The translations under genes were made by a program, and so were the position numbers. The notes beneath the pieces are model-generated. The model searched no databases, was not told where the DNA came from, and saw nothing but the letters and a program-made list of their open reading frames with translations. Of a DNA stretch of 64,000 nt, positions 1 through 64,000 are shown in pieces (the first letter of the stretch is position 1; the number at the start of each line of letters is the position of its first letter). Where the stretch lies: positions 52-64,051 of the forward strand of contig JAQTPP010000003.1 of NCBI GenBank assembly GCA_028712705.1, in the 5' to 3' direction. The DNA is from Candidatus Daviesbacteria bacterium (GTDB lineage: Bacteria; Patescibacteriota; Microgenomatia; Daviesbacterales; UBA10151).

Positions 1-132
1 GGGTTAAATAAAGGAACAACATTCACTGTGGCTTTGCCTGTTGCAACACCTGCTGTTTTGAAAGATATAAATAAATATCAGGTAAAACCAGAAGGTGAAG
101 CCAAGGGATTGGAACCGGCAGTTATTTTATGA
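1..132 (+). CDS. Sensor histidine kinase, C-terminal fragment (HATPase_c end; 5' truncated by window edge)
   Basis: Frame-1 translation GLNKGTTFTVALPV... ending at TGA 130-132. Resembles the G2 box/C-terminus of histidine kinases. Lies directly upstream of a receiver-domain gene. Confidence 0.55.
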   Translation, partial: GLNKGTTFTVALPVATPAVLKDINKYQVKPEGEAKGLEPAVIL

Positions 133-144
133 TATAGATAAACT

Positions 145-531
145 ATGGATAATCAACAAAAGAAAATTCTTCTTGTAGAAGACGACCAGTTTTTAAGGGA
201 GTTTTATCAAGAGCTTTTGCAGGCGGAGGGTTATTTTATAGATGTTGCGGCGGATGGAGAGGTCGGTTTATCTAAAATACAAAGTAATGAATACAACCTG
301 ATTCTTTTGGATATTATGCTTCCTAAAAAAGATGGCGTGCAGATTTTAAGAGATCTTAAACTAAAGCCTGCTAAGTCGTCAAATTTGACTGTTGTCATTT
401 TAACAAATTTAGGGCAGGATTCGGTTGTCAAAGAGTGTTTTGATTTAGGGGCAGCAGGGTATTTAATTAAATCTGCCTTAAACCCGGATCAAGTTTTAAC
501 AGAGGTTAAAAGTTACCTGCAAAAGAGTTAA
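145..531 (+). CDS. Response regulator receiver domain protein (CheY-like, stand-alone REC)
   Basis: KILLVEDD...LILLDIMLPKKDG...AGYLIK, the classic REC motifs with the phospho-acceptor Asp. 128 aa. Confidence 0.85.
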   Translation: MDNQQKKILLVEDDQFLREFYQELLQAEGYFIDVAADGEVGLSKIQSNEYNLILLDIMLPKKDGVQILRDLKLKPAKSSNLTVVILTNLGQDSVVKECFDLGAAGYLIKSALNPDQVLTEVKSYLQKS

Positions 532-1346
532 TGATTATCCCAAAAATTATTTATTCGGATGACCGGTTATTGGTATTGGATAAACCTCCGGGATTAGTGG
601 TTGATCCTGCTGAAAGCGTTAAGGGAGAAACTTTAGCTGATATTTTGCAAAAAGATTTTAACATTAAGCTTTTCCGCGGTGGGATAGCGCACAGGTTGGA
701 TAAAGATACTTCGGGATTAATTTTGATAGCTAAAACTCAAGCAGTTTTGGAAAATTTACAAAGCCAATTTAAAGAAAGAATAGTCAAAAAAGAATATTTA
801 GCATTGGTTCATGGGCATATTAAAGACATTGGGATAGTGGATGCATCTATCATCAGAAATCCATTAAATAGAGAAAAGTTTACTGTAGCCTCGCAAGGCG
901 TCCCCCTGGAGGCTAGGCCCGCCTGCCAGCGCCTGAGCGTAGCGATGGCGGGCAGGGAGGCAGTAACGGAATATGAACCCGTCAAGTTATTAGTTATGAG
1001 TTCGGAGTTGATAGAAAAGATTTTTGAAGGATTCAATAAGATTCAACTTCGTAAACTACGAACTATGAACTACCAACTTTATACTCTTTTAAAGTGTAAA
1101 CCAAAAACTGGACGGACACATCAAATTAGGGTACATTTAAAATATATCAATCATCCGATCGTTTCGGATGAAAAATACTCAGGCAGGAAAATGAATAGAT
1201 TAGACAAAAGATGGTGTCCGAGAATGTTTTTACATGCTGCTAAGATTGGGTTTAAGCATCCGGTAAGCGGGGAGTGGATGGAGTTGGAGAGTGAATTACC
1301 GGAAGATTTAGAGAAGGCGTTAAGTCTATTGTCATCCCAGATATGA
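531..1346 (+). CDS. RluA-family 23S rRNA pseudouridine synthase
   Basis: HRLDKDTSGLILIAKT catalytic Asp motif and GRTHQIRVHL motif. Contains a GC-rich in-frame island at 885-965. Confidence 0.85.
   Translation: MIIPKIIYSDDRLLVLDKPPGLVVDPAESVKGETLADILQKDFNIKLFRGGIAHRLDKDTSGLILIAKTQAVLENLQSQFKERIVKKEYLALVHGHIKDIGIVDASIIRNPLNREKFTVASQGVPLEARPACQRLSVAMAGREAVTEYEPVKLLVMSSELIEKIFEGFNKIQLRKLRTMNYQLYTLLKCKPKTGRTHQIRVHLKYINHPIVSDEKYSGRKMNRLDKRWCPRMFLHAAKIGFKHPVSGEWMELESELPEDLEKALSLLSSQI
885..965. repeat. GC-rich in-frame island inside rluA (palindrome-containing, related to dispersed repeat family 2)
   Basis: The run gtccccctggaggctaggcccgcctgccagcgcctgagcgtagcgatggcgggcagggaggc sits in an otherwise AT-rich gene. 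It shares cctgagcg and cctcgcaa sub-motifs with the atpG and atpD elements. Confidence 0.4.
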
Positions 1347-3049
1347 ACAACATTTTTATACAACTTGCCATTATTTTAAGTTTTTCATCTATCCTGGGGA
1401 TGGTTGTTTATAAGTTTAAATTACCCCTTTTAATCGCTTATCTTGTTACCGGTTTACTGCTTTCTATTGCCGCTACTTTTGATATTAGTAAGTCTTTGGC
1501 TCTATCTTTTTTACCGGATATCGGCATTGCCTTTGTTTTATTTTTAGTGGGGATGGAGCTGGATCTCCGTGAACTTAAGAATTTTGGCAGACAAATCCTG
1601 ACTGCCGGTATTTTGCAAGTGATTATTACCGCTACACTCGGTACATACATTGCCCAGAGTTTTGGTTTTAATACCCGGGAAGCAATATATTTGGGGTTGG
1701 GTTTATCTTTTTCATCAACCATGCTGGTAGTAAAATTGCTGATTGACAAAAAGGACTTAACTTCTTTATACGGAAAACTGTCAGTCGGGGTGTTGCTTTT
1801 GGAAGATTTGCTGGCTGTTGTTATTCTTTTGGTCATAGGTTCTTCGATGTCAATCTTGAACATAGGAGAATCTAATATCATGTTGCTTTCTATCCTGGTT
1901 TTTAAAGTGGTGGTCCTTTTTGCTATGGCGATCTTGATAAGCCGTTATATTTTAGCCGTTGTTTTTAAGGCTATATCTGATTCGGGCGAGCTGCTTTTAT
2001 TAACTGCGCTAGCCTGGTGTTTCGGATTTATCACCTTGTCTATGTTAATGGGTTTTTCCATACTTATCGGGGCTTTTTTGGCCGGGGTGGCTTTGGCATC
2101 CAGCCCTTATCATTTCCATATTCAAGGTAAGATTAAACCCATGCGGGATTTTTTTACCGCCCTTTTCTTTGTCTATTTAGGTACACGGGTTAATTTTTCG
2201 CTAAACAATATCTCTCTGTTGCCGCTGATTTTAATTTTTACAACTTATGTAATTTTAATTAAACCGGTGATTTTCTTGCTTTTGTTTGGGCTATTCGGTT
2301 TCCGGAAGCACACTATGTTTAAAACCGCTATCAATTTATCCCAGGTTTCCGAATTTTCCATGATTATCCTGTTGGTCGGATTTAAGGCAAATCTGGTTAG
2401 CCAGAATGCTTTAACGGTGATTGCCCTGTCTTCTGTTATTTCATTTATTGCATCATCTTTGATGATTTCGAAATCGCATGCGATCTACAAATTGGTTTCT
2501 TCTGCAGTTTCATTTTTTGAAAGAAGAAAGCATCTGGTATTTGAAAAAGAAGCGGATGCGGAATTATCAGATCATGTAGTGGTGATAGGAGCTCACCGGG
2601 TGGGCGGGGAGATAGTCAGGTTTTTAAAAAAGGAAAAATATCCGATGGTAGTTTTGGATTTTAATCCCCATCAGGTTGAAACGTTATTGAAAGAGGAAAT
2701 ACCTGTTATTTACGGGGATATGTCTGATCCGGAAGTTTTAGACATACTGAATTTAGATACGGCAAAAATGATTATTTCAACCGCACCCGACCTTGGGGAT
2801 AGCAAAACTTTACTGGAAGATTTAAAGCTTAGGAAGATAGGTATTCCGATAATAATCAGGGCAGAAACCATCAGGGAGGCCCAGGGATTATATAAACTGG
2901 GAGCGGATTTGGTTATACTGCCGGAAGTGATGGCAGGAGATTTACTGCTGGATATGTTAAGAGATCACTTAAACGAGAAAAGTTATTTTAAGGATAGGCC
3001 CAGGATTGAACTGGAAAAACTCTCCCGTAAAACACTGTCCTGGGGTTGA
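1343..3049 (+). CDS. Kef-type monovalent cation:proton antiporter (CPA2) with C-terminal RCK/TrkA-N domain
   Basis: About 12 TM helices followed by VVVIGAHRVGGEIVRFL, a Rossmann GxGxxG RCK domain. ATGA overlap with rluA. Confidence 0.8.
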   Translation: MNNIFIQLAIILSFSSILGMVVYKFKLPLLIAYLVTGLLLSIAATFDISKSLALSFLPDIGIAFVLFLVGMELDLRELKNFGRQILTAGILQVIITATLGTYIAQSFGFNTREAIYLGLGLSFSSTMLVVKLLIDKKDLTSLYGKLSVGVLLLEDLLAVVILLVIGSSMSILNIGESNIMLLSILVFKVVVLFAMAILISRYILAVVFKAISDSGELLLLTALAWCFGFITLSMLMGFSILIGAFLAGVALASSPYHFHIQGKIKPMRDFFTALFFVYLGTRVNFSLNNISLLPLILIFTTYVILIKPVIFLLLFGLFGFRKHTMFKTAINLSQVSEFSMIILLVGFKANLVSQNALTVIALSSVISFIASSLMISKSHAIYKLVSSAVSFFERRKHLVFEKEADAELSDHVVVIGAHRVGGEIVRFLKKEKYPMVVLDFNPHQVETLLKEEIPVIYGDMSDPEVLDILNLDTAKMIISTAPDLGDSKTLLEDLKLRKIGIPIIIRAETIREAQGLYKLGADLVILPEVMAGDLLLDMLRDHLNEKSYFKDRPRIELEKLSRKTLSWG

Positions 3050-3074
3050 CAACTTTGTAACTATTGTGTATACT
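3046..3074 (+). promoter_or_regulatory. Sigma-70-like promoter (TTGACA-N17-TATACT) with flanking inverted repeat ttgtaact/agttacaa; likely leaderless toxin-antitoxin promoter/operator
   Basis: TTGACA at 3046-3051 and TATACT at 3069-3074, with the ATG at 3084. A palindrome overlaps the -10. Confidence 0.4.
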
Positions 3075-3083
3075 TTAGTTACA

Positions 3084-3362
3084 ATGACTACAGTAATCCA
3101 TATTAAAGCTGATTATGAAGTTAAAAAGAATGCTCAAAAAGCAGCCAAAGATTTGGGATTGTCCTTGTCTGATGTAATCAACGCAGCTCTCCGGAATTTT
3201 ATCAGAACCAGGGAAGTTGTCTTTTCTGATATTCCTCAAATGACTCCTGAACTGGAAAAATTACTGGATAGAGTGGAAGACGATATAAAGCATAACCGTA
3301 ATCTTTCTCCTGCATTTGAAAATGGTGAAGAAATGGATAAGTATCTTGATTCGCTGCGATAA
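3084..3362 (+). CDS. RelB/DinJ-family antitoxin (ribbon-helix-helix)
   Basis: MTTVIHIKADYEVKKNAQKAAKDLGLSLSDVINAALRNFI matches the DinJ N-terminal RHH pattern. Immediately upstream of a YafQ-like toxin. Confidence 0.7.
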   Translation: MTTVIHIKADYEVKKNAQKAAKDLGLSLSDVINAALRNFIRTREVVFSDIPQMTPELEKLLDRVEDDIKHNRNLSPAFENGEEMDKYLDSLR

Positions 3363-3365
3363 TCC

Positions 3366-3623
3366 ATGAGAATCAAGCTTCATAAGGATTTCCTAAAACA
3401 ATACCAGAAGTTGAGAGCAAACGAAAAGAAAAAATTTAAAGAGAGAAGAAATTTATTTTTGCAGGATGAGTTTAATCCTGTTTTGAATAATCATTTATTA
3501 AAAGGTAAGTATTTAGGGTATAGAAGTATTAATATAACGGGCGACCTGCGAGCTATTTATAGAAAGAAAACTACTGAGATCATGTTTGTTGCAATAGATT
3601 CACACAGCAACTTATACGGTTAG
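3366..3623 (+). CDS. YafQ/RelE-family mRNA interferase toxin
   Basis: LKGKYLGYRSINITGDLRAIY...HSNLY aligns with the YafQ core (GxWKGYRDxHIxPDWxLIY...H). 85 aa. Confidence 0.75.
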   Translation: MRIKLHKDFLKQYQKLRANEKKKFKERRNLFLQDEFNPVLNNHLLKGKYLGYRSINITGDLRAIYRKKTTEIMFVAIDSHSNLYG

Positions 3624-3700
3624 GCAATACAAAGGAGGCCTCTATGGGTTATGAGGTACACAATTTTAACTTTGCATACCTCATACACCCATATATAGTT

Positions 3701-3910
3701 TTAAACCGCTGGTGCGCCTCCACCTTGTTCACCGCTTCCATTTTCAGGTTCAGTGGGTAAAGAGGGTGTAGACTCAGGAGCTTGTGGCTCAGGAGTTTGC
3801 GGTACACCTGGCATTTCAGGTTCTGCTGGTGGCGGAGCAGTTGGTTCTGCCGGCTGGTCCTGGTTTGGGTCAGCTGGAACAGCGCCTCCGGGATTATTTT
3901 GATCATCCAT
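3701..3910 (-). CDS. Hypothetical small Pro/Glu/Gln-rich acidic protein
   Basis: ORF with a GGGGGTG RBS about 8 nt upstream. Low-complexity PAEPTAPPPAEPE. An alternative overlapping frame at 3649-3906 was rejected. Confidence 0.35.
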   Translation of the reverse strand: MDDQNNPGGAVPADPNQDQPAEPTAPPPAEPEMPGVPQTPEPQAPESTPSLPTEPENGSGEQGGGAPAV

Positions 3911-3992
3911 TATTTTAATTCACCCCCTTTCATTACTCACTTTAACTAATAACTAGTTGCCAGGTCAATACCCGATTAGGTAACATGAGAGT

Positions 3993-4994
3993 ATGCGGAA
4001 AAAAGGCTGGAAAGATGTTCAATCCAGGACAAAGCAGAACAGAAGAACAAAACTTGCGATTTTCGTTTTAGCACTGGTAGCGGGAATGTTGATTCTGTCC
4101 TGGGCAATTCAATTTACGCAGCGCCTATTTAGCCCTTTAGGAACAGTCAATCAGCAGCGAAATTATGTCTGGAATGGGGAATTTAATATCAATCTGTTAG
4201 TTAGAACTTCACATACCGCTTTGCTCTCTTATAACCCGAAAGAAGAAAAAATAACTATCATAAAAGCGCCGGACGAGCTTTTTTTAGACGTGCCTTTTGG
4301 ATTTGGCAAATGGCAGCTCCGTGCCATATATGAACTTGGACAAACCCAAAAGGAGATGGGTGGAGACCGTTTATTAAAGGAGACATTAACGAGTTTTTTT
4401 GCCGTGCCCATTGACGGGTTTTTGGATTTTAGCTCGCTTCAACCATCAAAATCCGCTTCCGAAATAGTGGAAATACTTAAGAAAAATCCTTTTTCAGGCT
4501 TAAATTTATTATCTTCTTTAAAGACGGATTTAACGGTATGGGAGCTTTTAAGGCTTAAAGTTAGCCTAAGCAATGTGAGGTTTGATAAAGTTAAAGAGCT
4601 GGATCTTATTAGTCTTGGCGTGCTGGAGCGGGAGAATCTTCCTGATGGTACAGGGGTGCTGACAACAGACCCGATTAAGCTGGATAGCGTTTTATCTGAT
4701 TTTATAGATCCTGCGATTGTTTCGGAACATAAAACTATTGCGGTTTTCAATGCAACAGATAAGGTTCAGCTGGCAGGGAAATGGGCCAGGCTGATTACGA
4801 ATCTGGGCGGTAATGTGATTATTACAAATAATGCCAGGGAAAGATTAAAAAAGACAGCAGCGCAGGGAGAGGAGTCGCTTACTTTAAAAAGAATACGGCA
4901 GATTTTTTGTGATACAATCAACTCTTCAGAAGATGTAATTTCTTCTCGCGCCCAGATAGATTTATTTATCGGAGAAGATTACTTAAACAAATAA
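3993..4994 (+). CDS. LytR-CpsA-Psr (LCP) family cell-envelope protein
   Basis: N-terminal TM helix, then FNINLLVRTSHTALLSYNPKEEKITIIKAPDELFLDVP and a C-terminal LytR_C-like region. Confidence 0.65.
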   Translation: MRKKGWKDVQSRTKQNRRTKLAIFVLALVAGMLILSWAIQFTQRLFSPLGTVNQQRNYVWNGEFNINLLVRTSHTALLSYNPKEEKITIIKAPDELFLDVPFGFGKWQLRAIYELGQTQKEMGGDRLLKETLTSFFAVPIDGFLDFSSLQPSKSASEIVEILKKNPFSGLNLLSSLKTDLTVWELLRLKVSLSNVRFDKVKELDLISLGVLERENLPDGTGVLTTDPIKLDSVLSDFIDPAIVSEHKTIAVFNATDKVQLAGKWARLITNLGGNVIITNNARERLKKTAAQGEESLTLKRIRQIFCDTINSSEDVISSRAQIDLFIGEDYLNK

Positions 4995-5006
4995 TTTATT
5001 ATCACC

Positions 5007-5690
5007 ATGATTTTGTGGCTACTACTTTTTTTACTGGTTATCGGGATATCGTTTATTTTAGCATTCCGGTCAATGAGGGATTACCAGGAGATACCTCAAA
5101 AAGTCAATGTGGATTATAGTTTATTTCTCATACGCCAAGTTAAAACTTTTGATGTCAAAATTCTGGATACCATCCGTCAAGAGGTACTTGTCAAAGGGAA
5201 AATAGTTAGTTTTGAAAGGCTTTTAAAAGGGTCCGAGACAGCGCTTACTGTCTTTGGTCCGAAAAATATTCTATGCAGGTTTCAAAACGAGCTAAATCTA
5301 TTAGAATTGGAAGATTATGCGGCGGAATTTACAGACAGTGCAGTTTCCGTTTGGGAAGTAGGAGTAAAAGAGGCTGCCAAGTTAAACCATGATCATTTCA
5401 GTGATATTTTTAGCAATCTTCCTAAACTTGAACCGGATGAGCATTTTTTTTGGCAAGTGATAATTAGTAAAGACCAAGTTCAAATCCGGGCTGCAGTTTC
5501 TTCCAGGGATCCCATACGAAAGAAAATACTTGCATCAGCGCAAAATTTGAATGCCGGAGGACTTGTTAAAATCCCAAAACCGTTTTCAAATAAGCAAATG
5601 ATTGAATTCTACAAAACAAGAAGTTTCAGTAAAGACAATTCCGGATTAATTTTAGACTCCGCAGGGATAATGCGTCTTTTAAAGGTTTAG
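5007..5690 (+). CDS. Hypothetical membrane-anchored protein
   Basis: N-terminal TM helix (LWLLLFLLVIGISFILAF). No recognisable motif. Confidence 0.5.
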   Translation: MILWLLLFLLVIGISFILAFRSMRDYQEIPQKVNVDYSLFLIRQVKTFDVKILDTIRQEVLVKGKIVSFERLLKGSETALTVFGPKNILCRFQNELNLLELEDYAAEFTDSAVSVWEVGVKEAAKLNHDHFSDIFSNLPKLEPDEHFFWQVIISKDQVQIRAAVSSRDPIRKKILASAQNLNAGGLVKIPKPFSNKQMIEFYKTRSFSKDNSGLILDSAGIMRLLKV

Positions 5691-6445
5691 GTTTCTTGTT
5701 CCTCTTCAACATCTTCATCTTCTTCGCTATTGGCTCCATCAAACGAGGTTAAGATGTCTGTTGTGACACTGGAGTTAGAATATTCCAAAAAAGACGGCTG
5801 GTTTTTAAATTTTTTACTTCGGAAAGTTTCTTTAATAATGACGGACAGGCTATTTATTCTGACAGACTTGACAAATAGTTCGTATTTGTTGCCCCCTTTG
5901 GACAGTCTCAACAAATGATGGTTAATGTCGTCGGGCAGTACCCCAAGATAATCCCCGTTTAAATCAGTGATGGTAATTTTTCTGTTTTTTATTACCATTT
6001 CTACCTTCATTCCACAAAAGGCGGAGATAAGTTTTTGAGGTTCGGCTACTTTCAAAAGACTCACAATTTTTGTTTTACCCGGTTCTTGTAAAAAAAGGGA
6101 TGGGGAAAGTTTGGTATGGACGCAGCCGGCTGAGGATTGTTTATTGTTAGGGTCCTGAGTCGTTAGTTTGCACCAGTTGGATTTAAAAGACTTTATAATC
6201 CTTAAGTTTTTTTGGGCAATCGGGTTATAAGGATCAACGCTTAAGGCTTCCGAGTAGTATTTTTTTGCCAAATTCGCTCTGCCAAGTTCCATGTAAGCTT
6301 TAGCTTGGCGATTGAGGGCATCTACGTTTTGCGGGTCAATTTTTATGACTTGTTTATTAAGTTTAATTGCCAGCTCCCAATTGGAATCCAGCGCTGCATT
6401 TATTGCTTGCTCGTGAAGGCTTGCAGGTTCAAAGGAGTTGTCCAT
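5687..6445 (-). CDS. TPR-repeat protein with acidic C-terminal tail
   Basis: N-terminal TPR-like repeats (DPQNVDALNRQAKAYMELG...ALSVDPYNPIA). C-terminus EEDEDVEEEQET. Confidence 0.6.
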   Translation of the reverse strand: MDNSFEPASLHEQAINAALDSNWELAIKLNKQVIKIDPQNVDALNRQAKAYMELGRANLAKKYYSEALSVDPYNPIAQKNLRIIKSFKSNWCKLTTQDPNNKQSSAGCVHTKLSPSLFLQEPGKTKIVSLLKVAEPQKLISAFCGMKVEMVIKNRKITITDLNGDYLGVLPDDINHHLLRLSKGGNKYELFVKSVRINSLSVIIKETFRSKKFKNQPSFLEYSNSSVTTDILTSFDGANSEEDEDVEEEQET

Positions 6446-6513
6446 CTAAGTGATGAAGTATAGATAGAAAGTAGACAGGTTGTCAACATTTCGTGTTTTA
6501 TTCGCAGTCATCC

Positions 6514-6536
6514 AAATTCACCCTAGGGGTGAATTT
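6514..6536. repeat. Perfect 23-bp palindrome AAATTCACCCTAGGGGTGAATTT (AvrII core); a second copy of the 21-bp core lies in murD
   Basis: Seen directly in the intergenic region between divergent genes. The 21-mer CACCCTAGGGGTGAATTTAGG recurs at 24036-24056. Confidence 0.6.
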
Positions 6537-6562
6537 AGGGTGATATGTGAAAGTATAAGCTT

Positions 6563-7033
6563 CTAGCTACTGGTATTAGATTGCTTAATTAACCTACACT
6601 CTTTGACGCGAGAAGTGGTAATTGTCTGCCAGTGGCTATAATCTTCGCTTCCAGAAGGACCATCATGTCTAACCAGCTCTACTCTCATATCTTTTTTGAT
6701 CTGGTGGAGTAGTAACGAAGAGCCACCCCAGGTTGCTCCTTTAATTTCAACATTATCCACCGGTCCTTTGAATTTTTCTTCAAAATATCCTCCATGTATT
6801 GTCCCGCTACATGATCGTCTTTTTTCACCCTCTAGAAAAGCAGGTTCATCCACCCTAAAGACATATATAGAGTTATTTTTAGAGCTAGTGGAAAAAACAA
6901 TGATGTCTCCCTTTTTAACAGTAGAGAGATCCAAGCCTTCTAGAGCATCAGTTTCTTTAGCAAGTGTCGTAATATTCCACCAGGGTAATATCCCACCAGG
7001 GAATCGGGGTTTTTCTTCTGGGGTTTCTGTCAT
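6563..7033 (-). CDS. Hypothetical protein
   Basis: 156-aa ORF. No recognisable motif. Confidence 0.45.
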   Translation of the reverse strand: MTETPEEKPRFPGGILPWWNITTLAKETDALEGLDLSTVKKGDIIVFSTSSKNNSIYVFRVDEPAFLEGEKRRSCSGTIHGGYFEEKFKGPVDNVEIKGATWGGSSLLLHQIKKDMRVELVRHDGPSGSEDYSHWQTITTSRVKECRLIKQSNTSS

Positions 7034-7082
7034 TTTGCTATTATATCAAATAGATTAAAATCATGATAGAATCGTCAAAGAT

Positions 7083-7826
7083 ATGTCCGGGCATTCAAAG
7101 TGGTCAACAATCAAGCGGCAAAAAGGGGTAGCAGATATTAAGCGCGGGCAGACTTTTACTAAGCTTGCCAATGCTATTACTATTGCTGTGAAATTGGGTA
7201 ACTCAGGCGATCCAGAATCAAATCCTCGTTTAAGGATGGTAATGGAGGATGCGAAAGCTGTTAATATGCCTAAGGAAAATGTAGGGCGGGCAATAGATCG
7301 CGGTTTGGGTAAGTTGCCTGGTCAGAGTTTGGAAGAGATGATTTATGAAGGATTTGGACCTGGTAAGGTGGCATTTTTAGTAGAAGGAGTAACTGATAAT
7401 AAACTGCGGATCTTGCAGGAGATTAAAAATTTTTTTGAAAGAAACGGAGGGAATTTAGCCGGACAGGGAAGTGTGGCGTATATGTTTGACAGGGTGGGAG
7501 AAATCAGAGTAAGGAGTAAAGGTGGAAACGCAGAGGAAGAAATGCTGGAACTGATAGATCTTGGCGCGAAAGACGTTGAAGACTATTTGGTAAACAGCAT
7601 ACAAATGTATTTGGTATATACAGAGAGCCCAGAATTAAATACTATGAGTAATAAAATTACTCAGGCAGGATATGGAGTAGAGTCGCAGGAGCTAGTGTTT
7701 AAACCAAATGCCTTAGTTTCAATAAATGATCCGGAAACAGCCAAAAAAGTTTTGGATTTTACAGGGAAGTTAGAAGAGTTGGATGATGTACAAAAGGTGT
7801 ATGCTAATTTTGAGATATTAACATGA
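7083..7826 (+). CDS. yebC: YebC/PmpR-family transcriptional regulator
   Basis: MSGHSKWSTIKRQKGVADIKRGQTFTKL is the hallmark N-terminus. Conserved yebC-ruvC gene order. Confidence 0.9.
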   Translation: MSGHSKWSTIKRQKGVADIKRGQTFTKLANAITIAVKLGNSGDPESNPRLRMVMEDAKAVNMPKENVGRAIDRGLGKLPGQSLEEMIYEGFGPGKVAFLVEGVTDNKLRILQEIKNFFERNGGNLAGQGSVAYMFDRVGEIRVRSKGGNAEEEMLELIDLGAKDVEDYLVNSIQMYLVYTESPELNTMSNKITQAGYGVESQELVFKPNALVSINDPETAKKVLDFTGKLEELDDVQKVYANFEILT

Positions 7827-8356
7827 TTATACTTGGAATTGATCCTGGAACAGCTACCACCGGTTATGGAGTCATAAAAATACCGGATGATATATTAAGT
7901 CGGGAATTTAACTACAATATAGAACTGATAGCTTATGGAAATATCAGCACGCCCAAAGATAAACTAATGCAGGACCGCTTGCATATGATACACAGCGAAC
8001 TAACCTCGGTTATTAAAAAATATCAGCCGGACCAGATGATTTGCGAAATGTTATTTTTCGGGGCCAATACCAGAACTGCCATTATGGTAGGACAGGCGAG
8101 GGGAGTGATTATGTTAACAGCTTCTCAGCATAACATTCCGTTTCAAGACTATACGGGTTTGCAGGTGAAACTTTTGGTTGCCGGGTCAGGTAGAGCTGAT
8201 AAAAATCAAGTCCATGACGGGGTAAGGAAATTTTTAGGAACCTCCGGTAGAAAACGGAATAAGCTAAAAGTAAATTGGAAAGGTGGACACCTGGATGATG
8301 CCACAGATGCGCTGGCAATTGCTATCTGTCATGTGCTTAAATTAGCTGCGAAGTAA
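7823..8356 (+). CDS. ruvC: Holliday junction resolvase RuvC
   Basis: IILGIDPGTATTGYGVI and DATDALAIAICH catalytic motifs. ATGA overlap with yebC. Confidence 0.9.
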   Translation: MIILGIDPGTATTGYGVIKIPDDILSREFNYNIELIAYGNISTPKDKLMQDRLHMIHSELTSVIKKYQPDQMICEMLFFGANTRTAIMVGQARGVIMLTASQHNIPFQDYTGLQVKLLVAGSGRADKNQVHDGVRKFLGTSGRKRNKLKVNWKGGHLDDATDALAIAICHVLKLAAK

Positions 8357-8369
8357 GAAAAAGGGGAGC

Positions 8370-9152
8370 ATGAATTTAAACTTAAATAAAAGACAAAAAA
8401 TAGTTATTAGTTCAGTTTTATTAACTATAGGACTTCTTTCAACGCAACTGGTTGATTTTAATCTAAGATTTAGATTTTTGGGAGGGCTTGCGGTTTTCGC
8501 ATATATTCTTTCCTTCTGGTCTCTTTGGGAGGGTTTAAATGTAACCAAAGCATTTATGCTTTTGATTTTACCGACCTTTTTTACAGTGGCTGTCGCAAGC
8601 TTTTATTTTCTTTTGCCTGTGCGCTGGCTAACGAGACTGCCGGTAGCTTTTATATTTGGCCTGACTTTCTATCTGTTGCTTTTGGCGCAGAATGTATTTA
8701 ATGTGGCATCTTTGCGGACGATTCCTTTATACAGGGCGGCATCAACGGCGAGTTTCCTTTTTACGCTTCTTTCAGCTTTTTTTATATACCATGTAATTTC
8801 CGCTTTTAATTTATTTTTTCTGTGGAATGGGGTAGCGGTCATGGTAGTAAGTTTTTTATTAATTCTACAAGTGCTTTGGACTTTTAAAATGGAGGATACG
8901 ATTTCGGTAGCAATTATTATACAGAGTTTTGTCTTAAGTTTAATCCTGGGAGAGTTGGCCTTAAGTTTTTCATTTTGGCCGTCTCCGACAACAATTTGGT
9001 CGCTATCTTTATCTTCCGCCATGTATGTTCTTTTAGGTTTAACTACTCAGTACTTAAGGGATAAGATGACTAAGAGAATGATGTGGGAGTATTTGATTAT
9101 AGGGGCAATTGTACTTTTGGTTAGTTTTTTTACAACTTCATGGAACGGGTAA
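8370..9152 (+). CDS. Hypothetical polytopic membrane protein
   Basis: About 7 predicted TM helices. No motif. Confidence 0.5.
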   Translation: MNLNLNKRQKIVISSVLLTIGLLSTQLVDFNLRFRFLGGLAVFAYILSFWSLWEGLNVTKAFMLLILPTFFTVAVASFYFLLPVRWLTRLPVAFIFGLTFYLLLLAQNVFNVASLRTIPLYRAASTASFLFTLLSAFFIYHVISAFNLFFLWNGVAVMVVSFLLILQVLWTFKMEDTISVAIIIQSFVLSLILGELALSFSFWPSPTTIWSLSLSSAMYVLLGLTTQYLRDKMTKRMMWEYLIIGAIVLLVSFFTTSWNG

Positions 9153-9366
9153 ATATAATTCAAAGTTCAAAATTATATTGATAGAATAAGCTAAAGTAGG
9201 GAAGTGAGAGAGTTTACACTGAGCGATCCGGCGCAGCCGGAGAGTCGAAGTGTGAAAATTTTCTTTATTTTCGTGAAAAGAATAATTGATGTGGTTTGAT
9301 ATAGTCGACAGGTACGGAAGGCAAAAACTATGGGGTATGTTTTTCCAAAAATTAGGATCGATTCTC

Positions 9367-9434
9367 TGTCATTCTGGCTTGTCCAGAATCAAGATTCTGG
9401 TGTCAGTTGAAGTCTCAACTTCCCCAGAATGACA
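9367..9434 (+). repeat. MITE-like element, family 1 copy A (TIR TGTCATTCTGG...CCAGAATGACA)
   Basis: 68 bp with 11-13 bp terminal inverted repeats and internal palindromes. About 75% identical to copies at 11189-11258 (inverted) and 28931-28997. Confidence 0.7.
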
Positions 9435-10099
9435 TAGGATTGCATATTCTTTTAGCATGGTTTGTGGATAAGTGCTAAATAATACCGGACGTAGGTTTCC
9501 CGAAACCTAACGAAGCCTCCTGGAGAAGAGAGGTGCTTCTCTTTCTGCCTTTATGCAACCTTAATCAGATGTTTATTAGTAGAAATAGGTATGTTTATTC
9601 AGGTGCTGTTTCTGTAATACTCCTCTTTGCGAGAAAGGTTACAAACTTCCCTATATTTTGATGTCGCACAATATGTGAAACAGTAAAAAACGGAGAAGTG
9701 GTTTGGTTACCTACAGGTATGGCATTTAATCGGTAAGGGTACAAAAATAAGGAAAAATTTCATGTACTTAAATTATGGTAATTCCCGTCCAATTTTTCAG
9801 CCAATTTTATTCCATGAATTTTAAAATATCTAATAAGCAATTTAGGGCTTCATATAGAGCTAAAGTCTATATGAGATAACCTACGTCTTATCCCCTGAAA
9901 AGCCGTTTTTGGGCCATTTACGGGCCTCGTGTCTGGCTAGCCTCATTTGCATGCATCCAGCCCTGGCGGGGGTGAGGAAAAATCAAATCAGCAATTTCCA
10001 TAGCCAGACTATTGTGCATACTTATATTCTTCTCCCGCTATCGGCGGGATCAGAATGACAAATTCGCTGGAGAAAACTGAATTAATGCTACTTTAATGC

Positions 10100-10129
10100 T
10101 TGACAAGGCCTGCTTAATCTTGGTATTAT
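10100..10129 (+). promoter_or_regulatory. Sigma-70-like promoter TTGACA-N18-TATTAT upstream of the recombinase gene
   Basis: Consensus -35 and a near-consensus -10 seen directly. A second TATAAT lies at 10133-10138. Confidence 0.4.
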
Positions 10130-11138
10130 GAGTATAATCATTCAAACACTCATTATGTTAAGCTCGTCTATTGAAACAAAAAAGAAAATTCTCTTACCGT
10201 TATTTGATGAGTTTTTATTACATCTGCAAACCGATAACTACTCTCAAGAGACAATGTATAACTATGAACGCGATTTACTCACACTCACCTATTTTTTGGA
10301 ACATGAAGTACAAAAAGAGTTTGAACAAATAACTAAAGTGGATGTGGAACGTTATAAAGCATATCTTTTATCAACAGATCGCAAAACAGCGATTTCGGAA
10401 CAGGAAACTTCTTTAAAATTGCAAAGCGGCTCGATCAATAGGATACTGTCATCTTTTAGGAGTTATTTAAAATTTCTAATTTTTCAGGACTATAAAATAC
10501 CTGTTGTTCCAGAAAGCGTAAGGATGGTTCGTAAAGAGAAAAAGCATTATAAAGTAGCGGAGCTCAACGAATTAATATCATTAATTGAGTCACCTTCAAC
10601 TTTCGAAAAAAATTCTGTAGTAGCTACACGAAACCGAGCCATGTTAGAAGTACTGTTTGCAACAGGGATGAGAATATCGGAGCTTTTGTCTTTGAACCGT
10701 CGCGATATTGATTCATCCGGTAGAATTTTTATTATCGGTAAAGGTAAAAAAGAACGGTTTGTATATTTGACCGAACGGGCCAAATTTTATGTAGATAACT
10801 ATTTAAAACTTAGGAAAGATGCTCTTCCGGCGCTTTTTGTTCCCCAGAAAGGTAAAAGAATGGGCCAAAGGGATTGTCGAATATCTCCGAATTATTTACA
10901 AGCTAAAATCAAAAGTTATCGCGAAAAACTTGGTATTATTGTTCCAACAAGCGCCCATTCTTTGCGTCATGGTTTTGCTACATATTTGGCGGAAGAAGGT
11001 GCTTCTCCTGTGGCCATCCAGATGCTTTTGGGACACGAGTCATTAAATACTACTACCAGATATGTTAATGCTTCTGACCGGTTTGCCGAAGATTCACATA
11101 GACGGTATCATCCCCTGGCTGAAAGACCTGAAAAATAG
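10128..11138 (+). CDS. Tyrosine site-specific recombinase (XerC/XerD-like integrase)
   Basis: ATRNRAMLEVLFATGMRISEL ... HSLRHGFAT ... LLGHESLNTTTRYV give the R..H-R-H..Y catalytic set. The true start may be ATG 10158 (MLSSS). Confidence 0.85.
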   Translation: MSIIIQTLIMLSSSIETKKKILLPLFDEFLLHLQTDNYSQETMYNYERDLLTLTYFLEHEVQKEFEQITKVDVERYKAYLLSTDRKTAISEQETSLKLQSGSINRILSSFRSYLKFLIFQDYKIPVVPESVRMVRKEKKHYKVAELNELISLIESPSTFEKNSVVATRNRAMLEVLFATGMRISELLSLNRRDIDSSGRIFIIGKGKKERFVYLTERAKFYVDNYLKLRKDALPALFVPQKGKRMGQRDCRISPNYLQAKIKSYREKLGIIVPTSAHSLRHGFATYLAEEGASPVAIQMLLGHESLNTTTRYVNASDRFAEDSHRRYHPLAERPEK

Positions 11139-11188
11139 AAAGCCTGCTTTGTAATCGGAAATCTTAATTGATATAGTTTTAGGAAGAC

Positions 11189-11258
11189 TGTCATTCTGGG
11201 GAGCGTTAGCGACACCAGAACCGATCCCAGGTAGGATTCTGGACAAGCCAGAATGACA
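11189..11258 (-). repeat. MITE-like element, family 1 copy B (inverted orientation relative to copy A)
   Basis: tgtcattctgggg...ccagaatgaca. The reverse complement is nearly identical to the gyrB copy. Lies 50 bp downstream of the recombinase stop. Confidence 0.7.
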
Positions 11259-11384
11259 TGGATGGATAATAACACATTTTTCCGTTAACACTGCTTGCAG
11301 GGGTTGACTACGTTCAGTTAACATGACGTAGTTGACAAAGTTATATGATTTGGTCCACTATTAAAGAAAGGTTTATATTCTACG

Positions 11385-13685
11385 ATGGGAGCAATTTTAG
11401 ATTACTTCAAAAACGAAACAGGAAACTTGTTTCGCAATAAAAAAAATCTTGTTAGTCTGCTTGTTTTAGGTATACTTATTCTGGGTATTCCATTGGGTGT
11501 TAATCTTGTCAGGACGCAGCAAATTATTAAATCCCGCGCTGCTGTAGATCCAATTGTATTTACAGGTTCAAATGTTAGTAAAAAGAGTGATGGTACCTGG
11601 GTTACCACCAAGCCTCAGATTCAAGTTCAGCTCACTTCCCCGCTGGGTCCGGCCCAATCTTCTATTCAAACTGTGAAGTCAAAAGACTCATTAATAGGGG
11701 CTTTACCCAAAGGTTTGGTGGAAACTGTGTATGCAGCAGCAACTTGTTCTAATGGAACAAAAAATGTGGGAGATAAATGGCCTGAATGTCATGGTTGTGA
11801 TGAGGGTGTGGTAGAGTGTACAGGACAAGATACTTATGGCTGGACATCTGTCAAGAACCCATCTCCCAATTGTGGAGCAGGTTGTGGTGGAGGCGGAGGT
11901 GGTGTAACTAATGCGTGTAATCCTCCAGGAGTTGGTAGTGCCGAGGGATGTAGTGCTATGAAGAAATGTCCTAATGGTCAAGCCTGTGCATCAGGTCATA
12001 AGTATTGTGTTTGGGACGCAGGTGGTAATCATTGGGGAGATTGCCAGATAGAGATAGATAACTGTGCTACCCAGTGTGCTAGCAGTGGTACAAGTAAGGG
12101 TACTATAGATTGTAAAGCAACTTTTAAACCAAGCGAACTGGGGATTAATAGTCCAGGTGTATGCGACAGGCTACATGAATTCCGTGCTGATTGTAACCGC
12201 TGGTGTCCTCAAAATCCACAATATTATTCTAATCCTAACGAGGATTGTCCAAAAAATACAACCCCAAGTCAACAAGCCTTTATTAATCCTGCCACAAGTG
12301 CCTGGTGTTATGAATTTAAAGGTCCAGCAGGTGACACTCATAATAATAAATGTATGCAACTTTGGTATATTGGGACAGGGTCAGAGCCAAGCTGTGCTTC
12401 GGGAGAAGGTAGCGGTGGACCTGCCGGATGCCAGGGGCTGGATGCATGCAGTGAATGTGTTTTACTGAAAGAAACGAGTATTTTATATAAGTACGCAGAG
12501 TGGGGTTGGGATACAAACTGTAGTAACCAGGCAAAGATTGTTGCGGATTGGTGCAAGATTAATCCGAGCGGTTGCCAGGGTATTAGATCAGGCCAGTGCG
12601 CTTCAAGCTGTGGAGGAGCGTCTGCTACTTCGCCTTCTCCCTCTCCCGCCTCTTCTCCTCCTTCTACTTCAGCTCCTGCCTATACTAAGCAATTTAGGAT
12701 TGCGGAAAATCCGACTGATTTAGCTAGCGCTCCATGGCAGGATTATACAACTGTTGTTGCATCAAACCCGCTTGATTATACTTTCAAGGATGTAACACCG
12801 GGGCAGAAGTTTATCTTTGTGCAATTCATGGATTCTACCAATAAGGTAACCACTGCAGCCGATTGTCCGAAGTGTCAAGCCCAGATTAAACTGCTTGGGC
12901 CTGGTCCGGTTATGACTAGTTGTTCTTTGAGTTTTGAAGACAGCAAGACTACTCTGAATTTAACGGGGCAAAATTTTGGATCAGAAAAGGGTACAGTAAA
13001 AAGCGGTGATACTAATTTGGAAATAAAGTCATGGAGTAATAATAGCATTCAGGCGGTTTTGCAGAATGCGCAAACAGGACAAGTTTTGCCAATAACTTTC
13101 ACAAATACAGACGAACAAACAGGAACCGGCCAGTGCGGTGCTATTTCACAGCTTGCTTTAGGAGCCAGGGTTTTTTGCAGGGCGCCGGCTTCTCATGATA
13201 CGGAGAATGTAGATATGGTTCTGGTGGATGAAACAGGAAAAAAGACACGGCAAACAGTAAAGATCGATAAAAATGGAGTTGTCCAGGGGTTGACTCAAAA
13301 ATTAGAAGTCGGTAAGAGATATATTGTGTCACTTAAGGCGCCGAAATCGTTGCGGAGAATTGCCCGATTTACAGCTGGCGACGGCATAGTCAGCATCCCC
13401 AATTTCATTTTGCCTATTGGCGACATTTTCCCATTGGACGTTCGTGACGGTGCAATAAACCCTTTTGATCATGCACAATTAATCCGCGAGTTTATCATTG
13501 CTGAAGACAGCTGCGACAGACCCGGAGATTTTAATAGAGATTGCAGGGTTAATTCTATTGATTGGGCTTGTATGAGATATGATTTCGGTCAAGTGGATGA
13601 TCCGGAACCAACAGTTTCGTCCTTTGTCACAACCGCCAGTCCAAACCCAACCGCAAGTTCTAGTTCTAGTTCTTCGCCGTTATGA
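11385..13685 (+). CDS. Large secreted Cys-rich surface protein with Ser/Pro linker, TIG/IPT-like region and C-terminal dockerin-like domain
   Basis: N-terminal signal-anchor. About 40 Cys in residues 100-420. Linker SPSPSPASSPPSTSAP. The C-terminal LDVRDGAINPFD...GDFNRDCRVNSID matches the duplicated DxNxDGxxNxxD dockerin Ca-loop pattern. Poly-Ser tail. Confidence 0.7.
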   Translation: MGAILDYFKNETGNLFRNKKNLVSLLVLGILILGIPLGVNLVRTQQIIKSRAAVDPIVFTGSNVSKKSDGTWVTTKPQIQVQLTSPLGPAQSSIQTVKSKDSLIGALPKGLVETVYAAATCSNGTKNVGDKWPECHGCDEGVVECTGQDTYGWTSVKNPSPNCGAGCGGGGGGVTNACNPPGVGSAEGCSAMKKCPNGQACASGHKYCVWDAGGNHWGDCQIEIDNCATQCASSGTSKGTIDCKATFKPSELGINSPGVCDRLHEFRADCNRWCPQNPQYYSNPNEDCPKNTTPSQQAFINPATSAWCYEFKGPAGDTHNNKCMQLWYIGTGSEPSCASGEGSGGPAGCQGLDACSECVLLKETSILYKYAEWGWDTNCSNQAKIVADWCKINPSGCQGIRSGQCASSCGGASATSPSPSPASSPPSTSAPAYTKQFRIAENPTDLASAPWQDYTTVVASNPLDYTFKDVTPGQKFIFVQFMDSTNKVTTAADCPKCQAQIKLLGPGPVMTSCSLSFEDSKTTLNLTGQNFGSEKGTVKSGDTNLEIKSWSNNSIQAVLQNAQTGQVLPITFTNTDEQTGTGQCGAISQLALGARVFCRAPASHDTENVDMVLVDETGKKTRQTVKIDKNGVVQGLTQKLEVGKRYIVSLKAPKSLRRIARFTAGDGIVSIPNFILPIGDIFPLDVRDGAINPFDHAQLIREFIIAEDSCDRPGDFNRDCRVNSIDWACMRYDFGQVDDPEPTVSSFVTTASPNPTASSSSSSSPL

Positions 13686-13729
13686 TGAATTTGGACTGGT
13701 AAAAGTTCGGTAATTGTAGTACAAAATAT

Positions 13730-14362
13730 ATGTATATGGATGATTTAAATGTACAACAAAATAATCAGGAGAATAAGCCTGTAGTGCAAATAAAAAAATT
13801 TGTTTCTCTTCCCAAATTTATTTTTTTGGTTTTAGGATTGATACTTTTGGCGGAATTAATATATGCAATTCGGGTATTAACGTTGCCTGCTCCCCCGGTT
13901 GCAGGTAAGGTTCCACTACAATCAAAAGTGGGGACAATTTCATTAAATGCTCCCAAAAACACATATCGGATAAATGAAATTGTGCCTGTTGCCGTGAATA
14001 TTGAGACGGGTTCACAAGCAATAAATGGGGTTGATGTCATAATACATTATGATCCTAAAGTTCTTGAGGCTACTTCCGGAGGACTAATCAAAGGCCGTCT
14101 TCTTGAGGAATATCCGACTATGGCTGTGGATGCGAGTAAAGGTTTGATCTCTATTTCGGGTATCAACAGTTTGCAGAACGTGTTTAAGGGTAAAGGACAA
14201 TTTGCAAACATAAATTTTAAAGCTAAAACTGCCTCCGGGAAGACATCATTGACTGTTGATTTTAAGGATAAAGGGTCTACTATAGATTCCAACCTGGTAG
14301 AGGCTAGTACAGCTAAAGATATAGTCGAACAGGTTGTAAATTTGGAGCTTGTTGTGCAATGA
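13730..14362 (+). CDS. Cohesin-domain-like protein, N-terminally membrane-anchored
   Basis: N-terminal TM helix, then a beta-rich domain (VNIETGSQAINGVDVIIHYDPKVLEA...GKGQFANINFKAK) resembling cohesin modules. Confidence 0.55.
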   Translation: MYMDDLNVQQNNQENKPVVQIKKFVSLPKFIFLVLGLILLAELIYAIRVLTLPAPPVAGKVPLQSKVGTISLNAPKNTYRINEIVPVAVNIETGSQAINGVDVIIHYDPKVLEATSGGLIKGRLLEEYPTMAVDASKGLISISGINSLQNVFKGKGQFANINFKAKTASGKTSLTVDFKDKGSTIDSNLVEASTAKDIVEQVVNLELVVQ

Positions 14363-15105
14363 TAAAATATGCGATTTCTTTTTTTGCGTTTGTCTTATGG
14401 TTTTTAGTTTCTCCGACCGGAGTTTTTGCCCAGGTGGCCACTTTATCCTTGGATCCGGCCACAGGCACATTTAACAGAAACTGCCCTTTCTCTCTAAATA
14501 TTAATCTTGATACAGGCGGAGCCCAAACAGATGGTACTGATGCAATTTTATTTTATGATTCCTCCAGGCTTAGCATTACTACCAGTTCGATTACTTCAAA
14601 TACAGTCGTGTATCCTGACTTTCCCGGTAATAATGTAGATGAGGCCGCAGGCAAAATTACCATTTCAGGACTTGCTTCTGTGGCGACGCCTTTTACCGGC
14701 AAAGGTACTCTGGCTACCTTGAATTTTACAGTGAAAGATTCGGCGCCCACCGGAGCAACTCAAATTACTTTTGACTTTGATCCCAATAATAAAGCTAAAA
14801 CTACGGATTCCAATGTTGTACAACGGGCAACAATAGTAGATATATTAAACTCGGTCGTAAACGGAAATTATACGGTTGGAACCGGAACCTGCGGTACTAC
14901 CACCCCATCGGCATCCCCGATTGCAGTTGTTTATAAACCAACAGGAAGTTCAACAACGTCTACTCCGTCAGCAACCATTGCGGCGCCCCTGCCAACTAAA
15001 AAGACAGTTCTGCCTCCGGCCGGTTCAGAACAGCTTACTTTTACTGTAGCAATTTTTGGAGGGGTTTTAACTGTACTGGGAATTTTGGGATTAGCGCTTC
15101 TTTAG
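14359..15105 (+). CDS. Cohesin-domain-like surface protein with signal peptide, Thr/Ser-rich stalk and C-terminal TM anchor
   Basis: Signal peptide ending VFA-QVA. Cohesin-like FNRNCPFSLNINLDTG...ILFYDSSRLS...GKGTLATLNFTVK. ST-rich linker. C-terminal hydrophobic anchor. Confidence 0.55.
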   Translation: MIKYAISFFAFVLWFLVSPTGVFAQVATLSLDPATGTFNRNCPFSLNINLDTGGAQTDGTDAILFYDSSRLSITTSSITSNTVVYPDFPGNNVDEAAGKITISGLASVATPFTGKGTLATLNFTVKDSAPTGATQITFDFDPNNKAKTTDSNVVQRATIVDILNSVVNGNYTVGTGTCGTTTPSASPIAVVYKPTGSSTTSTPSATIAAPLPTKKTVLPPAGSEQLTFTVAIFGGVLTVLGILGLALL

Positions 15106-15119
15106 TTCAAAATTCAAAT

Positions 15120-16025
15120 ATGTCCTTATCCTCTCTTATCACAGATTTTCTGGAATATCTGGAACTTGAGCGAAATGCCTCACGGTTAACAATCAGAAAT
15201 TACGATCATTATCTAAAACGATTTTTAGAATTTATCCGTTCGACAGGCTCAGGACAGGATGGTGATATAAACCCGCAGGATATAACCTTAAGCTTAGTTG
15301 GAAAATACAGACTATACCTTTCCAGATGGACGGATCCGAAAACCAAAGAACCCTTAAAAAGAGTGACTCAAAATTATTTTATGATAGCTCTGCGAACACT
15401 CCTCCGCTATCTGGCAGGAACTGGTGTGCAAACGCTTTCGGCCGAAAAAGTTGAATTAAGAAAGAATAATTCCAGGCTTCCTCTTAAAGTGTTGGATGAG
15501 ACTCAACTTAGATTACTCCTTAAAGCTCCGGATACAAGTAAAAAAGATGGACTGCGGGATCGGGCAATCCTGGAGACATTGTTTTCTACAGGTCTGCAAG
15601 TATCTGAACTGGTCGGATTAAACCGTGGTACCATCAACCTGGAAGGATGTGAGTTTAGTATAGTTGGTAAAGGAGGAAAACAGCGGGGGGTATTTTTATC
15701 TGACGGTGCTTGTGAGTTTCTAGGAAAGTACTTAGCAATCCGTCAAGACAAATTTAAACCTCTTTTTATCCGTTTTCAGGGTAAAATTGATCCAGCTAAC
15801 GAAGGTGAAGCTATGAGGCTGACTTCCCGTTCCATTGAACGGATTGTAGAAAAATATGCAAAAAAGCTGAGAATTTCCATCAAAGCTACACCACAAACAC
15901 TGCGTCATTCTTTTGCCGCAGATTTGTTAATTAACGGAGCAGATATGCGGTTAGTTCAGAAGATGCTTGGACATTCCAATATCTCAACTACTCAAATTTA
16001 CCGCCTCTGCTCCGGTAAATTGTAA
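15120..16025 (+). CDS. Tyrosine recombinase XerC/XerD family
   Basis: LSLSSLITDFLEYLELERNAS N-terminal SAM-like domain. RDRAILETLFSTGLQVSEL, LRHSFA, LGHSNISTTQIY. Short C-terminus after the catalytic Tyr. Confidence 0.85.
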   Translation: MSLSSLITDFLEYLELERNASRLTIRNYDHYLKRFLEFIRSTGSGQDGDINPQDITLSLVGKYRLYLSRWTDPKTKEPLKRVTQNYFMIALRTLLRYLAGTGVQTLSAEKVELRKNNSRLPLKVLDETQLRLLLKAPDTSKKDGLRDRAILETLFSTGLQVSELVGLNRGTINLEGCEFSIVGKGGKQRGVFLSDGACEFLGKYLAIRQDKFKPLFIRFQGKIDPANEGEAMRLTSRSIERIVEKYAKKLRISIKATPQTLRHSFAADLLINGADMRLVQKMLGHSNISTTQIYRLCSGKL

Positions 16026-16403
16026 TCACTTTGTTAGTTTCCCTAAATCTTTCAATACCGCATTTAAGATTGTTGCGACAATTGATAAAACAATTGCTGC
16101 CAATATGGCTGGAAGCCATCCTTCAATCTTTACTCCCGGCACCACTGCTGCCACTATGAATAAGACCACTGCATTGACCACAAAAGCAAACAACCCTAAA
16201 GTAACAATTGTTAAGGGTGCGCTTAGAAAGCTTAGGATTGGCTTAATAAAAGTATTAACCACCCCCAAAACTATGGCCGCAAAAATGGCTGTAGTAAAGT
16301 TTTCAACCCGGAATCCAGGTACAATATTAGCCGTTAAAAGCAATGCTGCCGCATTTAAGACCAAGGCTATAAGAATTTGCAAATTTCTCACCCCCCTCTT
16401 CAC
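16026..16403 (-). CDS. Phage-holin-4-like / DUF360 (YvlD-type) small membrane protein
   Basis: 125 aa, four TM helices, GF(R/W)VE..FTTA pattern. Abuts the recombinase stop with no spacer. Confidence 0.6.
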   Translation of the reverse strand: MKRGVRNLQILIALVLNAAALLLTANIVPGFRVENFTTAIFAAIVLGVVNTFIKPILSFLSAPLTIVTLGLFAFVVNAVVLFIVAAVVPGVKIEGWLPAILAAIVLSIVATILNAVLKDLGKLTK

Positions 16404-16428
16404 TTAATAGTGAATCAAATTTTTTAAA

Positions 16429-18783
16429 ATGTCAATGTTTTCTGTTAAACTTAAGATTATGAAATATCCTGCCGAAAAAATTGGATTGACTTCTCATCAG
16501 GCCGGGGAACAGCTAAAAAAATATGGTTTAAATGAGCTGCCGCAGAGAAAAACAACTTCTGCTGCGGAGATTTTCCTGCGGCAGATGAAAACCCCCTTTG
16601 CCTACCTGCTTTTGGGAGCTACCGTTCTTTCGGCCATCATCGGTGATAAATTGGACAGCTTTTTAATCGGCGGGATTTTAGTTTTAAATTCAATTTTGGG
16701 TTTTTGGCAGGAATATAAAGCTTCCAAAGAGCTGGAAGAATTGCGGAAACTGGAGGTGGAATATGCCAGAGTGGAAAGAGGCGGTAAGCAGATGGAAATT
16801 CCCTCATCAGAGATTGTCCCCGGGGATATTGTAATTTTAGAATCCGGCGACAGGATTCCGGCAGACGGGCAAATCTTAGAGAGTTATGCTTTGCAGGTTA
16901 ATGAATCTGTCTTAACAGGCGAATCCTTACCTGTTACTAAATCTGTGAAAAAGGAGGAAAACTTAGTCTTTTTTGCCACCACCGTTGCCTCCGGCCGAGG
17001 CAAGGTTCTTATTTTGCAGACAGGGGCAAGAACTAAATTCGGCGCCTTAGCAGAAACTTTAAGCAGTATTGAAGACGAACAAACTCCTTTTGAAAAAGCT
17101 CTGGCTTCCTTTAGTAAAGTCCTGGGGTTGGGGGCCTTAGCGGTTTCAGCCCTGATTTTTATTTTAAGGATATTGCAGGGTTATGATATGTCTTCCACTC
17201 TTCTTTTCAGCATTGTTTTAATGGTAGCTGTAGTGCCGGAAGGTTTGCCTGCCGTAGTAACTATAATTTTGGCCTTAGGCATGCGGAAGATATACAGGAA
17301 AAAGGCTTTGGTTAGAAAGATGATTGCGATTGAGTCTTTGGGTACTGCTACAGTAATTTGTACGGATAAGACCGGAACTTTAACTAAAAATGAAATGCGG
17401 GTTAAAGAGGTCAGTATTAAAGATACCAAAGAAGCAGATTTTCTAAAATGTGCGGTATTTTGTAACAGCGCCAGTTTGATATTGAAAGAAGATGGAGGCA
17501 GTTTTGATATTTTTGGCGATACAACTGAGGGTGCTCTCTTGCTTTGGGCAAAAAATCAAGGCAAGGATATTGATCTGATGAGATTGCAAGGCAAACTCAT
17601 TGAAGAAATTCCTTTTAATTTGGAAACCCGGAAAATGACTGTTTTATGGGAAGAGGGTAAGATAAAAACAGAATATGCTAAAGGCGCTCCGGAAGTTTTA
17701 CTTTTTGAGTCTGAGTTGTCCGAAGCGGATCAAAAGAAGTGGGAATTTAGGTATCAGCAAATGGCTAAAAAAGGACTACGGGTGTTGGCGTTTTCAAAGG
17801 ATAAAGAGTTTTTAGGGTTAGCGGGGATTGCTGATGAGGTCCGTCCCGAGGTAAAAGAAGCTATTGCGCTGACAAAGCAGGCCGGGATTAAGGTAGTGAT
17901 GGTGACCGGCGATAATGAGCTGACAGCTGGAAGCATTGGTGAAGAGGTTGGGTTATTATCCTCTGGTGATGAAATTATGGTTGGCAGTCAGCTAAACGCC
18001 TTAAGCGAAGAAGATCTTTTACAAAGAATCGGTAAAGTCAAAATTTTTGCCAGGATTACTCCGCAGGAGAAACTTAGAATTGTTAAAGCTTATCAAAGCT
18101 TAGGAGAGGTAGTAGCTGTGACAGGTGACGGGGTAAATGACGTGTTGGCCTTAAAACAAGCAGAAGTCGGGGTTTCCATGGGTAAAATCGGCACTGATGT
18201 GTCAAAAGAAGCCTCAGATATTATTTTGCTTGATGATAACTTTGCGACCCTGACTGTGGCCATTGAGCAAGGAAGACTAATTTACAACAATATCTTAAAA
18301 GTCATTAAGTTTTTACTTGCCGGGAATTTGTCGGAAATGCTTTTGATAGGAGTAGCAGCAATTTTCGGTCTGCCGTCGCCGCTTCTGCCAATTCAGATTC
18401 TCTGGATCAATTTTGTCACAGACGGACCTCCTGCTCTGGCTTTGGGTTTTGATAACGCTTCAAGGCACCTGATGCAAATACCACCCCGCAAGAAATTAGG
18501 TTTACTTAGTAAAGATTCTCTACATTTTATCATTTTCGGCGGGGTGGCAATTTCTGCTTTTTGTTTTTTTGCTTTTTATTTTACCTTTGAAAGTTTAGGG
18601 CTTCAAACTTCCAGAGCCATCACCTTTACCGTTATGATTATTCTGCAAATGATCCTGCCTTTTATTATGAGAAGACATCACGGGATTTTATCCAATAAAA
18701 AGCTTTTTATCTCAGTTGCTGTAGTTATTTTGGTACAAATTTTGATTATTGCGTATCCTCCCTTAAGGACACTTTTCTTTTAA
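16429..18783 (+). CDS. P-type cation-transporting ATPase (type II, Ca2+/Mg2+-like)
   Basis: ICTDKTGTLT phosphorylation motif, TGDN, VTGDGVNDVLAL hinge. About 8 TM helices. The start may be the internal Met at 16459. Confidence 0.85.
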   Translation: MSMFSVKLKIMKYPAEKIGLTSHQAGEQLKKYGLNELPQRKTTSAAEIFLRQMKTPFAYLLLGATVLSAIIGDKLDSFLIGGILVLNSILGFWQEYKASKELEELRKLEVEYARVERGGKQMEIPSSEIVPGDIVILESGDRIPADGQILESYALQVNESVLTGESLPVTKSVKKEENLVFFATTVASGRGKVLILQTGARTKFGALAETLSSIEDEQTPFEKALASFSKVLGLGALAVSALIFILRILQGYDMSSTLLFSIVLMVAVVPEGLPAVVTIILALGMRKIYRKKALVRKMIAIESLGTATVICTDKTGTLTKNEMRVKEVSIKDTKEADFLKCAVFCNSASLILKEDGGSFDIFGDTTEGALLLWAKNQGKDIDLMRLQGKLIEEIPFNLETRKMTVLWEEGKIKTEYAKGAPEVLLFESELSEADQKKWEFRYQQMAKKGLRVLAFSKDKEFLGLAGIADEVRPEVKEAIALTKQAGIKVVMVTGDNELTAGSIGEEVGLLSSGDEIMVGSQLNALSEEDLLQRIGKVKIFARITPQEKLRIVKAYQSLGEVVAVTGDGVNDVLALKQAEVGVSMGKIGTDVSKEASDIILLDDNFATLTVAIEQGRLIYNNILKVIKFLLAGNLSEMLLIGVAAIFGLPSPLLPIQILWINFVTDGPPALALGFDNASRHLMQIPPRKKLGLLSKDSLHFIIFGGVAISAFCFFAFYFTFESLGLQTSRAITFTVMIILQMILPFIMRRHHGILSNKKLFISVAVVILVQILIIAYPPLRTLFF

Positions 18784-18792
18784 ACGAATTTT

Positions 18793-19002
18793 TTAAATTG
18801 GTTTGCCGGCGAGGCCATACATCATAAAGTCTCTTGTAAAACCGATTGCCTGCAGCGGCCAGGTTAAAATAACACTATAAAACCCCGGCGATAAGAAAGA
18901 TAGAAACGGCCAGCGGTAATATATTGCAAAAGCCACAGTAAATACAAACCCAAACATGAAATAAATTATAGCTATGGTAGAAACAAATTTTTCTTTAGAC
19001 AT
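18793..19002 (-). CDS. Hypothetical small membrane protein
   Basis: 69-aa ORF with two TM helices. Starts 1 nt after the gyrA stop. Confidence 0.35.
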   Translation of the reverse strand: MSKEKFVSTIAIIYFMFGFVFTVAFAIYYRWPFLSFLSPGFYSVILTWPLQAIGFTRDFMMYGLAGKPI

Positions 19003-21579
19003 CTATGTTTTTTCTTTAGAACAAACAACCGTAGCTGCTGCTACTTTTTCCCCGGGTCTGACTCTCATTAAGATTACCCCTTGAGTTTGACGCTGCAGGG
19101 TCGGTACCTCTGCCAGGTTCATCTTTATAAGTTGTCCTTTTGTGGAGGTTAATACCAAAGTGTCCATTTTTTTATCAATGGCCTCTGCTGTAACAATCGG
19201 TCCGGTTTTGGCAGTCACCTGTGCAGCTTTAACTCCTTGTCCTCCCCTGCCCTGTCTGCTCCAGGCGGAAAATCTGGTTTTTTTACCTAAACCGTTTTGC
19301 ATAATTACCAAAAGCTCATCATCATTACCTTGGACCAAATTTAGGGAGACTACCTCATCGTTGCCGGTCAGCTTAATTCCTCTTACTCCGGAAGTATCCC
19401 GGTGCGTTGGTTTGACTTGGGTTTCGGAAAAACGAATTGATTTGCCATTTTTTGAAACAATAACGACATCGTCCTTGCCTGAGGTTGGGGTTACCCATCC
19501 CAGTTCATCGCTCGGATCCAACTTGATTGCTACCAGACCATTTTTGCGGATATTGGCATATTCTGTAAGGGAAGTTTTTTTGACAGTGCCCTTTTTAGTA
19601 CACATAAAGAAGTATTTGGCGCTTTCGCCTTTTTGCCTGGTGGTTAAAACTGCCGTGACTTTTTCCTCTTGTTCAACATTGATTAAGTTGACAATAGCCT
19701 GGCCTTTGGCTGCGCGTTGTGTTTCCGGAATTTCCCAAACTTTGATTTGGAAAACCCTGCCTTTGTCGGTAAAGAATAAAATACTGTCATGCGTTTGGGT
19801 ATAGAAAATGTGGGAAACCGCATCTGTTTCTTTGGTGGCGATTCCCATCACTCCTTTGCCGCCCCGCTGTTGTATCCTAAAAGACATCGGAGCCTGGCGT
19901 TTGATATAACCGCCTTCAGTGATGGTAGCAATAGTCATCTCATTTGGTACTAAATCTTCTTCGGAAAATTCCCCGACTTTTTGTTTATAAACACGGGTTC
20001 GTCTGTCGTCTCCATATCTTACTTTAATTTTTACGAGTTCATCCCTGATAACTTTTAAGATTTTTTCCGGATGAGCCAGTAAATCTTCCAAATAGGCAAT
20101 TGTTTCCCGGATCATTTTTAGTTCATCTTCAATTTTTTGGCGCTCCAGCGCAGCTAACCTTCGAAGCTGCATATCCAAAATAGCCAAAGCCTGGATTTCT
20201 GTTAACTTAAATCTGGTCATTAAATTCTGTTTTGCAGAATCTGCATCAGCGCTTTTTTTAATGGTTTCCACAACCGCATCGATATTATCAACAGCAATTT
20301 TTAAGCCTTCTAATATATGTTCTCTTGCTTTGGCTTCGGTAAGTTCAAATTCGGAGCGTTTTCTAATGACTACTTGCCTGTGATGAATAAATTCTTCCAA
20401 CACCCGTTTTAATGTCAGAAGATGCGGGACTCCGTCTGAAAGGGCGACCAGGTTGATATTAAAAACCGACTGCATGGCAGTATATTTATAAAGACTATTT
20501 AAGATTGCCTGGGGTTTGGCGTCTCTTTTTAAGTCAAACACAATTCTGACCATTTGTTTGCGGTCTGATTCATCCCGTAAATCCGCAATGCCCTCTAATT
20601 TTTTATCTTTTACCAGTTCGGCAATTCTGGCAATCAAGGTAGCTTTATTCACCTGGTATGGCAGCTCCGAAACGATAATTTGCATCTTTCCTGCCGCAGT
20701 TTCATCAATTTCAGCCTTGGCTCTCATTACAATCCGGCCCTTACCGGTGGCATAAGCCGCAAGGATTTCGGTTTGGTCATAGATGGAAGCGCCGGTTGGA
20801 AAATCAGGGCCTTTAATAAATTGCAGAAGATCTTCAACAGTGGCAGTGGATTTGAAGCTATCAGTCTTCAGTATCGCTTCGCCCGTTTTTGGCGCGGTTT
20901 CGCTCTCAGCTTTCAGACTTTCTGAATCTGACGACTGACGACTGACGACTGACGACTGTTTTTCCGGATGTTCTATCATGTAAACCAGTGCATCAGTGAC
21001 TTCCCCCAGATTATGTGGCGGGATTTGGGTGGCCATACCAACAGCAATGCCGGAGGCACCGTTTAACAATAGGTTGGGTATAACAGAAGGAAGTAATACT
21101 GGTTCTTGTGTAGTACCGGAATAGTTATCCACAAAATTGACAGTATTTTTATTAATGTCACGAAGTAACTCCTCGGAAATTGCAGAAAGTCGGGCCTCCG
21201 TATACCGCATTGCCGCGGGCGAGTCTCCATCAATTGATCCAAAATTCCCCTGGCCGTCAACCAGCATATATCTCATGGAAAAATTTTGCGCCATCCGGAC
21301 CATAGCTTCATATATAGGAGCATCACCATGAGGATGGAGGTTTTTCATAACTTCACCGACAACTGCAGCTGATTTTTGGAAGCGGGATGTGTGGTGTAAA
21401 CCTTGCTGGTGCATTGCGTAAATAATTCTTCGCTGGACCGGTTTTAGGCCGTCACGGACGTCCGGTAGCGCCCGGGAAACAATAACAGACATGGCATAGT
21501 CCAAATAGGACTTTTGCATTTCTTCAATAATAGGAGTGGTTACAATTTTGCCGATGTTACTCATTGGTTTGGGGTACAA
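19003..21579 (-). CDS. gyrA: DNA gyrase subunit A
   Basis: [23 protein letters not shown]. Active-site region GKYHPHGD, present as HPHGDAPIY. Six C-terminal GyrA-box repeats. About 40-aa insertion before GPDFPTG containing the heptamer tract. Confidence 0.95.
20929..20958. repeat. Tandem heptamer (AGTCGTC)x4 in gyrA coding sense
   Basis: tgacgactgacgactgacgactgacgactg on the plus strand. Encodes [10 protein letters not shown] within the GyrA insertion. Confidence 0.75.
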
Positions 21580-21602
21580 AAAAAGGGTTTAGACCCGAGT
21601 TA

Positions 21603-21632
21603 ATTATACCTTTTTTGATCCTCTTTAAGCAA
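21603..21632 (-). promoter_or_regulatory. Candidate promoter TTGCTT-N18-TATAAT for gyrA (minus strand)
   Basis: Reverse complement of aagcaa at 21627-21632 and attata at 21603-21608. Confidence 0.35.
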
Positions 21633-21649
21633 GGGGTAAAGGGTCTTTT

Positions 21650-22555
21650 TTAGGCCAGTTTTTCTGCGCTGTTTGATGCTAATTTAATCATTTTATCTAA
21701 TAATTTTGGGAAAGTTAATCCGACTGCTGCAGCTGCTTTAGGGAAAAGCGAAGAAGCTGTCAGTCCCGGAATTGTGTTTACTTCTAAGACATACGGCTTA
21801 CCATCTGAAATTATAAAGTCTATTCTTGAATAATGGCCAAGTTTCAAAGTCTTGTGAATCCTAAGAGCTATTTTTTGAACCATTTTTTTAAGCTGAGGAG
21901 TTAAAGATGGAGCATTAGGGATTTCATTGGTATTTCCCCAGTATTTATTTTTGTAATCAAACCAGCCCCCTGCCGGCGGAATAATTTCTATAACCGGTAG
22001 AGCTTTGTCTTTCAATATACCGACAGTCACCTCAATCCCCGGTAAGTATCTTTCCACAAAAAGCGGCAAGCCGGACTTAAGCAATTTCCGGCAAAGATTG
22101 TTTTTAAGATTCTTTGCTGATTTCAAAATTACCACTTCTCTTGACGATCCCCCGCTGGAACTTTTTAAAACACAAGGAAAACCAAATTTGACAATATCGC
22201 TTTGGTTTTTTATTTTTTTCCAAGGCGAGGTTAAAATATGTTCTCTGTCACAAAATTCTTTAAAAGAAATCTTATACCAACCCTGTTGAAATCCTATTGG
22301 GCTGCCTCCTATAAACCGTATACCTAAAGTGGATAATTGCTTTTGTAAACCTCCTCCTTCGCCTTCTTCGCCGTGTAAGACTGGAAAAACTACATCAAAA
22401 TCTTTTACCAAATTTTTGGAAATCCCCTCTTTTTTTAGGTCAAATAATTTAACTTCGTGATTGCTTTCCTCAAGCCCTGCTTTAACACATTTTGCTGACA
22501 TTAAAGAAATTCGTCTCTCAGATGTTGTACCACCGGTGATGATAAGGACCCTCAT
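21650..22555 (-). CDS. ddl: D-alanine--D-alanine ligase
   Basis: MRVLIITGGTTSERRISL... ATP-grasp fold. LHGEEGEGG. Confidence 0.9.
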   Translation of the reverse strand: MRVLIITGGTTSERRISLMSAKCVKAGLEESNHEVKLFDLKKEGISKNLVKDFDVVFPVLHGEEGEGGGLQKQLSTLGIRFIGGSPIGFQQGWYKISFKEFCDREHILTSPWKKIKNQSDIVKFGFPCVLKSSSGGSSREVVILKSAKNLKNNLCRKLLKSGLPLFVERYLPGIEVTVGILKDKALPVIEIIPPAGGWFDYKNKYWGNTNEIPNAPSLTPQLKKMVQKIALRIHKTLKLGHYSRIDFIISDGKPYVLEVNTIPGLTASSLFPKAAAAVGLTFPKLLDKMIKLASNSAEKLA

Positions 22556-23685
22556 ATAATTACCCTTCTGGTTGTTTCTGCCAAATTTACCAAAAGATCA
22601 TAGGGAATAGTTTTGCAAAGTCTGGCAGAGTTTGCAATAGAATTTTTATCTTTGGGGTTGCGGGAATACACAATAACCTCTTGTCCTGCTTTTGAGTTTG
22701 GCAACCGGCTTAAATCAATTATATTTATATTCATACAGACCCTTCCAAGTATAGGACATTCTATATTATCCATTAAAAATGTTCCTTTGTTAGACAATCT
22801 TCTGTCAACACCATCATAATAGCCTATCGGTACAACCCCAATCAGCGTATCTTTTTTAGCAGTGAATGTTCCATCATAGCCTAATTTTTCATCTTTTGAA
22901 ACTTTCTTTATTTGGATAATTTTAGTTGTTAATGTTAAAGCTGGTTTTAGATTTTCATCATAAGTTGATGAGGAGAAACCATATAAAGAAAGTCCTGCCC
23001 GGGTTAAATTGGAAATTTTTTCTATTATTTTTCTTGTTTCAGGATTAATCAGAGCTCCTGTTGCTGAAATATGGATCCATTTGGGATTAATGCCATATTT
23101 TTTACATTTGTCTTTTGCTTTTTTGAATTGTTTTATTTGATTTACAAACAGTGGATCGGTTTTACTTTCGGATGAGGCAAGATGTGACATTAGTCCCTCA
23201 ATTGTTAAATTGTTAAATTGTTTCATTGCTGTTAAGAAATTTGATAAATCCTTTATAGGAATTCCTTCCCGATGCATTCCGGTATCAACAAAAATATGAA
23301 TGCTGCAACCAGGTTGGAATTTATTTAAGACTTTGGCTGTTTCTAGATCAAAAACTGCAAATAAAAACGGCAATTTTTTAATCTTTAGATTTTCCGGATT
23401 GGTATAACCCATTACTAAAACCGGAGTTTTAATTTTGGCTTTTTGTAATTCATAAGCTTCAAATAAACTGTCAACACAGAAAAATGGAGTTTGTAGTGGG
23501 TCTAAAATTTTTGCTACGTTTACAATGCCATGGCCATAACCATTGCTTTTTACAACAGGAGCAATTTTCACTTTTTTATTAAGTGAGGATAAATAATGAT
23601 AGTTGTACAGCAAATTATCCTGCGAAACTTCAATTTTATTTAAAGTTTCATATCCTTTTTTAAAGGAATTTAGAAATTTAAGCAT
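22552..23685 (-). CDS. alr: Alanine racemase
   Basis: KIAPVVKSNGYGHG carries the PLP-Lys motif. Start reassigned to ATG 23685 (MLKFLNSF), which overlaps the murD stop by 8 bp. The longer track ORF to 23853 would overlap murD by 176 bp. Confidence 0.85.
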   Translation of the reverse strand: MLKFLNSFKKGYETLNKIEVSQDNLLYNYHYLSSLNKKVKIAPVVKSNGYGHGIVNVAKILDPLQTPFFCVDSLFEAYELQKAKIKTPVLVMGYTNPENLKIKKLPFLFAVFDLETAKVLNKFQPGCSIHIFVDTGMHREGIPIKDLSNFLTAMKQFNNLTIEGLMSHLASSESKTDPLFVNQIKQFKKAKDKCKKYGINPKWIHISATGALINPETRKIIEKISNLTRAGLSLYGFSSSTYDENLKPALTLTTKIIQIKKVSKDEKLGYDGTFTAKKDTLIGVVPIGYYDGVDRRLSNKGTFLMDNIECPILGRVCMNINIIDLSRLPNSKAGQEVIVYSRNPKDKNSIANSARLCKTIPYDLLVNLAETTRRVII

Positions 23686-25099
23686 CTTTAAAAACTTTTT
23701 TGACAGCCTGATTAAATTTTCTACCCCTATCGAATTCGTTTTGGAATAAATTAAAAGAAGTGGCCGCCGGAGAAAAGAGAATGATATCGTTTGGTTTAAC
23801 AATTTTTTTAATATCTGTAAGCAGATTTTCGAAATTATTGTAAGTTCCTGCAATTTTATCTGATGACTGACGGCTGATAGCCTGTCCGTCCGGCAGGCGG
23901 GCTGACAGCTGTTTCTTTATTTCATCAGTTGAATCCCCTTCCAAAAAGAAAACCTTTTTGACAAATTTGCCAACTACCTCTGCATATTTTGTATAATCCA
24001 TTTTTTTATTCATCCCCCCGCAAATTAAAATTAGACACCCTAGGGGTGAATTTAGGTTGCCACCTAAGGTTTTTATAGCCTGGATTCCTGCTTCCGGACT
24101 GGTGGCAGCAGTGTCATTATAAATCCTTACTCCATGCCAAACTTTAATAAGTTCCATCCTGAATGGGATACCTTTGAACTTTGATAGAATTTTAAGAGCG
24201 GATTTTTTACCAATTCCGAAGGTTCCCCCAACAGTTATGGCGGCAGCAATATTTTCCAGATTATGACTGCCTAAAAGTTTAGGATGAAAGTTTTCTGATA
24301 AATCATTTTTAGAGAAACGGATAATATGAGCCTTAAGCCCAGTCAGAAAATTTGCCTGGTCTATCAATGAGTCGTTTCTTCTTATGAAAAGAAAATCATT
24401 TTGGGTCTGATATTTGCCAATAATCCTTTTGGAGAAAACGTAGTCTTTCATGGTGACATAATAATTAAGGTGATCTGGTGTGATATTAGTGATCACTGCC
24501 CATTTTGGGGAAATCTTGTGCGTATCATATGCTTCCAGTTGGAACGAAGAAATCTCCAAAACTACCAAGCTATTTTTTTTAACAGACGAAATTGTATCCA
24601 GAACGCTTTTGCCGATATTGCCGGCCAAAATAACATTTTTCCAAGGGTGTGTGCGTTGTCCACCCCTGGGGTGGGATAGGTTGACACCTAAGGATTTGCT
24701 GAGTACTTCATAAATTAGCGAGGCAGTAGTGGATTTGCCTTTGGTTCCGGTTACTCCAATGATCTGGTCAGGTCTTACATATTGCAGAAAAATTCCCATG
24801 TCTGTGTCAATCTGTTTACCCAATTTTGTGGCATATTCCAGGTAAGGATTTCCTGGTTTAATTGCCGGGTTTTTGATAATTAAATCTGCCCAATCTATAT
24901 CCTCATTTTTGTGTTCGCCTAAGGTATATTCTATTTGCGGAAAATCTCTTAACTCATCCAAAGAAGATTTTAAAACTTCTTTAGTTTTTAAATCAGTTAC
25001 CCTGACTTCGGCTCCTTGTCTTGCAAAAAATCTGGCAGATCCCACCCCACCTTCATTAAGTCCTAATCCAAAGACCAAAACCTTTTTAAAACTATTCAT
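23678..25099 (-). CDS. murD: UDP-N-acetylmuramoyl-L-alanine--D-glutamate ligase
   Basis: GVTGTKGKSTT P-loop and Mur ligase C-terminal domain. Located in the ddl/alr/murC neighbourhood. Confidence 0.85.
   Translation of the reverse strand: MNSFKKVLVFGLGLNEGGVGSARFFARQGAEVRVTDLKTKEVLKSSLDELRDFPQIEYTLGEHKNEDIDWADLIIKNPAIKPGNPYLEYATKLGKQIDTDMGIFLQYVRPDQIIGVTGTKGKSTTASLIYEVLSKSLGVNLSHPRGGQRTHPWKNVILAGNIGKSVLDTISSVKKNSLVVLEISSFQLEAYDTHKISPKWAVITNITPDHLNYYVTMKDYVFSKRIIGKYQTQNDFLFIRRNDSLIDQANFLTGLKAHIIRFSKNDLSENFHPKLLGSHNLENIAAAITVGGTFGIGKKSALKILSKFKGIPFRMELIKVWHGVRIYNDTAATSPEAGIQAIKTLGGNLNSPLGCLILICGGMNKKMDYTKYAEVVGKFVKKVFFLEGDSTDEIKKQLSARLPDGQAISRQSSDKIAGTYNNFENLLTDIKKIVKPNDIILFSPAATSFNLFQNEFDRGRKFNQAVKKVFKDA
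24036..24056. repeat. Second copy of 21-bp palindromic motif CACCCTAGGGGTGAATTTAGG, in-frame inside murD
   Basis: Encodes LGGNLNSPLGC in MurD, about 5 aa longer than the E. coli MurD equivalent region. Identical 21-mer at 6519-6539. Confidence 0.6.
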
Positions 25100-25715
25100 C
25101 GGGATTTTTGATACCTTTCAGTTCTTTAATAAAAAAGTCCACTCCGTCCGATTCTAATTTAATGAAGGCTGTATTAGAAATAGAATTTGTAAAATATATT
25201 TTTTCTGATAAATGATTTAATAAAACCCTCATTACTCCCCCGTGAGAGACAATCAAAACTGTTTTGCCTAAGTATAAAACAGCGACTTCCCGCAAAAATG
25301 TAATATATCTCCCGATTATTTCTTCATCAGTTTCATAGTTTTCATAGGGTTTGTAACTTAATCTTTCTTTTTTGCTTAATCTTTCCCACTTGTTATAAAA
25401 TTCCTGCATCAATTCTTGAGGTTTGCCATCAAATTTACCATAACGCCGTTCCCGCAAAAAATGGGTTGTTTCTGCGGCCATTCCTCTTTCCAGTGCAATA
25501 ATCTCGGCAGTTTTTTTAGCCCTAATCAAATCAGAAGAAAATACCGCCTCAAATTTAATTTCTTTTAAAATTTGTCTTAGTGCTTGCGCTTGCTTTATAC
25601 CCTCAGCATTTAAAGGGATATCTGCTTGTCCTTGGGTGATCCCTTGGGCATTCCAATCTGTCTGGCCATGACGGGCTAGGTAGAGAGTACAATATGTTTG
25701 ATCAGCTTTTACCAT
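25092..25715 (-). CDS. Histidine phosphatase superfamily protein (phosphoglycerate mutase-like)
   Basis: LYLARHGQTDWN is the RHG catalytic motif. Second His in VSHGG. Confidence 0.75.
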   Translation of the reverse strand: MVKADQTYCTLYLARHGQTDWNAQGITQGQADIPLNAEGIKQAQALRQILKEIKFEAVFSSDLIRAKKTAEIIALERGMAAETTHFLRERRYGKFDGKPQELMQEFYNKWERLSKKERLSYKPYENYETDEEIIGRYITFLREVAVLYLGKTVLIVSHGGVMRVLLNHLSEKIYFTNSISNTAFIKLESDGVDFFIKELKGIKNPDE

Positions 25716-26540
25716 AAATGGTATTATACTTATCTTGTGAAAAACAATCCAATTGGAATTTTTGATTCAGGCATTGGCGGGCTAACTGTTACAAAAGAAA
25801 TTGTTAAACAGTTGCCAAACGAGAGCATCATTTATATAGGAGATACTGCCAGAGTCCCATACGGAACAAGATCAAGAGAAATTATCACCAGGTTTGCCAA
25901 AGAGTTAACGAACTTTCTTTTAAAGAAAAATGTTAAGTGTTTGGTGGTGGCATGCAATACTGTTTCTTCCGTTGCCCTGGAAGAAATAGAAAACCTCTCC
26001 CCTATTCCGGTGCTGGGCGTTGTTGAGCCCACGATACAATTAGCTCTCAAAACAACCAAAAATCGAAAAATTGGTGTTATAGGTACAGTAGGAACAATAA
26101 GCAGTAGAACTTATGATAAAAAAATCCATGAAATAAATCCAAAGATAGAGGTCGATAGCATTTCTTGCCCGCTTTTTGTGCCAATTGCTGAGGAGGGTTT
26201 GGAAGCTCACAAGGCCACAAAACTGCTAGCCGAGGATTATCTTAAGGAATTGAAGAAAAGACAAGTTGATACGCTTATCCTGGGGTGTACCCATTATCCG
26301 CTTCTTAGGAAAATTATTCAGGAAGTGATGGGAAGAAAAGTCAGCTTAGTGGATTCTGCAAAACCAACGGCTCAAAGTTTAAGAAAGATTTTAGAAGAGA
26401 AAAAATTACTTTCAAATAAGAAACCAAGATATGAATTTTATGTCACAGATGCGCCTGAGAGAGTTTTACAGGTGGCCAGCCGATTTTTTGGAAAGATTTT
26501 AAATGGTAAGTTACAACAAATTACCCTACCAACTCTTTAG
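25698..26540 (+). CDS. murI: Glutamate racemase
   Basis: IGIFDSGIGGLTV, CNT, GCTHYP motifs. An alternative GTG start at 25736 gives the typical short N-terminus and avoids the divergent overlap. Confidence 0.85.
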   Translation: MISFYHKWYYTYLVKNNPIGIFDSGIGGLTVTKEIVKQLPNESIIYIGDTARVPYGTRSREIITRFAKELTNFLLKKNVKCLVVACNTVSSVALEEIENLSPIPVLGVVEPTIQLALKTTKNRKIGVIGTVGTISSRTYDKKIHEINPKIEVDSISCPLFVPIAEEGLEAHKATKLLAEDYLKELKKRQVDTLILGCTHYPLLRKIIQEVMGRKVSLVDSAKPTAQSLRKILEEKKLLSNKKPRYEFYVTDAPERVLQVASRFFGKILNGKLQQITLPTL

Positions 26541-27843
26541 CCAGTTTATCTATATTTCCTGCACCCATGAAAAAGACAATGTCCCTTTCTTTGATTTCAG
26601 ATATAATCTTTTCTAGAACTTCTGTTGCACACCCGGTGTGTAACACTGAAGGCCTATTGATGGCGTCTACTAACTGCTTACTAGTGACTAAACCTGTATC
26701 CACTTCTCGTGATGGGTAAATGTCTAGGATAAAAGTTTTGTCAGCAGGCACTTTCCGAAACACCTTGACAAACTCAGCAAAGAGAGCTTTGGTTCTGGAA
26801 AACATGTGCGGTTGATAAATTAGCAATATCCTTTGATCCGGAAATTTTTCCCGTACCGCTTCCATGGTTTTTTCTATCTCTGTGGGGTGATGACCAAAAT
26901 CAGAGTAAACTTTAGCACCACGGTACTCTCCGATACATTCGAATCTTCTCCCTACTCCTAAGTAACCGGATAAACTTTTCTGGATGATTTGGGGATTGAT
27001 TCCTAACAAGAGTCCAACCTGAAATGCTGCCCGGGCATTTGATTTGTTAAATTCTCCGGGAACCTTAAGAGTAATGCCTAATTCATTTTTGGAATAATCC
27101 AGGTACTGTATAGCTGACTGCTTCATGGCAGCTTTTACTACTCCCGCAACGCCGGTATCAGTCATGTTTGCTACAACAGTTATTTTTGTTTGGAGCAGGA
27201 ACTTTTTAAAGCTTTCCTTAACTGCTTCAAAATCTTTAAAATATTCCGGATGGTCCATTTCTATATTAGTTACCACTGTAATATCCGGTTTGGTGGGTAA
27301 AAAATTATCATTAAACTCATCAGCTTCTAAGACAAAATATTCAGGGTTATGAACTTTTTGTCGTGGTATGCGGTAGTTTGTTCCCCAGTTAGGTACTATT
27401 GCTCCCAGGAGTACTGTTGGATCAAGTCCATTATCTTCCAGCATTTTTGCAATCATGGCAGTGGTGGTAGTTTTACCATGGGTACCGCAAACAGCAATTA
27501 CAAATTTATCGCGAGCCAAATACTCTCCTGTAAACTTCTGCCAGGTCATGATTGGGATATTTTTTTCCTTAGCTGCCAAAAGTTCCGGATTTTCTGGATC
27601 CAGAGAAAAAATGGCTGGGGTAACAGCCAAAATATCTATATTTGTGCGACAACCTTTCAGGTTGACGGCTAAATGTTTAGGGTCGTGGTTGGTGAGAAGT
27701 TGGTCAGAGTTAAAGACACCGGTAAATTCGTTATGTGGTTGCAGATCGCAGCCGGTTACTTTAAAACCTTGAGCCTGGGCAATAGCAGCAGCAGCCGATG
27801 CCCCGCTCCCCCCTATTCCCAAAAAATGTATTCTTTTAGCCAT
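26521..27843 (-). CDS. murC: UDP-N-acetylmuramate--L-alanine ligase
   Basis: IHFLGIGGSGASAAA, VCGTHGKTTTTAM. Confidence 0.9.
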   Translation of the reverse strand: MAKRIHFLGIGGSGASAAAAIAQAQGFKVTGCDLQPHNEFTGVFNSDQLLTNHDPKHLAVNLKGCRTNIDILAVTPAIFSLDPENPELLAAKEKNIPIMTWQKFTGEYLARDKFVIAVCGTHGKTTTTAMIAKMLEDNGLDPTVLLGAIVPNWGTNYRIPRQKVHNPEYFVLEADEFNDNFLPTKPDITVVTNIEMDHPEYFKDFEAVKESFKKFLLQTKITVVANMTDTGVAGVVKAAMKQSAIQYLDYSKNELGITLKVPGEFNKSNARAAFQVGLLLGINPQIIQKSLSGYLGVGRRFECIGEYRGAKVYSDFGHHPTEIEKTMEAVREKFPDQRILLIYQPHMFSRTKALFAEFVKVFRKVPADKTFILDIYPSREVDTGLVTSKQLVDAINRPSVLHTGCATEVLEKIISEIKERDIVFFMGAGNIDKLAKELVG

Positions 27844-27909
27844 AAACTTAGTATATTATTTATAATATATGATTTTTCAATTCAAAATGATATTTTTCTC
27901 CCTGGTTAT

Positions 27910-28659
27910 TTACCGACTGAGTATCTTTGTTAAAGTTCGCCAAAGCAAGTAACAATCAAAACCTAAGCTGGCATGTTCAGCATAGAAAGCATCCAGGCGA
28001 TATCTTCTTCTGTCATCTTTAACAGAAGGACCAAGTATTTGATTTAAGCCTGAAAGACCGGGTGTTCCTCTAAAGTAAAATTCTCTCCATCGTTTGTACT
28101 TTTCTTCAGGCCAACAATTCTGCAAGAATCCAAATACATAAGGTGGCGCTGCTCGAATCCCTATAATGGATAATTGGCCAAGAGCAACTTGAGATAATTG
28201 AGGTAACTCTTCAAGCTGGTGGCGTCTCATAAAGGATCCCAACCTGGTATTCCGAGGATCTTCACTAGGGCTTTTGCCTCCTCCAATCTCAAGATTAACA
28301 ATTCCAGCATCACAATTTGAAACCATGCATCTAATTTTAACAACTCCAATACCTCTTTCTCTACTTAATCTCTCTTGAGTAAAAAACATTGATCCTCCAT
28401 CCTCGATTTTTTTTGCAATTGCCAAAACTGTCACTATAGGAATACTGACTAATGAAGCTGGTATGCTGACTGATAGATCTAAAGCTCTTTTCCATCGACT
28501 CTGTCTATAATCAGCGCCCGTAGTGGTTGATAAGAGTCTTAGAATTCTTGCAGGTGTGGAATCCTGTCTCCTGAGATAACGGTCAATTTGATGGGTAAAT
28601 AAATTGGTTGTGGCAGGTTGACCTGTTTGTTGTGCAGTTTCTATAGTTTCTATCGCCAT
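27910..28659 (-). CDS. Polyprenyl-phosphate sugar-1-phosphate transferase (Bac_transf family, WbaP/CpsE C-domain-like)
   Basis: KRALDLSVS...GGSMFFTQERLSRERGIGVVKIRCM...PGLSGLNQI fits the PF02397 pattern. Confidence 0.75.
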   Translation of the reverse strand: MAIETIETAQQTGQPATTNLFTHQIDRYLRRQDSTPARILRLLSTTTGADYRQSRWKRALDLSVSIPASLVSIPIVTVLAIAKKIEDGGSMFFTQERLSRERGIGVVKIRCMVSNCDAGIVNLEIGGGKSPSEDPRNTRLGSFMRRHQLEELPQLSQVALGQLSIIGIRAAPPYVFGFLQNCWPEEKYKRWREFYFRGTPGLSGLNQILGPSVKDDRRRYRLDAFYAEHASLGFDCYLLWRTLTKILSR

Positions 28660-28705
28660 AATTTATAGAAAGTATCAGATTTTAGAGTAAACTTCAACTA
28701 TAGGT

Positions 28706-30769
<2,064 letters not shown>

Positions 30770-30794
30770 TTATAGTTTAACATAAAATTATCTT

Positions 30795-31415
30795 CTAATA
30801 AACTACCTGATAAATCTGGGATGGACGTTGATACAGGGGACGCGATAGAAAAGTTTTAACTTCTGCAAAGGTTTCTGTAAAAGGCCTATCGTTTCGAACA
30901 ACAAGACCATTAGCAGGGTGAGTATTTATGTAAATTGGTTGTTCTCTCATGAAACTATTCCATCCTTCCGGTGAAGAGAGCTTGTCATTGTCAAATTGCG
31001 ATCCGCGTCCTATGAGGTATCCTCTTAAAGTTTTTTCCGGTACCACAACTCGGATAAATTCTACTATTGCATTATATCTTTTAGCTGTCTGCTGATGCCA
31101 TTCTATCAAGCCATTCCAACCTGGTATTTGAACTTCCTTACTATAGACAACATCCGCAACAACATCACACCCGCGAGACAAAAGCACAATTATCACTTTT
31201 TGGATTAGTTCGTACACTTCTGGACGGTATTTTTCTTCGTACTCAAGACCATGTGAGGCCGGAAACACTGAGGCATAAATGTCTTTACTGACAACTGGAC
31301 AACCAAGGTCCTTTCCTAGTGCTTGAGCCAGAGTTGATTTACCTGTACCTGAAGAACCTGTTATAATTACTAGCTTTTTTGGGACCTGTGTATTGCTTTC
31401 TGGATTCAAGCGCAT
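30795..31415 (-). CDS. P-loop NTPase / AAA-domain kinase-like protein
   Basis: ITGSSGTGKSTLAQAL Walker A motif. 206 aa. Confidence 0.55.
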   Translation of the reverse strand: MRLNPESNTQVPKKLVIITGSSGTGKSTLAQALGKDLGCPVVSKDIYASVFPASHGLEYEEKYRPEVYELIQKVIIVLLSRGCDVVADVVYSKEVQIPGWNGLIEWHQQTAKRYNAIVEFIRVVVPEKTLRGYLIGRGSQFDNDKLSSPEGWNSFMREQPIYINTHPANGLVVRNDRPFTETFAEVKTFLSRPLYQRPSQIYQVVY

Positions 31416-31416
31416 A

Positions 31417-32130
31417 TTAATCCTTCCTGGGCAGCTTTAGCATTAGATATTCCAAAATAGCCCTGATATTAACATTTTGCTTGGCCCATTCCTCGGCTTG
31501 CAAGAGCTCTTTTAAAAAGCCTGTTACTTCTGGCCTTGCAAGACCAGGCCTTGCGAGCGTAATAGGTTCAATCATTTTTTGGCGGAAGAAGTATACCATG
31601 TAATGCAAAAATTCTTCCCTCTCTTTTAGTTTTTCAATATATTCAAACCGTTGCTCAAAAGAAGAATTCAGTAGCTTCTCAAGGTCTTCTGAGTATTTAC
31701 TATGATACACTAGTGTATCATCACTTTTAGGTTTAAGTCTGATGATCTCGCATCTCGACAGGATAGTTGGTAAGAGATTGTTATCAGAGGAGGCCCCAAG
31801 AATCAAGATTGCTTCCCGAGAGAGCTCCTCAATGGTTTTTAACAGGGCATTCTGGGCTTCGTGAGTCAAAATTGATGCATCTTCCAGGACAACTGCTCTT
31901 CCGGAAGCAGAATATGGTTTCAAGGAGAAAAATTCTTTTATTCTTTTAGCCTCAGCAATGCCAAGTTTTTCTCCAGCCTGGATGTATAGTAAATCCGGAT
32001 GATTTACGTTTAGGCCCGCCTGCCGCAGTCTGGTGCTGGCGGGCAGGTTTTTGAGGTGCGAAGCTAAGGTTTTGGATAGCTCCTCCCTTAGTTTATCTAT
32101 GGATGTACAAATTAAAAGCCTTGCAATCAT
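31417..32130 (-). CDS. holB: DNA polymerase III delta-prime-like subunit (degenerate P-loop)
   Basis: VLEDASILTHEAQNALLKTIEE...LPTILSRCEIIRL are sensor/box motifs of HolB. N-terminal Walker A absent. Confidence 0.55.
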   Translation of the reverse strand: MIARLLICTSIDKLREELSKTLASHLKNLPASTRLRQAGLNVNHPDLLYIQAGEKLGIAEAKRIKEFFSLKPYSASGRAVVLEDASILTHEAQNALLKTIEELSREAILILGASSDNNLLPTILSRCEIIRLKPKSDDTLVYHSKYSEDLEKLLNSSFEQRFEYIEKLKEREEFLHYMVYFFRQKMIEPITLARPGLARPEVTGFLKELLQAEEWAKQNVNIRAILEYLMLKLPRKD

Positions 32131-32155
32131 ACGGAGATTCTAACATAATGAATAT

Positions 32156-33874
32156 ATGCCCAGTAATCTTGCCCAAAATCCGTCCGGTTCTACGCTGGAG
32201 GAGATCCTTTTTAAAGAAGGGTTGATAAGCTCAGATCAGGTTTCTGCAATAAAGCTGGAAAGTATTAATTCCGGTATCCCGGTGGAAAAAATCTTAATTC
32301 AGCGGAATTTGGTGCCGAACAACAAAATAGCTCAAGCCAAAGCACAGATTTTAAATGTTCCTTATATTTCCCTGGCCGGCCGGGCCATTGCGGCAGATGT
32401 CTTAAATTTAGTGCCGGAAGTTGCAGCCCGCCGTTATCAAATAATTCCATTTGAAAAAAAGGGAGAAGAATTATGGGTGGCAATGGCAGATCCTTTAGAT
32501 ATCCAGATTACTCAATTTGTCGAAAAAAGGACCGGACTTAGAGTGAAGCCGTATTTGGCGCTTGCAGAAGACATCCTGCAGGATATCTCAGATCAATATG
32601 CTCAAAACTTAACTTCAGAAGTAACTTCTGCGCTCAAGGAAGTTGCAGCTGTTAGGCCAATGAAAGAGGTTCAAGTTGGACCCGAGATCTTACGCGAGGC
32701 GCCTGTTTCCAACATTATTGACCAGCTTTTAGAATATGCCATAAAAAATAGGGCCTCTGATGTCCATATCGAGCCTCAAGAAAACAGAACCAGGGTTAGG
32801 TATAGGATAGACGGGATTTTACAAGAGAAAATTCTTCTTCCAAAAGGCGTGCATGATGCGCTTGTTTCAAGAATTAAAATCCTTGCCGTTTTGAAAATTG
32901 ATGAAAAACGTCTGCCCCAGGATGGCAGGTTTACTTTTACCTATGGACAAAATATTGTAGATCTTAGGATTTCCACAGTGCCGACTGTATTCGGAGAGAA
33001 AGTAGTTTTGAGGTTGCTCCCCAAATCAACAGGTGCGCCATCGCTTTTGGAATTGGGTCTGAGAGGAGCTTCTCTTAAAGCTTTGGAAAGCCAATTGCTT
33101 CGCGCGCATGGCATCATCCTGGTTTGCGGACCAACCGGTTCCGGTAAAACCACAACACTTTATTCAATTTTAACCAAGATATCAACCACCAGGGTGAATG
33201 TGGTAACGATTGAAGATCCGGTTGAATACCAGATTCCCGGAGTTAATCAGGTTCAAGTCAATACCGGCGTCGGCTTAACTTTTGCATCGACCTTACGAAG
33301 CTTTTTAAGGCAAGATCCGAATATCATAATGGTTGGTGAGATAAGAGATACCGAAACTGCGGAGTTGGCAATACAGGCGGCGCTAACAGGTCATCAAGTG
33401 TTTTCTACTGTTCATACGAATTCCGCAGCCGGTGCGCCTCCCAGGCTTTTGGATATGGGAGTTGAACCTTTTTTGTTGACGTCTGCTCTAAATGCTATTG
33501 TTGGACAAAGAGTTGTCAGGAAAATTGATCCGCATTGTAAGGTGGAATTTAATGCTCCCCCGGAAGTAATCGGCAATATTAAACAAGTTTTAGGAAAATT
33601 TATTCCGCAATCCCAATCGGCAAATATGAAATTATACAAGGGTAAAGGATGCAGTTTTTGCGGTAATACCGGATATTTAGGCAGGATTGGAATATTTGAA
33701 GTTTTAAGTTTAACAGACAAAATATCCAAGCTAGTCTTAGAGCATACCTCATCCGGCGTAATTGAAGAAGCTGCTGTGGGAGAAGGTATGATCACGATGA
33801 AACAGGATGGTTATATGAAAGTATTGGAGGGTATAACTACCATGGAAGAAGTCCTGAGAGTGGCCCAGGATTAG
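32156..33874 (+). CDS. pilB: Type IV pilus assembly ATPase PilB (GspE family)
   Basis: N-terminal T2SSE_N domain. LVCGPTGSGKTTTLYS Walker A. Tetra-Cys CSFCGNTGYLGR. Confidence 0.9.
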   Translation: MPSNLAQNPSGSTLEEILFKEGLISSDQVSAIKLESINSGIPVEKILIQRNLVPNNKIAQAKAQILNVPYISLAGRAIAADVLNLVPEVAARRYQIIPFEKKGEELWVAMADPLDIQITQFVEKRTGLRVKPYLALAEDILQDISDQYAQNLTSEVTSALKEVAAVRPMKEVQVGPEILREAPVSNIIDQLLEYAIKNRASDVHIEPQENRTRVRYRIDGILQEKILLPKGVHDALVSRIKILAVLKIDEKRLPQDGRFTFTYGQNIVDLRISTVPTVFGEKVVLRLLPKSTGAPSLLELGLRGASLKALESQLLRAHGIILVCGPTGSGKTTTLYSILTKISTTRVNVVTIEDPVEYQIPGVNQVQVNTGVGLTFASTLRSFLRQDPNIIMVGEIRDTETAELAIQAALTGHQVFSTVHTNSAAGAPPRLLDMGVEPFLLTSALNAIVGQRVVRKIDPHCKVEFNAPPEVIGNIKQVLGKFIPQSQSANMKLYKGKGCSFCGNTGYLGRIGIFEVLSLTDKISKLVLEHTSSGVIEEAAVGEGMITMKQDGYMKVLEGITTMEEVLRVAQD

Positions 33875-33881
33875 AAATTAA

Positions 33882-34934
33882 ATGAACATACAACAATTAT
33901 TAGATTTAACTATTCAAAGAAATGCTTCTGATTTACATTTATCTGTCGGATCTCCGCCTATCCTCCGGATACATGGCGATCTTTTTCCCGTACCTGGTGA
34001 AGTACCCACTACTCCGGAACAAATTGATAGCTTGATTCAACCTCTTCTCTCAGATATTCAAAAAAATATCTATAAACAAGTTTTTGAACTTGATTTTTCG
34101 TTTGAATTTGAATCTAAAGCTAGATTTCGGGTTAACCTGTATAGACAAAAAGGTTACCCGTCGGCGGCTTTGCGGCTTATTCCCTATCGCATACCGGAAG
34201 TTGAAGAATTGGGTTTTCCTTCCGTTGTCAACCGTCTGATAGATTTAAAGCAAGGTTTTATTTTAGTGACCGGACCGACCGGTCACGGTAAATCCACGAC
34301 TTTAGCTTCATTTATAAATAAGATTAACAAGACCCGGGCAGTCCATGTCCTTACCGTTGAAGACCCAATTGAATATATGTATCCTCCGGGAAAATCTTTG
34401 ATTGAACAAAGGGAAATGTACTCTGACACAAGATCCTGGGGAAATGCCCTGCGTTCAGCTTTACGGGAAGATCCGGATGTAGTTTTAATCGGTGAAATGA
34501 GGGATTTAGAAACTATATCTTCAGCTATGACTATTGCAGAGACCGGTCATTTGGTTTTTGCAACTCTTCACACAAATTCATCTACGCAATCTATTGACCG
34601 GATTATTGATGTTTTTCCCGAAATACAACAACCACAAATCAGGCTTCAGCTGGCATCGACCCTGGAGGCAATTCTGTCGCTTCGTCTGGTTCCGACCATT
34701 GAACCGGGAAGGATTTTGGCATCTGAAATATTATTCACTACTCCTGCCGTAAGGAATATTATTCGCGAGGCAAAGACATATTTGATAGACAATATTATTG
34801 AAACATCCGCAGAACTTGGGATGCAAACTCTTGAGCGCTCTCTTGCTGTTTTGGTAAAAGCAGGGAAAATTTCCCAGGAAGTGGCATTGAAATTTGCTCT
34901 GCGTCCAGAATTATTAAGCAAGCTTTTGAAATAG
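33882..34934 (+). CDS. pilT: Twitching motility retraction ATPase PilT
   Basis: ASDLHL, ILVTGPTGHGKSTTLAS, and AIRNLIRE-like C-terminal motif. Confidence 0.9.
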   Translation: MNIQQLLDLTIQRNASDLHLSVGSPPILRIHGDLFPVPGEVPTTPEQIDSLIQPLLSDIQKNIYKQVFELDFSFEFESKARFRVNLYRQKGYPSAALRLIPYRIPEVEELGFPSVVNRLIDLKQGFILVTGPTGHGKSTTLASFINKINKTRAVHVLTVEDPIEYMYPPGKSLIEQREMYSDTRSWGNALRSALREDPDVVLIGEMRDLETISSAMTIAETGHLVFATLHTNSSTQSIDRIIDVFPEIQQPQIRLQLASTLEAILSLRLVPTIEPGRILASEILFTTPAVRNIIREAKTYLIDNIIETSAELGMQTLERSLAVLVKAGKISQEVALKFALRPELLSKLLK

Positions 34935-34938
34935 CTGT

Positions 34939-36138
34939 ATGGAATTTATCTACAAAGCAAAGGATATACAGGGTCAGGAGCACGCCGGCAGTGTTAAATC
35001 TCCCGATGCTCATTCTGCTGCTGTGACTATACGAAAGGAAGGTCTGATTGTTATTTCACTATCTCCTAAAACGCCTCCTGTAAACAGATTGCTAGACCGT
35101 TTTATAAATAGGGTAAGCTTTTCTGAAGTAGTTATTTTTACCAGACAGCTGGCAACAATGGTAAGCAGCGGATTAGTTTTATCAGAAGCGATAGATATTC
35201 TGGAAGATCAGCAAACCAATAAAAATCTGAAGAAAGCTTTGAATGACATTTCCCAGGACATCAAAGGAGGTTTAACGCTGGCACAAGCTTTTAGTAAATA
35301 TCCTGATATTTTTCCCCATCTTTATGTTAATTTAATTAAGGCCGGTGAGGCCTCCGGAAAGCTTGATTCTATTCTTTTACAGATGGCTGACGGGTTGGAG
35401 AAAGAAAGAGAATTTCAAGCAAAAATTAAAGGAGCAATGATCTATCCGGTGTTAGTTTTATCTATGATGCTGGTAGTGCTTGTTATAATGATGATTTTTG
35501 TTATCCCGAAGCTTTTAACTTTGTATTCTCAATCAACAATGGAATTGCCGTTGCCTACCAAAATACTGATTGGTATGTCAAATCTTTTTGTGAACTATTG
35601 GTGGTTGGGACTTATTATTTTAATTGGAGGATACATTGGGATAGACAGATGGAAACGGACCCCCGAAGGTAATCTTTTCTTAGGCAAATTGATTCTAAGA
35701 ATCCCAATTGCGGGCAAGGTTGTGGCAAATGTTGCACTGACAAATTTCAACCGTACGTTTGGGCTGCTGATTTCTGCAGGTATACCATTACTTGATTCTA
35801 TTGGTATAGTATCGGATTTAATGGATAATCCCGTGTTTAAAAATGCGCTCAAAGAAAGTTATTCCGGAGTAGAAAAAGGACTGCCGTTTTCTTCTCTTCT
35901 TACAGCCAATATTTTCCCAAAAATTATCAGCCAGATGGTTAGAGTGGGTGAAGAAACAGGAAAAGTAGATGAAATATTTTTTAAGCTGGCCGACTATTTT
36001 GAATCTGAATCAGACCATATGGTTAAGAATTTGACTGTAGCAATCGAGCCAATTGTTTTGATAATTTTGGGTATAGGAGTGGCATTCCTGGTAATCTCGA
36101 TTATCTTACCGATTTACAAATTAACCACGTCATTTTAA
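34939..36138 (+). CDS. pilC: Type IV pilus platform protein PilC (GspF family)
   Basis: Two T2SSF repeats and three TM helices. Confidence 0.9.
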   Translation: MEFIYKAKDIQGQEHAGSVKSPDAHSAAVTIRKEGLIVISLSPKTPPVNRLLDRFINRVSFSEVVIFTRQLATMVSSGLVLSEAIDILEDQQTNKNLKKALNDISQDIKGGLTLAQAFSKYPDIFPHLYVNLIKAGEASGKLDSILLQMADGLEKEREFQAKIKGAMIYPVLVLSMMLVVLVIMMIFVIPKLLTLYSQSTMELPLPTKILIGMSNLFVNYWWLGLIILIGGYIGIDRWKRTPEGNLFLGKLILRIPIAGKVVANVALTNFNRTFGLLISAGIPLLDSIGIVSDLMDNPVFKNALKESYSGVEKGLPFSSLLTANIFPKIISQMVRVGEETGKVDEIFFKLADYFESESDHMVKNLTVAIEPIVLIILGIGVAFLVISIILPIYKLTTSF

Positions 36139-36150
36139 TCAAGATGCTAC

Positions 36151-36181
36151 TTGACTAAGCATTAGAAGTTGTGGATACAAT
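36151..36181 (+). promoter_or_regulatory. Candidate promoter TTGACT-N19-TACAAT upstream of major pilin gene
   Basis: Seen directly. RBS GGGGGTGAG and a TTG start follow. Confidence 0.3.
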
Positions 36182-36203
36182 GTATGTGAGGGGGTGAGAA
36201 ATT

Positions 36204-36734
36204 TTGAAAAAATCTGCTCATGGTTTCACATTAGTGGAACTTTTGGTTGTTATTGCAATTATTGCCATATTGGCAGCAGTCGTTGTTTTAATTATTAACC
36301 CGTTAGAGCTTACCCGTAGAGGTCGTGATGCGGCCAGACTTACTGATTTGTCAAATTTACAGCAAGCAATTAACGTGGCAGTTCAGGAAGCAACCGGATC
36401 TGCGGCTACTATTCTTTGCAGCGGCGATAGTGCGCCATGTAATGGGTTAAGCAATATAGCTGGCAGGGGTTCTGATGGAACAGGCTGGGTGAAGGTTGAT
36501 ATGTCTTCTCAGAAGAGCGTGTCGGTACCCACCTTACCAATAGATCCGATTAATGATGCGACAAATCATTACATATATTGTTCAGACGGCAATGCCTGGG
36601 AGATTGATGCAAAACTGGAATCAACACAGCAATCAGGCAAGATGTTACCTGATGGTGGAGATGATCCAGTATTGTATGAGGTCGGTTCTAATTTGAAGCT
36701 TACTTCTCCTTCGGGAGGAACTTGTACTTATTAA
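36204..36734 (+). CDS. Type IV pilin (prepilin N-terminal cleavage/methylation domain); probable major pilin
   Basis: MKKSAHGFTLVELLVVIAIIAILAAV is a class III signal. TTG start. Own promoter. Confidence 0.8.
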   Translation: MKKSAHGFTLVELLVVIAIIAILAAVVVLIINPLELTRRGRDAARLTDLSNLQQAINVAVQEATGSAATILCSGDSAPCNGLSNIAGRGSDGTGWVKVDMSSQKSVSVPTLPIDPINDATNHYIYCSDGNAWEIDAKLESTQQSGKMLPDGGDDPVLYEVGSNLKLTSPSGGTCTY

Positions 36735-36738
36735 CGCT

Positions 36739-37659
36739 ATGTGGGGATCAGCCGGATTTTTGATCGGTATAGTCTTGGGAAGCTTGGTAAAAGCATTGGC
36801 TGATCGTAGTTTAAGCAATAAATCTTTTTGGGGAAGGTCGTACTGCTTGAGGTGTCGGCATACGCTGGCTGTGTACGACCTTTTTCCTGTTCTTTCCTAT
36901 GTTTTGCTTAGAGGAAAATGTAGATATTGCAAGGATCGGATAAGTATAGAGTATTTGGTTGTTGAGGTGGTAATGGGGATGTTAATTGGGTTTTTGTTTT
37001 GGCAAGAGTTCAGTAGTCTTCAGTCTTCAGCTTTCAGTCTTCAGCTAATTTCAAATTTTAAATTTTTAATTTTTATTTTTGATTTACTTTTTAAGACTTT
37101 TTTTATTGTAATTCTGGCAATTCTTTTTATTACGGATATTAAAAGAATGCTGATTCCGGATAGAATTATTAAACCGGCTATTCTGATCGGGACAATTTCC
37201 CTGCTGGTTATTACCGCATATAAGGTAGGATACTTGTACTACTACTTAGCTCAAACGCCGATCGGTAGACAACTTCTTCCTCCGAGTAGTGGATACTTCC
37301 AAAGACATGCGTTAATGGTAGTCCAGCCGTTTCTCTTATCATTATTGATGGGGCTCTTGATTGGCGGATTTTTCTGGGGGTTGATAATTATTACCCGTGG
37401 AAAAGGAATGGGCGGAGGGGATGTAAAATTAGGAGCATTTATCGGAGTAATGTTAGGGTTCCCCCAAGCTCTTTTAGCCTTAGTTTTGGCATTTTTTACA
37501 GGCGCGATATTTGGAGTAGCGCTTATTATTGCCGGCAAAAAACATTTTGGTCAAACAATTCCCTTTGGCCCATTTTTGGTTTTGGGAAGCTTGATAACTA
37601 TTTTTTGGGGAAATCAGATTATTGGTTGGTATTTAAGATTAAGGGTATTTATCCCTTGA
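36739..37659 (+). CDS. pilD: Prepilin peptidase PilD (A24 family) with N-terminal zinc-ribbon
   Basis: CLRCRHTL...CRYCKDRISI tetra-Cys. Conserved Asp-containing TM core. Low-complexity insertion with heptamer repeats. Confidence 0.85.
   Translation: MWGSAGFLIGIVLGSLVKALADRSLSNKSFWGRSYCLRCRHTLAVYDLFPVLSYVLLRGKCRYCKDRISIEYLVVEVVMGMLIGFLFWQEFSSLQSSAFSLQLISNFKFLIFIFDLLFKTFFIVILAILFITDIKRMLIPDRIIKPAILIGTISLLVITAYKVGYLYYYLAQTPIGRQLLPPSSGYFQRHALMVVQPFLLSLLMGLLIGGFFWGLIIITRGKGMGGGDVKLGAFIGVMLGFPQALLALVLAFFTGAIFGVALIIAGKKHFGQTIPFGPFLVLGSLITIFWGNQIIGWYLRLRVFIP
37015..37042. repeat. Tandem heptamer (AGTCTTC)x4 (one AGCTTTC variant) in pilD coding sense
   Basis: cagt agtcttc agtcttc agctttc agtcttc agct encodes SSLQSSAFSLQL. 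Confidence 0.7.
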
Positions 37660-37732
37660 TACAACTAGTTTACATAATTGTATCTTGACAAACAGTTTAG
37701 TTTGTATGAATAATAAATTAACGAAATAACTA

Positions 37733-38152
37733 TTGTATATGAAAAAATTCCTGCCCAAGTCTACCAACAATCTTTCTGGTTTTACCTTGGTTGAGCTTCT
37801 TGTTGTTGTATCCATTATTGCCGTTTTATCCATTATTGGAATTACTATATTTTCAGGTGTGCAAAAGAATGCGAGAGACGCAAGAAGAAAAGCGGATATA
37901 GATAGTATCAGTAAAGCCTGGGAAGCTAATATTTCTAAAACTTCGCCTTATTATCCGCTCCTGCAAGGAACATGGTTTGCAAGCGGCAATATACCGAAAG
38001 ATCCCAGTACCGGCAGTAGTTATAATTATGCTTCAGGAGCAAATGAATCAGCCGGGGCTGATACATACAAAGTTTGCGCAACACTAGGAGATGCTGCAGG
38101 GACGTGTTCTGCTACCAGCACCACATGTTATTGCCAGTCTAACCAGCAATAG
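37733..38152 (+). CDS. Type IV pilin-like protein
   Basis: LSGFTLVELLVVVSIIAVL prepilin signal. Confidence 0.75.
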   Translation: MYMKKFLPKSTNNLSGFTLVELLVVVSIIAVLSIIGITIFSGVQKNARDARRKADIDSISKAWEANISKTSPYYPLLQGTWFASGNIPKDPSTGSSYNYASGANESAGADTYKVCATLGDAAGTCSATSTTCYCQSNQQ

Positions 38153-38157
38153 CCTTA

Positions 38158-38646
38158 ATGTTTAAAGGTCGCGGTTTCACTTTAATCGAACTTCTTGTAA
38201 CAGTTAGTATTATTGCCATACTTTCTGCAATTGGCCTGGTTGTTTATTCAAATGTCATAAAACAGGGTCAGGATTCAAAAAGACAGTCGGATTTGCGGTC
38301 AATCCAATCGGCTCTGGAGCAGTATTATAGCGACCAGGGTTTTTATCCAGCCGGTAATTTGCCTTTCGGGAGCTCCCTTAATAATTGTACAGGGAATCCG
38401 ACTTCACCTTGTTCGAGCACCAAAACATATATAAATAATGTCCCGAACGATTCAAATGTGAATATCCCGTATAGATATGAAGCTGTAAGGAATGGAAGCA
38501 TCGGTTGTACAAATGCTACTACTGCGACTCAATGTAATAGTTATTGTCTTACTTCTAAATTAGACATTCCTCCTTCCCCCATTCCCTCTTTACCTACGGG
38601 TTGCTCGTATTCTAGCGATTACAATTTCTTCGTCTCTCCTCCGTAA
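38158..38646 (+). CDS. Type IV pilin-like protein
   Basis: GRGFTLIELLVTVSIIAIL prepilin signal. Cys pairs near the C-terminus. Confidence 0.75.
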   Translation: MFKGRGFTLIELLVTVSIIAILSAIGLVVYSNVIKQGQDSKRQSDLRSIQSALEQYYSDQGFYPAGNLPFGSSLNNCTGNPTSPCSSTKTYINNVPNDSNVNIPYRYEAVRNGSIGCTNATTATQCNSYCLTSKLDIPPSPIPSLPTGCSYSSDYNFFVSPP

Positions 38647-38690
38647 AAGGAATGTACAACGTACAATTAACAATGTACAATTAAAGCAAG

Positions 38691-39206
38691 ATGCGCAAAT
38701 CTGCCCAAGGATTTACTCTAATTGAGCTTTTGGTAGTTATTGCAATTACAGCAGTAATAGGAATTTATACACTTATAAATTCCAGATCTTTTGGAGAAGA
38801 CCAGAATCTTAAAAATGCAAGTTTAGATATTCAAAGCCTGCTTCGACAAGCTCAAACAAACGCCACTGCTAATGTAATATGCAATACCGGATATAGCGCC
38901 ACCTGGCAGGTTGAATTTGCTAATTTAGTAACTATTAATCTAAAGTGTATGGAGCCTGCATCTTCCTCGATTCTTAAAAAGACATTGCAACTGGACGCAA
39001 ATAATGTATTGAAACCTCCAATAACCGGAACAGGGTCTAATTGTCCAACACTACCCCCATTTACAATAAGTTTTGACTCACTTACAGGCAAGGTTGGTTT
39101 TGGAGATCCAGGATGCACTTCACTAACAATTACCTTGCAAAACAGTAAAACCGGAAGCACAAAGTCTTTTACTATTGAACAAGGAGGCAGGATTTATGGA
39201 CAGTGA
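38691..39206 (+). CDS. Type IV minor pilin/pseudopilin
   Basis: AQGFTLIELLVVIAITAVI. Confidence 0.7.
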   Translation: MRKSAQGFTLIELLVVIAITAVIGIYTLINSRSFGEDQNLKNASLDIQSLLRQAQTNATANVICNTGYSATWQVEFANLVTINLKCMEPASSSILKKTLQLDANNVLKPPITGTGSNCPTLPPFTISFDSLTGKVGFGDPGCTSLTITLQNSKTGSTKSFTIEQGGRIYGQ

Positions 39207-39708
39207 AAAAGGCCAATCTTTGATAGAAGTAATAGTGGCTGCAACTGTCGGAATTTTAGTAGTTTCGGCCCTGACATTTGCCACCATTTTTTCCCTTAGG
39301 AATGCCAATTTTGCCAAAAATTCTGCTCAAGCCACAAAACTGGCCCAGGAAGGGATTGAGAGTGTGAGAACAGGTAGAGATAGAAATGTGTCAATAGCCG
39401 GTAATTTTCAAATCAATGGTTTTAATATCACTTCGTGGGATCCTGATCTTTGGTCAAATCAAATCAACCCAAACTGTATTCCTAATTGTTACTTTAATAT
39501 AAATTCCTCTGGAGAGTTACGATATCTCATCGGAGCTCTCTCTATTCCTTCAGCAGCGGAGACAATAGGCCAATTTAAACGGGTAGTTATTTTATCTGAT
39601 GAAGCTACAAGCTACACTACTCAAAAAACAGCCACAGTTATTGTCCAATGGAATGACTCCACAGGCTCTCATGACTCAAAATTAACTACAATTTTAAGAA
39701 AGCTATGA
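39175..39708 (+). CDS. Type IV minor pilin-like protein
   Basis: GQSLIEVIVAATVGILVV. Overlaps the previous gene by 32 bp. Confidence 0.6.
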   Translation: MNKEAGFMDSEKGQSLIEVIVAATVGILVVSALTFATIFSLRNANFAKNSAQATKLAQEGIESVRTGRDRNVSIAGNFQINGFNITSWDPDLWSNQINPNCIPNCYFNINSSGELRYLIGALSIPSAAETIGQFKRVVILSDEATSYTTQKTATVIVQWNDSTGSHDSKLTTILRKL

Positions 39709-40328
39709 GAAACAAAGGTTTCACCTTAGCAGAGATTCTGGTGGTTATGGCTATAGTTGCCATTGTAGGAACAATATTGGTATTGATTTTTACAAATACT
39801 TTGCGAGGCAGTAATAAATCCCAGATTCTTTCGATTATGAAGCAAAATGGTCAAGCAGTGCTGGATAGCATAGATAGAACTATCAGGAACTCGGACGGTG
39901 TAGCCTGTCCTGCTTCAGGATCCAGCGATACTATTGTGATTGTAAAAAATGGTACATATAGCAGGTATAGGATTACTTCTGCGAACAGTAGTGCTGGTTC
40001 AGCCCCTGCTGTTTGTATTGGCACGGGAAAAAATGGTTGTATTGTCCTGGATAATCCTACGCCCTCGCCATCGGAAATCACCCCTCAATTATTCCTCAAT
40101 AGAATATGCGGTTCGACCGATCCAATGTCTTCGGCACAGATTCTGACTGATACTAATCCTTTGACCGGAGTTTCAATTGACAGCGGATTATTTACTGTAA
40201 GCGAACCATCTGGTTTCAAAGCTGTTGTTACGGTGAACTTTACCCTGGGACCCGGAGTTGACGTGCCTCAAATAATTAGAAACCAGATAGGTTCTGTAAT
40301 CAATCAGACGACTATTGAGTTGCGGTAA
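39705..40328 (+). CDS. Type IV minor pilin-like protein
   Basis: NKGFTLAEILVVMAIVAIV. Confidence 0.7.
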   Translation: MRNKGFTLAEILVVMAIVAIVGTILVLIFTNTLRGSNKSQILSIMKQNGQAVLDSIDRTIRNSDGVACPASGSSDTIVIVKNGTYSRYRITSANSSAGSAPAVCIGTGKNGCIVLDNPTPSPSEITPQLFLNRICGSTDPMSSAQILTDTNPLTGVSIDSGLFTVSEPSGFKAVVTVNFTLGPGVDVPQIIRNQIGSVINQTTIELR

Positions 40329-40360
40329 GTTGATTGACAATTTAGGAGAAAAAACTGACA

Positions 40361-41248
40361 ATGAGTAATAAAAGGAATCGGTTAATGAGAAACGAAACAG
40401 GACAAGTAATTTTGGTGCTGATTTTAGTGATGACTGTTGCCTTAGCTATTGGAATTTCCGTAATTCAGCGGTCGATATTGGATATTTCAACTGCCTCCAA
40501 AGTAGAACAATCCTCAAGGGCATTTTCCGCAGCAGAAGCCGGGATAGAAAATAAACTAATTGGAGGCTCGGGCAGTGTGAATTTTGCAGAAAATAGTGCA
40601 ACAGCCCAGGTTTCAGGCGGTGATTTGGCGCCGGTAGTTCCTGCTGCAGGTAACCGTCAGGATCCTCTGGAATACCCGCCTTTAGCCAAAGAAGAAGTTG
40701 CCCAGATTTGGCTGGCGGATTATACCTCGAGCTCAAATCCTCCTGCAGCAGCCTATACTCAATCCTCGTTGGATATTTATTGGGGTAATTCATCTACAGA
40801 CAAGGCTGCTTTGGAATTGACACTCATTTATTATGATGGCAGCAAATACACCAGCCGGAAATGGTATCTTGATAATCCTTCGGTCACAAGGGATCCGGCG
40901 AATAACTTTGACAAAAGCGCAAATTGCAATGGGTCTCAACTAGGCTCAAATAATTATCAATGCTATAAACAGCTGGGTAATAGCAGCGGAATAAATAATG
41001 GTCCGTTATCCTCGGGTTTAATGCTGCTTCGTGCGAGACTTTTATATAATACCGCCTCTCAGCCTTTTGCAGTACAGGCAGTCGGTACTTGTGGTGCAAA
41101 TTGTTCCCTTCCTCCACAAGTAAGAAGTATAATTTCTACCGGTACGGCAGGTACAACACAGAGAAAAGTTAAATTGTTCCAAATAAATAAGGTGGTCCCG
41201 TCATATCTCGATTATGCCATCTTCTCTACAGGCGCAATAAATAAGTGA
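40361..41248 (+). CDS. Pilus-associated protein with N-terminal hydrophobic helix (PilX-like)
   Basis: TGQVILVLILVMTVALAIGISV. No canonical G-1/F+1. Confidence 0.5.
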   Translation: MSNKRNRLMRNETGQVILVLILVMTVALAIGISVIQRSILDISTASKVEQSSRAFSAAEAGIENKLIGGSGSVNFAENSATAQVSGGDLAPVVPAAGNRQDPLEYPPLAKEEVAQIWLADYTSSSNPPAAAYTQSSLDIYWGNSSTDKAALELTLIYYDGSKYTSRKWYLDNPSVTRDPANNFDKSANCNGSQLGSNNYQCYKQLGNSSGINNGPLSSGLMLLRARLLYNTASQPFAVQAVGTCGANCSLPPQVRSIISTGTAGTTQRKVKLFQINKVVPSYLDYAIFSTGAINK

Positions 41249-41649
41249 TGAAAAGTGAAAGCGGTTTTTCTCTTGTTGAATCCCTGTTGGTTGTGGTAAT
41301 GGTTGGATTGCTGGTATTTTTGCTTGCAAGTATCCCAAATTCCCTAATGCTTATCACTAAGAGCAAGCACGCGAGCTTGGCCCGGGAAATAGCTGTCAAG
41401 CAGATTGAAGATAAAAGGACAATAAACTATGCGAATTTAGTTACGGATAATTCCCCGATTAGTGATTCGCGTTTGAGCGCATTACCTCAAGGCAATGGAA
41501 CAGTTACTGTCGGAGATTGCGATCCGACCATTTGTACAAATGGAGAACAAATTAAAGAGATCACAGTTTCGCTGAATTGGCTGGATAATAACAAGACACA
41601 AACTCTAACACTCAAAGCAATGATTGGAGAAGGAGGAATTAACCAATGA
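41245..41649 (+). CDS. Type IV minor pilin-like protein
   Basis: ESGFSLVESLLVVVMVGLL. Confidence 0.65.
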   Translation: MMKSESGFSLVESLLVVVMVGLLVFLLASIPNSLMLITKSKHASLAREIAVKQIEDKRTINYANLVTDNSPISDSRLSALPQGNGTVTVGDCDPTICTNGEQIKEITVSLNWLDNNKTQTLTLKAMIGEGGINQ

Positions 41650-42287
41650 ATAGTCTACAGTCTACAGTCTACCGTCTACGGCGATTACGGAAGTCGGAAG
41701 TCGGAAGTCGGAAGACCTTTTCAAACGGATTAACCCTGATTGAAGTCCTGGTGGCTATGGGGATTGCTGCCACAGCGGGAGTGTTGCTCTTAGTTATTAT
41801 TGTAAATAGCGCCGGACTGTTTACAGAACAATCTTCAAAGGTCCAGGAGGGTTTAAATAGCAATGATGCTCTTTCTGCTCTGCGGAGAGATATAAAGCAA
41901 GCGAGCGCAGTGGCGCTGTCTTATACAGACGGTTTAACTACATACTCGTCAAATGCCAGTCAGCTTGTCTTGAAAGTATCTTCTATTGATGATGTCGGTA
42001 ACACCATTGATAATATTTTTGACTATTTTATTTTGTATTTGGATCAGAGGGCTGTTCATCTTAAAATCTTTCCGGATGCGGTAAGTTCCAGAAAAGCGTT
42101 AGACCGCGTCTTTGCGACAAATGTTGATAACTTAAAATTTCAATATTTGGATTCTGCAAATCCTCCGGTTGAAGTAATTCCTGCAAGCGCTGCCAAGGTT
42201 CGCGTCACTTTGACCTTAAACACAAAAATTGGCACCAGCTTTACAACAAGTACGGCTACAACGGAAGCAAATTTGAGAAATGATTAA
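41646..42287 (+). CDS. Type IV pilin-like protein with unusually long repeat-encoded leader
   Basis: SNGLTLIEVLVAMGIAA prepilin signal, preceded by a 28-aa leader encoded by heptamer repeats. Confidence 0.6.
   Translation: MNSLQSTVYRLRRLRKSEVGSRKTFSNGLTLIEVLVAMGIAATAGVLLLVIIVNSAGLFTEQSSKVQEGLNSNDALSALRRDIKQASAVALSYTDGLTTYSSNASQLVLKVSSIDDVGNTIDNIFDYFILYLDQRAVHLKIFPDAVSSRKALDRVFATNVDNLKFQYLDSANPPVEVIPASAAKVRVTLTLNTKIGTSFTTSTATTEANLRND
41651..41713. repeat. Tandem heptamers (AGTCTAC)x3 + CGTCTAC, then (GGAAGTC)x3.7
   Basis: atgaat agtctac agtctac agtctac cgtctac ggcgattac ggaagtc ggaagtc ggaagtc ggaag, at the 5' end of the pilin gene. Confidence 0.75.
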
Positions 42288-44160
42288 AAACTTTTTCAGA
42301 ACTCAAAGCGACAATGGGGGCGAGGCGGGGCAAATTTTCCTTTTAGTCCTTGTGGCTTTAGGTGTGGTTCTTTTTACGGTTTTGTCTATTGTTGCGGGAG
42401 CTCAACTTTATTATCAGAATTCATCTTATTCTTTGGATGTCGAGAAAGCAACAGTAATAGCTGAAGCAGGAGTTGATAAAGCTATTACTTCTTTAAATAA
42501 AACAGGAGGTAGTTATTTGGGAGAAGCGGAAACTACTCTAGGTGACGGATCCTATTCCGTTACAATAACTTCCAAAGACGCTGCCACCAAAATTATTGAG
42601 TCAATAGGTTATATACCGGATAAATCCAAGGCAAAAGTGAAAAGAAGTGTTAAAATAACTGCATCAAGAGGTGTGGGTACAGCTTTTGTTTATGGGGTAC
42701 AAGTGGGAGAAGGGGGGTTGACGTTAGGTAATAGCAATATTATTACCGGGACAATTTATTCAAATGGTTCGGTAAGTACGGTTGGAGGTGGAAACGGAAA
42801 TGAAATTACAGGAGATGTTTGGGTGGCGGGAGGACCACAGGCAATAGCTGACCGGCAGACTGATTGTACCGGCAGCAATTGTACAGATTTTACATTTGGT
42901 ACTTCTGTTTCTGGTTCAAGCCGTCTGGATGTGGCTCAAAGCTTTCAGCCGTCAGTATCAAATATTTTGAATAAAGTGTCTTTAAAAGTGAAAAAAATCG
43001 GTAATCCTTCGGATGTAACTGTACGTATCATGGCAGACAAATCTGGCCAGCCTGATAAGAATCATATTTTAGCAACCGGCACATTATATAGCAATCTGGT
43101 CAGTACCAATTATCCAATTGATAACTGGATAGATGTTACCTTCGACACTTTGTCTAATTTAACAACCGGTGTTACCTATTGGATCATGATTGATACGTCA
43201 TCAAATCCTTCAAATTATTGGGCTTGGCAAAGTGATCTTGCCAAAAGCTACACCTGCGGTAATCCGGATGTTTGTTTAGGAATGTGGTCGTCTGACTGGT
43301 CTTCAGGCAACCCCAGCTGGGCAGCCGTTAGTCCTGGCGATGATCTTTCTTTTAAAACCTTTATGGGAGGTGCTCCAACTATTGTAGATGGCGGAGCAGG
43401 TAAAGGTATTTTAGTTAAAAAAGACGCTCAAGGCAATGGAGGAAATGTCCATGCCAATACTATTAAAAATGTTGATATGCAAGGGGATGCTTATTATCAG
43501 ACCATTGAAAATTCTACAGCTGCAAGCTTACACCCCAATTCTCCTGATTCCCCGCCTAAAGTTTTTCCCATTTCTGATGCCAATGTTTTAGATTGGGAAA
43601 ATCAGGCACGTGATGCCGGTGTAACTACAGGCGATATCACAACTTGTGTCAATGTCTTAGGGCCCGGGAAAATTGTTGGTAATGTTACTTTCGACAGCCA
43701 CTGCGCCATAACCATAAAATCACCCATCTGGATTACCGGAAACTTAACTTTCAATACCAACAATACTCTTACCTTATCTTCGGAATATGGTTTGACATCT
43801 GGAATAATAGTAGTGGGAGACGGGGTTAGTGGCGGTATTGTCAATTTGGGTAGTAATAACCAGTTACGAGGAACAGGGATCGGTAGTAGCTTACTAATGA
43901 TTTTATCTAACTATGATTCCAGATCGAACGGGGTGTCTGCCATTGTTATTAACAATACCGGCAACTCAGGAGTTTTCTACGCTTCAAAAGGTATCATTGA
44001 ACCGGGGAATAGAAATACTTTTAAAGAGTTAACTGCCTGGGGAATAAAACTTATAAATAATGGTATCCTTAATTATGAGACAGGTTTATCTAGTACTCTT
44101 TTCCAGTCAGGACCCTCCGGCACCTATTCCCTGGTTAAAGGAACATATCAGGTAAGGTGA
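42280..44160 (+). CDS. Large pilus-associated protein (possible tip adhesin/PilY1-PilX analogue)
   Basis: 626 aa. N-terminal hydrophobic helix after a GGEAGQ motif. Gly/Thr/Asn-rich beta-like repeats. Position within the pilin operon. Confidence 0.5.
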   Translation: MIKNFFRTQSDNGGEAGQIFLLVLVALGVVLFTVLSIVAGAQLYYQNSSYSLDVEKATVIAEAGVDKAITSLNKTGGSYLGEAETTLGDGSYSVTITSKDAATKIIESIGYIPDKSKAKVKRSVKITASRGVGTAFVYGVQVGEGGLTLGNSNIITGTIYSNGSVSTVGGGNGNEITGDVWVAGGPQAIADRQTDCTGSNCTDFTFGTSVSGSSRLDVAQSFQPSVSNILNKVSLKVKKIGNPSDVTVRIMADKSGQPDKNHILATGTLYSNLVSTNYPIDNWIDVTFDTLSNLTTGVTYWIMIDTSSNPSNYWAWQSDLAKSYTCGNPDVCLGMWSSDWSSGNPSWAAVSPGDDLSFKTFMGGAPTIVDGGAGKGILVKKDAQGNGGNVHANTIKNVDMQGDAYYQTIENSTAASLHPNSPDSPPKVFPISDANVLDWENQARDAGVTTGDITTCVNVLGPGKIVGNVTFDSHCAITIKSPIWITGNLTFNTNNTLTLSSEYGLTSGIIVVGDGVSGGIVNLGSNNQLRGTGIGSSLLMILSNYDSRSNGVSAIVINNTGNSGVFYASKGIIEPGNRNTFKELTAWGIKLINNGILNYETGLSSTLFQSGPSGTYSLVKGTYQVR

Positions 44161-45233
44161 CGCTTTGCGTCAAATATGTTAATCTAGATATAATGTCCAA
44201 AATTAATGTTGGTTTAGATATAGGCTTTTCTTCTATTAAAGTAGTTTCGCTGGCAAAAGATCAAGATCGGTACAAACTTGTTTCTTTGGGTTCTACCCCA
44301 TCTCCCCAACCCGGCATTATTTCTGATGTCGATGAAGACCTGGAGGTTCTTGCAGGCTCTATTAAAAAACTTCTTACAGCTGCAAATATTGATCAAAGAG
44401 AAGTCATTGCGGCGCTACCCGAATCAAAAGTTTTTACAAGAGTTATCGATGATTTGCCTTACCTCACAGATGCAGAGCTTAACAGCGCTATACATTATGC
44501 TGCCGAAGAATTTATCCCGATGCCTCTATCCGATGTCAATTTAAATTGGCAGGTTTTGGTTCGTTCCGAAGCAAAGGGGAAAAATGCTAAGACGGTAGTG
44601 CTGGTAATAGCCTCTCCTAAAAATGCAGTACTAAAATATATCAAAGTTTTGGATAAAGCAGGGCTTCGCGCCAAAGTTTTGGAGACAGAAATAATAGCAG
44701 TTACCAGGTCACTGGTCGGGAATGATCCTTTTTCACCCAGTACTTTGATTATGCAGCTTGGTGCAACAACTACTGATTTTGCTGCTGTTTCTAAGGGTTT
44801 AATATGGCTTACCCGTTCAATTTCAACCGGAGGCATTGCATTGACCAGATCACTGGTTCAGCATTTCAATTTTGAAATGAATCAAGCGGAGCAATATAAG
44901 AAAATCTATGGAATAATGGAGGATCAGCTGGAGGGTAAAGTCTTCGAAGCGCTGAAACCGGTAATAGATATTATAGCCGGAGAAGGACGGCGTGTCATTC
45001 AAGCTTTTGAAACAAAATATCCCTCAAACCCGATAAAAAGAGTAATTGTTTCAGGAGGCGGCGCTAAAATGCCCGGGCTTGTTATTTACCTTGCGAACGT
45101 TTTTGGGTTGGAAGTACAGGAAGCCGATCCATGGTATTCAATTGTGAAGGAAAAAGATGTGGTTTTGAAACTGTCACAAGACAGCTCTTCGTACTCGGCT
45201 GCAGTCGGGTTGGCATTAAGAACTGAAGACTGA
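44157..45233 (+). CDS. pilM: Type IV pilus assembly protein PilM (actin-like ATPase)
   Basis: VGLDIGFSSIKVV, with GG and SGGGA motifs of the actin/HSP70 fold. Confidence 0.85.
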   Translation: MTLCVKYVNLDIMSKINVGLDIGFSSIKVVSLAKDQDRYKLVSLGSTPSPQPGIISDVDEDLEVLAGSIKKLLTAANIDQREVIAALPESKVFTRVIDDLPYLTDAELNSAIHYAAEEFIPMPLSDVNLNWQVLVRSEAKGKNAKTVVLVIASPKNAVLKYIKVLDKAGLRAKVLETEIIAVTRSLVGNDPFSPSTLIMQLGATTTDFAAVSKGLIWLTRSISTGGIALTRSLVQHFNFEMNQAEQYKKIYGIMEDQLEGKVFEALKPVIDIIAGEGRRVIQAFETKYPSNPIKRVIVSGGGAKMPGLVIYLANVFGLEVQEADPWYSIVKEKDVVLKLSQDSSSYSAAVGLALRTED

Positions 45234-45255
45234 TGGCTGACGGCTAGTTAAAAAT

Positions 45256-45795
45256 ATGGCTAGAATTTTAATCAATTTACTCCCGCCCGAAGTTATGGCG
45301 CAGGAGCTAAAAAAAGCGAAATTTTACAAGATTCAATTTGCCGGAATTATTATTGTACTGATAATGGTTTTTCTAGCTTCTTTGACGCTGGCTCTGCGGA
45401 TTTTGCAGAATCAAAGCATTGCGGTTATTCAAGCAACGTTGGCACAGGAGGAACAAAAAGTTTCTGATCTGAAAGGTACCCAGGCATCGTTATTCCTTTT
45501 GAAAAACCGGCTTAACGGAATTGATCAATATTTTGGAAAATCTTCGCAGCAATCATCGATGTATAAATTAATCGATAAATTAATTCCAGTTTCCGTCTTA
45601 GTCAACGCAATTACTATTGATAAGACTGGCGGGGCGGTAGTTCTGGCAACAGTACCCGATTCTGCAAGTTTAGATAACTTAGTTAATAATTTGACGAACA
45701 AAGAAGTAAATGAAAGTAAAATTAGCCAAGTTTCTGTTGAAACCTTGAATCGGGGTCGGGATGGTTTTTACAGAATTGGTTTTAAAATTAAGTAA
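45256..45795 (+). CDS. PilN-like bitopic inner-membrane protein
   Basis: INLLPPE motif followed by a single TM helix. Position after pilM. Confidence 0.6.
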   Translation: MARILINLLPPEVMAQELKKAKFYKIQFAGIIIVLIMVFLASLTLALRILQNQSIAVIQATLAQEEQKVSDLKGTQASLFLLKNRLNGIDQYFGKSSQQSSMYKLIDKLIPVSVLVNAITIDKTGGAVVLATVPDSASLDNLVNNLTNKEVNESKISQVSVETLNRGRDGFYRIGFKIK

Positions 45796-45806
45796 GCCAT
45801 AATAAC

Positions 45807-46505
45807 ATGATAAAAAAAGAGATAGTTTTACAGTTTTATTCCCATTACAAATTGTATATTTTTCCTGCGGTAGTCGCGCTATCAAGCCTTTTTTTGATCA
45901 TATTTGCAATTTATCCTCAAACAGCTAAATTAATCGAAAATCAGAAAGTTGCGGGAGATCTGATGAATAAATCTAAATTTTTAGCAACAAACGTTGCTGC
46001 TCTGGAAAGCGTAAACGGTGAAGATTTAGCTCAAAAAATAGGAATTGCCCTCAATGTTTTTCCTACGGAAAAAGATTATGGTAAGGTTTTAGGTTTGCTG
46101 CAAGGATTGGCTGCGCAGTCGGGATTCATAATTTCTTCCATTACATTAAGTAATACCTCTGGTAAAGTCGGAAATGCGAGCAGTTACGAAATAAAACTGG
46201 AGATTAAAGGGCCCAAGACTCTATTTCAAAATTTCATAACTAATTTGGAAAACTTACCCCGGATAATAAGAGTAAGCAGTATTGATATTTCATCCAATCA
46301 AGCCTCGGAAACTATTAGTACAAACGTTGTCATAGAAGCTTTGTATTCTTCTATGCCCCAAACTTTTGGTGCAGTAGATTCCCCTCTGCCTTCGTTTAGC
46401 CAAACAGAGGAAGAATTACTGATTGCTCTATCAAAGATTAGTTTTACTGCAAGTTCTTCTGCTGTTTCGACTTCTCAAAGAGGAAAAACTAATCCGTTTG
46501 AGTGA
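45807..46505 (+). CDS. PilO-like bitopic membrane protein
   Basis: Single TM helix with a periplasmic domain. Position after pilN. Confidence 0.5.
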   Translation: MIKKEIVLQFYSHYKLYIFPAVVALSSLFLIIFAIYPQTAKLIENQKVAGDLMNKSKFLATNVAALESVNGEDLAQKIGIALNVFPTEKDYGKVLGLLQGLAAQSGFIISSITLSNTSGKVGNASSYEIKLEIKGPKTLFQNFITNLENLPRIIRVSSIDISSNQASETISTNVVIEALYSSMPQTFGAVDSPLPSFSQTEEELLIALSKISFTASSSAVSTSQRGKTNPFE

Positions 46506-47202
46506 GCAGGTCCGGGCGGATTTTTTTGGTTTTTTCCAAAGATTTTTGTTCTCTCCATTTGGCTATCTCGGCATGGTTTCCGGATAATAATACTTTTGGT
46601 ACTTTTGATTCTTCAAATTCTTCCGGTCTGGTATATTGGGGGTGTTCAAGTAATCCTTCTGAAAAAGACTCATTTACAGTAGCTTCGGGTTTTTCTAGGA
46701 CGCCGGGAATCAGTCTGGTGATGGAATCTACAATGACCATGGCCGGGATTTCTCCTCCTGTCAAAACATAATCCCCTATGGAAATTTCTTCATCCACATA
46801 TTTGTCAATAAACCGCTGATCCACTCCTTCGTAATGTCCGCATATGACGATCAGATGATTTATTTTGGAAAATTCCAGAGCTTTTTTCTGTTTATAAGGG
46901 TATCCTGATGCCGACATTAAAATAATTTTTAATCCCTCGACTTCGCTCGGGACAAGTTTTAAATTTTTAATTCTTAAAAGAATAGACTTTAATGCACGAG
47001 TTAAAACGTCAGGTTTCAATACCATGCCTGCCCCACCGCTATAAGGTCGGTCGTCAACTACTTTGTGTCTTCCCCCGCCAAAGTCACGAAGATTAACCAG
47101 CTCAAATTCAACCAAACCTTTTTTTTGTGCCCGTTTAAGGATTGATGAATCTAAAATCGGATTAAAGACTTCCGGAAATAAAGTGACAATGGAGATTTTC
47201 AT
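46489..47202 (-). CDS. trmD: tRNA (guanine37-N1)-methyltransferase
   Basis: [11 protein letters not shown]...DDRPYSGGAGMVLKP and GHYEGVDQR motifs. Confidence 0.9.
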   Translation of the reverse strand: MKISIVTLFPEVFNPILDSSILKRAQKKGLVEFELVNLRDFGGGRHKVVDDRPYSGGAGMVLKPDVLTRALKSILLRIKNLKLVPSEVEGLKIILMSASGYPYKQKKALEFSKINHLIVICGHYEGVDQRFIDKYVDEEISIGDYVLTGGEIPAMVIVDSITRLIPGVLEKPEATVNESFSEGLLEHPQYTRPEEFEESKVPKVLLSGNHAEIAKWREQKSLEKTKKIRPDLLTQTD

Positions 47203-47483
47203 TGCGAGGAAGCCGATTTATCGGCTGACGTGGCAATCTCTTGGGGGGATACAGGTTCGGTTAATTGCAAATTTACTCTGATATTCTCAGCGATGGCTCT
47301 AACAGTTAAAAGCTTGCGGATCGCTCTGATTGTTTGGCCGTTCTTTCCGATAATCAGACCCATGTCTGTCGGGTCAACTGTCAGGTTTAGATTGATATTT
47401 TCGTTGTCTTTTTGTTCCTCAACCGAAACAGCTTCCGGCTTGGTAACCAAATTGGTTACGATAAAATTAAGCAGGTCTTTCAT
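47199..47483 (-). CDS. KH-domain RNA-binding protein (YlqC/UPF0109 family)
   Basis: [17 protein letters not shown] is the KH GXXG motif. Sits between rpsP and trmD. Confidence 0.75.
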
Positions 47484-48036
47484 TTTTCTCGCTTTCTGGG
47501 GTGGGCTCGATGTTAGCCTGCTCGCCAGTCAAACTCGCCTCACTCGCTCCGCTCGTGACCGGCTCGGATGGCGTCACGCTCGTCATAGCTTGAGCCTTTT
47601 GGCCATCCTCACCTGGCTCAGACAAAGACTGGTCTGCGCTGGCTTTAACATCTTCGCTCTTCTCGCCTACCTCTGGCTCGGGTTTTGTTGTCTCTTTGGT
47701 TACCTCTTCTTTAGGAGTTTCTTCTACTTGTTTTTCTGTTTTTACCTGTTCACTGTCACCTGTTGCCTGTTTACTTTCTTTTTTTGGTTTTCTTGGTGGC
47801 CTTTGAGGGGCTTTACCGGTGATTCTAAGGAAACCGGTGGACATCTGTGCCCCTTGTTTAACCCAGTGATCAATCCTGTCTTGCTTAAGCTTAATATCTT
47901 TAGGTTCTGTTAAAGGGTTGTATGTTCCAAGCAATTCTATGCAGGCACCTGTCCTTTTGGCACGTTCATCAACAACTACCACCCGGTAAAATGGCTTTTT
48001 CTTGGCACCGATTCTCATTAAGCGAATTTTTAGCAT
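47467..48036 (-). CDS. rpsP: 30S ribosomal protein S16 with long charged C-terminal extension
   Basis: [23 protein letters not shown] core, about 85 aa. Followed by a roughly 100-aa K/E/P/T-rich extension encoded by a GC-rich tract. Confidence 0.9.
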
Positions 48037-48063
48037 GGGGTTAAGTATATAGATGACGAAGCT

Positions 48064-48753
48064 TTAAGTCAATCCTTGCAAAGCTTGTTTTGCTGCTTGT
48101 TCTTCGGCCACCTGTTTACTGCTACCAGAGCCTCGTCCTGTTTCCTTGCCGGAAATATATACTGCTACAGTGAATTTCTTGGCATGGTCCGGCCCATAGG
48201 TTTGCAAAATTTTATAGTGCGGGGATTCCTTGAATTTTTGCTGGACTATTTCCTGCAATAAGGATTTTGCATCTTTTGGCGGACCCGACTTTAACTCTTT
48301 TTCGAAAAAAGGAAGCAATGTTTTGTCTATAACTTTCCTGGCAATTTCCAAACCCTGGTCTAAAAACAAACTTCCAATCAATGCTTCGTATGTGTTTGCC
48401 AGAAGTTGAGGATTACTTCTGCCTCCTGAAAGTTCTTCTCCTTTGGAAAGGCTTAAATATTTACCTAAATTTAAGTTTTTTGCGGCTTTATACAATGATT
48501 TGGTTTTGACAATATGCGCCCTAAGATTTGTTAAATCCCCCTCTGTGTCTGTAGCTCTTAGGCTGTATAGGTAATAAGAAATTACAAGGGATAAAACAGA
48601 ATCACCCAAAAATTCCAGACGCTCGTTGGATTGAAGGCTAACTTTGACCTCGTTTAAATAAGACCGGTGTAGAAAGGCTTGTTTCAGCAGTTTTGGGTTT
48701 TTGAATTTTAAGTTAAGAGTTTCAAGAAGACCGGTAAAATCATTATTCGACAT
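48064..48753 (-). CDS. rnc: Ribonuclease III
   Basis: ERLEFLGDSVLSLVIS signature and C-terminal dsRBD. Confidence 0.9.
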   Translation of the reverse strand: MSNNDFTGLLETLNLKFKNPKLLKQAFLHRSYLNEVKVSLQSNERLEFLGDSVLSLVISYYLYSLRATDTEGDLTNLRAHIVKTKSLYKAAKNLNLGKYLSLSKGEELSGGRSNPQLLANTYEALIGSLFLDQGLEIARKVIDKTLLPFFEKELKSGPPKDAKSLLQEIVQQKFKESPHYKILQTYGPDHAKKFTVAVYISGKETGRGSGSSKQVAEEQAAKQALQGLT

Positions 48754-48989
48754 TATTCTAATAAATTATCCTCAATTAAAACGATCAGATCATCTATGGT
48801 TTTTAAATCTTCTATCTCCACGGCATCAAAACTTACATCAAATTTTTGAGATAAATCTGAAAGAAGATCGTTTAACTCTATTGGGCCTAAATTTAACTCC
48901 TCTTGCAGCAGCGCATGACGATCCAGATCCTCCGAGGTGAGGCCCAGATGTTCCGCAATCGCTTTAATGATTTCTACTTCGGTATTCAT
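48753..48989 (-). CDS. Acyl-carrier-protein-like protein lacking the conserved phosphopantetheinyl-Ser
   Basis: Aligns with ACP helices I-III (IIKAIAEHLGL...LQEELNLGPIELNDLLSDL...F). The DSL Ser is replaced (GPIEL). Confidence 0.6.
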   Translation of the reverse strand: MNTEVEIIKAIAEHLGLTSEDLDRHALLQEELNLGPIELNDLLSDLSQKFDVSFDAVEIEDLKTIDDLIVLIEDNLLE

Positions 48990-49037
48990 TTATGTTTCAG
49001 GTCCTTACGTTTTTGACGATTAGTCAAAAAGGCAAGG

Positions 49038-49403
49038 TTAAGTCCTTATTTTTTTAATTTCAACTAATTTTCCCAAGGCGCCGTTAATAAAACTCGCAGA
49101 AGAATCAGAGCCGTATTCCTTGCCTAATTCAACTGCCTCATCAATAACCACCTTCGGAGGTGCCTCTTTATCTATTATCATCTCAAAAACAGCAAGACGC
49201 AAGATGGCTAAATCAACTTTATTAATTTGTACAATAGGCCGGTCCGGCGCAGATTCACTAATTAATTTATCAATTTTAGACAAATGAGAAACTATTTCGC
49301 GAATTTGCAGTGGCGGTTTTTTATCATCCTTGAATTGCCAGGAGAATAACTCTTGCACGAGCTTCATTCTTTTCAGGTGCCTTGGGTCAGACTTTTTCTT
49401 CAT
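49038..49403 (-). CDS. nusB: Transcription antitermination factor NusB
   Basis: DLAILRLAVFE...IDEAVELGKEYGSDSSASFINGALGKL. Start reassigned to ATG 49403, which overlaps the rpmF TGA. Confidence 0.8.
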   Translation of the reverse strand: MKKKSDPRHLKRMKLVQELFSWQFKDDKKPPLQIREIVSHLSKIDKLISESAPDRPIVQINKVDLAILRLAVFEMIIDKEAPPKVVIDEAVELGKEYGSDSSASFINGALGKLVEIKKIRT

Positions 49404-49597
49404 GCCTTCGTTACTTTGACTTTTTGCTTTGCAGTTACAGCTTTTCCTCCATAAAATCCACATTCTTTACAGACTACATGAGGTAAAGTTAATTTACTGC
49501 AGTTTTTGCAAGTTACAAGATTAATCGCCAGTTTTATTGCGGCTCTTCTTGTACGTTTGCGTGCTTTAGAATGTCTTCGTTTTGGTTCTGATGCCAT
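49400..49597 (-). CDS. rpmF: 50S ribosomal protein L32
   Basis: PKRRHSKARKRTRRA with a CxxC...CxxC zinc ribbon. Confidence 0.8.
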   Translation of the reverse strand: MASEPKRRHSKARKRTRRAAIKLAINLVTCKNCSKLTLPHVVCKECGFYGGKAVTAKQKVKVTKA

Positions 49598-49645
49598 AAT
49601 AATAGGACCACCTCCGAGGAGTCCATTCGGTCACCTCGTGGACAG

Positions 49646-51775
49646 TTAATCCGGCATCACTTCTGATGCAATATCCTGTAATTTTGCATTGAGGAGCGGG
49701 TATTTGTCAAGGGTGGGGTCTTTTGATAATAAATCTTGCGTTTCCTGTCTGGTTTTTTCCAGCAAGGTAATGTTGGAAAAAGTAGCTATTTTAAACTCAA
49801 ATCTGCCTGATTGCGCAGTACCGAAAATTTCCCCGCTTCCCCGGATTTTAAGATCCAAGTTCGCCAGTTTTAACCCATCAAAAGTAGTTTCCAAATATTT
49901 AAGTCTTCTTGCATCATTGCTTGACACATCCGATGTGTAAAGTAGACAGTAAGACTCTTTTGTTCCTCTGCCTACCCTGCCCCGGAGTTGATGCAGCTGA
50001 GCCAGGCCAAAACGTTCTGCCCCTTCAATGACGATGATGGTGGCATTTGGATTATCCATGCCGACTTCAACTACAGAGGTGGAAACCAGAATATCGGTTT
50101 TGCAGGATCGGAAATCTTTGGTGATAGTGTCCTTGTCAGCTCCTTTCATCCTGCCGTGAAGCAGGTCTAATTTAAGATGGGGAAAAACTTTTTGAAGTTT
50201 TTCAAACTCCACCTTGGCGGTCTTTACGGTTGTTAGAGTTTCCGAAGGTTCAATTAAAGGTGTAATAATATACACCTGGTCACCTTCGGCAACTTTTTTG
50301 GCAATGAATTTGTAGGAGTCCAGTCTCTTCTTTTCAGGTACAACATATGTTTTAACCTGTTGCCTTCCGACGGGTAATTCATCAATAATTGACATATCCA
50401 GATCCCCGTATAAAGTTAGTGCCACGGTTCTGGGTATCGGAGTGGCTGTCATGGTAAGGAAATGCGGGATTTTGGCTCTTTTTCGAAGCAGAGTTCGCTG
50501 CTGTACACCAAAACGCTGTTGTTCGTCTATGACAACCAGTCCGATATTGTCAGTGGGTAGTTTCCGGGAAAGAAGGGCATGAGTTCCAACAATCACCTGC
50601 GCGGGTCCTGCCGGCTCTCCGCCATTGGCGGACCGCCGTGCATCCTCGATCGCTTCGCTCCTGCGGCTACGCGTCGGGGACGCTCGCTTCTGCCCGTCAC
50701 CCGCGCTTCTTGATAGCTGCTTCTTGCTGCCTGTATAAATTCCTACTGTGATTCCGTATGGTTCCAGAAGATTTTTTAAGGTTTCAAAATGCTGGAATGC
50801 CAAAATTTCCGTGGGTGCCATGAATAATGTTTTTAGATTATTTAAGTGGACAAGATATGCAGCAGCGGCAGCTACTACTGTTTTTCCGGAGCCTACCTCT
50901 CCTTGTATTAATCTGTTCATCGGTTGATCCTTTTTAAAATCAACAGTAATTTCCTGCAGGACTTTTTGTTGGGCCCGGGTCAGTTTAAATGGGAGTTTTT
51001 TTATAAATTGGTTTAATTTGTTAGAGTTTATTTTAAATGGTTTGACAAGCGGAATTTTGCTCCATTCCAGACGGGCTTTTTGAGTTGCTAAAGACACAAA
51101 AAAAAGTTCATCAAAACCGAGTCTGTTTCTAGCTTTTTCCGCCTGCTCCCAATTTTCCGGGAAATGAATTTGTTGCAAGGCGGAAGCGAGTGGCAACATT
51201 TCGCCTCGAATCGGGTTTGGTAACGGGTCCCTTATTTCATCTAAGACTTGGGGTAGCAGCTGGGCAATTTTGGTGCGCAGCCACTTAGAGCTTACCCCAT
51301 AGGTTTCAGGATAAACAGGGACCAGTCTGCCTGTATGGAGAGTTGGTAGTTGGTAGTTGGTAGTTGGTAGATTGGAAATCTTTTCCCATCTTGGAGCAAT
51401 TATAGAAAGCTTATTTTTATACTTGCTGATTTTGCCTGAAACCTGTAACCTGTCGCCTGTTTGAATCTGTTTGGTCAGCCAGGAAGAGTTAAACCAGGTT
51501 AACTCTATTGGTGAGGTGCCATCATTAAAGACAGCTTTGGTAATAATTTTTCTGGATCTGGTATAAATATTTTGGATTGTCCAGATTTCTCCCTGCAAAG
51601 TTACAGACTCTCCTATTTTGGCTTGCAGAGCTGAGGTAGTATTGGAAAAATCATCATACCTAAAGGGGAAATGATAAATTAAATCTTCAAGAGTGAAAAG
51701 ATTAAGTCTCTCCAGTCTTTTGGCATACGTATAACCAATACCCGAGAGTTGCAATAAAGGCGTATTAAAATTCAT
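49646..51775 (-). CDS. recG: ATP-dependent DNA helicase RecG
   Basis: Wedge domain, GEVGSGKT Walker A, DEQQRFGV (DEQH variant). Contains a GC-rich in-frame island encoding SRSAGDGQKRASPTRSRRSEAIEDARRSANGGEPAGPA. Confidence 0.9.
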   Translation of the reverse strand: MNFNTPLLQLSGIGYTYAKRLERLNLFTLEDLIYHFPFRYDDFSNTTSALQAKIGESVTLQGEIWTIQNIYTRSRKIITKAVFNDGTSPIELTWFNSSWLTKQIQTGDRLQVSGKISKYKNKLSIIAPRWEKISNLPTTNYQLPTLHTGRLVPVYPETYGVSSKWLRTKIAQLLPQVLDEIRDPLPNPIRGEMLPLASALQQIHFPENWEQAEKARNRLGFDELFFVSLATQKARLEWSKIPLVKPFKINSNKLNQFIKKLPFKLTRAQQKVLQEITVDFKKDQPMNRLIQGEVGSGKTVVAAAAAYLVHLNNLKTLFMAPTEILAFQHFETLKNLLEPYGITVGIYTGSKKQLSRSAGDGQKRASPTRSRRSEAIEDARRSANGGEPAGPAQVIVGTHALLSRKLPTDNIGLVVIDEQQRFGVQQRTLLRKRAKIPHFLTMTATPIPRTVALTLYGDLDMSIIDELPVGRQQVKTYVVPEKKRLDSYKFIAKKVAEGDQVYIITPLIEPSETLTTVKTAKVEFEKLQKVFPHLKLDLLHGRMKGADKDTITKDFRSCKTDILVSTSVVEVGMDNPNATIIVIEGAERFGLAQLHQLRGRVGRGTKESYCLLYTSDVSSNDARRLKYLETTFDGLKLANLDLKIRGSGEIFGTAQSGRFEFKIATFSNITLLEKTRQETQDLLSKDPTLDKYPLLNAKLQDIASEVMPD
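50596..50712. repeat. GC-rich in-frame island within recG (contains GGCGGACC and CGCTTCGCTC motifs shared with the atpG/atpD elements)
   Basis: About 117 bp of locally very high GC inside an AT-rich gene, at the position of a short variable linker in RecG. Confidence 0.45.
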
Positions 51776-51793
51776 GTGGCTATTTTAACACTA

Positions 51794-51895
51794 AAGCGAG
51801 GTTAAAAGAGGCAATAGAGAGAAAAGGATAATTGCCACTCCGGCCACAACAGATAAAATTATCCAGAAAATTTTAAATTTATTTGAGTACATCAT
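51794..51895 (-). CDS. Possible 33-aa hydrophobic micro-protein (MMYSNKFKIFWIILSVVAGVAIILFSLLPLLTSL)
   Basis: Its ATG overlaps the tyrS TGA (ATGATGA). Single TM helix. Below the size cut-off of the ORF track. Confidence 0.2.
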
Positions 51896-53004
51896 TTGCT
51901 AGTTAACCTTTCAATTTCTGCTAAAGCAGCTTTTCTTTTCGGATCTTCAAAGTATTTGCGGGCAGGTTCAAGTTTGGCAATCAGCCATTCTGCTACAGCA
52001 TTTTTTAGATCCATGGGGTGAAGTTTTTTCCCTGCATAATCTTTTTCTAATTCTTCATAAGTAGTGTAAGTTATATCCCCTCCCCATTTTTGATCGCGTT
52101 GAACTTGCAAGGCGTCCCCTTGCGAAGCTGACGGGTAGAAAATTAAATGTTTAGTCCAGTCCAGGATTGGATTAAATTCAACTTCCCCTTCCGGGCAATA
52201 GGCATTTGTGATCTTTTTCTTGATTTCATCCGGCTCATCATGAATAAAGATAGCGCTGTCCGGTTTGGACTTACTCATTTTTGCAGCCTCCAGATCCATG
52301 ACTTTTTTTCCATTTTCATCTGTTTTAAAAACCGGTTGCGCAAGGCCTTGTAACAGGTGGTGATGAATGGCAATTGGTTTTTGCTTACCTATCTTCCCAG
52401 CTGCTTCTCTGGCTACAACATGGACATTTCTTTGGTCCGTTCCTGCATGGGCAATGGTTACACCTAATGCAAATATGTCAGCTGATTGCATTGCAGGATA
52501 AATTAACATGGCACTGTCTGAAATCTCATTTTCTTTCCTGCCCATGATGGTGGTGGAGCGTAGCATTCGGGCTATGGTGGTGGCTTTGGATACTCTTATG
52601 ACATCAGCCCAGTAACTTTGTCCTATTTTTTCATACAATTCGCTTCCCAAAACAAATTCGATTTTATTCGGATCTGCTCCCACACAAAGCGCCGAAGCTT
52701 TAAGTCCCTCTTCAAAATAATCCCCGGCCATCCGCCTTGCCGTTTCCAACGTTCCATCCAATTTCTTGTTTAACCAGGTATGCCAATCAGCCAAAAAAAT
52801 AGTAGTCGAAACTCCGGCTTGTTGCAGATCTTTAATCTTTTGCATCGTGGCAAAGCCGGTTCCCAAGTGTACTTTCCCGGAAATCTCAAAGCCAATATAG
52901 TGTTTAAGGGGTTTTCCGGATTCAATTAAGACTTTTAACTCCTCTTCAGTTAAAACTTCTTCCAGGTTTCTGGTAATTAAATCAAATTTTTCCTCGCTGG
53001 TCAT
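51892..53004 (-). CDS. tyrS: Tyrosine--tRNA ligase, archaeal/eukaryotic type
   Basis: HYIGFEISGKVHLGTG (HIGH variant), KMSKS, and C-terminal ...KLHPMDLKNAVAEWLIAKLEP. Start reassigned to the internal Met (MTSEEKFDL) at 53004. Confidence 0.75.
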   Translation of the reverse strand: MTSEEKFDLITRNLEEVLTEEELKVLIESGKPLKHYIGFEISGKVHLGTGFATMQKIKDLQQAGVSTTIFLADWHTWLNKKLDGTLETARRMAGDYFEEGLKASALCVGADPNKIEFVLGSELYEKIGQSYWADVIRVSKATTIARMLRSTTIMGRKENEISDSAMLIYPAMQSADIFALGVTIAHAGTDQRNVHVVAREAAGKIGKQKPIAIHHHLLQGLAQPVFKTDENGKKVMDLEAAKMSKSKPDSAIFIHDEPDEIKKKITNAYCPEGEVEFNPILDWTKHLIFYPSASQGDALQVQRDQKWGGDITYTTYEELEKDYAGKKLHPMDLKNAVAEWLIAKLEPARKYFEDPKRKAALAEIERLTSK

Positions 53005-53035
53005 AAATTGTGATAATATTACTATAGCACACAAA

Positions 53036-54607
53036 ATGTCAAAAACATTAAATAAATTATCAGCCAGCTTAGTTGCGGCATACGACAGGATTTCTACCCC
53101 AAGCCAGGATAAAACTATTTCAGTTAATCCGCTGGTGGCCGAAATTGCCACCTGGTATGAAAAATTCCGCACGGCGATTGATTACCGGGAGGACGAAGTG
53201 ATACTGCGTTCCACCATTGAGCGGATTTTGAAAAGGAGACTAATTTTAGGAGGAAACGGGCAGACAGTTGCTGCCCCTTTGATTAGAGAACTGGTTTGGG
53301 CCCGCTACTTTCCTGATTCATCTGTGCCCGAAGCATTGGTTAGCAAAGTGGCTGAAGCAATAGATTTGTATTTGAGCCTGGAGGAGCTGATAAATAAAAA
53401 GCACCGCTTTAACAGTGGTTTGGTCAATGAATGGATTTTAAATCTTTTATCCGCCGAGATCGAACATATTCTCAAACCCAATGATTCAAAAGACGTCATG
53501 AGTAATTTTATATTCGGGATTTTCAAAGACAGAATTACTATTCCTGACGATACCGAAGAAACAAGAGACTTACAAACTTTTATTGCGGTAAGAAGGTCGT
53601 ATGCCAATGACGACCTGGCCTTCTTACGTTACCATTTATTTAAGCAGTATTTCGGAGGGTTGACAAAAGGAAATATTGATCGGGTTGCCGAACGCTTCCC
53701 GGAGGCGCTCACTCAAATTGAATATCAATTTCGCTACCCGGCAAAAGATAAAATCTATTCATATATTAAAAATCAGGTTATTCCGTTTTTGATTTTGGAT
53801 GATGTTTTAAGAAAACATCGGGAAAGTGGTTTTTCCATAACTTTGGACAAAGACCTCTTGCACTTCGAAGTGCTGTCTGCCTGTAACAGGAGATACAAGA
53901 CAATTTCCGCAAAAGTCAAAAGAGGAATTATCAGAAGCGTCATTTTTATATTTTTTACAAAAGCAATTTTTGCTTTGCTTGTGGAAGGAACTTTTGAAAG
54001 ATTCATTTACGGTTATGTAATATGGTCATCCATGGCATTAAATACTCTCACGCCGCCGCTTCTGATGATCATAGTTGGGCTTTTCATTAAAAGTCCAGGT
54101 AGAGATAATTCAATGAGAATCCTCCGAAAAATAGATACTATTTTATATGATGATCCTCCGGAGTTAGACCCGCCTTTAGCGGTTAAGAAAAAACCTGGCA
54201 AAACAGGGCCGGTGTTTTGGACACTGTTTATCCTACTTTGGCTGACCACTTTTGTTGTAAGCTTTGGGGTGATGGTGTTTATTTTGACCAAGCTGCACGT
54301 TAATCCACTTTCTCAGGCCGTCTTTATCTTTTTCCTGGCAATTGTATCGTTTGTGACATATCGGATAAATCGGACAGCCAATATGTATACCATGAAAGAC
54401 AGGAAGGATAATTTTGGCTCTTTATTTTTTAACTTTTTCTTCCTGCCGGTTATCCAGGTTGGGAGAAGATTAACTATGGCAATCAGCCAAATAAATATAA
54501 TTCTTTTTATATTTGATTTTATAATTGAAACTCCATTTAAAGGCATTTTTGCCTTTTTTGAACAATGGTTTCTCTTCCTTAGGACCCAAAGAGAAAAACT
54601 GGATTGA
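53036..54607 (+). CDS. Hypothetical protein, about 290-aa soluble N-domain plus 4-5 C-terminal TM helices
   Basis: 523-aa ORF. No recognisable motif. Confidence 0.45.
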   Translation: MSKTLNKLSASLVAAYDRISTPSQDKTISVNPLVAEIATWYEKFRTAIDYREDEVILRSTIERILKRRLILGGNGQTVAAPLIRELVWARYFPDSSVPEALVSKVAEAIDLYLSLEELINKKHRFNSGLVNEWILNLLSAEIEHILKPNDSKDVMSNFIFGIFKDRITIPDDTEETRDLQTFIAVRRSYANDDLAFLRYHLFKQYFGGLTKGNIDRVAERFPEALTQIEYQFRYPAKDKIYSYIKNQVIPFLILDDVLRKHRESGFSITLDKDLLHFEVLSACNRRYKTISAKVKRGIIRSVIFIFFTKAIFALLVEGTFERFIYGYVIWSSMALNTLTPPLLMIIVGLFIKSPGRDNSMRILRKIDTILYDDPPELDPPLAVKKKPGKTGPVFWTLFILLWLTTFVVSFGVMVFILTKLHVNPLSQAVFIFFLAIVSFVTYRINRTANMYTMKDRKDNFGSLFFNFFFLPVIQVGRRLTMAISQINIILFIFDFIIETPFKGIFAFFEQWFLFLRTQREKLD

Positions 54608-54647
54608 GAAAAGTTGACAAAGCAGAGAGAGATAAAATGGGATCATT

Positions 54648-54956
54648 GTGGAACAACAAATCGAAATTAGATCCGAAAAAACTCCTGGGGATTTAAAAAG
54701 AGAAGAAATCGCAGTATCGCTTGGTGAATCGTTTGGTAGTGGATGGCAATTCTGTCGAAATTATATGGTGGGGTTAAAAGAACCAGGAGAAAGCGTAAGC
54801 TTCCTGTCTAAATTAGAATCAGACAGGAGGGATGGAAAAATTAAAGACTGGCGAGCTAGTAAACCAGCCTTCGATGATGATGGGAGGGAATTGCCCTTTA
54901 GCCAGGTAAGGGCTGCCTACATTAAATCTAAACCACCAGAATCAAAAATACCCTAG
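54648..54956 (+). CDS. Hypothetical protein
   Basis: 102-aa ORF, charged. No motif. Confidence 0.35.
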   Translation: MEQQIEIRSEKTPGDLKREEIAVSLGESFGSGWQFCRNYMVGLKEPGESVSFLSKLESDRRDGKIKDWRASKPAFDDDGRELPFSQVRAAYIKSKPPESKIP

Positions 54957-55019
54957 CATGTAAAGTTTCGTCGCTAATGAATTAACCTCGTCACAAAATA
55001 ATTTTTAAATATCTGTAAA

Positions 55020-55730
55020 TTGAAATGGTTTAAAACACTCTCCCACTTGACGAGTGGGAATACAGATATAGATAATAAATGTGTGGTTAATCCTTCATTT
55101 ACTAGCGGTAGCTTTTATCATATTTATAATCGGGGTGTTGAAAAAAGAAAAATCTTTATGGATAAATGGGATTATTTACGATTTTTGGAAACGCTGGATT
55201 TTTATCGTAAATCACCTGTACCGATGAAGCTTTCTGATTACAGAAGAGGTATAATAAAACTTAAAAAGATAGAAAATCAAGCAGAATTAATTCAAATATT
55301 TTGCTATATTCTGATGCCAAATCATTTTCATCTCTTAATTCAGCAATTAATAGATGGTGGTATATCAGGGTTTATGAGAAAGATAGCAGATAGTTATACA
55401 AGATATTTTAATACAAAATACGAGCGAGTTGGTTCTTTATTCCAGGGAGTTTTCAAGATGAAGTTGGTGGAGACCGACGAGTATTTATTGCAATTGTCAA
55501 AATATATTCATCGAAACAGCTTCCCACTTGACGAGTGGGAAGGTAAAGTTTATCCATATTCTTCATATCCTTACTACTTATCAGGGGAACCCCATCCTTT
55601 TTGTGAGACAAGCTTCATTTCTTCCTATTTTTCTAAAACTAATCCTAATTTAAGCTATCAGTCTTTTGTAGAAGAAACAGGAATTGGAGACCCTGCTTTA
55701 TTTGATTTATTAATTGATGCCGATGATTAA
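55020..55730 (+). CDS. tnpA: IS200/IS605-family HuH (Y1) transposase TnpA / REP-associated tyrosine transposase-like
   Basis: FYHIYNRGVEKRKIF, ILMPNHFHLLI (HuH), catalytic Tyr in SKYIHRN. A GTG at 55083 is a possible true start. Confidence 0.75.
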   Translation: MKWFKTLSHLTSGNTDIDNKCVVNPSFTSGSFYHIYNRGVEKRKIFMDKWDYLRFLETLDFYRKSPVPMKLSDYRRGIIKLKKIENQAELIQIFCYILMPNHFHLLIQQLIDGGISGFMRKIADSYTRYFNTKYERVGSLFQGVFKMKLVETDEYLLQLSKYIHRNSFPLDEWEGKVYPYSSYPYYLSGEPHPFCETSFISSYFSKTNPNLSYQSFVEETGIGDPALFDLLIDADD

Positions 55731-55763
55731 AACACATTCCCACATTCCATGTGGGAAGCTAAA
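55041..55763 (+). mobile_element. IS200/IS605-like element with three TTCCCAC-loop-GTGGGAA hairpins (55041-55059, 55521-55541, 55743-55763)
   Basis: Identical 19-nt hairpin tcccacttgacgagtggga occurs twice. A variant hairpin ttcccacattccatgtgggaa sits just after the stop. Typical of subterminal TnpA/RAYT recognition hairpins. Confidence 0.5.
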
Positions 55764-55851
55764 AATAAAGCTTCTTGTAAAATGTTTGGAATTCAAGCAC
55801 AATAATAAATAGATCCTTCGGCTAATCGCCTCAGGATGACAGAGGAGAGTT

Positions 55852-56571
55852 ATGGAACATGCAATAGTACTAAAGCCTGAGATCTTGGGTTATTTTAAAT
55901 TTTTACCGATCACCAATACTCTTTTAGTAAGCTGGATCACAATGCTTGTTCTTATTGTAGTGTCAATCCTTGCTACCCGGAAAGTGCAACTGATTCCCTC
56001 CGGTTTACAAAGTTTATTTGAAATAGTTTTAGATTTTGGCTATACCACAGTTTCGGATTTGGCAGGAGAAAAAAAGACAGCAGTGTTTTTTCCGGTGGTC
56101 ATGACATTTTTTTTGTTTATCTTGGTCGCAAACTGGATCGGACTTTTGCCCGGGTTTGCAACTATTACTTTTGATAAAGAGCCACTGCTTCGTTCCATGA
56201 ATTCCGATCTAAATATGACTTTGGCCCTGGCCTTGACTTCTGCTTTTTTAACCCATGCTTTTGCAATAAGATACCTGGGTTTTTTAGGTTATTTAAGTAA
56301 ATGGTTTAGTTTAAACCCGATATTTTTATTCGTGGGAATTTTGGAGATCGTTTCCGAGTTGACTAAAATAGTATCGTTATCTTTCAGGCTTTTTGGTAAT
56401 ATATTTGCAGGTGAGGTGGTGCTGTCAACGGTTTCATCGATTTTTGCTTTTTTAGCGCCGCTCCCTTTTTATTTTCTGGAAATTATTGTAGGATTTGTAC
56501 AGGCAGCTGTTTTTATGATGTTGACTTTAGTTTTTATGGTTCTTTTATCAGAGAAACATGAAGCTGGTTAA
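55852..56571 (+). CDS. atpB: F0F1 ATP synthase subunit a
   Basis: LSFRLFGNIFAGEVVL carries the essential Arg. Five TM helices. Confidence 0.9.
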   Translation: MEHAIVLKPEILGYFKFLPITNTLLVSWITMLVLIVVSILATRKVQLIPSGLQSLFEIVLDFGYTTVSDLAGEKKTAVFFPVVMTFFLFILVANWIGLLPGFATITFDKEPLLRSMNSDLNMTLALALTSAFLTHAFAIRYLGFLGYLSKWFSLNPIFLFVGILEIVSELTKIVSLSFRLFGNIFAGEVVLSTVSSIFAFLAPLPFYFLEIIVGFVQAAVFMMLTLVFMVLLSEKHEAG

Positions 56572-56594
56572 ACAAAACAAAGAAAGGAGATAAA

Positions 56595-56801
56595 ATGCCA
56601 GAGAATTTTGCATCGGGTTTCACTATTGCATTAGGAGCGATGTTTCCGGCTTTTGCCATCGGTTTGATCGGTTACAAAGCTATGGAAGCAATCGGTCGTA
56701 ATCCGGATGCCCAAACTAAAATTTTGCCGGCCATGCTTTTAAGTATGGCTTTTGCAGAAGCTATTGCTATCTACGCTTTGGTGATAGCTTTTATTAAATA
56801 A
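56595..56801 (+). CDS. atpE: F0F1 ATP synthase subunit c
   Basis: 68-aa hairpin with GLIGYKAMEAIGRNP loop and conserved Glu in helix 2. Confidence 0.9.
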   Translation: MPENFASGFTIALGAMFPAFAIGLIGYKAMEAIGRNPDAQTKILPAMLLSMAFAEAIAIYALVIAFIK

Positions 56802-56943
56802 GCAGCTCATCAGAGCGCAAAAAACCGCTCGCGCGACCAGATCGCTCGCTTGAGGTTTGCTTTGTGCCGAGTATAGATACAGTCATGGGTAAAGTAGTGC
56901 ACAAAGCTGCACCACATTTTTTGACTGCTTCTGATTTCGCTGT

Positions 56944-57447
56944 TTGATAATTATGGAAATATTAAACGAATTTGGGATAAATCCAATACTTTTAGCCGCG
57001 CAAGCAGTTAATTTTGCGATACTTCTTTTTATTTTAAAGAAGTTTATGTATAAGCCAATCTTAAAAGTTTTAGAAGAGCGTAAAAAAAGAATTGCAGAAA
57101 GTTTAAAAAACGCAGAAGAGATAGAGAAAAGATTGCAGGAAACCAATGAGAAAATAGATGTTATGATCGCTAAAGCTGCAAACGAGGCGCAGAAAATAAT
57201 TGATGAATCAAAAAAAGAAGGCGTCCTGTATCTTGAGGAGACCAAGCAAAAGGCCGGCGAGATGGCGCAAGAGTTAATTAAAAAGAGCGAAGAAGCTGCC
57301 CGCGCTGAAACTGCAAAAATGCAGCAGGAAGTAATGAACAAAGTAGCAGAGATTGTAGCTATGGGGCTACAGAAAGTAACAGGTAAGATTTTAAACAAAA
57401 AAGACCAAAGAGAGATAATTGAAAGGAGTGTTAAAAACTTGTCATGA
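56944..57447 (+). CDS. atpF: F0F1 ATP synthase subunit b
   Basis: N-terminal TM helix followed by a long charged coiled-coil. Confidence 0.8.
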   Translation: MIIMEILNEFGINPILLAAQAVNFAILLFILKKFMYKPILKVLEERKKRIAESLKNAEEIEKRLQETNEKIDVMIAKAANEAQKIIDESKKEGVLYLEETKQKAGEMAQELIKKSEEAARAETAKMQQEVMNKVAEIVAMGLQKVTGKILNKKDQREIIERSVKNLS

Positions 57448-57845
57448 CAAAAAAAGAGTTACAAAAAAAAGTCGCTAAATTAGTGAATATCAGCTTTAAA
57501 GACGGCAGAATGGTTGAGTCCTGCGCAGTCAAGTCAATTAAAGCTCTTAAGTCTCTACCAAGATATGAAGCGATTTTTGCTTTATCAGAATATTTGAAAG
57601 GAATACGAAGAATTGAAAGAGAGCATACCTTGTATATTGAAACGCTAGTGCCGCTTTCCCCCGCTCAGGTTAAAAAGGCAAAAAAGTTGGCAGAGAAAAA
57701 GACTCAGATCACTAAAGTTTTGGTGAATATTAACCCGGAAATCTTAGGCGGGTTTAAATTAAAGATCGGTGATGAAATTTGGGATGAATCTGTCTTAGGG
57801 AAAATCAGTCAAGTAAAGGAGGTTATACAAGGCAACTATGAGTGA
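57444..57845 (+). CDS. atpH: F0F1 ATP synthase subunit delta (short form)
   Basis: C-terminal OSCP-like [16 protein letters not shown]. 133 aa. Confidence 0.7.
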
Positions 57846-59353
57846 TCTGGTTGATCAAATAGAATCACAAATTAAAGGTTTGAAACTGGCTGCTCAAAAG
57901 CAAAATGTGGGAGTAGTTACTGAAATTGGTGACGGAGTAGCTAGAGTAGAAGGTTTATCAGATGTTCAATACTCCGAGCTTGTGGATTTTGGTCCTTCGG
58001 CAGACTCAGGACGAGTTTATGGTTTGGCTTTGAATTTGGAACAATACAATGTCGGAACAGTTATTTTTGGAGATTTTACAAAAGTAAAAGAGGGAGACAA
58101 AGTCAAAACTACAGGCGCAGTTTTACAGGTTCCGGTTGGTGAAGGATTAATTGGCCGGGTGGTTGATGGTTTAGGCAATCCAATTGACGGTAAAGGGGTG
58201 ATTAAGGTTAAAGATCACTACCCGGTGGAAAAAATTGCCCCGGGTGTTATTACCAGACAATCAGTCAATACTCCGCTGCAAACAGGCATTAAAGCAATTG
58301 ATGCTATGATCCCGATTGGCCGGGGGCAGCGGGAGTTGATTATAGGTGATAGAAATACCGGAAAAACTACCATTGCCGTAGATACGATTATAAATCAAAA
58401 AGACGTGGTCTGCATTTATGTCGCAATCGGTCAGAAAACTTCCAAAGTGGTCCAACTGGTAGCTAAACTGGAAGAATCCGGAGCCATGGAACACACCATT
58501 ATAGTTTCCGCCTCTGCCTCTGATTCTGTCACCATGCAATATCTGGCCCCGTATGCAGGTTGTGCCATGGGTGAGTATTTCATGGATCAAGGTAAGGACG
58601 TCTTGATTGTCTATGATGATTTGTCTAAACACGCTTGGGCATATAGGCAAATGTCTCTGCTTCTTCGGCGCCCGTCAGGCCGTGAAGCTTATCCCGGAGA
58701 CGTATTTTATCTTCACTCCAGATTACTCGAGCGGGCTGCAAAACTAAATAAAGACTTCGGCGGAGGATCGCTGACTGCCCTGCCGATTATTGAGACACAA
58801 GCAGGCGATGTTTCAGCGTATATTCCGACCAATGTTATATCGATAACCGATGGACAGATCTATTTAGAATCGGATCTCTTTTTTGCCGGAATCAGGCCGG
58901 CTGTTAACGTGGGTTTATCTGTTTCCAGGGTTGGCGGTGATGCTCAAATAAAAGCTATGAAGGCAGTGGCAGGGAAACTCCGGTTAGATCTGGCCCAATT
59001 CAGGGCTTTGCAAGCTTTTGCCCAATTTTCCTCAGATTTGGATGCCGCCACAAAATCCCAGATAGAACGGGGAAAAAGGATTACGGAAATCTTAAAGCAG
59101 GTTCCCTTTAATCCTGTTCCGGTTGAAGAACAAGTGGTTTCTCTTTGGGCAGTCACAAACGGGTTTTTGGATGAGATAGAAGTTGATAAGGTGCGGGAAT
59201 TTGAACAAAAGTATATCGCTCATATTAAACTTCGACAGAAAAAACTACTTGTTGAGATAGCGTCTAAGAAAGAATTGGATGAAAAAATGGTTTTAGAACT
59301 TGAGAAAATAACTAAAGAGTTCGTTGGAGTATTTGCGAAAGGGATGAAGAAAA

Positions 59354-59361
<8 letters not shown>
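57838..59361 (+). CDS. atpA: F0F1 ATP synthase subunit alpha
   Basis: [19 protein letters not shown]-loop. Confidence 0.95.
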
Positions 59362-61793
<2,432 letters not shown>

Positions 61794-61796
61794 AAA

Positions 61797-62108
61797 TTAG
61801 TTTCCCCCAGTCACTAATTCTATAAGCAGATTGGCATATTGGATATCTCTTCTGGTAGTGCGAACTTTCTGCCGGAAACGCTCTGAAGTAAATCTTCTCA
61901 GCCCTCTTTCAACCTTTCTGATGGTATCTGGTTCTGTTATTTCTCCAAATACGATTCCGTTTTCAAGATGAGCAACTAATCCTTGAAACCAACTTTTTCG
62001 AACTTTAAAATTGTTGTTTGGAGAAGTACTATGCAAAATTTCCTCAGGAATTTCGTCACTGTACCCCCCCCGATACCTAATAAGATCTTCTCTAAATTCT
62101 TTATTCAT
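61797..62108 (-). CDS. Hypothetical protein (inserted between atpD and atpC)
   Basis: 103-aa ORF, basic. No motif. Confidence 0.4.
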   Translation of the reverse strand: MNKEFREDLIRYRGGYSDEIPEEILHSTSPNNNFKVRKSWFQGLVAHLENGIVFGEITEPDTIRKVERGLRRFTSERFRQKVRTTRRDIQYANLLIELVTGGN

Positions 62109-62194
62109 AACGGATAGGTATTATACAGCAAACTTGTTGCGATCGTGAGAAAAATGTGTGTTTAGCTTTATACCTTGAAGGCGTCAAACTGAAA

Positions 62195-62467
62195 TTATTT
62201 GTATAGTTGGCTGTGGGTGCCCAGCATTTCAAAAGAAACAACAATATAAGAATTATTTTCCTTTATCACTAAAAATACCGCTCTCCAGTCGCCGGTAATA
62301 TTAATGCTTCTATATCCGGAGTATTTCCCGGAAAGCGGATGATTGTGAAGTTGTGGATAAAAAGGATTTTTGTTAAATAATTCTACGCGTTTTTTAAATG
62401 CCCGTTTTATTTTTCCGTCTGCCCGTTCGTATTCCTTAACGAACTCTCTTGCGTAGCTGATTTTCAT
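62195..62467 (-). CDS. YafQ/RelE-family toxin (paralogue of 3366-3623)
   Basis: LSGKYSGYRSINITGDWRAVF...HSQLY. Shares the GYRSINITGD decapeptide with the first copy. Confidence 0.7.
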   Translation of the reverse strand: MKISYAREFVKEYERADGKIKRAFKKRVELFNKNPFYPQLHNHPLSGKYSGYRSINITGDWRAVFLVIKENNSYIVVSFEMLGTHSQLYK

Positions 62468-62750
62468 ATTTTCTTCTAGGATTATCTAACCAGGCAAACG
62501 CATCTTTCGTATTGTCAAAGGTAGGAGAAATATAACCTTTTCTTCTATCTTTTTTTGCTTCTTCAAGGGATTTTATCAGATATTCGGAAGGTTCCTCGGA
62601 AACATCAAGAATTACTCTTTTGGTTCTAATAAGTTGTTTAATGTAGGACTTCAAAAGGGTACTTAGAGGCACACCAAATTCGCTTGCTATAAGTTGGGCT
62701 TCCCTTTTCATTTTAGGATCAATTTTAAGATTAACTATCGCGTAATTCAT
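62436..62750 (-). CDS. RelB/DinJ-like RHH antitoxin
   Basis: AIVNLKIDPKMKREAQLIASEFGVPLSTLLKSYI RHH pattern. Overlaps the toxin by 32 bp. Confidence 0.6.
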   Translation of the reverse strand: MNYAIVNLKIDPKMKREAQLIASEFGVPLSTLLKSYIKQLIRTKRVILDVSEEPSEYLIKSLEEAKKDRRKGYISPTFDNTKDAFAWLDNPRRKYENQLRKRVR

Positions 62751-62790
62751 GGTATACCCAGTATACCCTCAGTATACCCCTTTGTCAATA
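62751..62790 (-). promoter_or_regulatory. Leaderless toxin-antitoxin promoter with three GGTATAC operator repeats (minus strand TTGACA-N17-TATACT)
   Basis: Reverse complement reads ttgaca aaggggtatactgagggtatactgggtatacc ATG. The GTATAC palindromes overlap the -10. Confidence 0.4.
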
Positions 62791-62814
62791 CATGGAGTTT
62801 GTACTTTTAGATGA

Positions 62815-63183
62815 TTAGCTGGAGACTGTTTCAAATGTCCCGTCAAGGTGAAGATAAATTGTTTCTACTTTTAAATTTTTATCAAAAGCTTCTATTTGAT
62901 TTTTTGCTTCTTCCAAGTCCTGGATATGTTGTTCATGGGTTCCTTCTTCTCCGTATGCCCCGCAATCCTCATGGTTTATTAAAATAACTTTTTTAATATG
63001 GTGCAGCGTGCGTGAGATATCCACTTGTTTTAACATATAATCCAAATCAAATACCCCTCCTGCTATTGCTACCCTATCATATGTTTTTGGGGCAAAATTT
63101 TCCGCAATCCAATTGTTTATATATTCCTGGAATCTGAAATCAATGCAGGTGACGATGATTGTTTCGCAAGTATGAATGTTCAT
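62815..63183 (-). CDS. Small beta-carbonic-anhydrase-like protein (CxDxR ... HxxC motifs)
   Basis: VTCIDFR and INHEDCGAYG are spaced about 58 aa apart as in beta-CA zinc ligands. Only 122 aa. Confidence 0.4.
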   Translation of the reverse strand: MNIHTCETIIVTCIDFRFQEYINNWIAENFAPKTYDRVAIAGGVFDLDYMLKQVDISRTLHHIKKVILINHEDCGAYGEEGTHEQHIQDLEEAKNQIEAFDKNLKVETIYLHLDGTFETVSS

Positions 63184-63217
63184 ATTTCGCCTTAGACAAT
63201 AATGTATAATATCATAT

Positions 63218-63628
63218 ATGGCTTCGCTACAGTTGAAAATTGTTACTCCTGAAAGCCTTATTTTTGATGAGGAAGTCTCACAAGTTAATGTTTCAACTCA
63301 GCAGGGTCAAATCGGCATACTTCCCCATCATGCCAATTTAATGGCCAGGCTTTCACCCGGGGAACTGGTGATTAAAAAAAACGGCAAAGTAGATTCTATG
63401 GCAATCGGAGACGGGTTTTTACAGGTGGCGGATAATACTTTGATTGTGATGACGGATCTGGCAACTTATGCCACAGATATAGACGAAAGGGCTGTTGAAG
63501 AAGCCAAAAAACGGGCAGAGGTGGTATTAACCCAAACCTTGTCTGGTGAGGAATATGCAGAGACTTTTGCAAATTTGCAGAAATCCCTGGCTCAACTTAG
63601 GGTTAAAAGACGACATAAAGTAAGATAA
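63218..63628 (+). CDS. atpC: F0F1 ATP synthase subunit epsilon
   Basis: LQLKIVTPESLIFDEEVSQVNVSTQQGQIGILPHHANL. Confidence 0.85.
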   Translation: MASLQLKIVTPESLIFDEEVSQVNVSTQQGQIGILPHHANLMARLSPGELVIKKNGKVDSMAIGDGFLQVADNTLIVMTDLATYATDIDERAVEEAKKRAEVVLTQTLSGEEYAETFANLQKSLAQLRVKRRHKVR

Positions 63629-63848
63629 CAATATCCTTAGCTTGCTGGCTCGTCGGTGCACAAAGCACCGCTCGGCTAGTAGTTACTGTAGCATTAAAGT
63701 TTCTCTCTAGCCTCGCTATGTGAAGATTTTGCGGTTGGCATCTGCACACAAAATTTTCAGATTGCTTTGGTTGCACTCGACTTCGCCAGCATCTTACTTG
63801 TGAGTTTGCTTTGAGGTTACATTCTGATTGTTATACAATTATCATCAC

Positions 63849-64000
63849 ATGGCAAATAGTGAAAATCCCGAGTTATCCATCATAATCTTAAATTTTAATG
63901 TCAAGGAGTTACTTCTAAATTGTCTAGAATCTATTTTCCAAAGCAAGGGCAAGTTGGATTGGTGGCAAGTTATAGTAGTTGATAACGCTTCAGACGATGG
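63849..64000 (+). CDS. Glycosyltransferase family 2, N-terminal fragment (3' truncated by window edge)
   Basis: LSIIILNFNVKELLLNCLESIF...VIVVDNASDD is the GT2 N-terminal DxD-region pattern. Confidence 0.65.
   Translation, partial: MANSENPELSIIILNFNVKELLLNCLESIFQSKGKLDWWQVIVVDNASDD

Follow-up and report, generated by a model that had tools for sequence, protein, structure and literature searches.

A putative non-cellulosomal cohesin-dockerin surface-display operon in Candidatus Daviesbacteria

Organization of the locus and architecture of its proteins

The locus was analysed within a 64-kb stretch of DNA, hereafter the window, from Candidatus Daviesbacteria (Patescibacteria), an uncultivated CPR bacterium. 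A preliminary description of this DNA had claimed five ORFs here, and all five were found on the + strand with unchanged coordinates. The features are as follows:

9153-10127, + strand: conserved noncoding region of ~1 kb upstream of the module (conserved blocks)
10128-11138, + strand: Xer1, ORF for an Xer-like tyrosine recombinase (Pfam/NCBIfam)
11189-11258, no strand: MITE-like palindromic element in the Xer1-BIG spacer, with 11-nt perfect terminal inverted repeats TGTCATTCTGG/CCAGAATGACA
11385-13685, + strand: BIG, 766-aa ORF for a modular secreted protein
11439-11516, + strand: BIG residues 19-44, sole hydrophobic segment, Sec signal or signal-anchor (Kyte-Doolittle scan)
11691-12614, + strand: BIG residues 103-410, Cys-rich variable head (Cys positions, comparison with the relative L007)
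11691-12104, + strand: BIG residues ~103-240, swapped hypervariable segment (comparison with L007)
12420-12614, + strand: BIG residues 346-410, six-Cys helical module of ~58 aa
12684-13415, + strand: BIG residues 434-677, stalk of three beta domains, conserved in all homologues
13416-13589, + strand: BIG residues 678-735, dockerin (Pfam, family profile, model helices)
13730-14362, + strand: Coh1, 210-aa ORF
13949-14311, + strand: Coh1 residues 74-194, cohesin domain (Pfam)
14359-15105, + strand: Coh2, 248-aa ORF
15010-15024, + strand: Coh2 residues 218-222, LPPAG
15120-16025, + strand: Xer2, ORF for an Xer-like tyrosine recombinase (Pfam and NCBIfam)

The spacing from BIG through Coh1 and Coh2 to Xer2 is 44, -4 and 14 nt, with the start of Coh2 overlapping the stop of Coh1 by 4 nt, and no + strand terminator-like sites were found in these spacers. 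BIG, Coh1 and Coh2 are probably co-transcribed with Xer2. Within the window, BIG contains the sole dockerin, and Coh1 and Coh2 are the sole cohesins. For Xer1, the probable true start is M10 (nt 10155), and a promoter-like site is located at its 5' end (10100-10129).

BIG is 100% identical to a protein from a Daviesbacteria MAG, named 'IPT/TIG domain-containing protein' at NCBI, and is composed, from N- to C-terminus, of a signal-anchor, a variable Cys-rich head, an Ig-like stalk, an X-module-like domain, a dockerin and a Ser-rich tail. The positions originally given for the Cys-rich region, an SP-rich linker (residues 412-432), a TIG domain and a poly-Ser tail (residues 758-764) were borne out. 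The N-terminal hydrophobic segment is long (about 21 aa) and is followed by a conserved stretch of ~60 aa; over the N-terminal ~100 aa, conservation with the closest relative is 97-100%, and this region is common to the BIG paralogues as well. The stalk comprises an Ig-like domain (residues 434-505), a TIG domain (residues 508-582), which scored 25.7 bits against a Pfam cut-off of 20.9, as the preliminary description had anticipated, and the X-module-like domain (residues 585-677). In an AlphaFold model of residues 434-745 (pLDDT 87.6), the stalk is all-beta.

The tandem dockerin-like loops reported at the C-terminus of BIG, LDVRDGAINPFD (residues 684-695) and GDFNRDCRVNSID (residues 714-726), are present. 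Loop 2 is canonical (DFNRDCRVNSID), and loop 1 (GDIFPLDVRDGAINPFD) carries a clade-specific insertion of 4 aa and lacks the canonical Asn/Asp ligand at position 3. Since P0024, a distant member of the family, has a fully canonical loop 1, that of the window is an insertion variant. The Pfam Dockerin_1 profile (PF00404; cut-off 22.9 bits) gave a divided result, with full-length BIG scoring below the cut-off (16.5 bits, repeat 2 alone being matched), while the excised segment scored 23.8 bits and 22 of the 23 BIG-family members were matched (best E = 1.4e-10). When the BIG family profile was compared with the PDB, both repeats of type I dockerins were aligned (2y3n_B, E = 1.3e-7; the CelS dockerin 2mte_A, 2.6e-6), and together these profile comparisons clearly point to a dockerin identity for the BIG homologue family. 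The dockerin helices correspond to residues 260-268 and 291-298 of the AlphaFold model, and Foldseek searches with the C-terminal model returned Coh9-X-DocII of CipA (4fl4, 3kcp; E ~ 1e-7) and the XDoc dyads 5g5d_B and 2b59_B (target-normalised TM-score 0.53-0.55), at a sequence identity to these structures of only 13-19%. As modelled, the C-terminal part of BIG is similar in structure to the X-module–dockerin dyad found in anchoring scaffoldins of cellulosomes.

The two smaller proteins had been described as cohesin-like, one anchored at its N-terminus and the other equipped with a stalk and a C-terminal anchor, and this was borne out, with both exceeding the Pfam Cohesin cut-off of 24.1 bits (Coh1, 41.9; Coh2, 29.9). 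Coh1 has an N-terminal TM segment (residues 21-55). Coh2 consists of a predicted signal peptide (residues 1-24, ending in VFA before Q), a Pfam cohesin domain (residues 59-141), a Thr/Ser/Pro stalk (residues 175-215) and, downstream of LPPAG, a C-terminal hydrophobic helix (residues 225-248) that is not followed by basic residues. The LPxxG motif is kept in 109 of 120 Coh2 orthologues, and no sortase gene was found in the window or in the related loci that were fetched. Homologues of both Coh1 (n = 60) and Coh2 (n = 764) bear the NCBI pipeline name 'cohesin domain-containing protein'. For the Coh1 family profile, the best PDB matches were the type II cohesins 3l8q_A and 5g5d_A, the latter being the partner chain of the XDoc 5g5d_B matched by the BIG model; for the Coh2 family profile, no cohesin among solved structures was matched by sequence.

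Conservation and variability among Daviesbacteria loci

We compared the locus across 41 Daviesbacteria loci from about 35 species. The site, YebC-RuvC-DUF5656 ... Xer2-holin-like-ATPase-GyrA, occupies the same chromosomal position in 41/41 loci, and BIG, Coh1 and Coh2 are adjacent in every one of the ~30 loci long enough to show the triad, with Xer2 as the constant downstream neighbour of Coh2. This adjacency has been kept though the proteins have diverged to 30-50% identity. The minimal cohesin-dockerin set originally proposed is thus genuine, in that its domain calls hold and the triad is strictly syntenic.

Variation in the locus falls in the zone between DUF5656 and Coh1, where one to three BIG paralogues occur, with or without Xer1. 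Related genomes also enlarge the triad in a scaffoldin-like way: the gene order in L040 is BIG-Coh1-BIG-Coh1-Coh2, so that extra dockerin proteins are accompanied by extra cohesins, and adaptor proteins with both a dockerin and a cohesin are present in L022, L028, L031, L037 and L041. Within BIG, variation is concentrated in the head, which contains 30 of the 38 Cys residues (within residues 121-409). Residues 121-240 are only 16-34% identical to those of L007, in contrast with 97-100% for the flanks and 94-100% for neighbouring genes, and dN/dS relative to L007 is 0.36 for the whole BIG gene, compared to 0.04-0.23 for its neighbours. The head region had matches in only 73 clusters of 1.84e9 representatives. 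Its 58-aa six-Cys helical module is undescribed; other secreted proteins carry this module as a tandemly repeated unit, and it also occurs in M4 peptidases and in secreted cell-wall hydrolases of the M23 and 3D types.

The triad had been tentatively regarded as a mobile or variable island bordered by the two recombinases and nearby MITEs. The variable part of this claim holds in altered form, with the variability residing inside the BIG gene and in its copy number, while the island part is not supported. An excisable island would be in keeping with the two same-strand Xer-like genes flanking the triad, the MITE copies at 9367-9434 and 11189-11258, and, in one relative (L003/L004), an rve_3 transposase immediately 5' of BIG. 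However, position and flanks are the same in all 41 loci, no presence/absence variation of the triad was found among related loci, and no direct or inverted repeats other than the small MITE, no tRNA and no compositional (GC) anomaly were found at the unit or its borders. Moreover, Xer1 is absent from 11 of 26 loci that keep the triad, and the Xer2 of the window lacks two catalytic residues, Arg-I and His-II. The MITE itself is real (~70 nt; complete at three places, 9367-9434, 11189-11258 and 28931-28997; eight matches to its terminus compared to 0.97 expected by chance), but its copies bracket Xer1 rather than the triad and are lineage-specific: the closest relative shares only the copy at 11189-11258, and none was found in the other loci. 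The island reading is already largely refuted, and we consider it scarcely credible.

It is also conceivable that Xer1 (or Xer2) acts on BIG cassettes, rearranging or exchanging them and so producing antigenic or phase variation, as Xer-like recombinases rearrange the Mycoplasma surface-lipoprotein loci vpma and vsa. The variable DUF5656-Coh1 zone and the replacement of head modules between close relatives would be consistent with such activity, as would the quasi-palindromic motif TGTCGNACAAT, which is conserved within the upstream gap and, in some loci, present again immediately ahead of BIG. This gap (9153-10127) contains no ORF of at least 50 aa and no Rfam match, but retains collinear conserved blocks in at least 19 Daviesbacteria loci and one hairpin with compensatory changes. 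Against cassette swapping, no locus has BIG paralogues on both strands, and in the window, where TGTCGNACAAT occurs only once, neither BIG nor its head is flanked by repeated recombination sites. Multiple diverged BIG genes are also found in loci without Xer1 (L031, L034, L037, L041). Homologous recombination via the conserved flanks explains the head swap equally well, and a recombinase-driven mechanism seems very unlikely.

The flanking recombinases are, instead, chromosomal Xer-like genes and not island borders. One possibility is that they constitute the XerC/XerD pair of the organism, resolving chromosome dimers, with the triad between them by chance. For both proteins the best NCBIfam models are XerC and XerD, most Xer2 orthologues have the full catalytic set and an XerD-like LGHSNISTTQIYTHV box, and the chromosomal position of Xer2 is fixed. 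Their scores of 173-197 bits, however, are far below the equivalog cut-offs of 330-335 and under every NCBIfam Xer cut-off, and no dif site was identified. Additionally, of 26 informative loci, 15 have Xer1 at this position and 11 (~40%) do not, while in 8 loci Xer2 is truncated or degenerate; another Xer lies upstream in all of these (8/8), compared to 7/18 loci with an intact Xer2 (Fisher p = 0.007). This distribution is more easily reconciled with two redundant single recombinases than with an obligate heteromer, and we consider a XerC/XerD pair doubtful, albeit with some appreciable chance of being correct. The single-recombinase systems XerS/difSL, XerH/difH and archaeal XerA offer a parallel, as the R-K-H-R-H-Y set is intact in Xer1 and in most Xer2 orthologues, and either gene can be missing or degraded where the other remains, as expected if one suffices. 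They differ in that no dif site was identified and profile scores are low here, and in the Xer2 of the window, which in an alignment with 32 orthologues has Gln at Arg-I (Q160, nt 15597-15599) and His-II (Q259, nt 15894-15896) yet is under purifying selection (dN/dS 0.15 relative to L007). We know of no described counterpart to this state in single-recombinase systems.

A putative surface-display mechanism

Based on these data, we favour the interpretation that BIG, Coh1 and Coh2 probably constitute a non-cellulosomal cohesin-dockerin surface-display operon of the core chromosome. BIG would be exported via its N-terminal hydrophobic signal, which may then be cleaved, and its X-module-like domain and dockerin would bind the cohesin of Coh1 and/or Coh2 in a Ca2+-dependent manner. 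Coh1 would be held in the membrane by its N-terminal helix, and Coh2 by the LPxxG motif and hydrophobic tail at the end of its Thr/Ser/Pro stalk. The Ig-like stalk of BIG would project the disulfide-stabilised, Cys-rich head outward from the cell, with this head serving as the fast-evolving ligand-binding part, most likely an adhesin for a host cell envelope or another surface, as suggested by analogy and by the proteins that share its Cys module. The BIG dockerin most likely fits the cohesins of its two membrane-anchored neighbours. BIG itself may also stay membrane-anchored via its N-terminal segment, in which case docking onto cohesins of the same cell would be geometrically odd.

Alternatively, the cohesin-like and dockerin-like domains may not bind one another, and the three would be independent envelope proteins whose linkage reflects operon inertia in a small genome, with the cohesin folds binding glycans or other partners, for example, and the dockerin acting as a Ca2+-stabilised fold only. 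The non-canonical loop 1 and the weak sequence match of Coh1 and Coh2 to solved cohesins are consistent with this, as is PMC9012536, according to which many non-cellulosomal cohesin and dockerin modules lack a demonstrated partner (citing Peer et al. 2009). Yet the adjacency is invariant despite the divergence of the proteins, L040 has a joint duplication of BIG and Coh1, the dockerin-cohesin adaptors occur precisely in those places where there is a second dockerin protein, and the XDoc-like fold is a dyad dedicated to cohesin binding. We therefore consider non-binding unlikely.

The display reading can be compared with three known systems. In the sca cluster of Ruminococcus flavefaciens, the CttA and ScaE genes are adjacent, as are those of the triad here. 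CttA has N-terminal binding modules and docks via a C-terminal XMod-Doc on the cohesin of sortase-anchored ScaE (PMC4266597). The geometry proposed here is similar, with the BIG head distal, its XDoc proximal, and Coh2 bearing a stalk, LPPAG and a hydrophobic tail; where a C-terminal LPXTG-type signal fixes the single-cohesin ScaE to the envelope, Coh2 has LPxxG. In contrast with CttA, BIG has no CBMs or CAZyme context, its head is Cys-rich and variable with an undescribed helical module, and its dockerin loop 1 has the 4-aa insertion. The triad also includes another cohesin protein, Coh1, which is anchored at its N-terminus. The Coh2 tail is without the basic residues that a canonical sortase signal would have, and no sortase was found nearby. 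The organism belongs to the Patescibacteria, whereas R. flavefaciens is a Firmicute.

The solved structures closest to the C-terminal model of BIG come from Clostridium (Acetivibrio) thermocellum, where CipA X-DocII pairs with the type II cohesins of SdbA, OlpB or ScaC, and the best solved matches of the Coh1 profile likewise include 5g5d_A, as well as 3l8q_A from A. cellulolyticus ScaB. In both systems the role would be anchoring rather than enzyme recruitment. The CipA system differs in having SLH-domain anchors, in place of TM helices or LPxxG, and in docking a nine-cohesin, enzyme-carrying scaffoldin, whereas BIG carries no cohesins in this genome. Non-cellulosomal modules such as those of Archaeoglobus fulgidus and ANME archaea (Peer et al. 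2009; PMC9012536) share with the triad single or few cohesins and dockerins and no large scaffoldin, and for non-cellulose degraders the same text suggests surface attachment or cell-cell interaction. In Daviesbacteria, by contrast, the genes for the putative partners adjoin one another in a triad that is invariant throughout this entire candidate phylum, and the BIG head is hypervariable.

We found no paper linking Daviesbacteria with cohesins or dockerins. The invariant adjacent triad gives an explicit partner hypothesis for cohesin and dockerin in these bacteria, and, if this is correct, the triad would be the cell's way of displaying an adhesin.

Domain architecture of BIG, Coh1 and Coh2

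The five open reading frames of the preliminary description were all recovered as described, all on the + strand:

10128-11138, + strand, Xer1, Xer-like tyrosine recombinase upstream of the triad
11385-13685, + strand, BIG, 766-aa secreted protein (Cys-rich head, residues 103-410; stalk, 434-677; dockerin, 678-735)
13730-14362, + strand, Coh1, N-terminally anchored cohesin protein
14359-15105, + strand, Coh2, cohesin protein with a C-terminal hydrophobic tail
15120-16025, + strand, Xer2, Xer-like tyrosine recombinase downstream of the triad

BIG is 100% identical to a Candidatus Daviesbacteria MAG protein that NCBI names 'IPT/TIG domain-containing protein'. Its proposed layout, with a single hydrophobic segment (residues 19-44), an SP-rich linker (412-432), and a Ser-rich tail, was found again, and the expected TIG domain matched Pfam above the cut-off at residues 508-582. 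The protein contains 38 Cys, 30 of them within residues 121-409, and BLAST against homologues placed the conserved parts at the N-terminus (~1-140) and in a C-terminal stretch of ~310 residues (434-744), the Cys-rich middle being unconserved.

The dockerin proposed for the BIG C-terminus held at the level of the family and is borderline for the single sequence, the whole protein scoring 16.5 bits against Dockerin_1 (PF00404, type I-like; cut-off 22.9) with repeat 2 alone matched. Because of this low score, the assignment was tested on the family, by aligning 23 C-terminal segments and comparing the resulting profile with PDB dockerins. The profile matched solved dockerins, including 2y3n_B (E = 1.3e-7) and that of C. 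thermocellum CelS (E = 2.6e-6), and the alignment to 2y3n_B covers both tandem repeats (query 8-68, target 7-65 of 71). PF00404 itself was matched by 22 of 23 homologues (best E = 1.4e-10), and by the excised BIG segment at 23.8 bits, just above the cut-off of 22.9. In the AlphaFold model, the dockerin helices fall at residues 693-701 and 724-731. Relative to the canonical dockerin Ca2+ ligands (D1, N/D3, D5, N/D9, and D12), loop 2, DFNRDCRVNSID (D715-F-N-R-D-C-R-V-N-S-I-D726), is fully canonical; loop 1 retains D1, D5, N9, and D12, has Val at position 3, and carries a 4-aa insertion (IFPL); an inserted Asp, D685, might serve as a substitute ligand. The alignment indicates that this insertion (IFPx, 4 residues) is a trait of the clade to which BIG belongs, accounting for the weak single-sequence score, and the distant homologue P0024 has the canonical GDLNGDGIINTVD.

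The model of BIG residues 434-745 (pLDDT 87.6) consists of three beta domains followed by two helices. Its best PDB matches by Foldseek were the Coh9-X-DocII structures of C. thermocellum CipA (4fl4 and 3kcp, E ~ 1e-7), followed by the X-module-type II dockerin (XDoc) dyads 5g5d_B (E = 1.4e-5, target-normalised TM-score 0.53) and 2b59_B (4.6e-5, 0.55), a likeness at the level of the fold only, with 13-19% identity. On the basis of these matches, the modelled C-terminus looks like an anchoring-type XDoc dyad. The invariant Cys598 and Cys729 might form a disulfide linking its X module with the dockerin.

Both small proteins matched Pfam Cohesin, in line with the proposal, with PF00963 scores of 41.9 bits for Coh1 and 29.9 bits for Coh2 (cut-off 24.1). 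Nearly all of their orthologues have a precomputed PF00963 match, and the NCBI name is already 'cohesin domain-containing protein'. The best matches of the Coh1 family profile in the PDB were type II cohesins, albeit weak (3l8q_A, 2.7e-4; 5g5d_A, 1.7e-3), and 5g5d_A is the partner chain of the XDoc dyad 5g5d_B matched by the BIG model. The Coh2 family profile returned nothing meaningful from PDB sequences, only a single spurious weak match, and an exact-sequence look-up of Coh1 returned no record. The predicted topologies also agreed with those proposed: Coh1 has an N-terminal transmembrane helix (residues 21-55), and Coh2 begins with a signal-peptide-like segment and, beyond a T/S/P stalk, ends in a hydrophobic helix. 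The latter (residues 225-248) is preceded by an LPXTG-like LPPAG at 218-222, with LPxxG kept in 109/120 Coh2 orthologues, and the NCBIfam LPXTG-type match had E = 0.96. No basic tail follows it; the protein ends ...GILGLALL without Arg or Lys, as do the 40 orthologue tails inspected. Moreover, no sortase was detected in the 64-kb window or the 47 related loci by phmmer with SrtA, a TLxTC scan, or Pfam on 20 ORFs. Given the lack of a basic tail and of a sortase in these sequences, anchoring of Coh2 by a sortase-type signal is no more than a possibility.

Conservation of the locus and its upstream gap

Exact-protein look-ups and a scan in which one genome stood for each species yielded 41 distinct loci (47 with look-up duplicates), which were annotated with the window's proteins and domain HMMs; all derive from Daviesbacteria-like MAGs. 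The gene order is invariant: YebC-RuvC-DUF5656-[~1 kb noncoding]-(±Xer1)-(1-3 dockerin proteins)-Coh1-Coh2-Xer2-holin-like(-)-(ATPase)-GyrA(-). Wherever a locus extends far enough, the last dockerin protein is followed by Coh1-Coh2-Xer2. BIG, Coh1, Coh2, and Xer2 are separated in the window by 44, -4, and 14 nt, and the spacers lack a + strand terminator-like site; co-transcription of the four genes is therefore plausible. The surrounding window is core chromosome, with genes for GyrA, a P-type ATPase, ATP synthase, RNase III, and TrmD besides YebC, RuvC, a CPR-typical DUF5656 protein, and a cluster for type IV pili. Within the Patescibacteria/CPR, Daviesbacteria fall in the Microgenomates group. 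Many records with the locus bear the title 'uncultured Gammaproteobacteria bacterium' (binchicken assemblies; L009, L010, L013, L015, L017, L018, L022, L023, and others); since they share the DUF5656/BIG/cohesin synteny of Daviesbacteria, these titles look like placeholders or mislabels.

The 64-kb window holds one dockerin and two cohesins. Relatives with a second dockerin protein often have an extra cohesin as well, and one locus (L040) reads BIG-Coh1-BIG-Coh1-Coh2, i.e., with a duplicated BIG-Coh1 pair. Five others (L022, L028, L031, L037, and L041) encode proteins with dockerin and cohesin together, an adaptor-scaffoldin architecture. Given these adaptors and duplications, the minimal system of the window marks, as judged from gene content, one extreme of a spectrum that extends to more elaborate assemblies. 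The co-variation of dockerins and cohesins is the strongest indirect evidence for the putative cognate partnership.

The triad had been proposed to form a mobile or variable island between the two recombinases, a reading that failed all tests run. The chromosomal site does not vary among about 35 species, and the module occupies it in all 41 loci, a sample retrieved through BIG itself in which genomes without the module could not appear. Direct and inverted repeat searches of 9000-17000 returned only chance-size matches and a MITE. Neither tRNA nor tmRNA genes nor Rfam matches were found in the window (nor Rfam matches in 9100-11400 at E ≤ 1), there is no compositional anomaly (locus GC of 0.41-0.43, same as the rest of the window), and Xer1 is absent from the locus position in 11/26 informative loci.

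The MITE copies said to adjoin the unit are real and lie near it, but the two copies bracket Xer1 rather than the triad. The element is a MITE/REP-like palindrome of ~70 nt with nested internal inverted repeats:

9367-9434, copy upstream of Xer1
11189-11258, copy in the Xer1-BIG spacer
28931-28997, third copy in the window
8453-8519 of L007 (the closest relative), copy in the relative

Its termini are perfect 11-nt inverted repeats (TGTCATTCTGG...CCAGAATGACA), and the Xer1-bracketing copies are in opposite orientation. Of the window's three copies, the closest relative shares only the one in the Xer1-BIG spacer; that at 9367-9434 is inserted in a conserved noncoding gap and missing from this relative, and no other locus has the element. 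An IS200-like Y1 transposase was also observed at 55020-55730, far from the module, and in L005 (1606-2280). In two loci (L003 and L004), an rve_3 transposase lies directly upstream of BIG, in place of the usual YebC-RuvC-DUF5656.

Between the DUF5656 gene and Xer1 or BIG lies a noncoding gap of ~0.9-1.2 kb (9153-10127 in the window), with counterparts in L007 and L010-L045. It is conserved with or without Xer1, in collinear blocks of 70-90% nucleotide identity in loci whose proteins are ~50% identical. The window's gap contains no ORF of ≥50 aa and neither tRNA nor tmRNA, and it matches nothing in Rfam at E ≤ 1. It shows the following features:

within 9153-10127, two CGTGAAAA repeats and TGATATAGT, and an invariant AAGCCGTTTT
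9463-9471, single, conserved DnaA-box-like TGTGGATAA
9660-9674, quasi-palindrome around GATGTCGCACAATAT

A hairpin of the form GTTTAGGnn...nnCCTAAAC is paired in 79.5% of cells, with 3 pairs changed on both sides, and its G·U pairs favour the + strand. RNAalifold found no consensus structure on the conserved block, and a second, hand-drawn helix was ruled out (14.7% paired). The gap could encode a structured RNA or act as a complex control region. An origin of replication was rejected, as the gap has a single DnaA box and the number of boxes in the whole window is close to that expected by chance (25 against 18).

The recombinases Xer1 and Xer2

The best NCBIfam models for both recombinases are XerC and XerD (Xer1, 186.5 and 173; Xer2, 197 and 196.9), yet these scores are far below the equivalog cut-offs (335 and 330). 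The catalytic R-K-H-R-H-Y is kept in all Xer1 orthologues, that of the window being complete, and in most Xer2 orthologues, which also have the XerD-like LGHSNISTTQIYTHV box. In the window, Xer2 has an incomplete set, Q-K-Q-R-H-Y, and an altered C-terminus, with the following substitutions:

15597-15599, + strand, CAA, Arg-I to Gln (Q160)
15894-15896, + strand, CAA, His-II to Gln (Q259)

Xer2 of the closest relative has Leu at Arg-I and Gln at His-II, and several other Xer2 genes are truncated. Another Xer gene lies upstream in 8/8 loci with a damaged Xer2 (in one case a gene fragment) compared to 7/18 with an intact Xer2 (Fisher p = 0.007, without correction for shared ancestry). The consistent co-occurrence of a damaged Xer2 with another upstream Xer points to functional redundancy between Xer1 and Xer2 more than to an obligate XerC/XerD pair. 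Based on its dN/dS of 0.15 against L007, Xer2 of the window does not appear to be an obviously decaying pseudogene.

No dif site was identified. The upstream gap contains a quasi-palindrome with an 8-6-8 layout around 9652-9674, ATATTTTG-ATGTCG-CACAATAT, which could equally be a promoter or operator as a dif site. The strongest sigma-70-like site of the region (TTGACA-18-TATTAT, 11/12, with TG) ends at 10129, overlapping the first Xer1 ATG, and the relative's Xer1 gene call begins at the second Met. For these two reasons, the true start of Xer1 is probably 10155, giving a 327-aa protein and a very short leader.

The variable BIG head and a possible role in attachment

Compared with the closest relative, BIG shows 79% amino-acid identity (dN/dS 0.36), and ten neighbouring genes are all at 94-100%. 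Along the protein, identity is 97-100% for residues 1-100 and 440-766 but drops to 16-34% for residues ~121-240, a module replacement inside the Cys-rich head. Exhaustive HMMER searching with the head (BIG 93-411) retrieved only 73 clusters among 1.84 billion representatives. Diversification of the head by a DGR-type mechanism was unsupported by the repeat scan of 9000-17000.

The head contains a ~58-aa six-Cys module (BIG 346-410; window 12420-12614), of which further copies occur in proteins P0209-P0272. Its consensus is C-x2-C-[VI]-L-x2-R-x-D-[IV]-L-P-F-Y-x3-G-W-D-T-S-C...D-W-C-x-I-D-P-x-G-C...C-x3-C. The module is previously undescribed; it recurs in tandem within secreted proteins that bear Peptidase_M23, 3D, M4 peptidase, F5/8-type-C, and CBM domains, and its predicted fold is four-helix (pLDDT 95), with no PDB neighbour. 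Cys-to-non-Cys changes at two of its positions (WC/GC) appear to co-occur, which hints at a disulfide.

By analogy with CttA-ScaE of R. flavefaciens (PMC4266597), which serves as a model for docking of the BIG XDoc on Coh1/Coh2, we propose that BIG is exported, that its XDoc dyad would dock onto Coh1 and/or Coh2, and that the stalk would then display the variable, disulfide-rich head as an outward-facing binding surface. The analysis establishes the domain identities, the synteny, the pattern of expansion, and the mosaic head; the docking, the cohesin chosen, the processing of the BIG N-terminus, the anchoring chemistry of Coh2, and the ligand are deduced. A difficulty for the model is the long N-terminal hydrophobic segment of BIG, behind which lies a conserved stretch: without cleavage, both ends of BIG would be tethered, or the dockerin would bind cohesins on a different cell. 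The locus differs from a cellulosome in that the window encodes single-cohesin proteins only and one dockerin protein, and BIG has no glycoside hydrolase or CBM; with no multi-cohesin scaffoldin and no CAZyme-type dockerin enzymes in the window, the cellulosome label is ruled out. Non-cellulosomal cohesins and dockerins are described as widespread (Peer et al. 2009, as cited in PMC9012536).

Literature searches on cohesins or dockerins in CPR or Daviesbacteria, and on sortases in Patescibacteria, returned nothing directly relevant. The cohesin-dockerin kind of system was already known, and the cohesin domains were flagged in public annotation. As far as the literature was searched, what is new comprises a triad that stays invariant phylum-wide in a CPR lineage, an XDoc-like dyad whose loop 1 bears an insertion, the two anchors of opposite topology, and the hypervariable Cys-rich head with its undescribed module.

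According to PMC11623550, little is known, apart from type IV pili, of how the ultrasmall CPR/Patescibacteria recognise and attach to host cells. A type IV pilus cluster (~32156-46505) lies about 17 kb downstream of the module and is relevant here because these pili are the only well-supported CPR attachment device:

36739-37659, prepilin peptidase (A24_N_bact and Peptidase_A24)
39705-40328, pilin with an N-terminal methylation motif
40361-41248, PilX_N-like, weak, below the cut-off (19.7 bits)
45807-46505, PilO

A bolder reading, which we regard as unlikely when taken as a whole, is that BIG-Coh1-Coh2 is a host-attachment apparatus of Daviesbacteria. It would consist of a phylum-wide, expandable cohesin-dockerin scaffold, with adaptors in some lineages, bearing interchangeable disulfide-rich heads that recognise the host cell wall and are drawn partly from the 58-aa four-helix module shared with CPR cell-wall hydrolases, under a new structured RNA or control region in the ~1-kb upstream element.

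If the domains do not bind, an ordinary pair of annotated cohesin-domain proteins remains. The locus also gives engineers of protein assemblies a divergent Coh-Doc pair, adds a new helical module that is small and rich in disulfides, and is a natural case of Xer recombinase redundancy and decay in a reduced genome. It is a concrete, easily testable candidate for CPR host attachment, with a clear partner hypothesis and small soluble domains that can be assayed in vitro without cultivation, and the diversity of the hypervariable BIG head could track host range.

Follow-up and report, generated by a model that had tools for sequence, protein, structure and literature searches.

Tandem heptanucleotide repeats inside conserved genes of a Candidatus Daviesbacteria bacterium are probably simple-sequence repeats of a known kind

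Tandem 7-base repeats are scattered through a stretch of Candidatus Daviesbacteria DNA of 64,000 nucleotides (hereafter the window, or W in comparisons with related loci, which carry L numbers), and they were confirmed to be real and far beyond chance. They are probably heptanucleotide simple-sequence repeats (SSRs) of a known kind, made by slippage or duplication and filtered by selection, and not phase-variation switches.

Results

Period-7 arrays in the window

The window contained four perfect period-7 tracts of 21 nt or longer, compared with a mean of 0.0 in 200 second-order Markov simulations, as well as four loci of the form (TCAGNNN)2TCAG, compared with 0.00 expected. At least six period-7 arrays were present, in the manner of dispersed tandem heptamers with three or more copies at many loci, and TCAG/AGTC recurred in five of six window arrays. 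The tracts, host genes, and encoded peptides described in an earlier note on this DNA were all re-found in the sequence, but the list given there lacked the arrays at 51341–51375 in recG and at 1054–1078. No known RNA families or tRNAs were found across the 64 kb. The arrays and associated features are as follows.

1054–1078, plus strand: (AACTACG)x3.6, imperfect, in a pseudouridine synthase gene (531–1346)
20842–20961, minus strand: in-frame gyrA insert of approximately 40 amino acids (120 nt), residues 207–246, forming an imperfect palindromic module
20857–20872, minus strand: 3' arm of the gyrA module, ACTGAAGACTGATAGC, with inverted repeats I1–I3, approximately 92% complementary to the heptamer array
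20928–20958, minus strand: (AGTCGTC)x4.4, perfect, in gyrA; the plus strand reads (CTGACGA)x4.4, and the array encodes SSVVSRQSS
23858–23911, minus strand: degenerate (TCAGNNN) array in the murD C-terminal region, with the peptide QLSARLPDGQAISRQSSD
37015–37044, plus strand: (AGTCTTC)x4.3, imperfect, in the PilD loop between FLFWQ and FDLLFKTFF
37046–37085, plus strand: (TAATTTT)x5.9, second array in the PilD loop, with the peptide LISNFKFLIFIFDL
41652–41679, plus strand: (AGTCTAC)x3 + CGTCTAC, in the pilin-like gene from codon 3, first part of the lengthened leader
41688–41714, plus strand: (CGGAAGT)x3.9, perfect, second part of the lengthened prepilin leader
42941–42963, plus strand: three-unit degenerate TCAG run, GCTTTCAGCCGTCAGTATCAAAT, in ORF 42280–44160
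45222–45247, plus strand: opposite-orientation NNNCTGA-type run, ACTGAAGACTGATGGCTGACGGCTAG, at the pilM/pilN junction
51341–51375, minus strand: (ACCAACT)x4.9, without an AGTC core, in recG, with the peptide NLPTTNYQLPT

Period 7 in related loci

In a sample of 1.10 Mb of related loci (gyrA and pilD neighbourhoods, with metagenome contigs that are partly redundant), perfect tracts of 21 nt or longer with periods between 2 and 15 numbered 23 for period 7, three for period 8, two for period 9, and none for the remaining periods. TRF yielded 61 non-redundant period-7 arrays from these 1.1 Mb, with 19 for the next most common period. Period 7 dominates the tandem repeats of this lineage, and the enrichment on which the earlier note had staked its observation was seen in these neighbourhoods (at most 19 arrays for any other period). 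Forty-four of the 61 arrays lay within stop-to-stop ORFs of at least 90 amino acids, and the arrays were not predominantly intergenic in the manner of the heptanucleotide class of long SSRs (LSSRs). The high coding density qualifies the in-ORF share.

The arrays comprised 3.4 to 4.9 units, typically about 4.3, and their tract lengths showed a second mode at 30 to 31 nt and a maximum of 34 nt, arrays between ORFs included. A position near the gene start was common (relative positions of 0.00 to 0.12 in many ORFs). Units were very diverse overall, many of them without TCAG. Arrays were more uniform than their surroundings, and three of four units had changed together in one lineage: the array of L137 reads AGTCGTC followed by (AGTCATC)x3, with the total length unchanged.

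The gyrA insert and its counterpart in gyrB

The host of the (AGTCGTC)x4.4 array is gyrA (ORF 19003–21579, minus strand), the product of which matches a protein from a Candidatus Daviesbacteria MAG at 100% identity. The GyrA insertion of roughly 40 amino acids reported earlier proved to be 40 amino acids long (residues 207–246) and has no counterpart in the solved GyrA structure 4DDQ, residues 203 and 205 of which flank the alignment gap opposite the insert. The insert was missing from several relatives, and a HMMER scan of 44 amino acids of the GyrA insert against 1.84 billion representatives gave no match at E <= 0.001. A GyrA model obtained with AlphaFold2 from a 40-sequence alignment had a mean pLDDT of 54.5; given that insert residues 209–239 scored <50 and that residues 1–189 did likewise, the model provided no information on the insert.

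The gyrA array was identical in length and sequence (30 nt) in W, L001, L002, L125, and L163. These five assemblies span a GyrA divergence of 10–13%, and the rest of the gyrA insert differs by 14–18% among assemblies that share the identical array. The array constitutes the 5' arm of a hairpin-forming module of approximately 110 nt, in which it is followed by the block AAGTCTGAAAGCTGAGAG, a GC-rich central hairpin, and the 3' arm. The RNA fold predicted for this module had an energy of -40.9 kcal/mol (z = -4.3). The pilin leader, pilD, and recG gave fold z-scores of +0.13, +1.65, and -1.2, respectively; hairpins as a general property of the arrays were rejected, with the gyrA module alone being structured.

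Five copies of the module were aligned, four from gyrA (W, L001, L002, and L137) and one from gyrB of L003, the closest relative. The gyrB module of L003 is homologous to and colinear with the gyrA module of the window, with the arrays matching at 30/30 positions, the block AAGTCTGAAAGCTGA(G/C)AG matching at 17/18 positions at equal offset (P < 2e-4), and the 3' arms matching at 14/16 positions (P = 0.001). Between W and L003, GyrB is approximately 98% identical outside the insert, and the gyrA and gyrB inserts are entirely different. The presence of a homologue of the gyrA module in gyrB of L003 suggests that the module may be dispersed from gene to gene. Within the sampled loci (gyrA and pilD neighbourhoods), each genome yielded one full module only, plus half-modules in murD, where (TCAGNNN)n + TCAGACAARA recurs, and no target-site duplication was recognized at the module. 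Ends resembling GCTATCAGYC occurred 14 times in the window, compared with 4.0 ± 2.0 expected.

Array sites in relatives

The comparison with relatives that the earlier note had called for showed that the same sites hold different heptamers or nothing. In pilD (36739–37659, plus strand), the array previously given as (AGTCTTC)x4 is present, with 4.3 units, but is imperfect, matching at 82% and having AGCTTTC as its third unit. At the corresponding site, L203 has (AGTTTAC)x4.6 and L204 has units of the (AATTTTC) type, and relatives encode 7-amino-acid periodic peptides of the SIFNFQF type at the site of the second array. The pilin-like gene (41646–42287, plus strand) does encode the atypically long prepilin leader of 28 amino acids attributed to it, compared with 8 in the L205 ortholog (MSSNNSHG, followed by LSLIEV); the extra 60 nt falls in the stretch that holds both arrays, and N-terminal pilin-family profiles begin to match the window protein at residue 27–28.

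The murD run was likewise present (23858–23911, minus strand, peptide ISRQSSD). Its array is 21 nt (three units) longer in W than in L003, and the murD site carries TCAG at period 7 across divergent lineages (W, L003, L162, and L142), in which the remaining positions and the encoded peptide vary. At the pilM/pilN junction, where a run had also been noted, we found it at 45222–45247; the TGA stop codon of pilM (45231–45233) falls within this opposite-orientation run, which ends 8 nt before the pilN ATG (45256). The array at 1054–1078 was identical, at 100%, in an independent Logan assembly (run SRR22315508); the contigs of that assembly, which are short, matched the window at 100% and reached only 146 nt beyond it. 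The signal peptide of a cohesin-like protein was a hot spot with differing units at six loci. Insertion hot spots at which relatives have differing units or none are GyrA, PilD, the cohesin-like signal peptide, murD, GyrB, and the pilin leader. The arrays sit in hypervariable in-frame insertion hot spots, which probably tolerate added residues, and these permissive sites carry arrays again and again, with units that differ between species.

Orientation and stop codons

The arrays had been said always to read in the coding sense. Most of them do, but the statement is not strictly true, because the run at the end of pilM is oppositely oriented and carries the pilM stop codon. The bias is also largely forced, given that the arrays are read in all three frames and that antisense strands contain stops. 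Of the six window arrays, five have a stop codon on the antisense strand (TGA for AGTCGTC and AGTCTTC; TAG for AGTCTAC, ACCAACT, and AACTACG), whereas neither strand of (CGGAAGT)x3.9 contains one. Approximately 58–69% of heptamers are stop-free. In the 1.1 Mb of related loci, antisense stops were present in 35 of the 44 in-ORF arrays, compared with the 27–37% expected for random heptamers, and intergenic arrays mostly had stops on one or both strands. An in-gene heptamer array must be stop-free in three frames, and strand bias alone is therefore no evidence of function; a stop-codon argument for orientation has also been made for the TAACTGA repeats (PMC4679880). The recurrence of TCAG/AGTC in the window arrays and in murD exceeds what the stop-codon filter alone explains.

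Discussion

Origin and retention of the arrays

The explanation that we consider probable is that a heptamer-favouring process of duplication or slippage keeps creating and homogenizing arrays of approximately 30 nt throughout the genome, with occasional copying of array-bearing hairpin modules adding to their spread. Selection would then retain those arrays that keep the frame intact, lie in a stop-free orientation, and fall in a tolerant region of the protein, candidates being GyrA and GyrB surface loops, the MurD C-terminal region, the inter-helix loop of PilD, prepilin leaders, and signal peptides. Stops on both strands would confine an array to the space between genes, and stops on the sense strand to gene ends. 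The arrays would contribute short peptide segments, probably disordered or belonging to leaders.

Some observations do not fit this explanation well. Plain slippage predicts monotonic lengths and copy-number polymorphism, whereas we observed a second mode at 30–31 nt. Orthologous arrays showed no length differences in the few comparisons available, and known heptamer SSRs are mostly intergenic, whereas 44 of 61 arrays here are in ORFs.

Alternative explanations

The earlier note likened the arrays to contingency loci, in which case slippage by one unit would switch expression of gyrA, pilD, and the pilin gene or yield alternative products. The premise is sound in that slippage by a single 7-nt unit, not being a multiple of 3, would shift the frame, and such SSRs lie within the ORFs of gyrA, pilD, the pilin-like gene, recG, and murD; moreover, two of these hosts, pilD and the pilin-like gene, are part of a surface-structure system, and many arrays are located near gene starts. 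A role as contingency loci is nevertheless not supported by our data and is disfavoured to the point of being very improbable. The gyrA array is of equal length in five independent assemblies across 10–13% GyrA divergence, and copy number did not vary between assemblies for this array or in the few other orthologous pairs, the latter amounting to two array pairs only, both between 100%-identical contigs. Rather than long tracts in dispensable surface or restriction-modification genes, the arrays are of 3.4–4.9 units, only about 4.3 as a rule, and are hosted by recG and by the presumably essential gyrA, gyrB, and murD. Every in-ORF array examined leaves its ORF open and in frame, and the difference of exactly 21 nt between murD of W and L003 is that expected from frame-preserving selection. 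An origin of the tracts in assembly or polishing, which by the earlier note would refute its observation, has a negligible probability. Tract lengths of 30–31 nt are near common k-mer sizes, and the Logan assembly of run SRR22315508 is fragmented, but the tracts are not artefacts: five assemblies of related Candidatus Daviesbacteria (CPR/Patescibacteria), independent of one another, agree in every base of (AGTCGTC)4AG. The same array appears in NCBI, ENA (MEGAHIT k141), and JGI assemblies of different samples, and the in-ORF arrays all preserve long ORFs, as random collapse would do only one time in three. Only slightly less improbable than contingency loci is the notion that the period-7 TCAG/CTGA runs are functional cis-elements, serving as RNA or DNA sites for an oligomeric protein. 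Proteins of the HutP type recognize triplets at a spacing of 7 nt, murD retains its period-7 TCAG despite the changing peptide, and conservation is higher in the gyrA array than in its flanks. The pilM/pilN run, in 'forward' CTGA orientation 8 nt before the pilN start, also resembles an arrangement described for other bacteria (PMC4679880). The units are very diverse, however, many lacking TCAG; TCAG is sense in some genes and antisense at pilM, so that no single RNA motif fits; many relatives have no insert at the same sites; and no candidate binding protein was identified.

That the arrays are arms of a small non-autonomous palindromic mobile element, resembling a MITE or RPE and spreading by in-frame copy-and-paste, is a more serious possibility, albeit an unlikely one. 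The gyrA module has the features of such elements (approximately 100–150 nt, inverted arms, and a hairpin), its array and complementary 3' arm forming a long imperfect hairpin with the low z-score given above, and homologous in-frame copies occupy unrelated genes, gyrA in W, L001, L002, and L137 and gyrB in L003. The wholly different inserts of otherwise nearly identical GyrB proteins, the half-module in murD, and the enrichment of GCTATCAGYC-like ends in the window also favour mobility, and RPEs provide a precedent for in-frame palindromic insertion into housekeeping genes (PMC10969869). The pilin, pilD, and recG arrays lack these features, however, and in most cases the units are unrelated and the array has nothing to pair with in a hairpin, as in recG, PilD, the pilin leader, signal peptides, and arrays of the AATTTTC type. 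A single full module was seen per sampled genome, with no target-site duplication, and the difference in units between species at orthologous sites suggests local origin or turnover. The earlier proposal that the repeats are footprints of insertion or repair is partly supported by the in-frame hypervariable inserts and the copy of the module in gyrB, but no repair or insertion mechanism was identified. More doubtful still is whether Daviesbacteria, and perhaps other CPR, possess an active, hitherto undescribed sequence-writing process that lays down arrays of a preferred approximately 30 nt (4.3 units), often as adjacent pairs of unlike arrays, and copies heptamer-armed hairpin modules between unrelated essential genes, as from gyrA to gyrB. 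If such a process exists, conserved proteins would contain 'expansion segments' with a fast turnover, coding genes would harbour RPE-like selfish DNA, and heptamers would follow a ruler beyond ordinary slippage.

The window also contains a RAYT-like gene (Y1 transposase; 55020–55730), whose NCBIfam score is under the curated cut-off and homologues of which adjoin gyrA or pilD in many relatives. A REP/REPIN link was rejected, the flanking hairpins (TCCCAC..GTGGGA) being unlike the heptamers and absent elsewhere in the window.

Significance

The preference of bacteria for 7-nt tandem repeats has gone unexplained since STRRs were described in 1990, the published ideas amounting to a guess at a polymerase footprint. 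Heptamer arrays of CPR bacteria are common, lie mostly within genes, and can be compared among hundreds of MAG relatives, so that their birth, homogenization, decay, and transfer can be traced, and CPR genomes of approximately 1 Mb with minimal repair machinery provide a small system in which to do so. Conserved CPR enzymes (GyrA, GyrB, MurD, PilD, and RecG) carry fast-evolving in-frame inserts made of repeats and palindromes, which bear on protein annotation, phylogenetics, and structure prediction in this group.

Relation to known repeat systems

On sequence grounds, the window arrays appear to belong to the same class as the cyanobacterial STRR units and the NNACTGA/TCAGTNN repeats of Beggiatoaceae. 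A scan of 185,579 species genomes for AGTCNNCx4 gave at least 120 loci, which, given the bias of the pattern, indicate taxonomic breadth and not frequencies; filamentous cyanobacteria were the largest group among the matches listed, with AGTCAAC and AGTCCCC as the top units. Mazel and colleagues reportedly included CAACAGT and CCCCAGT among cyanobacterial STRR units in 1990, and AGTCAAC and AGTCCCC are rotations of these two. The arrays share with heptanucleotide LSSRs and STRRs their 7-nt tandem units, their many dispersed loci, and the over-representation of period 7. Unlike STRRs, they occur in a CPR host with a genome of approximately 1 Mb rather than in a large cyanobacterial genome, lie mostly in genes (gyrA, gyrB, murD, and recG) rather than between them, and have a mode of 30–31 nt and a maximum of 34 nt, whereas cyanobacterial and other loci reach 129 nt. 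Among long SSRs of prokaryotes, heptanucleotide repeats are known to be the class of highest abundance. According to Mrazek et al. 2007, as that work is cited in PMC4679880 and PMC4692102, heptamers are the over-represented class of long SSRs, possibly by way of a polymerase contact of approximately 7 nt. Four units are preferred in GGGNATC repeats (PMC4692102), and about four are typical here too.

RPEs and intragenic MITEs (PMC10969869) resemble the gyrA/gyrB module in that the latter is a hairpin of approximately 100–120 nt that is placed in frame at tolerant sites of unrelated housekeeping genes and lengthens the host protein by a peptide segment while leaving it intact. The module differs in having tandem heptamers as arms and, so far, a single full copy per sampled genome; no conserved element-encoded peptide family was recognized, and most heptamer arrays lie outside such a module. 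Borg tandem repeats, which give rise to intrinsically disordered protein regions (PMC9879509), are likewise perfect, independently arising, and fast evolving, and they too give low-complexity protein segments that are often extracellular or in leaders. Borg in-ORF units are all divisible by three, whereas the 7-nt units here are read in three frames and the total length of the array must preserve the frame.

The TAACTGA repeats of marine Beggiatoaceae (MacGregor 2015), also found in some cyanobacteria and Bacteroidetes, have been proposed to play a translational role upstream of start codons, and within ORFs they are in reverse orientation (TCAGTTA, LSVISYQ), one such place being a variable loop at the surface of an RNA polymerase beta'-like protein (PMC4679880). 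Read antisense, the window units become CGACTGA, AGACTGA, and AGACTGT, which are of this NNACTGA class, and they share both the stop-free 'reverse' orientation in ORFs and the location in variable protein loops. TAACTGA is the favoured heptamer in Beggiatoaceae, related heptamers being rarely repeated, whereas no single heptamer is favoured here; the great majority of the Beggiatoaceae sets lie between genes and upstream of start codons, whereas the arrays here are mostly intragenic; and nothing linked the present arrays to an alternative RNA polymerase subunit. TCAGTTA itself occurred once, in L137 (around 15020).

Heptamer arrays in the window and in related genomes

The 64-kb window belongs to the lineage Candidatus Daviesbacteria (Microgenomates, CPR/Patescibacteria); a protein encoded by a Daviesbacteria MAG matches its GyrA at 100% identity, and hundreds of relatives show 78-95% identity. 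The gene names in the earlier note (gyrA, pilD, murD, pilM, recG) are backed by Pfam, and the tandem tracts that it described are all present, although corrections are needed: the pilD array exists but is imperfect and adjoins another, and the arrays in recG and a pseudouridine synthase gene had been overlooked.

Arrays of 7-nt units in the window
20928-20958, sense of gyrA: (AGTCGTC)x4.4, perfect
37015-37044, pilD: (AGTCTTC)x4.3, imperfect
immediately thereafter, pilD: (TAATTTT)x5.9, second array
pilin-like gene, from codon 3 onward: (AGTCTAC)x4 and (CGGAAGT)x3.9
murD and the pilM/pilN junction: degenerate heptamer runs
recG: (ACCAACT)x4.9
pseudouridine synthase gene: (AACTACG)x3.6

The window contains four perfect tracts of period 7 that reach 21 nt or more, versus 0.0 in 200 Markov simulations, and the motif (TCAGNNN)2TCAG is found at four loci versus 0.00 expected. 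Neither tRNA genes nor Rfam families at the gathering threshold were detected in the whole 64 kb (1-64000).

The wider data set comprised 83 sequences (1.10 Mb), that is, the window and Daviesbacteria-like loci sampled around gyrA and pilD, with metagenome contigs that are partly redundant and with ORFs defined from stop to stop. Among perfect tandem repeats reaching 21 nt or more, 23 had period 7, three had period 8, and two had period 9, with no other period between 2 and 15 represented, and TRF identified 61 non-redundant arrays of period 7 (next commonest period, 19). Period 7 is a property of the lineage. The units themselves are diverse: those with AGTC/TCAG are prominent in the window, and AATTTTC, CTTTTTA, GATTTAC, TTCTATC, ACCAACT, and others are found elsewhere. 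The distribution of tract lengths falls geometrically between 14 and 21 nt. A second mode follows at 30-31 nt, comprising about eight independent arrays, of which two lie between ORFs, and the longest tract measures 34 nt; heptamer tracts in cyanobacterial and other loci, in contrast, spread continuously up to 129 nt. Several sites share TCAG at period 7 while their remaining positions and encoded peptides vary, and different arrays are frequently placed side by side at one hot spot. Plain slippage does not predict the 30-31 nt mode, the recurring TCAG, or the adjacent arrays. The gyrA insert of relative L003 (10001-12520) keeps the TCAG repeats with A-rich spacers at a period of 8-10 (TCAGAAAAAC TCAGAAAA TCAGAAGA TCAGAATTC), and the conserved anchor may be TCAG rather than the 7-nt spacing.

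Relation to known heptamer repeats

A scan for AGTCNNCx4 covered 185,579 species, each represented by one genome. Among the matches listed, filamentous cyanobacteria (Microcoleus, Nostoc, Tychonema, Calothrix, Dolichospermum) formed the largest group, accompanied by Acidobacteriota, Bacteroidota, Planctomycetes, Omnitrophota, and one Saccharibacteria genome, and the commonest units were AGTCAAC and AGTCCCC. Both are STRR units in rotated form (CAACAGT and CCCCAGT, respectively). Heptamers are the over-represented class of long SSRs in many bacteria (Mrazek 2007, as cited in PMC4692102 and PMC4679880), GGGNATC repeats show a preference for four units (PMC4692102), and TAACTGA repeats occur in reverse orientation in ORFs, for instance in an RNA polymerase beta'-like protein, where they occupy a variable loop (PMC4679880). 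Borg tandem repeats differ in that their unit length is always divisible by three inside ORFs (PMC9879509), compared with 7 nt here. Our literature search turned up no earlier description of heptamer repeats from CPR bacteria. The tracts belong to the heptanucleotide SSR class already known from STRR and TAACTGA-like repeats, and they represent a new case of it that is mostly intragenic and lies in a CPR lineage.

Strand orientation and stability of the arrays

An array of at least three heptamers is read in all three frames, so any stop on the sense strand, whatever the frame, excludes it from lying within a gene. The opposite strand contains TGA for AGTCGTC and AGTCTTC and TAG for AGTCTAC, ACCAACT, and AACTACG, with GGAAGTC being the only one of these units open on both strands. 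In the whole data set, the antisense strand was closed in 35 of 44 in-ORF arrays, and most intergenic arrays had stops on one or both strands. The same stop-codon argument was made by MacGregor for TAACTGA repeats, which encode LITDN-stop forward and LSVISYQ in reverse (PMC4679880). The run at the end of pilM departs from the coding sense described in the earlier note: it is reversed, contains the pilM TGA stop, and ends 8 nt upstream of the pilN ATG. Array orientation is explained by this stop-codon and frame filter, and the strand bias is therefore no evidence of function.

For gyrA, loci of relatives were taken from NCBI, ENA, and JGI assemblies. The 30-nt sequence (AGTCGTC)4AG was identical in the window and in loci L001, L002, L125, and L163, with GyrA identity to the window of about 90% for L001 and about 87-88% for L002, while the remainder of the insert differed by 14-18% between lineages sharing the identical array. 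In L137, the array is AGTCGTC followed by (AGTCATC)x3 at unchanged total length, and the joint alteration of three units is the signature of homogenisation within the array. The few other comparable orthologous pairs had equal lengths. All in-ORF arrays inspected keep the ORF open, whereas collapsed or mis-assembled repeats would be expected to keep the frame in only one-third of cases. The heptamer tracts are not artefacts and, in the few orthologous comparisons available, not variable in length, and the contingency-locus reading suggested in the earlier note is unsupported, with equal lengths in these comparisons and the ORF open in every case inspected. Separately, an independent Logan assembly of run SRR22315508 (L206, L207) matched window positions 1-7961 and 61535-63785 at 100% identity.

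A hairpin module in gyrA and gyrB

The gyrA insert is predicted to form a long imperfect hairpin (-40.9 kcal/mol, z = -4.3) with the heptamer array as its 5' arm, ACTGAAGACTGATAGC as the complementary 3' arm, and a variable GC-rich centre. In the closest relative, L003 (95% identity in GyrA and, outside the insert, about 98% in GyrB), the gyrA insert is unrelated, and gyrB bears a colinear homologue of the gyrA module. The window gyrA and L003 gyrB modules agree at 30/30 positions of the array, at 17/18 of the block AAGTCTGAAAGCTGA(G/C)AG at the same offset (P < 2e-4), and at 14/16 of the 3' arm (P = 0.001). The module is located in gyrA of the window and of the more distant L001, L002, and L137. 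This distribution suggests that modules are copied from one gene to an unrelated one and that inserts turn over rapidly, a pattern resembling that of Rickettsia palindromic elements (PMC10969869). The majority of the remaining arrays lack such folding and have unrelated units, so a mobile module cannot account for the arrays in general. The suggestion that the repeats are insertion footprints is partly supported.

Insertion sites among relatives

Each array lies in a hypervariable segment, its position coinciding with sequence that varies freely from one relative to the next. The GyrA site, between MIEHP and ATVEDL..KGPDFP, holds from 0 to about 55 extra residues, several relatives having no insert, and the solved structure of B. 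subtilis GyrA (4DDQ) has no counterpart of the 40 inserted residues. At this site L124 carries (CGACTAC)n and (GGAAGAC)n, and other relatives have decayed GAGTCAA-type runs or unrelated palindromes. Peptides with a 7-aa period mark the PilD loop between FLFWQ and FDLLFKTFF in the majority of the 38 aligned sequences, for instance SIFNFQF, encoded by (AATTTTC)n, and TVYSLQ, encoded in L203 by (AGTTTAC)x4.6. The leader of the pilin-like gene is 28 aa in the window versus the canonical 8 aa in the L205 ortholog, and the additional 60 nt fall in the stretch bearing both arrays. The signal peptide of a cohesin-like secreted protein carries a different heptamer array in each of six relatives. A degenerate (TCAGNNN)5 run in the MurD C-terminal region is common to the window, L003, L162, and L142, with that of the window exactly 21 nt longer. 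GyrB also has a variable insertion site.

Other inserts were observed in the same genes. Window GyrB (28706-30739, minus), about 98% identical to that of L003 outside the insert, carries a C-terminal insert with the palindrome GTCATTCTGG...CCAGAATGAC at the site of the L003 TCAG heptamer module. The array hot spots also harbour an in-frame palindromic element, GTCATTGCGAGCGAAGCGAAGCAATC...CTCGCAATGAC, present in gyrA of L145 and L164, gyrB of L193, and the PilD loop of proteins P0141 and P0191 and encoding VIASEAKQS...PRNDN, VIARSEATWQS, and SLRGASETSDVAIS. In addition to its (ACCAACT) array, recG has a second kind of palindromic insert (50585-50710, minus), which is GC-rich, in frame, and about 40 aa long (SRSAGDGQKRASPTRSRRSEAIEDARRSANGGEPAGPAQ), with predicted nested hairpins (-59.1 kcal/mol, z = -2.6). 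Intein/homing-endonuclease domains (PF14528, PF14890) are present in Daviesbacteria GyrA proteins P0036, P0039, P0056, P0062, P0073, P0081, and P0098 (1263-1346 aa) and absent from window GyrA.

Y1 transposase-like gene and REP-like hairpins

The window also contains the following features.

55020-55730, plus: Y1 (HUH) transposase-like gene resembling REP-associated tyrosine transposases (NCBIfam score 35.6 bits, the cut-off being 80)
55041-55059: TCCCAC..GTGGGA hairpin near the ORF start
55522-55540: TCCCAC..GTGGGA hairpin in mid-ORF
55738-55756: TCCCAC..GTGGGA hairpin just downstream

Many relatives have a homologue of this gene beside gyrA or pilD. It lies directly downstream of gyrA in L002, L145, L186, and L193 and of pilD in L203 and L204, each copy with its own REP-like hairpins. 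We considered this transposase as a source of the heptamers and rejected it, because the REP hairpins bear no relation to them. Tandem copies of half-REP units were seen beside a complete REP hairpin in L204 (ACTTACACCCCAT, 13 nt, three copies, roughly 11660-11720, upstream of the Y1 gene) and in L002 (CCATCCCACCTG, 13450-13500), indicating local tandem duplication of hairpin arms.

Follow-up and report, generated by a model that had tools for sequence, protein, structure and literature searches.

The very GC-rich, in-frame island in recG of a Candidatus Daviesbacteria bacterium is best read as one copy of an undescribed family of a known kind of element. With a probability of roughly 0.75, it appears to be a non-autonomous, hairpin-forming selfish repeat of Candidatus Daviesbacteria that resembles the Rickettsia palindromic elements (RPEs) and intragenic MITEs. 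The repeat is dispersed in multiple copies, its hairpin is conserved, it resides in frame in several genes, its insertion is polymorphic, and at hot-spot sites one element has been replaced by another. Full-text literature searches found no published description of these elements, returning only general papers on MITEs and RPEs and coincidental primer matches.

Bacteria of the CPR/Patescibacteria have tiny genomes that are usually called streamlined. The window (the whole stretch of DNA analysed, 64 kb) nonetheless carries repeat-derived in-frame inserts in recG, atpG, atpD, gyrB and a rluA-type gene. Such inserts can account for part of the unusual insertions and length differences among CPR proteins, and alignments, phylogenies and structure prediction can be led astray by them. 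The hot-spot loops serve as natural experiments that show which protein loops tolerate 30-40 extra residues.

The insertion in recG

The features of the host gene and of the element are as follows, with the evidence for each in brackets.

49646 to 51775, minus strand: recG, the host gene, 709 aa (open reading frame list, match to P0001 and its domains, match to 1GM5, AF2 mean pLDDT 79)
50599 to 50706, minus strand: the inserted element, a 108-nt copy of a GC-rich palindromic repeat family of about 96 nt (GC peak, RecG comparison, empty site in L094, profile and covariance model matches)
50699 to 50706, minus strand: left terminal inverted repeat, GCGCGGGT in coding orientation (inverted-repeat pair, 8 nt, 100% complementary)
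50599 to 50606, minus strand: right terminal inverted repeat, ACCCGCGC in coding orientation (inverted-repeat pair and family alignment)
50633 to 50678, minus strand: 46-nt core, CCCGACGCGTAGCCGCAGGAGCGAAGCGATCGAGGATGCACGGCGG (identical in the window and the sister copy L001; near-invariant across the family in an 8-copy alignment)
50652 to 50658, minus strand: GCGAAGC, apex of the whole-element hairpin (pattern match; consensus-structure pairs 48-54 and 49-53)
50666 to 50672, minus strand: GCGTAGC, a second GNA-type motif, in the invariant core (pattern match; invariant columns)
50618 to 50632, minus strand: side-hairpin tip TCCGCCAATGGCGGA, in the window copy only (L001 and family alignments, inverted repeat, 17/18 nt match to atpG)

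The open reading frame at 49646-51775 of the minus strand, within which the GC-rich tract lies in frame, is an exact match to the database protein P0001, named 'ATP-dependent DNA helicase RecG [Candidatus Daviesbacteria bacterium]', for which the precomputed domains are RecG_wedge, DEAD, Helicase_C and RecG_dom3_C. Comparison with Thermotoga maritima RecG (1GM5) gives E = 2e-138, and all of the helicase domains are intact despite the insert. The earlier note had drawn attention to a very GC-rich in-frame island in an AT-rich genome, and a GC scan places the maximum of the 64 kb at this position: the highest value among 80-nt windows, 0.7375, falls on the recG tract (mean over 64 kb 0.40, sd 0.068; runner-up 0.725 at 869-990), and the 100-nt window at 50600-50699 has a GC content of 0.72. 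The tract itself (50599-50706) is about 73% GC against 40%. The peptide across the tract, TGSKKQLSRSAGDGQKRASPTRSRRSEAIEDARRSANGGEPAGPAQVIVGTHALL, reads exactly as had been quoted, rich in Arg, Ser, Ala and Gly, and the predicted RecG sequence there includes SRRSEAIEDARR; the motifs GGCGGACC, CATCCTCGATCGCTTCGCTC and CCGTCACCCGCGC are all found on the plus strand. The span originally proposed, 50596-50712, located the island correctly and was slightly wide, since the element proper occupies 50599-50706, where a repeat search found it to be bounded by the perfect 8-bp inverted repeat GCGCGGGT/ACCCGCGC. Within these limits the profile of the repeat family matches at 50603-50702 (E = 4.8e-15) and its covariance model (CM) at 50610-50704 (60 bits). 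The element is read in frame as RecG residues ~357-392 (SAGDGQKRASPTRSRRSEAIEDARRSANGGEPAGPA).

Comparison with other RecG proteins, which the earlier note had proposed as a check, bore out its expectation that distant RecG would lack the linker. T. maritima RecG has about 20 residues at the position of the insert, and close relatives provide the better loop comparison: among the closest 120 RecG proteins, with identities of 63-100%, 72 have a loop of 10-13 aa, versus 46 here. The insert is absent from 118 of these 120 proteins, and besides P0001 only P0002, the sister protein at 93% identity, has it. The empty site can be read in the recG genes of both L093 and L094, in the latter as AAA TCC GCG CAA GTT; against this site the ends of the element are ambiguous by about 3 nt, so that the net insertion is 102-108 nt. 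An AF2 model, which is a prediction only, assigns pLDDT <50 to residues 357-389, between confident strands at 344-347 and 394-397. Loops of at least 20 aa occur at the same site in 38 of the 120 RecG homologues and fall into about 19 sequence classes as judged by shared 4-mers. Many of them are palindromic as DNA, and that of L091 is a clean element of the type found in atpG and atpD (atp-type, below). The recG inserts of L081 and L083 (P0043 and P0030), which are also GC-rich, were considered as relatives and set aside, being different palindromes unrelated to the window element.

Dispersed copies in Daviesbacteria DNA

The family is invisible in the window alone, where blastn-short of the recG tract gave only 10-12-nt matches. 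Exact retrieval with a core 23-mer (50638-50660) yielded six further loci, on contigs of about 40% GC and with unrelated flanks in each case; ascertainment by an exact 23-mer biases this sample to conserved copies. By nhmmer and CM searches, the recG-type family comprises 10 copies at seven loci in Daviesbacteria DNA: recG, murB, the gene for a 299-aa conserved protein, the prfA/prmC junction, a PBP-like open reading frame and two intergenic sites. Two of the copies lie 1 kb apart in a single 5-kb locus (L097). The copies at other loci are 74-89% identical to the window copy and 88-97% identical among themselves. At about 96 nt, the length of the family unit is divisible by three; its GC content is about 70%, against 40% for the genome.

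Most recG-type copies are intragenic. They lie inside open reading frames in both orientations, and their positions include mid-gene, gene-junction and intergenic ones. Five of the six reading frames of the element are free of stop codons, so the element is able to land in genes without destroying them. In murB it is read in the same sense frame as in recG (TGDGERGAPARSRRSETIEDAR...); murB of L096 lacks the segment, and murB of L095 has a different insert in the same loop. In the gene for the 299-aa protein the copy is antisense, and most homologues of this protein are without it, while the copy at the prfA/prmC junction supplies the prfA stop codon. Indels among the genic copies are all multiples of three: the recG copies of the window and L001 differ by 3 and 9 nt, and the L087 copy has lost 12 nt from one arm. 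That every one of these indels keeps the frame lends indirect support to translation of the sequence. An intein or intron was also considered for the recG tract and rejected: the tract has no obvious features of either, and the genic indels are all frame-keeping.

Six copies are flanked by the tetranucleotides CGAG...CGAG; the window and L001 have GCGC/GCGC instead, and murB has CGAC/GGAG. The first two patterns suggested a target-site duplication, an idea dropped as unproven once the murB copy was seen to have CGAC/GGAG; GCGC is its own reverse complement. As they are constant in six copies, the flanking tetranucleotides are probably part of the element. No transposase or autonomous partner came to light, and no related autonomous IS was seen among the called genes of loci L091-L097; scans of viral contigs gave one chance 18-mer match only (L090, on a contig of 67% GC).

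Relation to the atpG/atpD-type elements

The window also contains a second repeat type, at 59924-60030 in atpG and 60463-60535 in atpD, built of modules of the form GTCATTGCGAG - variable hairpin - GAAGCAATCTC; the window elements each consist of two such modules, inverted. The earlier note suggested that the recG tract is a diverged copy from the same superfamily as this repeat, whose termini are GTCATTGCGAG ... CTCGCAATGAC. On such a view the two would have common ancestry or depend on one mobilising machinery. What it foresaw about the nature of the island, a hairpin-forming, repeat-derived insertion and not a native linker, has held; descent from the atpG/atpD elements is doubtful in the light of the profiles, although several similarities speak for it. 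The hairpin CGGTCCGCCAA(T)GGCGGA agrees at 17/18 nt with that of atpG (z = 6.2 versus shuffles), the word GAGCGAAG is common to both tracts, and both types fold as long hairpins with a GCGAAGC-type apex. The left ends, counted by eye, agree at 9/12 positions (GTGACAGCGAGG versus GTCATTGCGAGG) or, when extended, at 11/14 (GTGACAGCGAGGAG versus atp-type GTCATTGCGAGGAG), for which a rough hand estimate that allows for the choices made gives p ~0.01. The two types also share genomes, as in L086 with its five or more atp-type modules, and they share protein loops. In L095 and L096, an atp-type element directly abuts a retained 16-nt right end of a recG-type element.

Against this, profile comparison, the check that the earlier note had itself suggested, gave nothing significant in either direction. 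A profile of the recG family run over ~795 kb found only its own 10 copies and left the atp elements unmatched even when filters were switched off and matches up to E ≤ 10 were admitted; an unfiltered CM search of the window likewise found none of them. When 25 atp-type modules were made into a profile, it scored the recG family at about 1 bit (E ~400), and the real recG sequences rise slightly above shuffles (p = 0.006-0.014) at that level of ~1 bit only. With as many as two mismatches allowed, the recG element lacks the termini that define the atp type, GTCATTGCGAG ... CTCGCAATGAC, and any two GC-rich hairpins are expected to have short GC-rich words in common. Of a supposed echo of GTCATCCTGAGCG only the 8-mer GAGCGAAG remains; relative to it, CATCCT is on the other strand, so that the two tracts are not collinear.

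The echo of the GGCGGACC palindrome is real, as the 17/18 agreement with atpG attests, and is confined to the 15-nt tip (50618-50632) of the window copy. At this position the sister copy has GATATC and the family consensus is GAAACC; neither the L001 orthologue nor any of the eight other copies has the GGTCCGCC/GGCGGACC hairpin, which points to secondary acquisition and not to inherited similarity. The variable tips of the atp-type modules are themselves hairpins of the GGCGGACC kind; the recG-type copy of the window carries an atp-type tip. The recG tract belongs, as a well-preserved copy, to a separate, well-defined family and is not a diverged copy of the atpG/atpD element. The two types are alike in their genomes, hot-spot loops, in-frame residence and a GCGAAGC-like or GC-rich tip, and differ in termini, in core and in having no significant profile similarity. 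They occupy the same hot-spot loops, and at one site one has replaced the other. A looser link between the two families is possible.

Hairpin, selection and mobility

Members of the family fold into a single long, imperfect hairpin; at its apex lies GCGAAGC, where predicted G-C and C-G pairs close a GAA loop. In the CM alignment, which was fitted to the structure under test, 97.5% of pair cells are paired, versus 27-38% with the partners slid, and both sides have changed in 11 of 29 pairs, versus 1-3 when slid (none of 500 shuffles reaches 11). The terminal stem of the family, GGGGT/ACCCC (5 bp), has become the 8-bp GCGCGGGT/ACCCGCGC in the window and L001, both arms having changed together. 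For the window copy the folding z is -3.0; the sense strand folds at -17.5 kcal/mol versus -11.1 kcal/mol for the other strand, on which the invariant G-U pairs (columns 36-65 and 45-57) would become A-C mismatches. Enrichment of GCGAAGC is mild (9 matches versus 4.5 expected; 2 of 100 shuffles reach 9).

These features bear on whether the hairpin is a functional structured RNA or a single-stranded DNA hairpin under selection, with a role, for example, in stabilising or processing mRNA, in binding a protein or in priming. The orthologous elements of L084 and L085 are 95.8% identical, and the genes that flank them only 55-75%; taken with the 88-97% identity across loci, this is unlike the expectation for a neutrally decaying selfish insert, and suggests that constraint, concerted evolution or a spread of very recent date is at work. 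The near-invariant 46-nt core, the compensatory changes that maintain pairing, and the invariant G-U pairs with the better sense-strand fold would all suit a function, as would our own tally, in which the better-folding strand is the sense strand of the neighbouring gene at most loci. Such a role nevertheless seems unlikely. Rfam 15 gave no match at E ≤ 1 in L084, L087 and L089 and chance-level matches only in 50400-50900 of the window; copies lie in both orientations at unrelated positions, with no common regulatory logic visible, and the L087 copy has lost 12 nt of one arm and the L095/L096 copy has been almost wholly replaced by a different element. Recent spread, gene conversion or the 23-mer ascertainment could also give the high similarity.

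The interspecies uniformity of the elements (96%, against about 70% in the flanks), the compensatory upkeep of the hairpin and the replacement of one family by another at the same site are unexplained by simple neutral decay. It is conceivable, if improbable, that the hairpin elements are cassettes of a structure-directed exchange system. Several families, among them the GC-rich recG type, the atp type and a range of AT-rich palindromes, would be recognised in the form of folded single strands and swapped into a small common set of permissive loops in housekeeping proteins, for example RecG, MurB, the 299-aa protein, AtpD, AtpG and GyrB, and selection or concerted evolution would keep the elements far more uniform than their host genes. 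If true, this would be a previously undescribed class of mobile or functional CPR DNA, by which surface loops in essential proteins are continually reshaped.

That RecG has this tract as its native linker, or as an adaptive loop whose Arg-rich sequence binds DNA, with a GC content that follows only from its amino-acid composition, is very improbable. The peptide is basic, lies within a helicase domain, and has kept its frame and length in two sister genomes, but nearly all of the closest RecG proteins do without it, AF2 confidence across the segment is below 50, and the reading is contradicted by the existence of non-recG copies, the same DNA being found in murB, in another gene on the opposite strand and in intergenic DNA. 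It is hardly credible that the tract is a GC-rich patch of foreign origin, acquired horizontally or by recombination, or that it stems from a chimeric assembly: the local GC of ~73% is indeed far from the 40% of the genome, but two independent assemblies have the tract at the same site, with differences, eight other places have it in contigs of ~40% GC, and the sole match in a high-GC contig (L090) is the chance 18-mer.

On the favoured reading of a selfish repeat, a copy would have entered recG in the common ancestor of the window genome and its sister, at a short surface loop of the first RecA-like domain that runs from the strand ending GIYTGS to the strand VIVGTHALL. It would be transcribed and presumably translated with recG as a disordered loop of ~35 residues, rich in Arg, Ser, Ala and Gly, that is probably neutral for RecG. 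Two frame-preserving patch replacements (+3 and +9 nt) would have followed, one of which placed an atp-type hairpin on the side stem. Mobility may depend on a trans-acting enzyme that recognizes the folded single strand.

The closest parallels in kind are the RPEs (Ogata et al. 2000, Science 290:347, summarised in PMC10969869), which often lie in frame inside unrelated housekeeping genes. Like the recG-type elements, RPEs are short palindromes dispersed in a small genome, and they are read through as extra peptide, as the recG insert presumably is. They reside in loops compatible with the fold, which the AF2 model predicts for the recG insert too, and in both cases several families coexist. 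The recG-type elements belong to another phylum (Patescibacteria/CPR), so that the likeness is one of kind and a relation in sequence is not to be expected. They also differ in unit length (about 96 nt versus ~150 bp), in being strongly GC-rich in an AT-rich genome, in the unusual similarity of copies from different species, and in that the same loops of Daviesbacteria proteins have been colonised repeatedly by different families, one replacing another.

Intragenic bacterial MITEs include the Coxiella QMITEs (PMC5896051) and the ERIC and Correia elements (PMC10969869). The recG-type elements share with MITEs their non-autonomous nature, terminal inverted repeats, hairpin potential and in-frame fusion to open reading frames; unlike MITEs they have neither a clear target-site duplication nor an identified parent IS, and the repeats at their ends are very short, with 5 bp in the family and 8 bp in that of the window.

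By definition REP sequences lie outside genes, and they carry a 5' GTAG beside a short hairpin; REPs and REPINs are mobilised by RAYT transposases. With these and with the IS200/IS605-derived palindrome-associated elements, the recG-type family would have in common the proposed recognition of a folded single strand, compensatory change and constant flanking tetranucleotides. It differs from REPs as a single 96-nt hairpin that is often intragenic, and its GTAG lies in the invariant core, not beside a REP-like hairpin; no RAYT or TnpA gene came to notice. The two inverted modules of the atp-type elements, for their part, resemble a REPIN doublet.

The GC-rich tract of recG

The window averages 40% GC, and its maximum over all 64 kb, 72-74%, lies at about 50600-50700, inside a minus-strand reading frame. 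The 709-aa product is RecG: an exact database match from Candidatus Daviesbacteria (CPR/Patescibacteria) is so named and carries precomputed RecG_wedge, DEAD, Helicase_C and RecG_dom3_C domains, and T. maritima RecG (1GM5) aligns to the window ORF with E = 2e-138. An earlier note, made from the sequence alone, had described a GC-rich in-frame island in recG; that description is borne out, and the peptide and all three DNA motifs it quoted are found in the tract. When folded as single-stranded DNA and compared with shuffles, the 131-nt stretch 50590-50720 gives z = -2.7 and the 108-nt element by itself z = -3.0.

Features of the recG tract
49646-51775, minus strand: recG ORF, 709 aa, containing the GC-rich tract
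50599-50706: recG element proper, bounded by the perfect 8-bp inverted repeat GCGCGGGT/ACCCGCGC

When the 120 RecG proteins closest to it (63-100% identity) are aligned, 72 of them have 10-13 residues separating GIYTGS from VIVGTHALL (e.g., TGSKKDAKDAEVIVGTHALL), and the matching site of T. maritima RecG is a segment of about 20 residues, GATTPSEKEKIKSGLRNGQIDVVIGTHAL. The 46-residue loop of the window is common only to P0002, the 93% identical RecG of a sister genome. At the empty site of locus L094 the sequence reads AAA TCC GCG CAA GTT, as against AGC GCG [GGT...CCC GCG] CAG GTG in the window, a net insertion of 102-108 nt whose ends are ambiguous by about 3 nt. An AlphaFold model built with 60 homologues has pLDDT < 50 at residues 357-389, flanked by confident core strands at 344-347 and 394-397; the insert would be translated into a disordered basic loop.

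Loops of at least 20 aa occur at this site in 38 of the 120 homologues; grouped by the 4-mers they share, these loops form about 19 sequence classes. Further inserts at the same site are seen in many members of Levybacteria and other Microgenomates groups. In DNA, many of the inserts are palindromic, and the RecG loop of locus L091 holds a clean two-module element of the atp type found in atpG and atpD (GTCATTGCGAG...CTCGCAATGAC). By these alignments, the recG tract was inserted, and its loop is a hot spot for insertions. Such a hot spot could arise from a selective filter for permissive loops, from hairpin elements favouring hairpins already in place, or from replacement of element by element, which is demonstrable here.

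A dispersed family of hairpin elements

Within the window, relatives of the recG tract amount to nothing beyond 10-12-nt words. When public metagenome contigs were scanned with a 23-mer from the core of the element, GAGCGAAGCGATCGAGGATGCAC, six further loci (L084-L089) were recovered, all on contigs of about 40% GC and each with unrelated flanks. Profile and covariance-model searches of about 795 kb of collected DNA brought the total to 10 copies at 7 loci. Proteins adjoining the L085 and L088 copies have exact matches in Rifle groundwater genomes of Candidatus Daviesbacteria.

Copies of the recG-type family
recG: window and L001 (the sister genome); in frame, sense
murB: L097; in frame, in the same sense frame as in recG (TGDGERGAPARSRRSETIEDAR...); segment lacking from murB of L096
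299-aa conserved protein: L087 and L097, and at protein level P0143, P0144, P0147 and P0150; antisense, in frame
prfA/prmC junction: L084 1149-1244 and L085 7974-8069; prfA stop codon supplied by the element
PBP-like ORF: L089; N-terminal region
Intergenic: L086 and L088; two sites

At the prfA/prmC junction the TGA stop falls within GGGGTGAC of the element, which also has a GTG opening the prmC frame and may supply an N-terminal extension of PrmC.

The consensus of about 96 nt, CGAGGGGTGACAGCGAGGAGGGGATCCCGGCGCGTAGCCGGAGGAGCGAAGCGATCGAGGATGCACGACGGGAAACCGAGCTGGCAGGACCCCGAG, is open in five of six reading frames, and the indels of genic copies are all multiples of 3 (+3 and +9 nt in the window as compared with L001, -12 nt in L087). 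RNAalifold predicts one long imperfect hairpin with a terminal GGGGT/ACCCC stem, internal stems and a GCGAAGC apex; an Rfam search of the element was without a family match. Across 10 model-aligned copies, standard pairs fill 97.5% of pair cells against 27-38% with slid partners, and both-side changes occur in 11 of 29 pairs against 1-3 when slid, a count reached by 0 of 500 shuffles; since the copies were fitted to the model when aligned, these figures lean towards structure, but the contrast is large even so. Individual compensatory cases are convincing support even when taken alone: L089 has TCCTG/CAGGA for TCCCG/CGGGA, L001 has CGGC/GCCG for CAGC/GCTG, and a stem with two consensus mismatches is a perfect 9-bp stem, CCCGACGAG/CTCGTCGGG, in L097. 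At both termini, moreover, the window and L001 copies depart from the rest in concert, with the perfect 8-bp repeat that bounds the recG element in place of the family's 5-bp GGGGT/ACCCC. The two strands differ, in that invariant G-U pairs would be A-C mismatches on the opposite strand, and the folding energy is -17.5 kcal/mol for the sense strand versus -11.1 for the other.

The best-supported reading, to which we give a probability of roughly three in four, is that the recG insert is a selfish element resembling the Rickettsia palindromic element (RPE) and other intragenic MITEs, the nearest known kind (PMC10969869, PMC5896051). Since its length is a multiple of 3 and it has almost no stop codons, the element can survive inside genes, and it would be kept only where it lands in permissive surface loops. 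That genic indels are all multiples of 3 argues for read-through, not splicing out. No convincing target-site duplication was found at recG-type copies; together with the conserved hairpin and strand asymmetry, this points towards mobilisation by recognition of a folded single strand, perhaps as in REP/RAYT or IS200/IS605-type systems. In behaviour the Daviesbacteria elements are the same as RPE and intragenic MITEs, but they belong to another lineage and are unlike them in sequence, size and composition; in addition, they have colonised the same loops again and again and replaced one another there. A literature search of limited coverage, in which absence is not proof, turned up no account of these elements from CPR bacteria.

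Relation to the atpG/atpD repeat

The two atp elements share 40 nt at 95% identity, and the module form of this family (25 modules from the window and fetched loci) is GTCATTGCGAG - variable GC hairpin - (C/G)GAAGCAATCTC.

Inserts in the ATP synthase genes
59924-60030: atpG, in-frame insert of modules GTCATTGCGAG - GGTCCGCC hairpin - GGCAATCTC
60463-60535: atpD, in-frame insert of the same modules

From Pfam coverage, AtpG and AtpD would each have some 25-35 additional residues: ATP-synt_ab_N, a profile of 69 positions, spans residues 13-103 of AtpD, and the gamma profile has 285 positions against the 307 residues of AtpG.

The earlier note had suggested that the recG tract is a diverged copy of the same superfamily as this repeat and had proposed a profile comparison. 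The outcome is negative in both directions and leaves that descent unsupported: with filters off and a cut-off of E <= 10, the recG-family HMM matches none of the atp elements, the atp-module HMM scores about 1 bit on the recG family (E ~400), and the covariance model, run on the window with filters off, finds the recG copy as sole match. The likeness of GGCGGACC to the atp element is genuine: 17 of the 18 nt of CGGTCCGCCAA(T)GGCGGA are the same in atpG (z = 6.2). It lies, however, in a 15-nt hairpin tip, 50618-50632, present only in the window copy. The orthologous L001 has GATATC at this position, and other copies have GAAACC, GATACC or GAAGCC; xCCGCC-loop-GGCGGx hairpins are typical variable tips of atp-type modules. 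On the simplest reading, the atp-style tip of the window copy would be a secondary gain, for which template switching or conversion at a shared CACGG/CGG is a possible route.

A real evolutionary or mechanistic link between the two families is nevertheless conceivable, if rather unlikely. They coexist within the same genomes, occupy the same loops of RecG and the 299-aa protein, and have the GCGAAGC-type apex in common; counted by eye, 9 of 12 positions agree between their left ends, and 11 of 14 when these are extended. At the orthologous junction in the 299-aa protein of L095 and L096, the last 16 nt (GCAGGACCCCGAGCGT) of a recG-type element survive as its right end and are directly abutted by an atp-type element; here one family has replaced the other. 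Set against such a link are the negative profiles.

Uniformity of copies and further inserts

Copies of the recG-type family are 88-97% identical across loci and metagenomes, with 95.8% identity between the orthologous pair in L084 and L085, whose flanking genes are at 55-75%. Such uniformity sits badly with simple junk DNA. Concerted evolution or recent cross-species spread might underlie it, and so might constraint on a functional hairpin, a reading that we consider improbable. Part of the uniformity is traceable to ascertainment, the copies having been found through an exact 23-mer; outside the 23-mer, however, identity is 94-95%, for which ascertainment does not account.

Apart from the recG insert, several other GC-rich or palindromic segments of the window were noted.

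Other repeat-like segments
869-990: second-highest GC island (0.725), in frame in an RluA-type pseudouridine synthase (ORF 531-1346)
9205-9252: intergenic fragment GTTTACACTGAGCGA...TCGAAGTG, 17 nt matching the atpG element
About 28960-29000: in-frame hairpin insert GTCATTCTGGGGAGCGAAGCGACTCCAGAA in GyrB (ORF 28706-30739, minus), between Toprim and C-terminal domain
47198-47241: lone atp-type module (TTCATTGCGAGGAAGCCGATTTATCGGCTGACGTGGCAATCTC) at the trmD 5' end, overlapping the start codon
47486-47624: long C-terminal tail of ribosomal protein S16 (ORF 47467-48036, minus), GC about 60-66%, with GAGCGGAGCGAGTGAGGCGAG

In the RluA-type protein, PF00849 (152 profile positions) spans residues 13-204; the island is palindromic (CCCGCCTGCC...GGCGGGCAGGG, apex GAGCGTAGCGAT), has a weak match to the recG-family covariance model at 917-961 (E = 3.7) and may be distantly related to that family. 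The GyrB insert also belongs to the GTCAT...GAGCGAAGCGA repeat group. The S16 domain is restricted to residues 8-66 of 189, and the tail, whose sequence also occurs in the sister genome (L001, about 7184), may be repeat-derived.

A second hot-spot loop lies between FKFLPNW and LAKWFQLKIM of the 299-aa conserved Daviesbacteria protein (L087, L095, L096, L097 and homologues P0143-P0261), where dozens of homologues carry differing inserts: recG type, atp type (SLRGVKRRSNL...RSLAMT), AT-rich palindromes and longer ones. MurB of three related genomes (L095, L096, L097) has two variable loops with differing repeat-derived peptides, one holding a recG-type element, TTSKVGFLVPSEGKSDFPEVEGDSF or nothing, the other a 21-letter peptide, KPSVIASPKGVAIS or SERSESKDLSRMRVT. 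The atp-type modules of the window, L005, L028, L056, L078 and L086 have a constant base, GTCATTGC...GCAATC, and a different perfect small hairpin at the tip in almost every copy (GTCCGCC/GGCGGAC, CCCGAT/ATCGGG, GCCAGT/ACTGGC and others); the tips are exchanged yet remain palindromic in every case.
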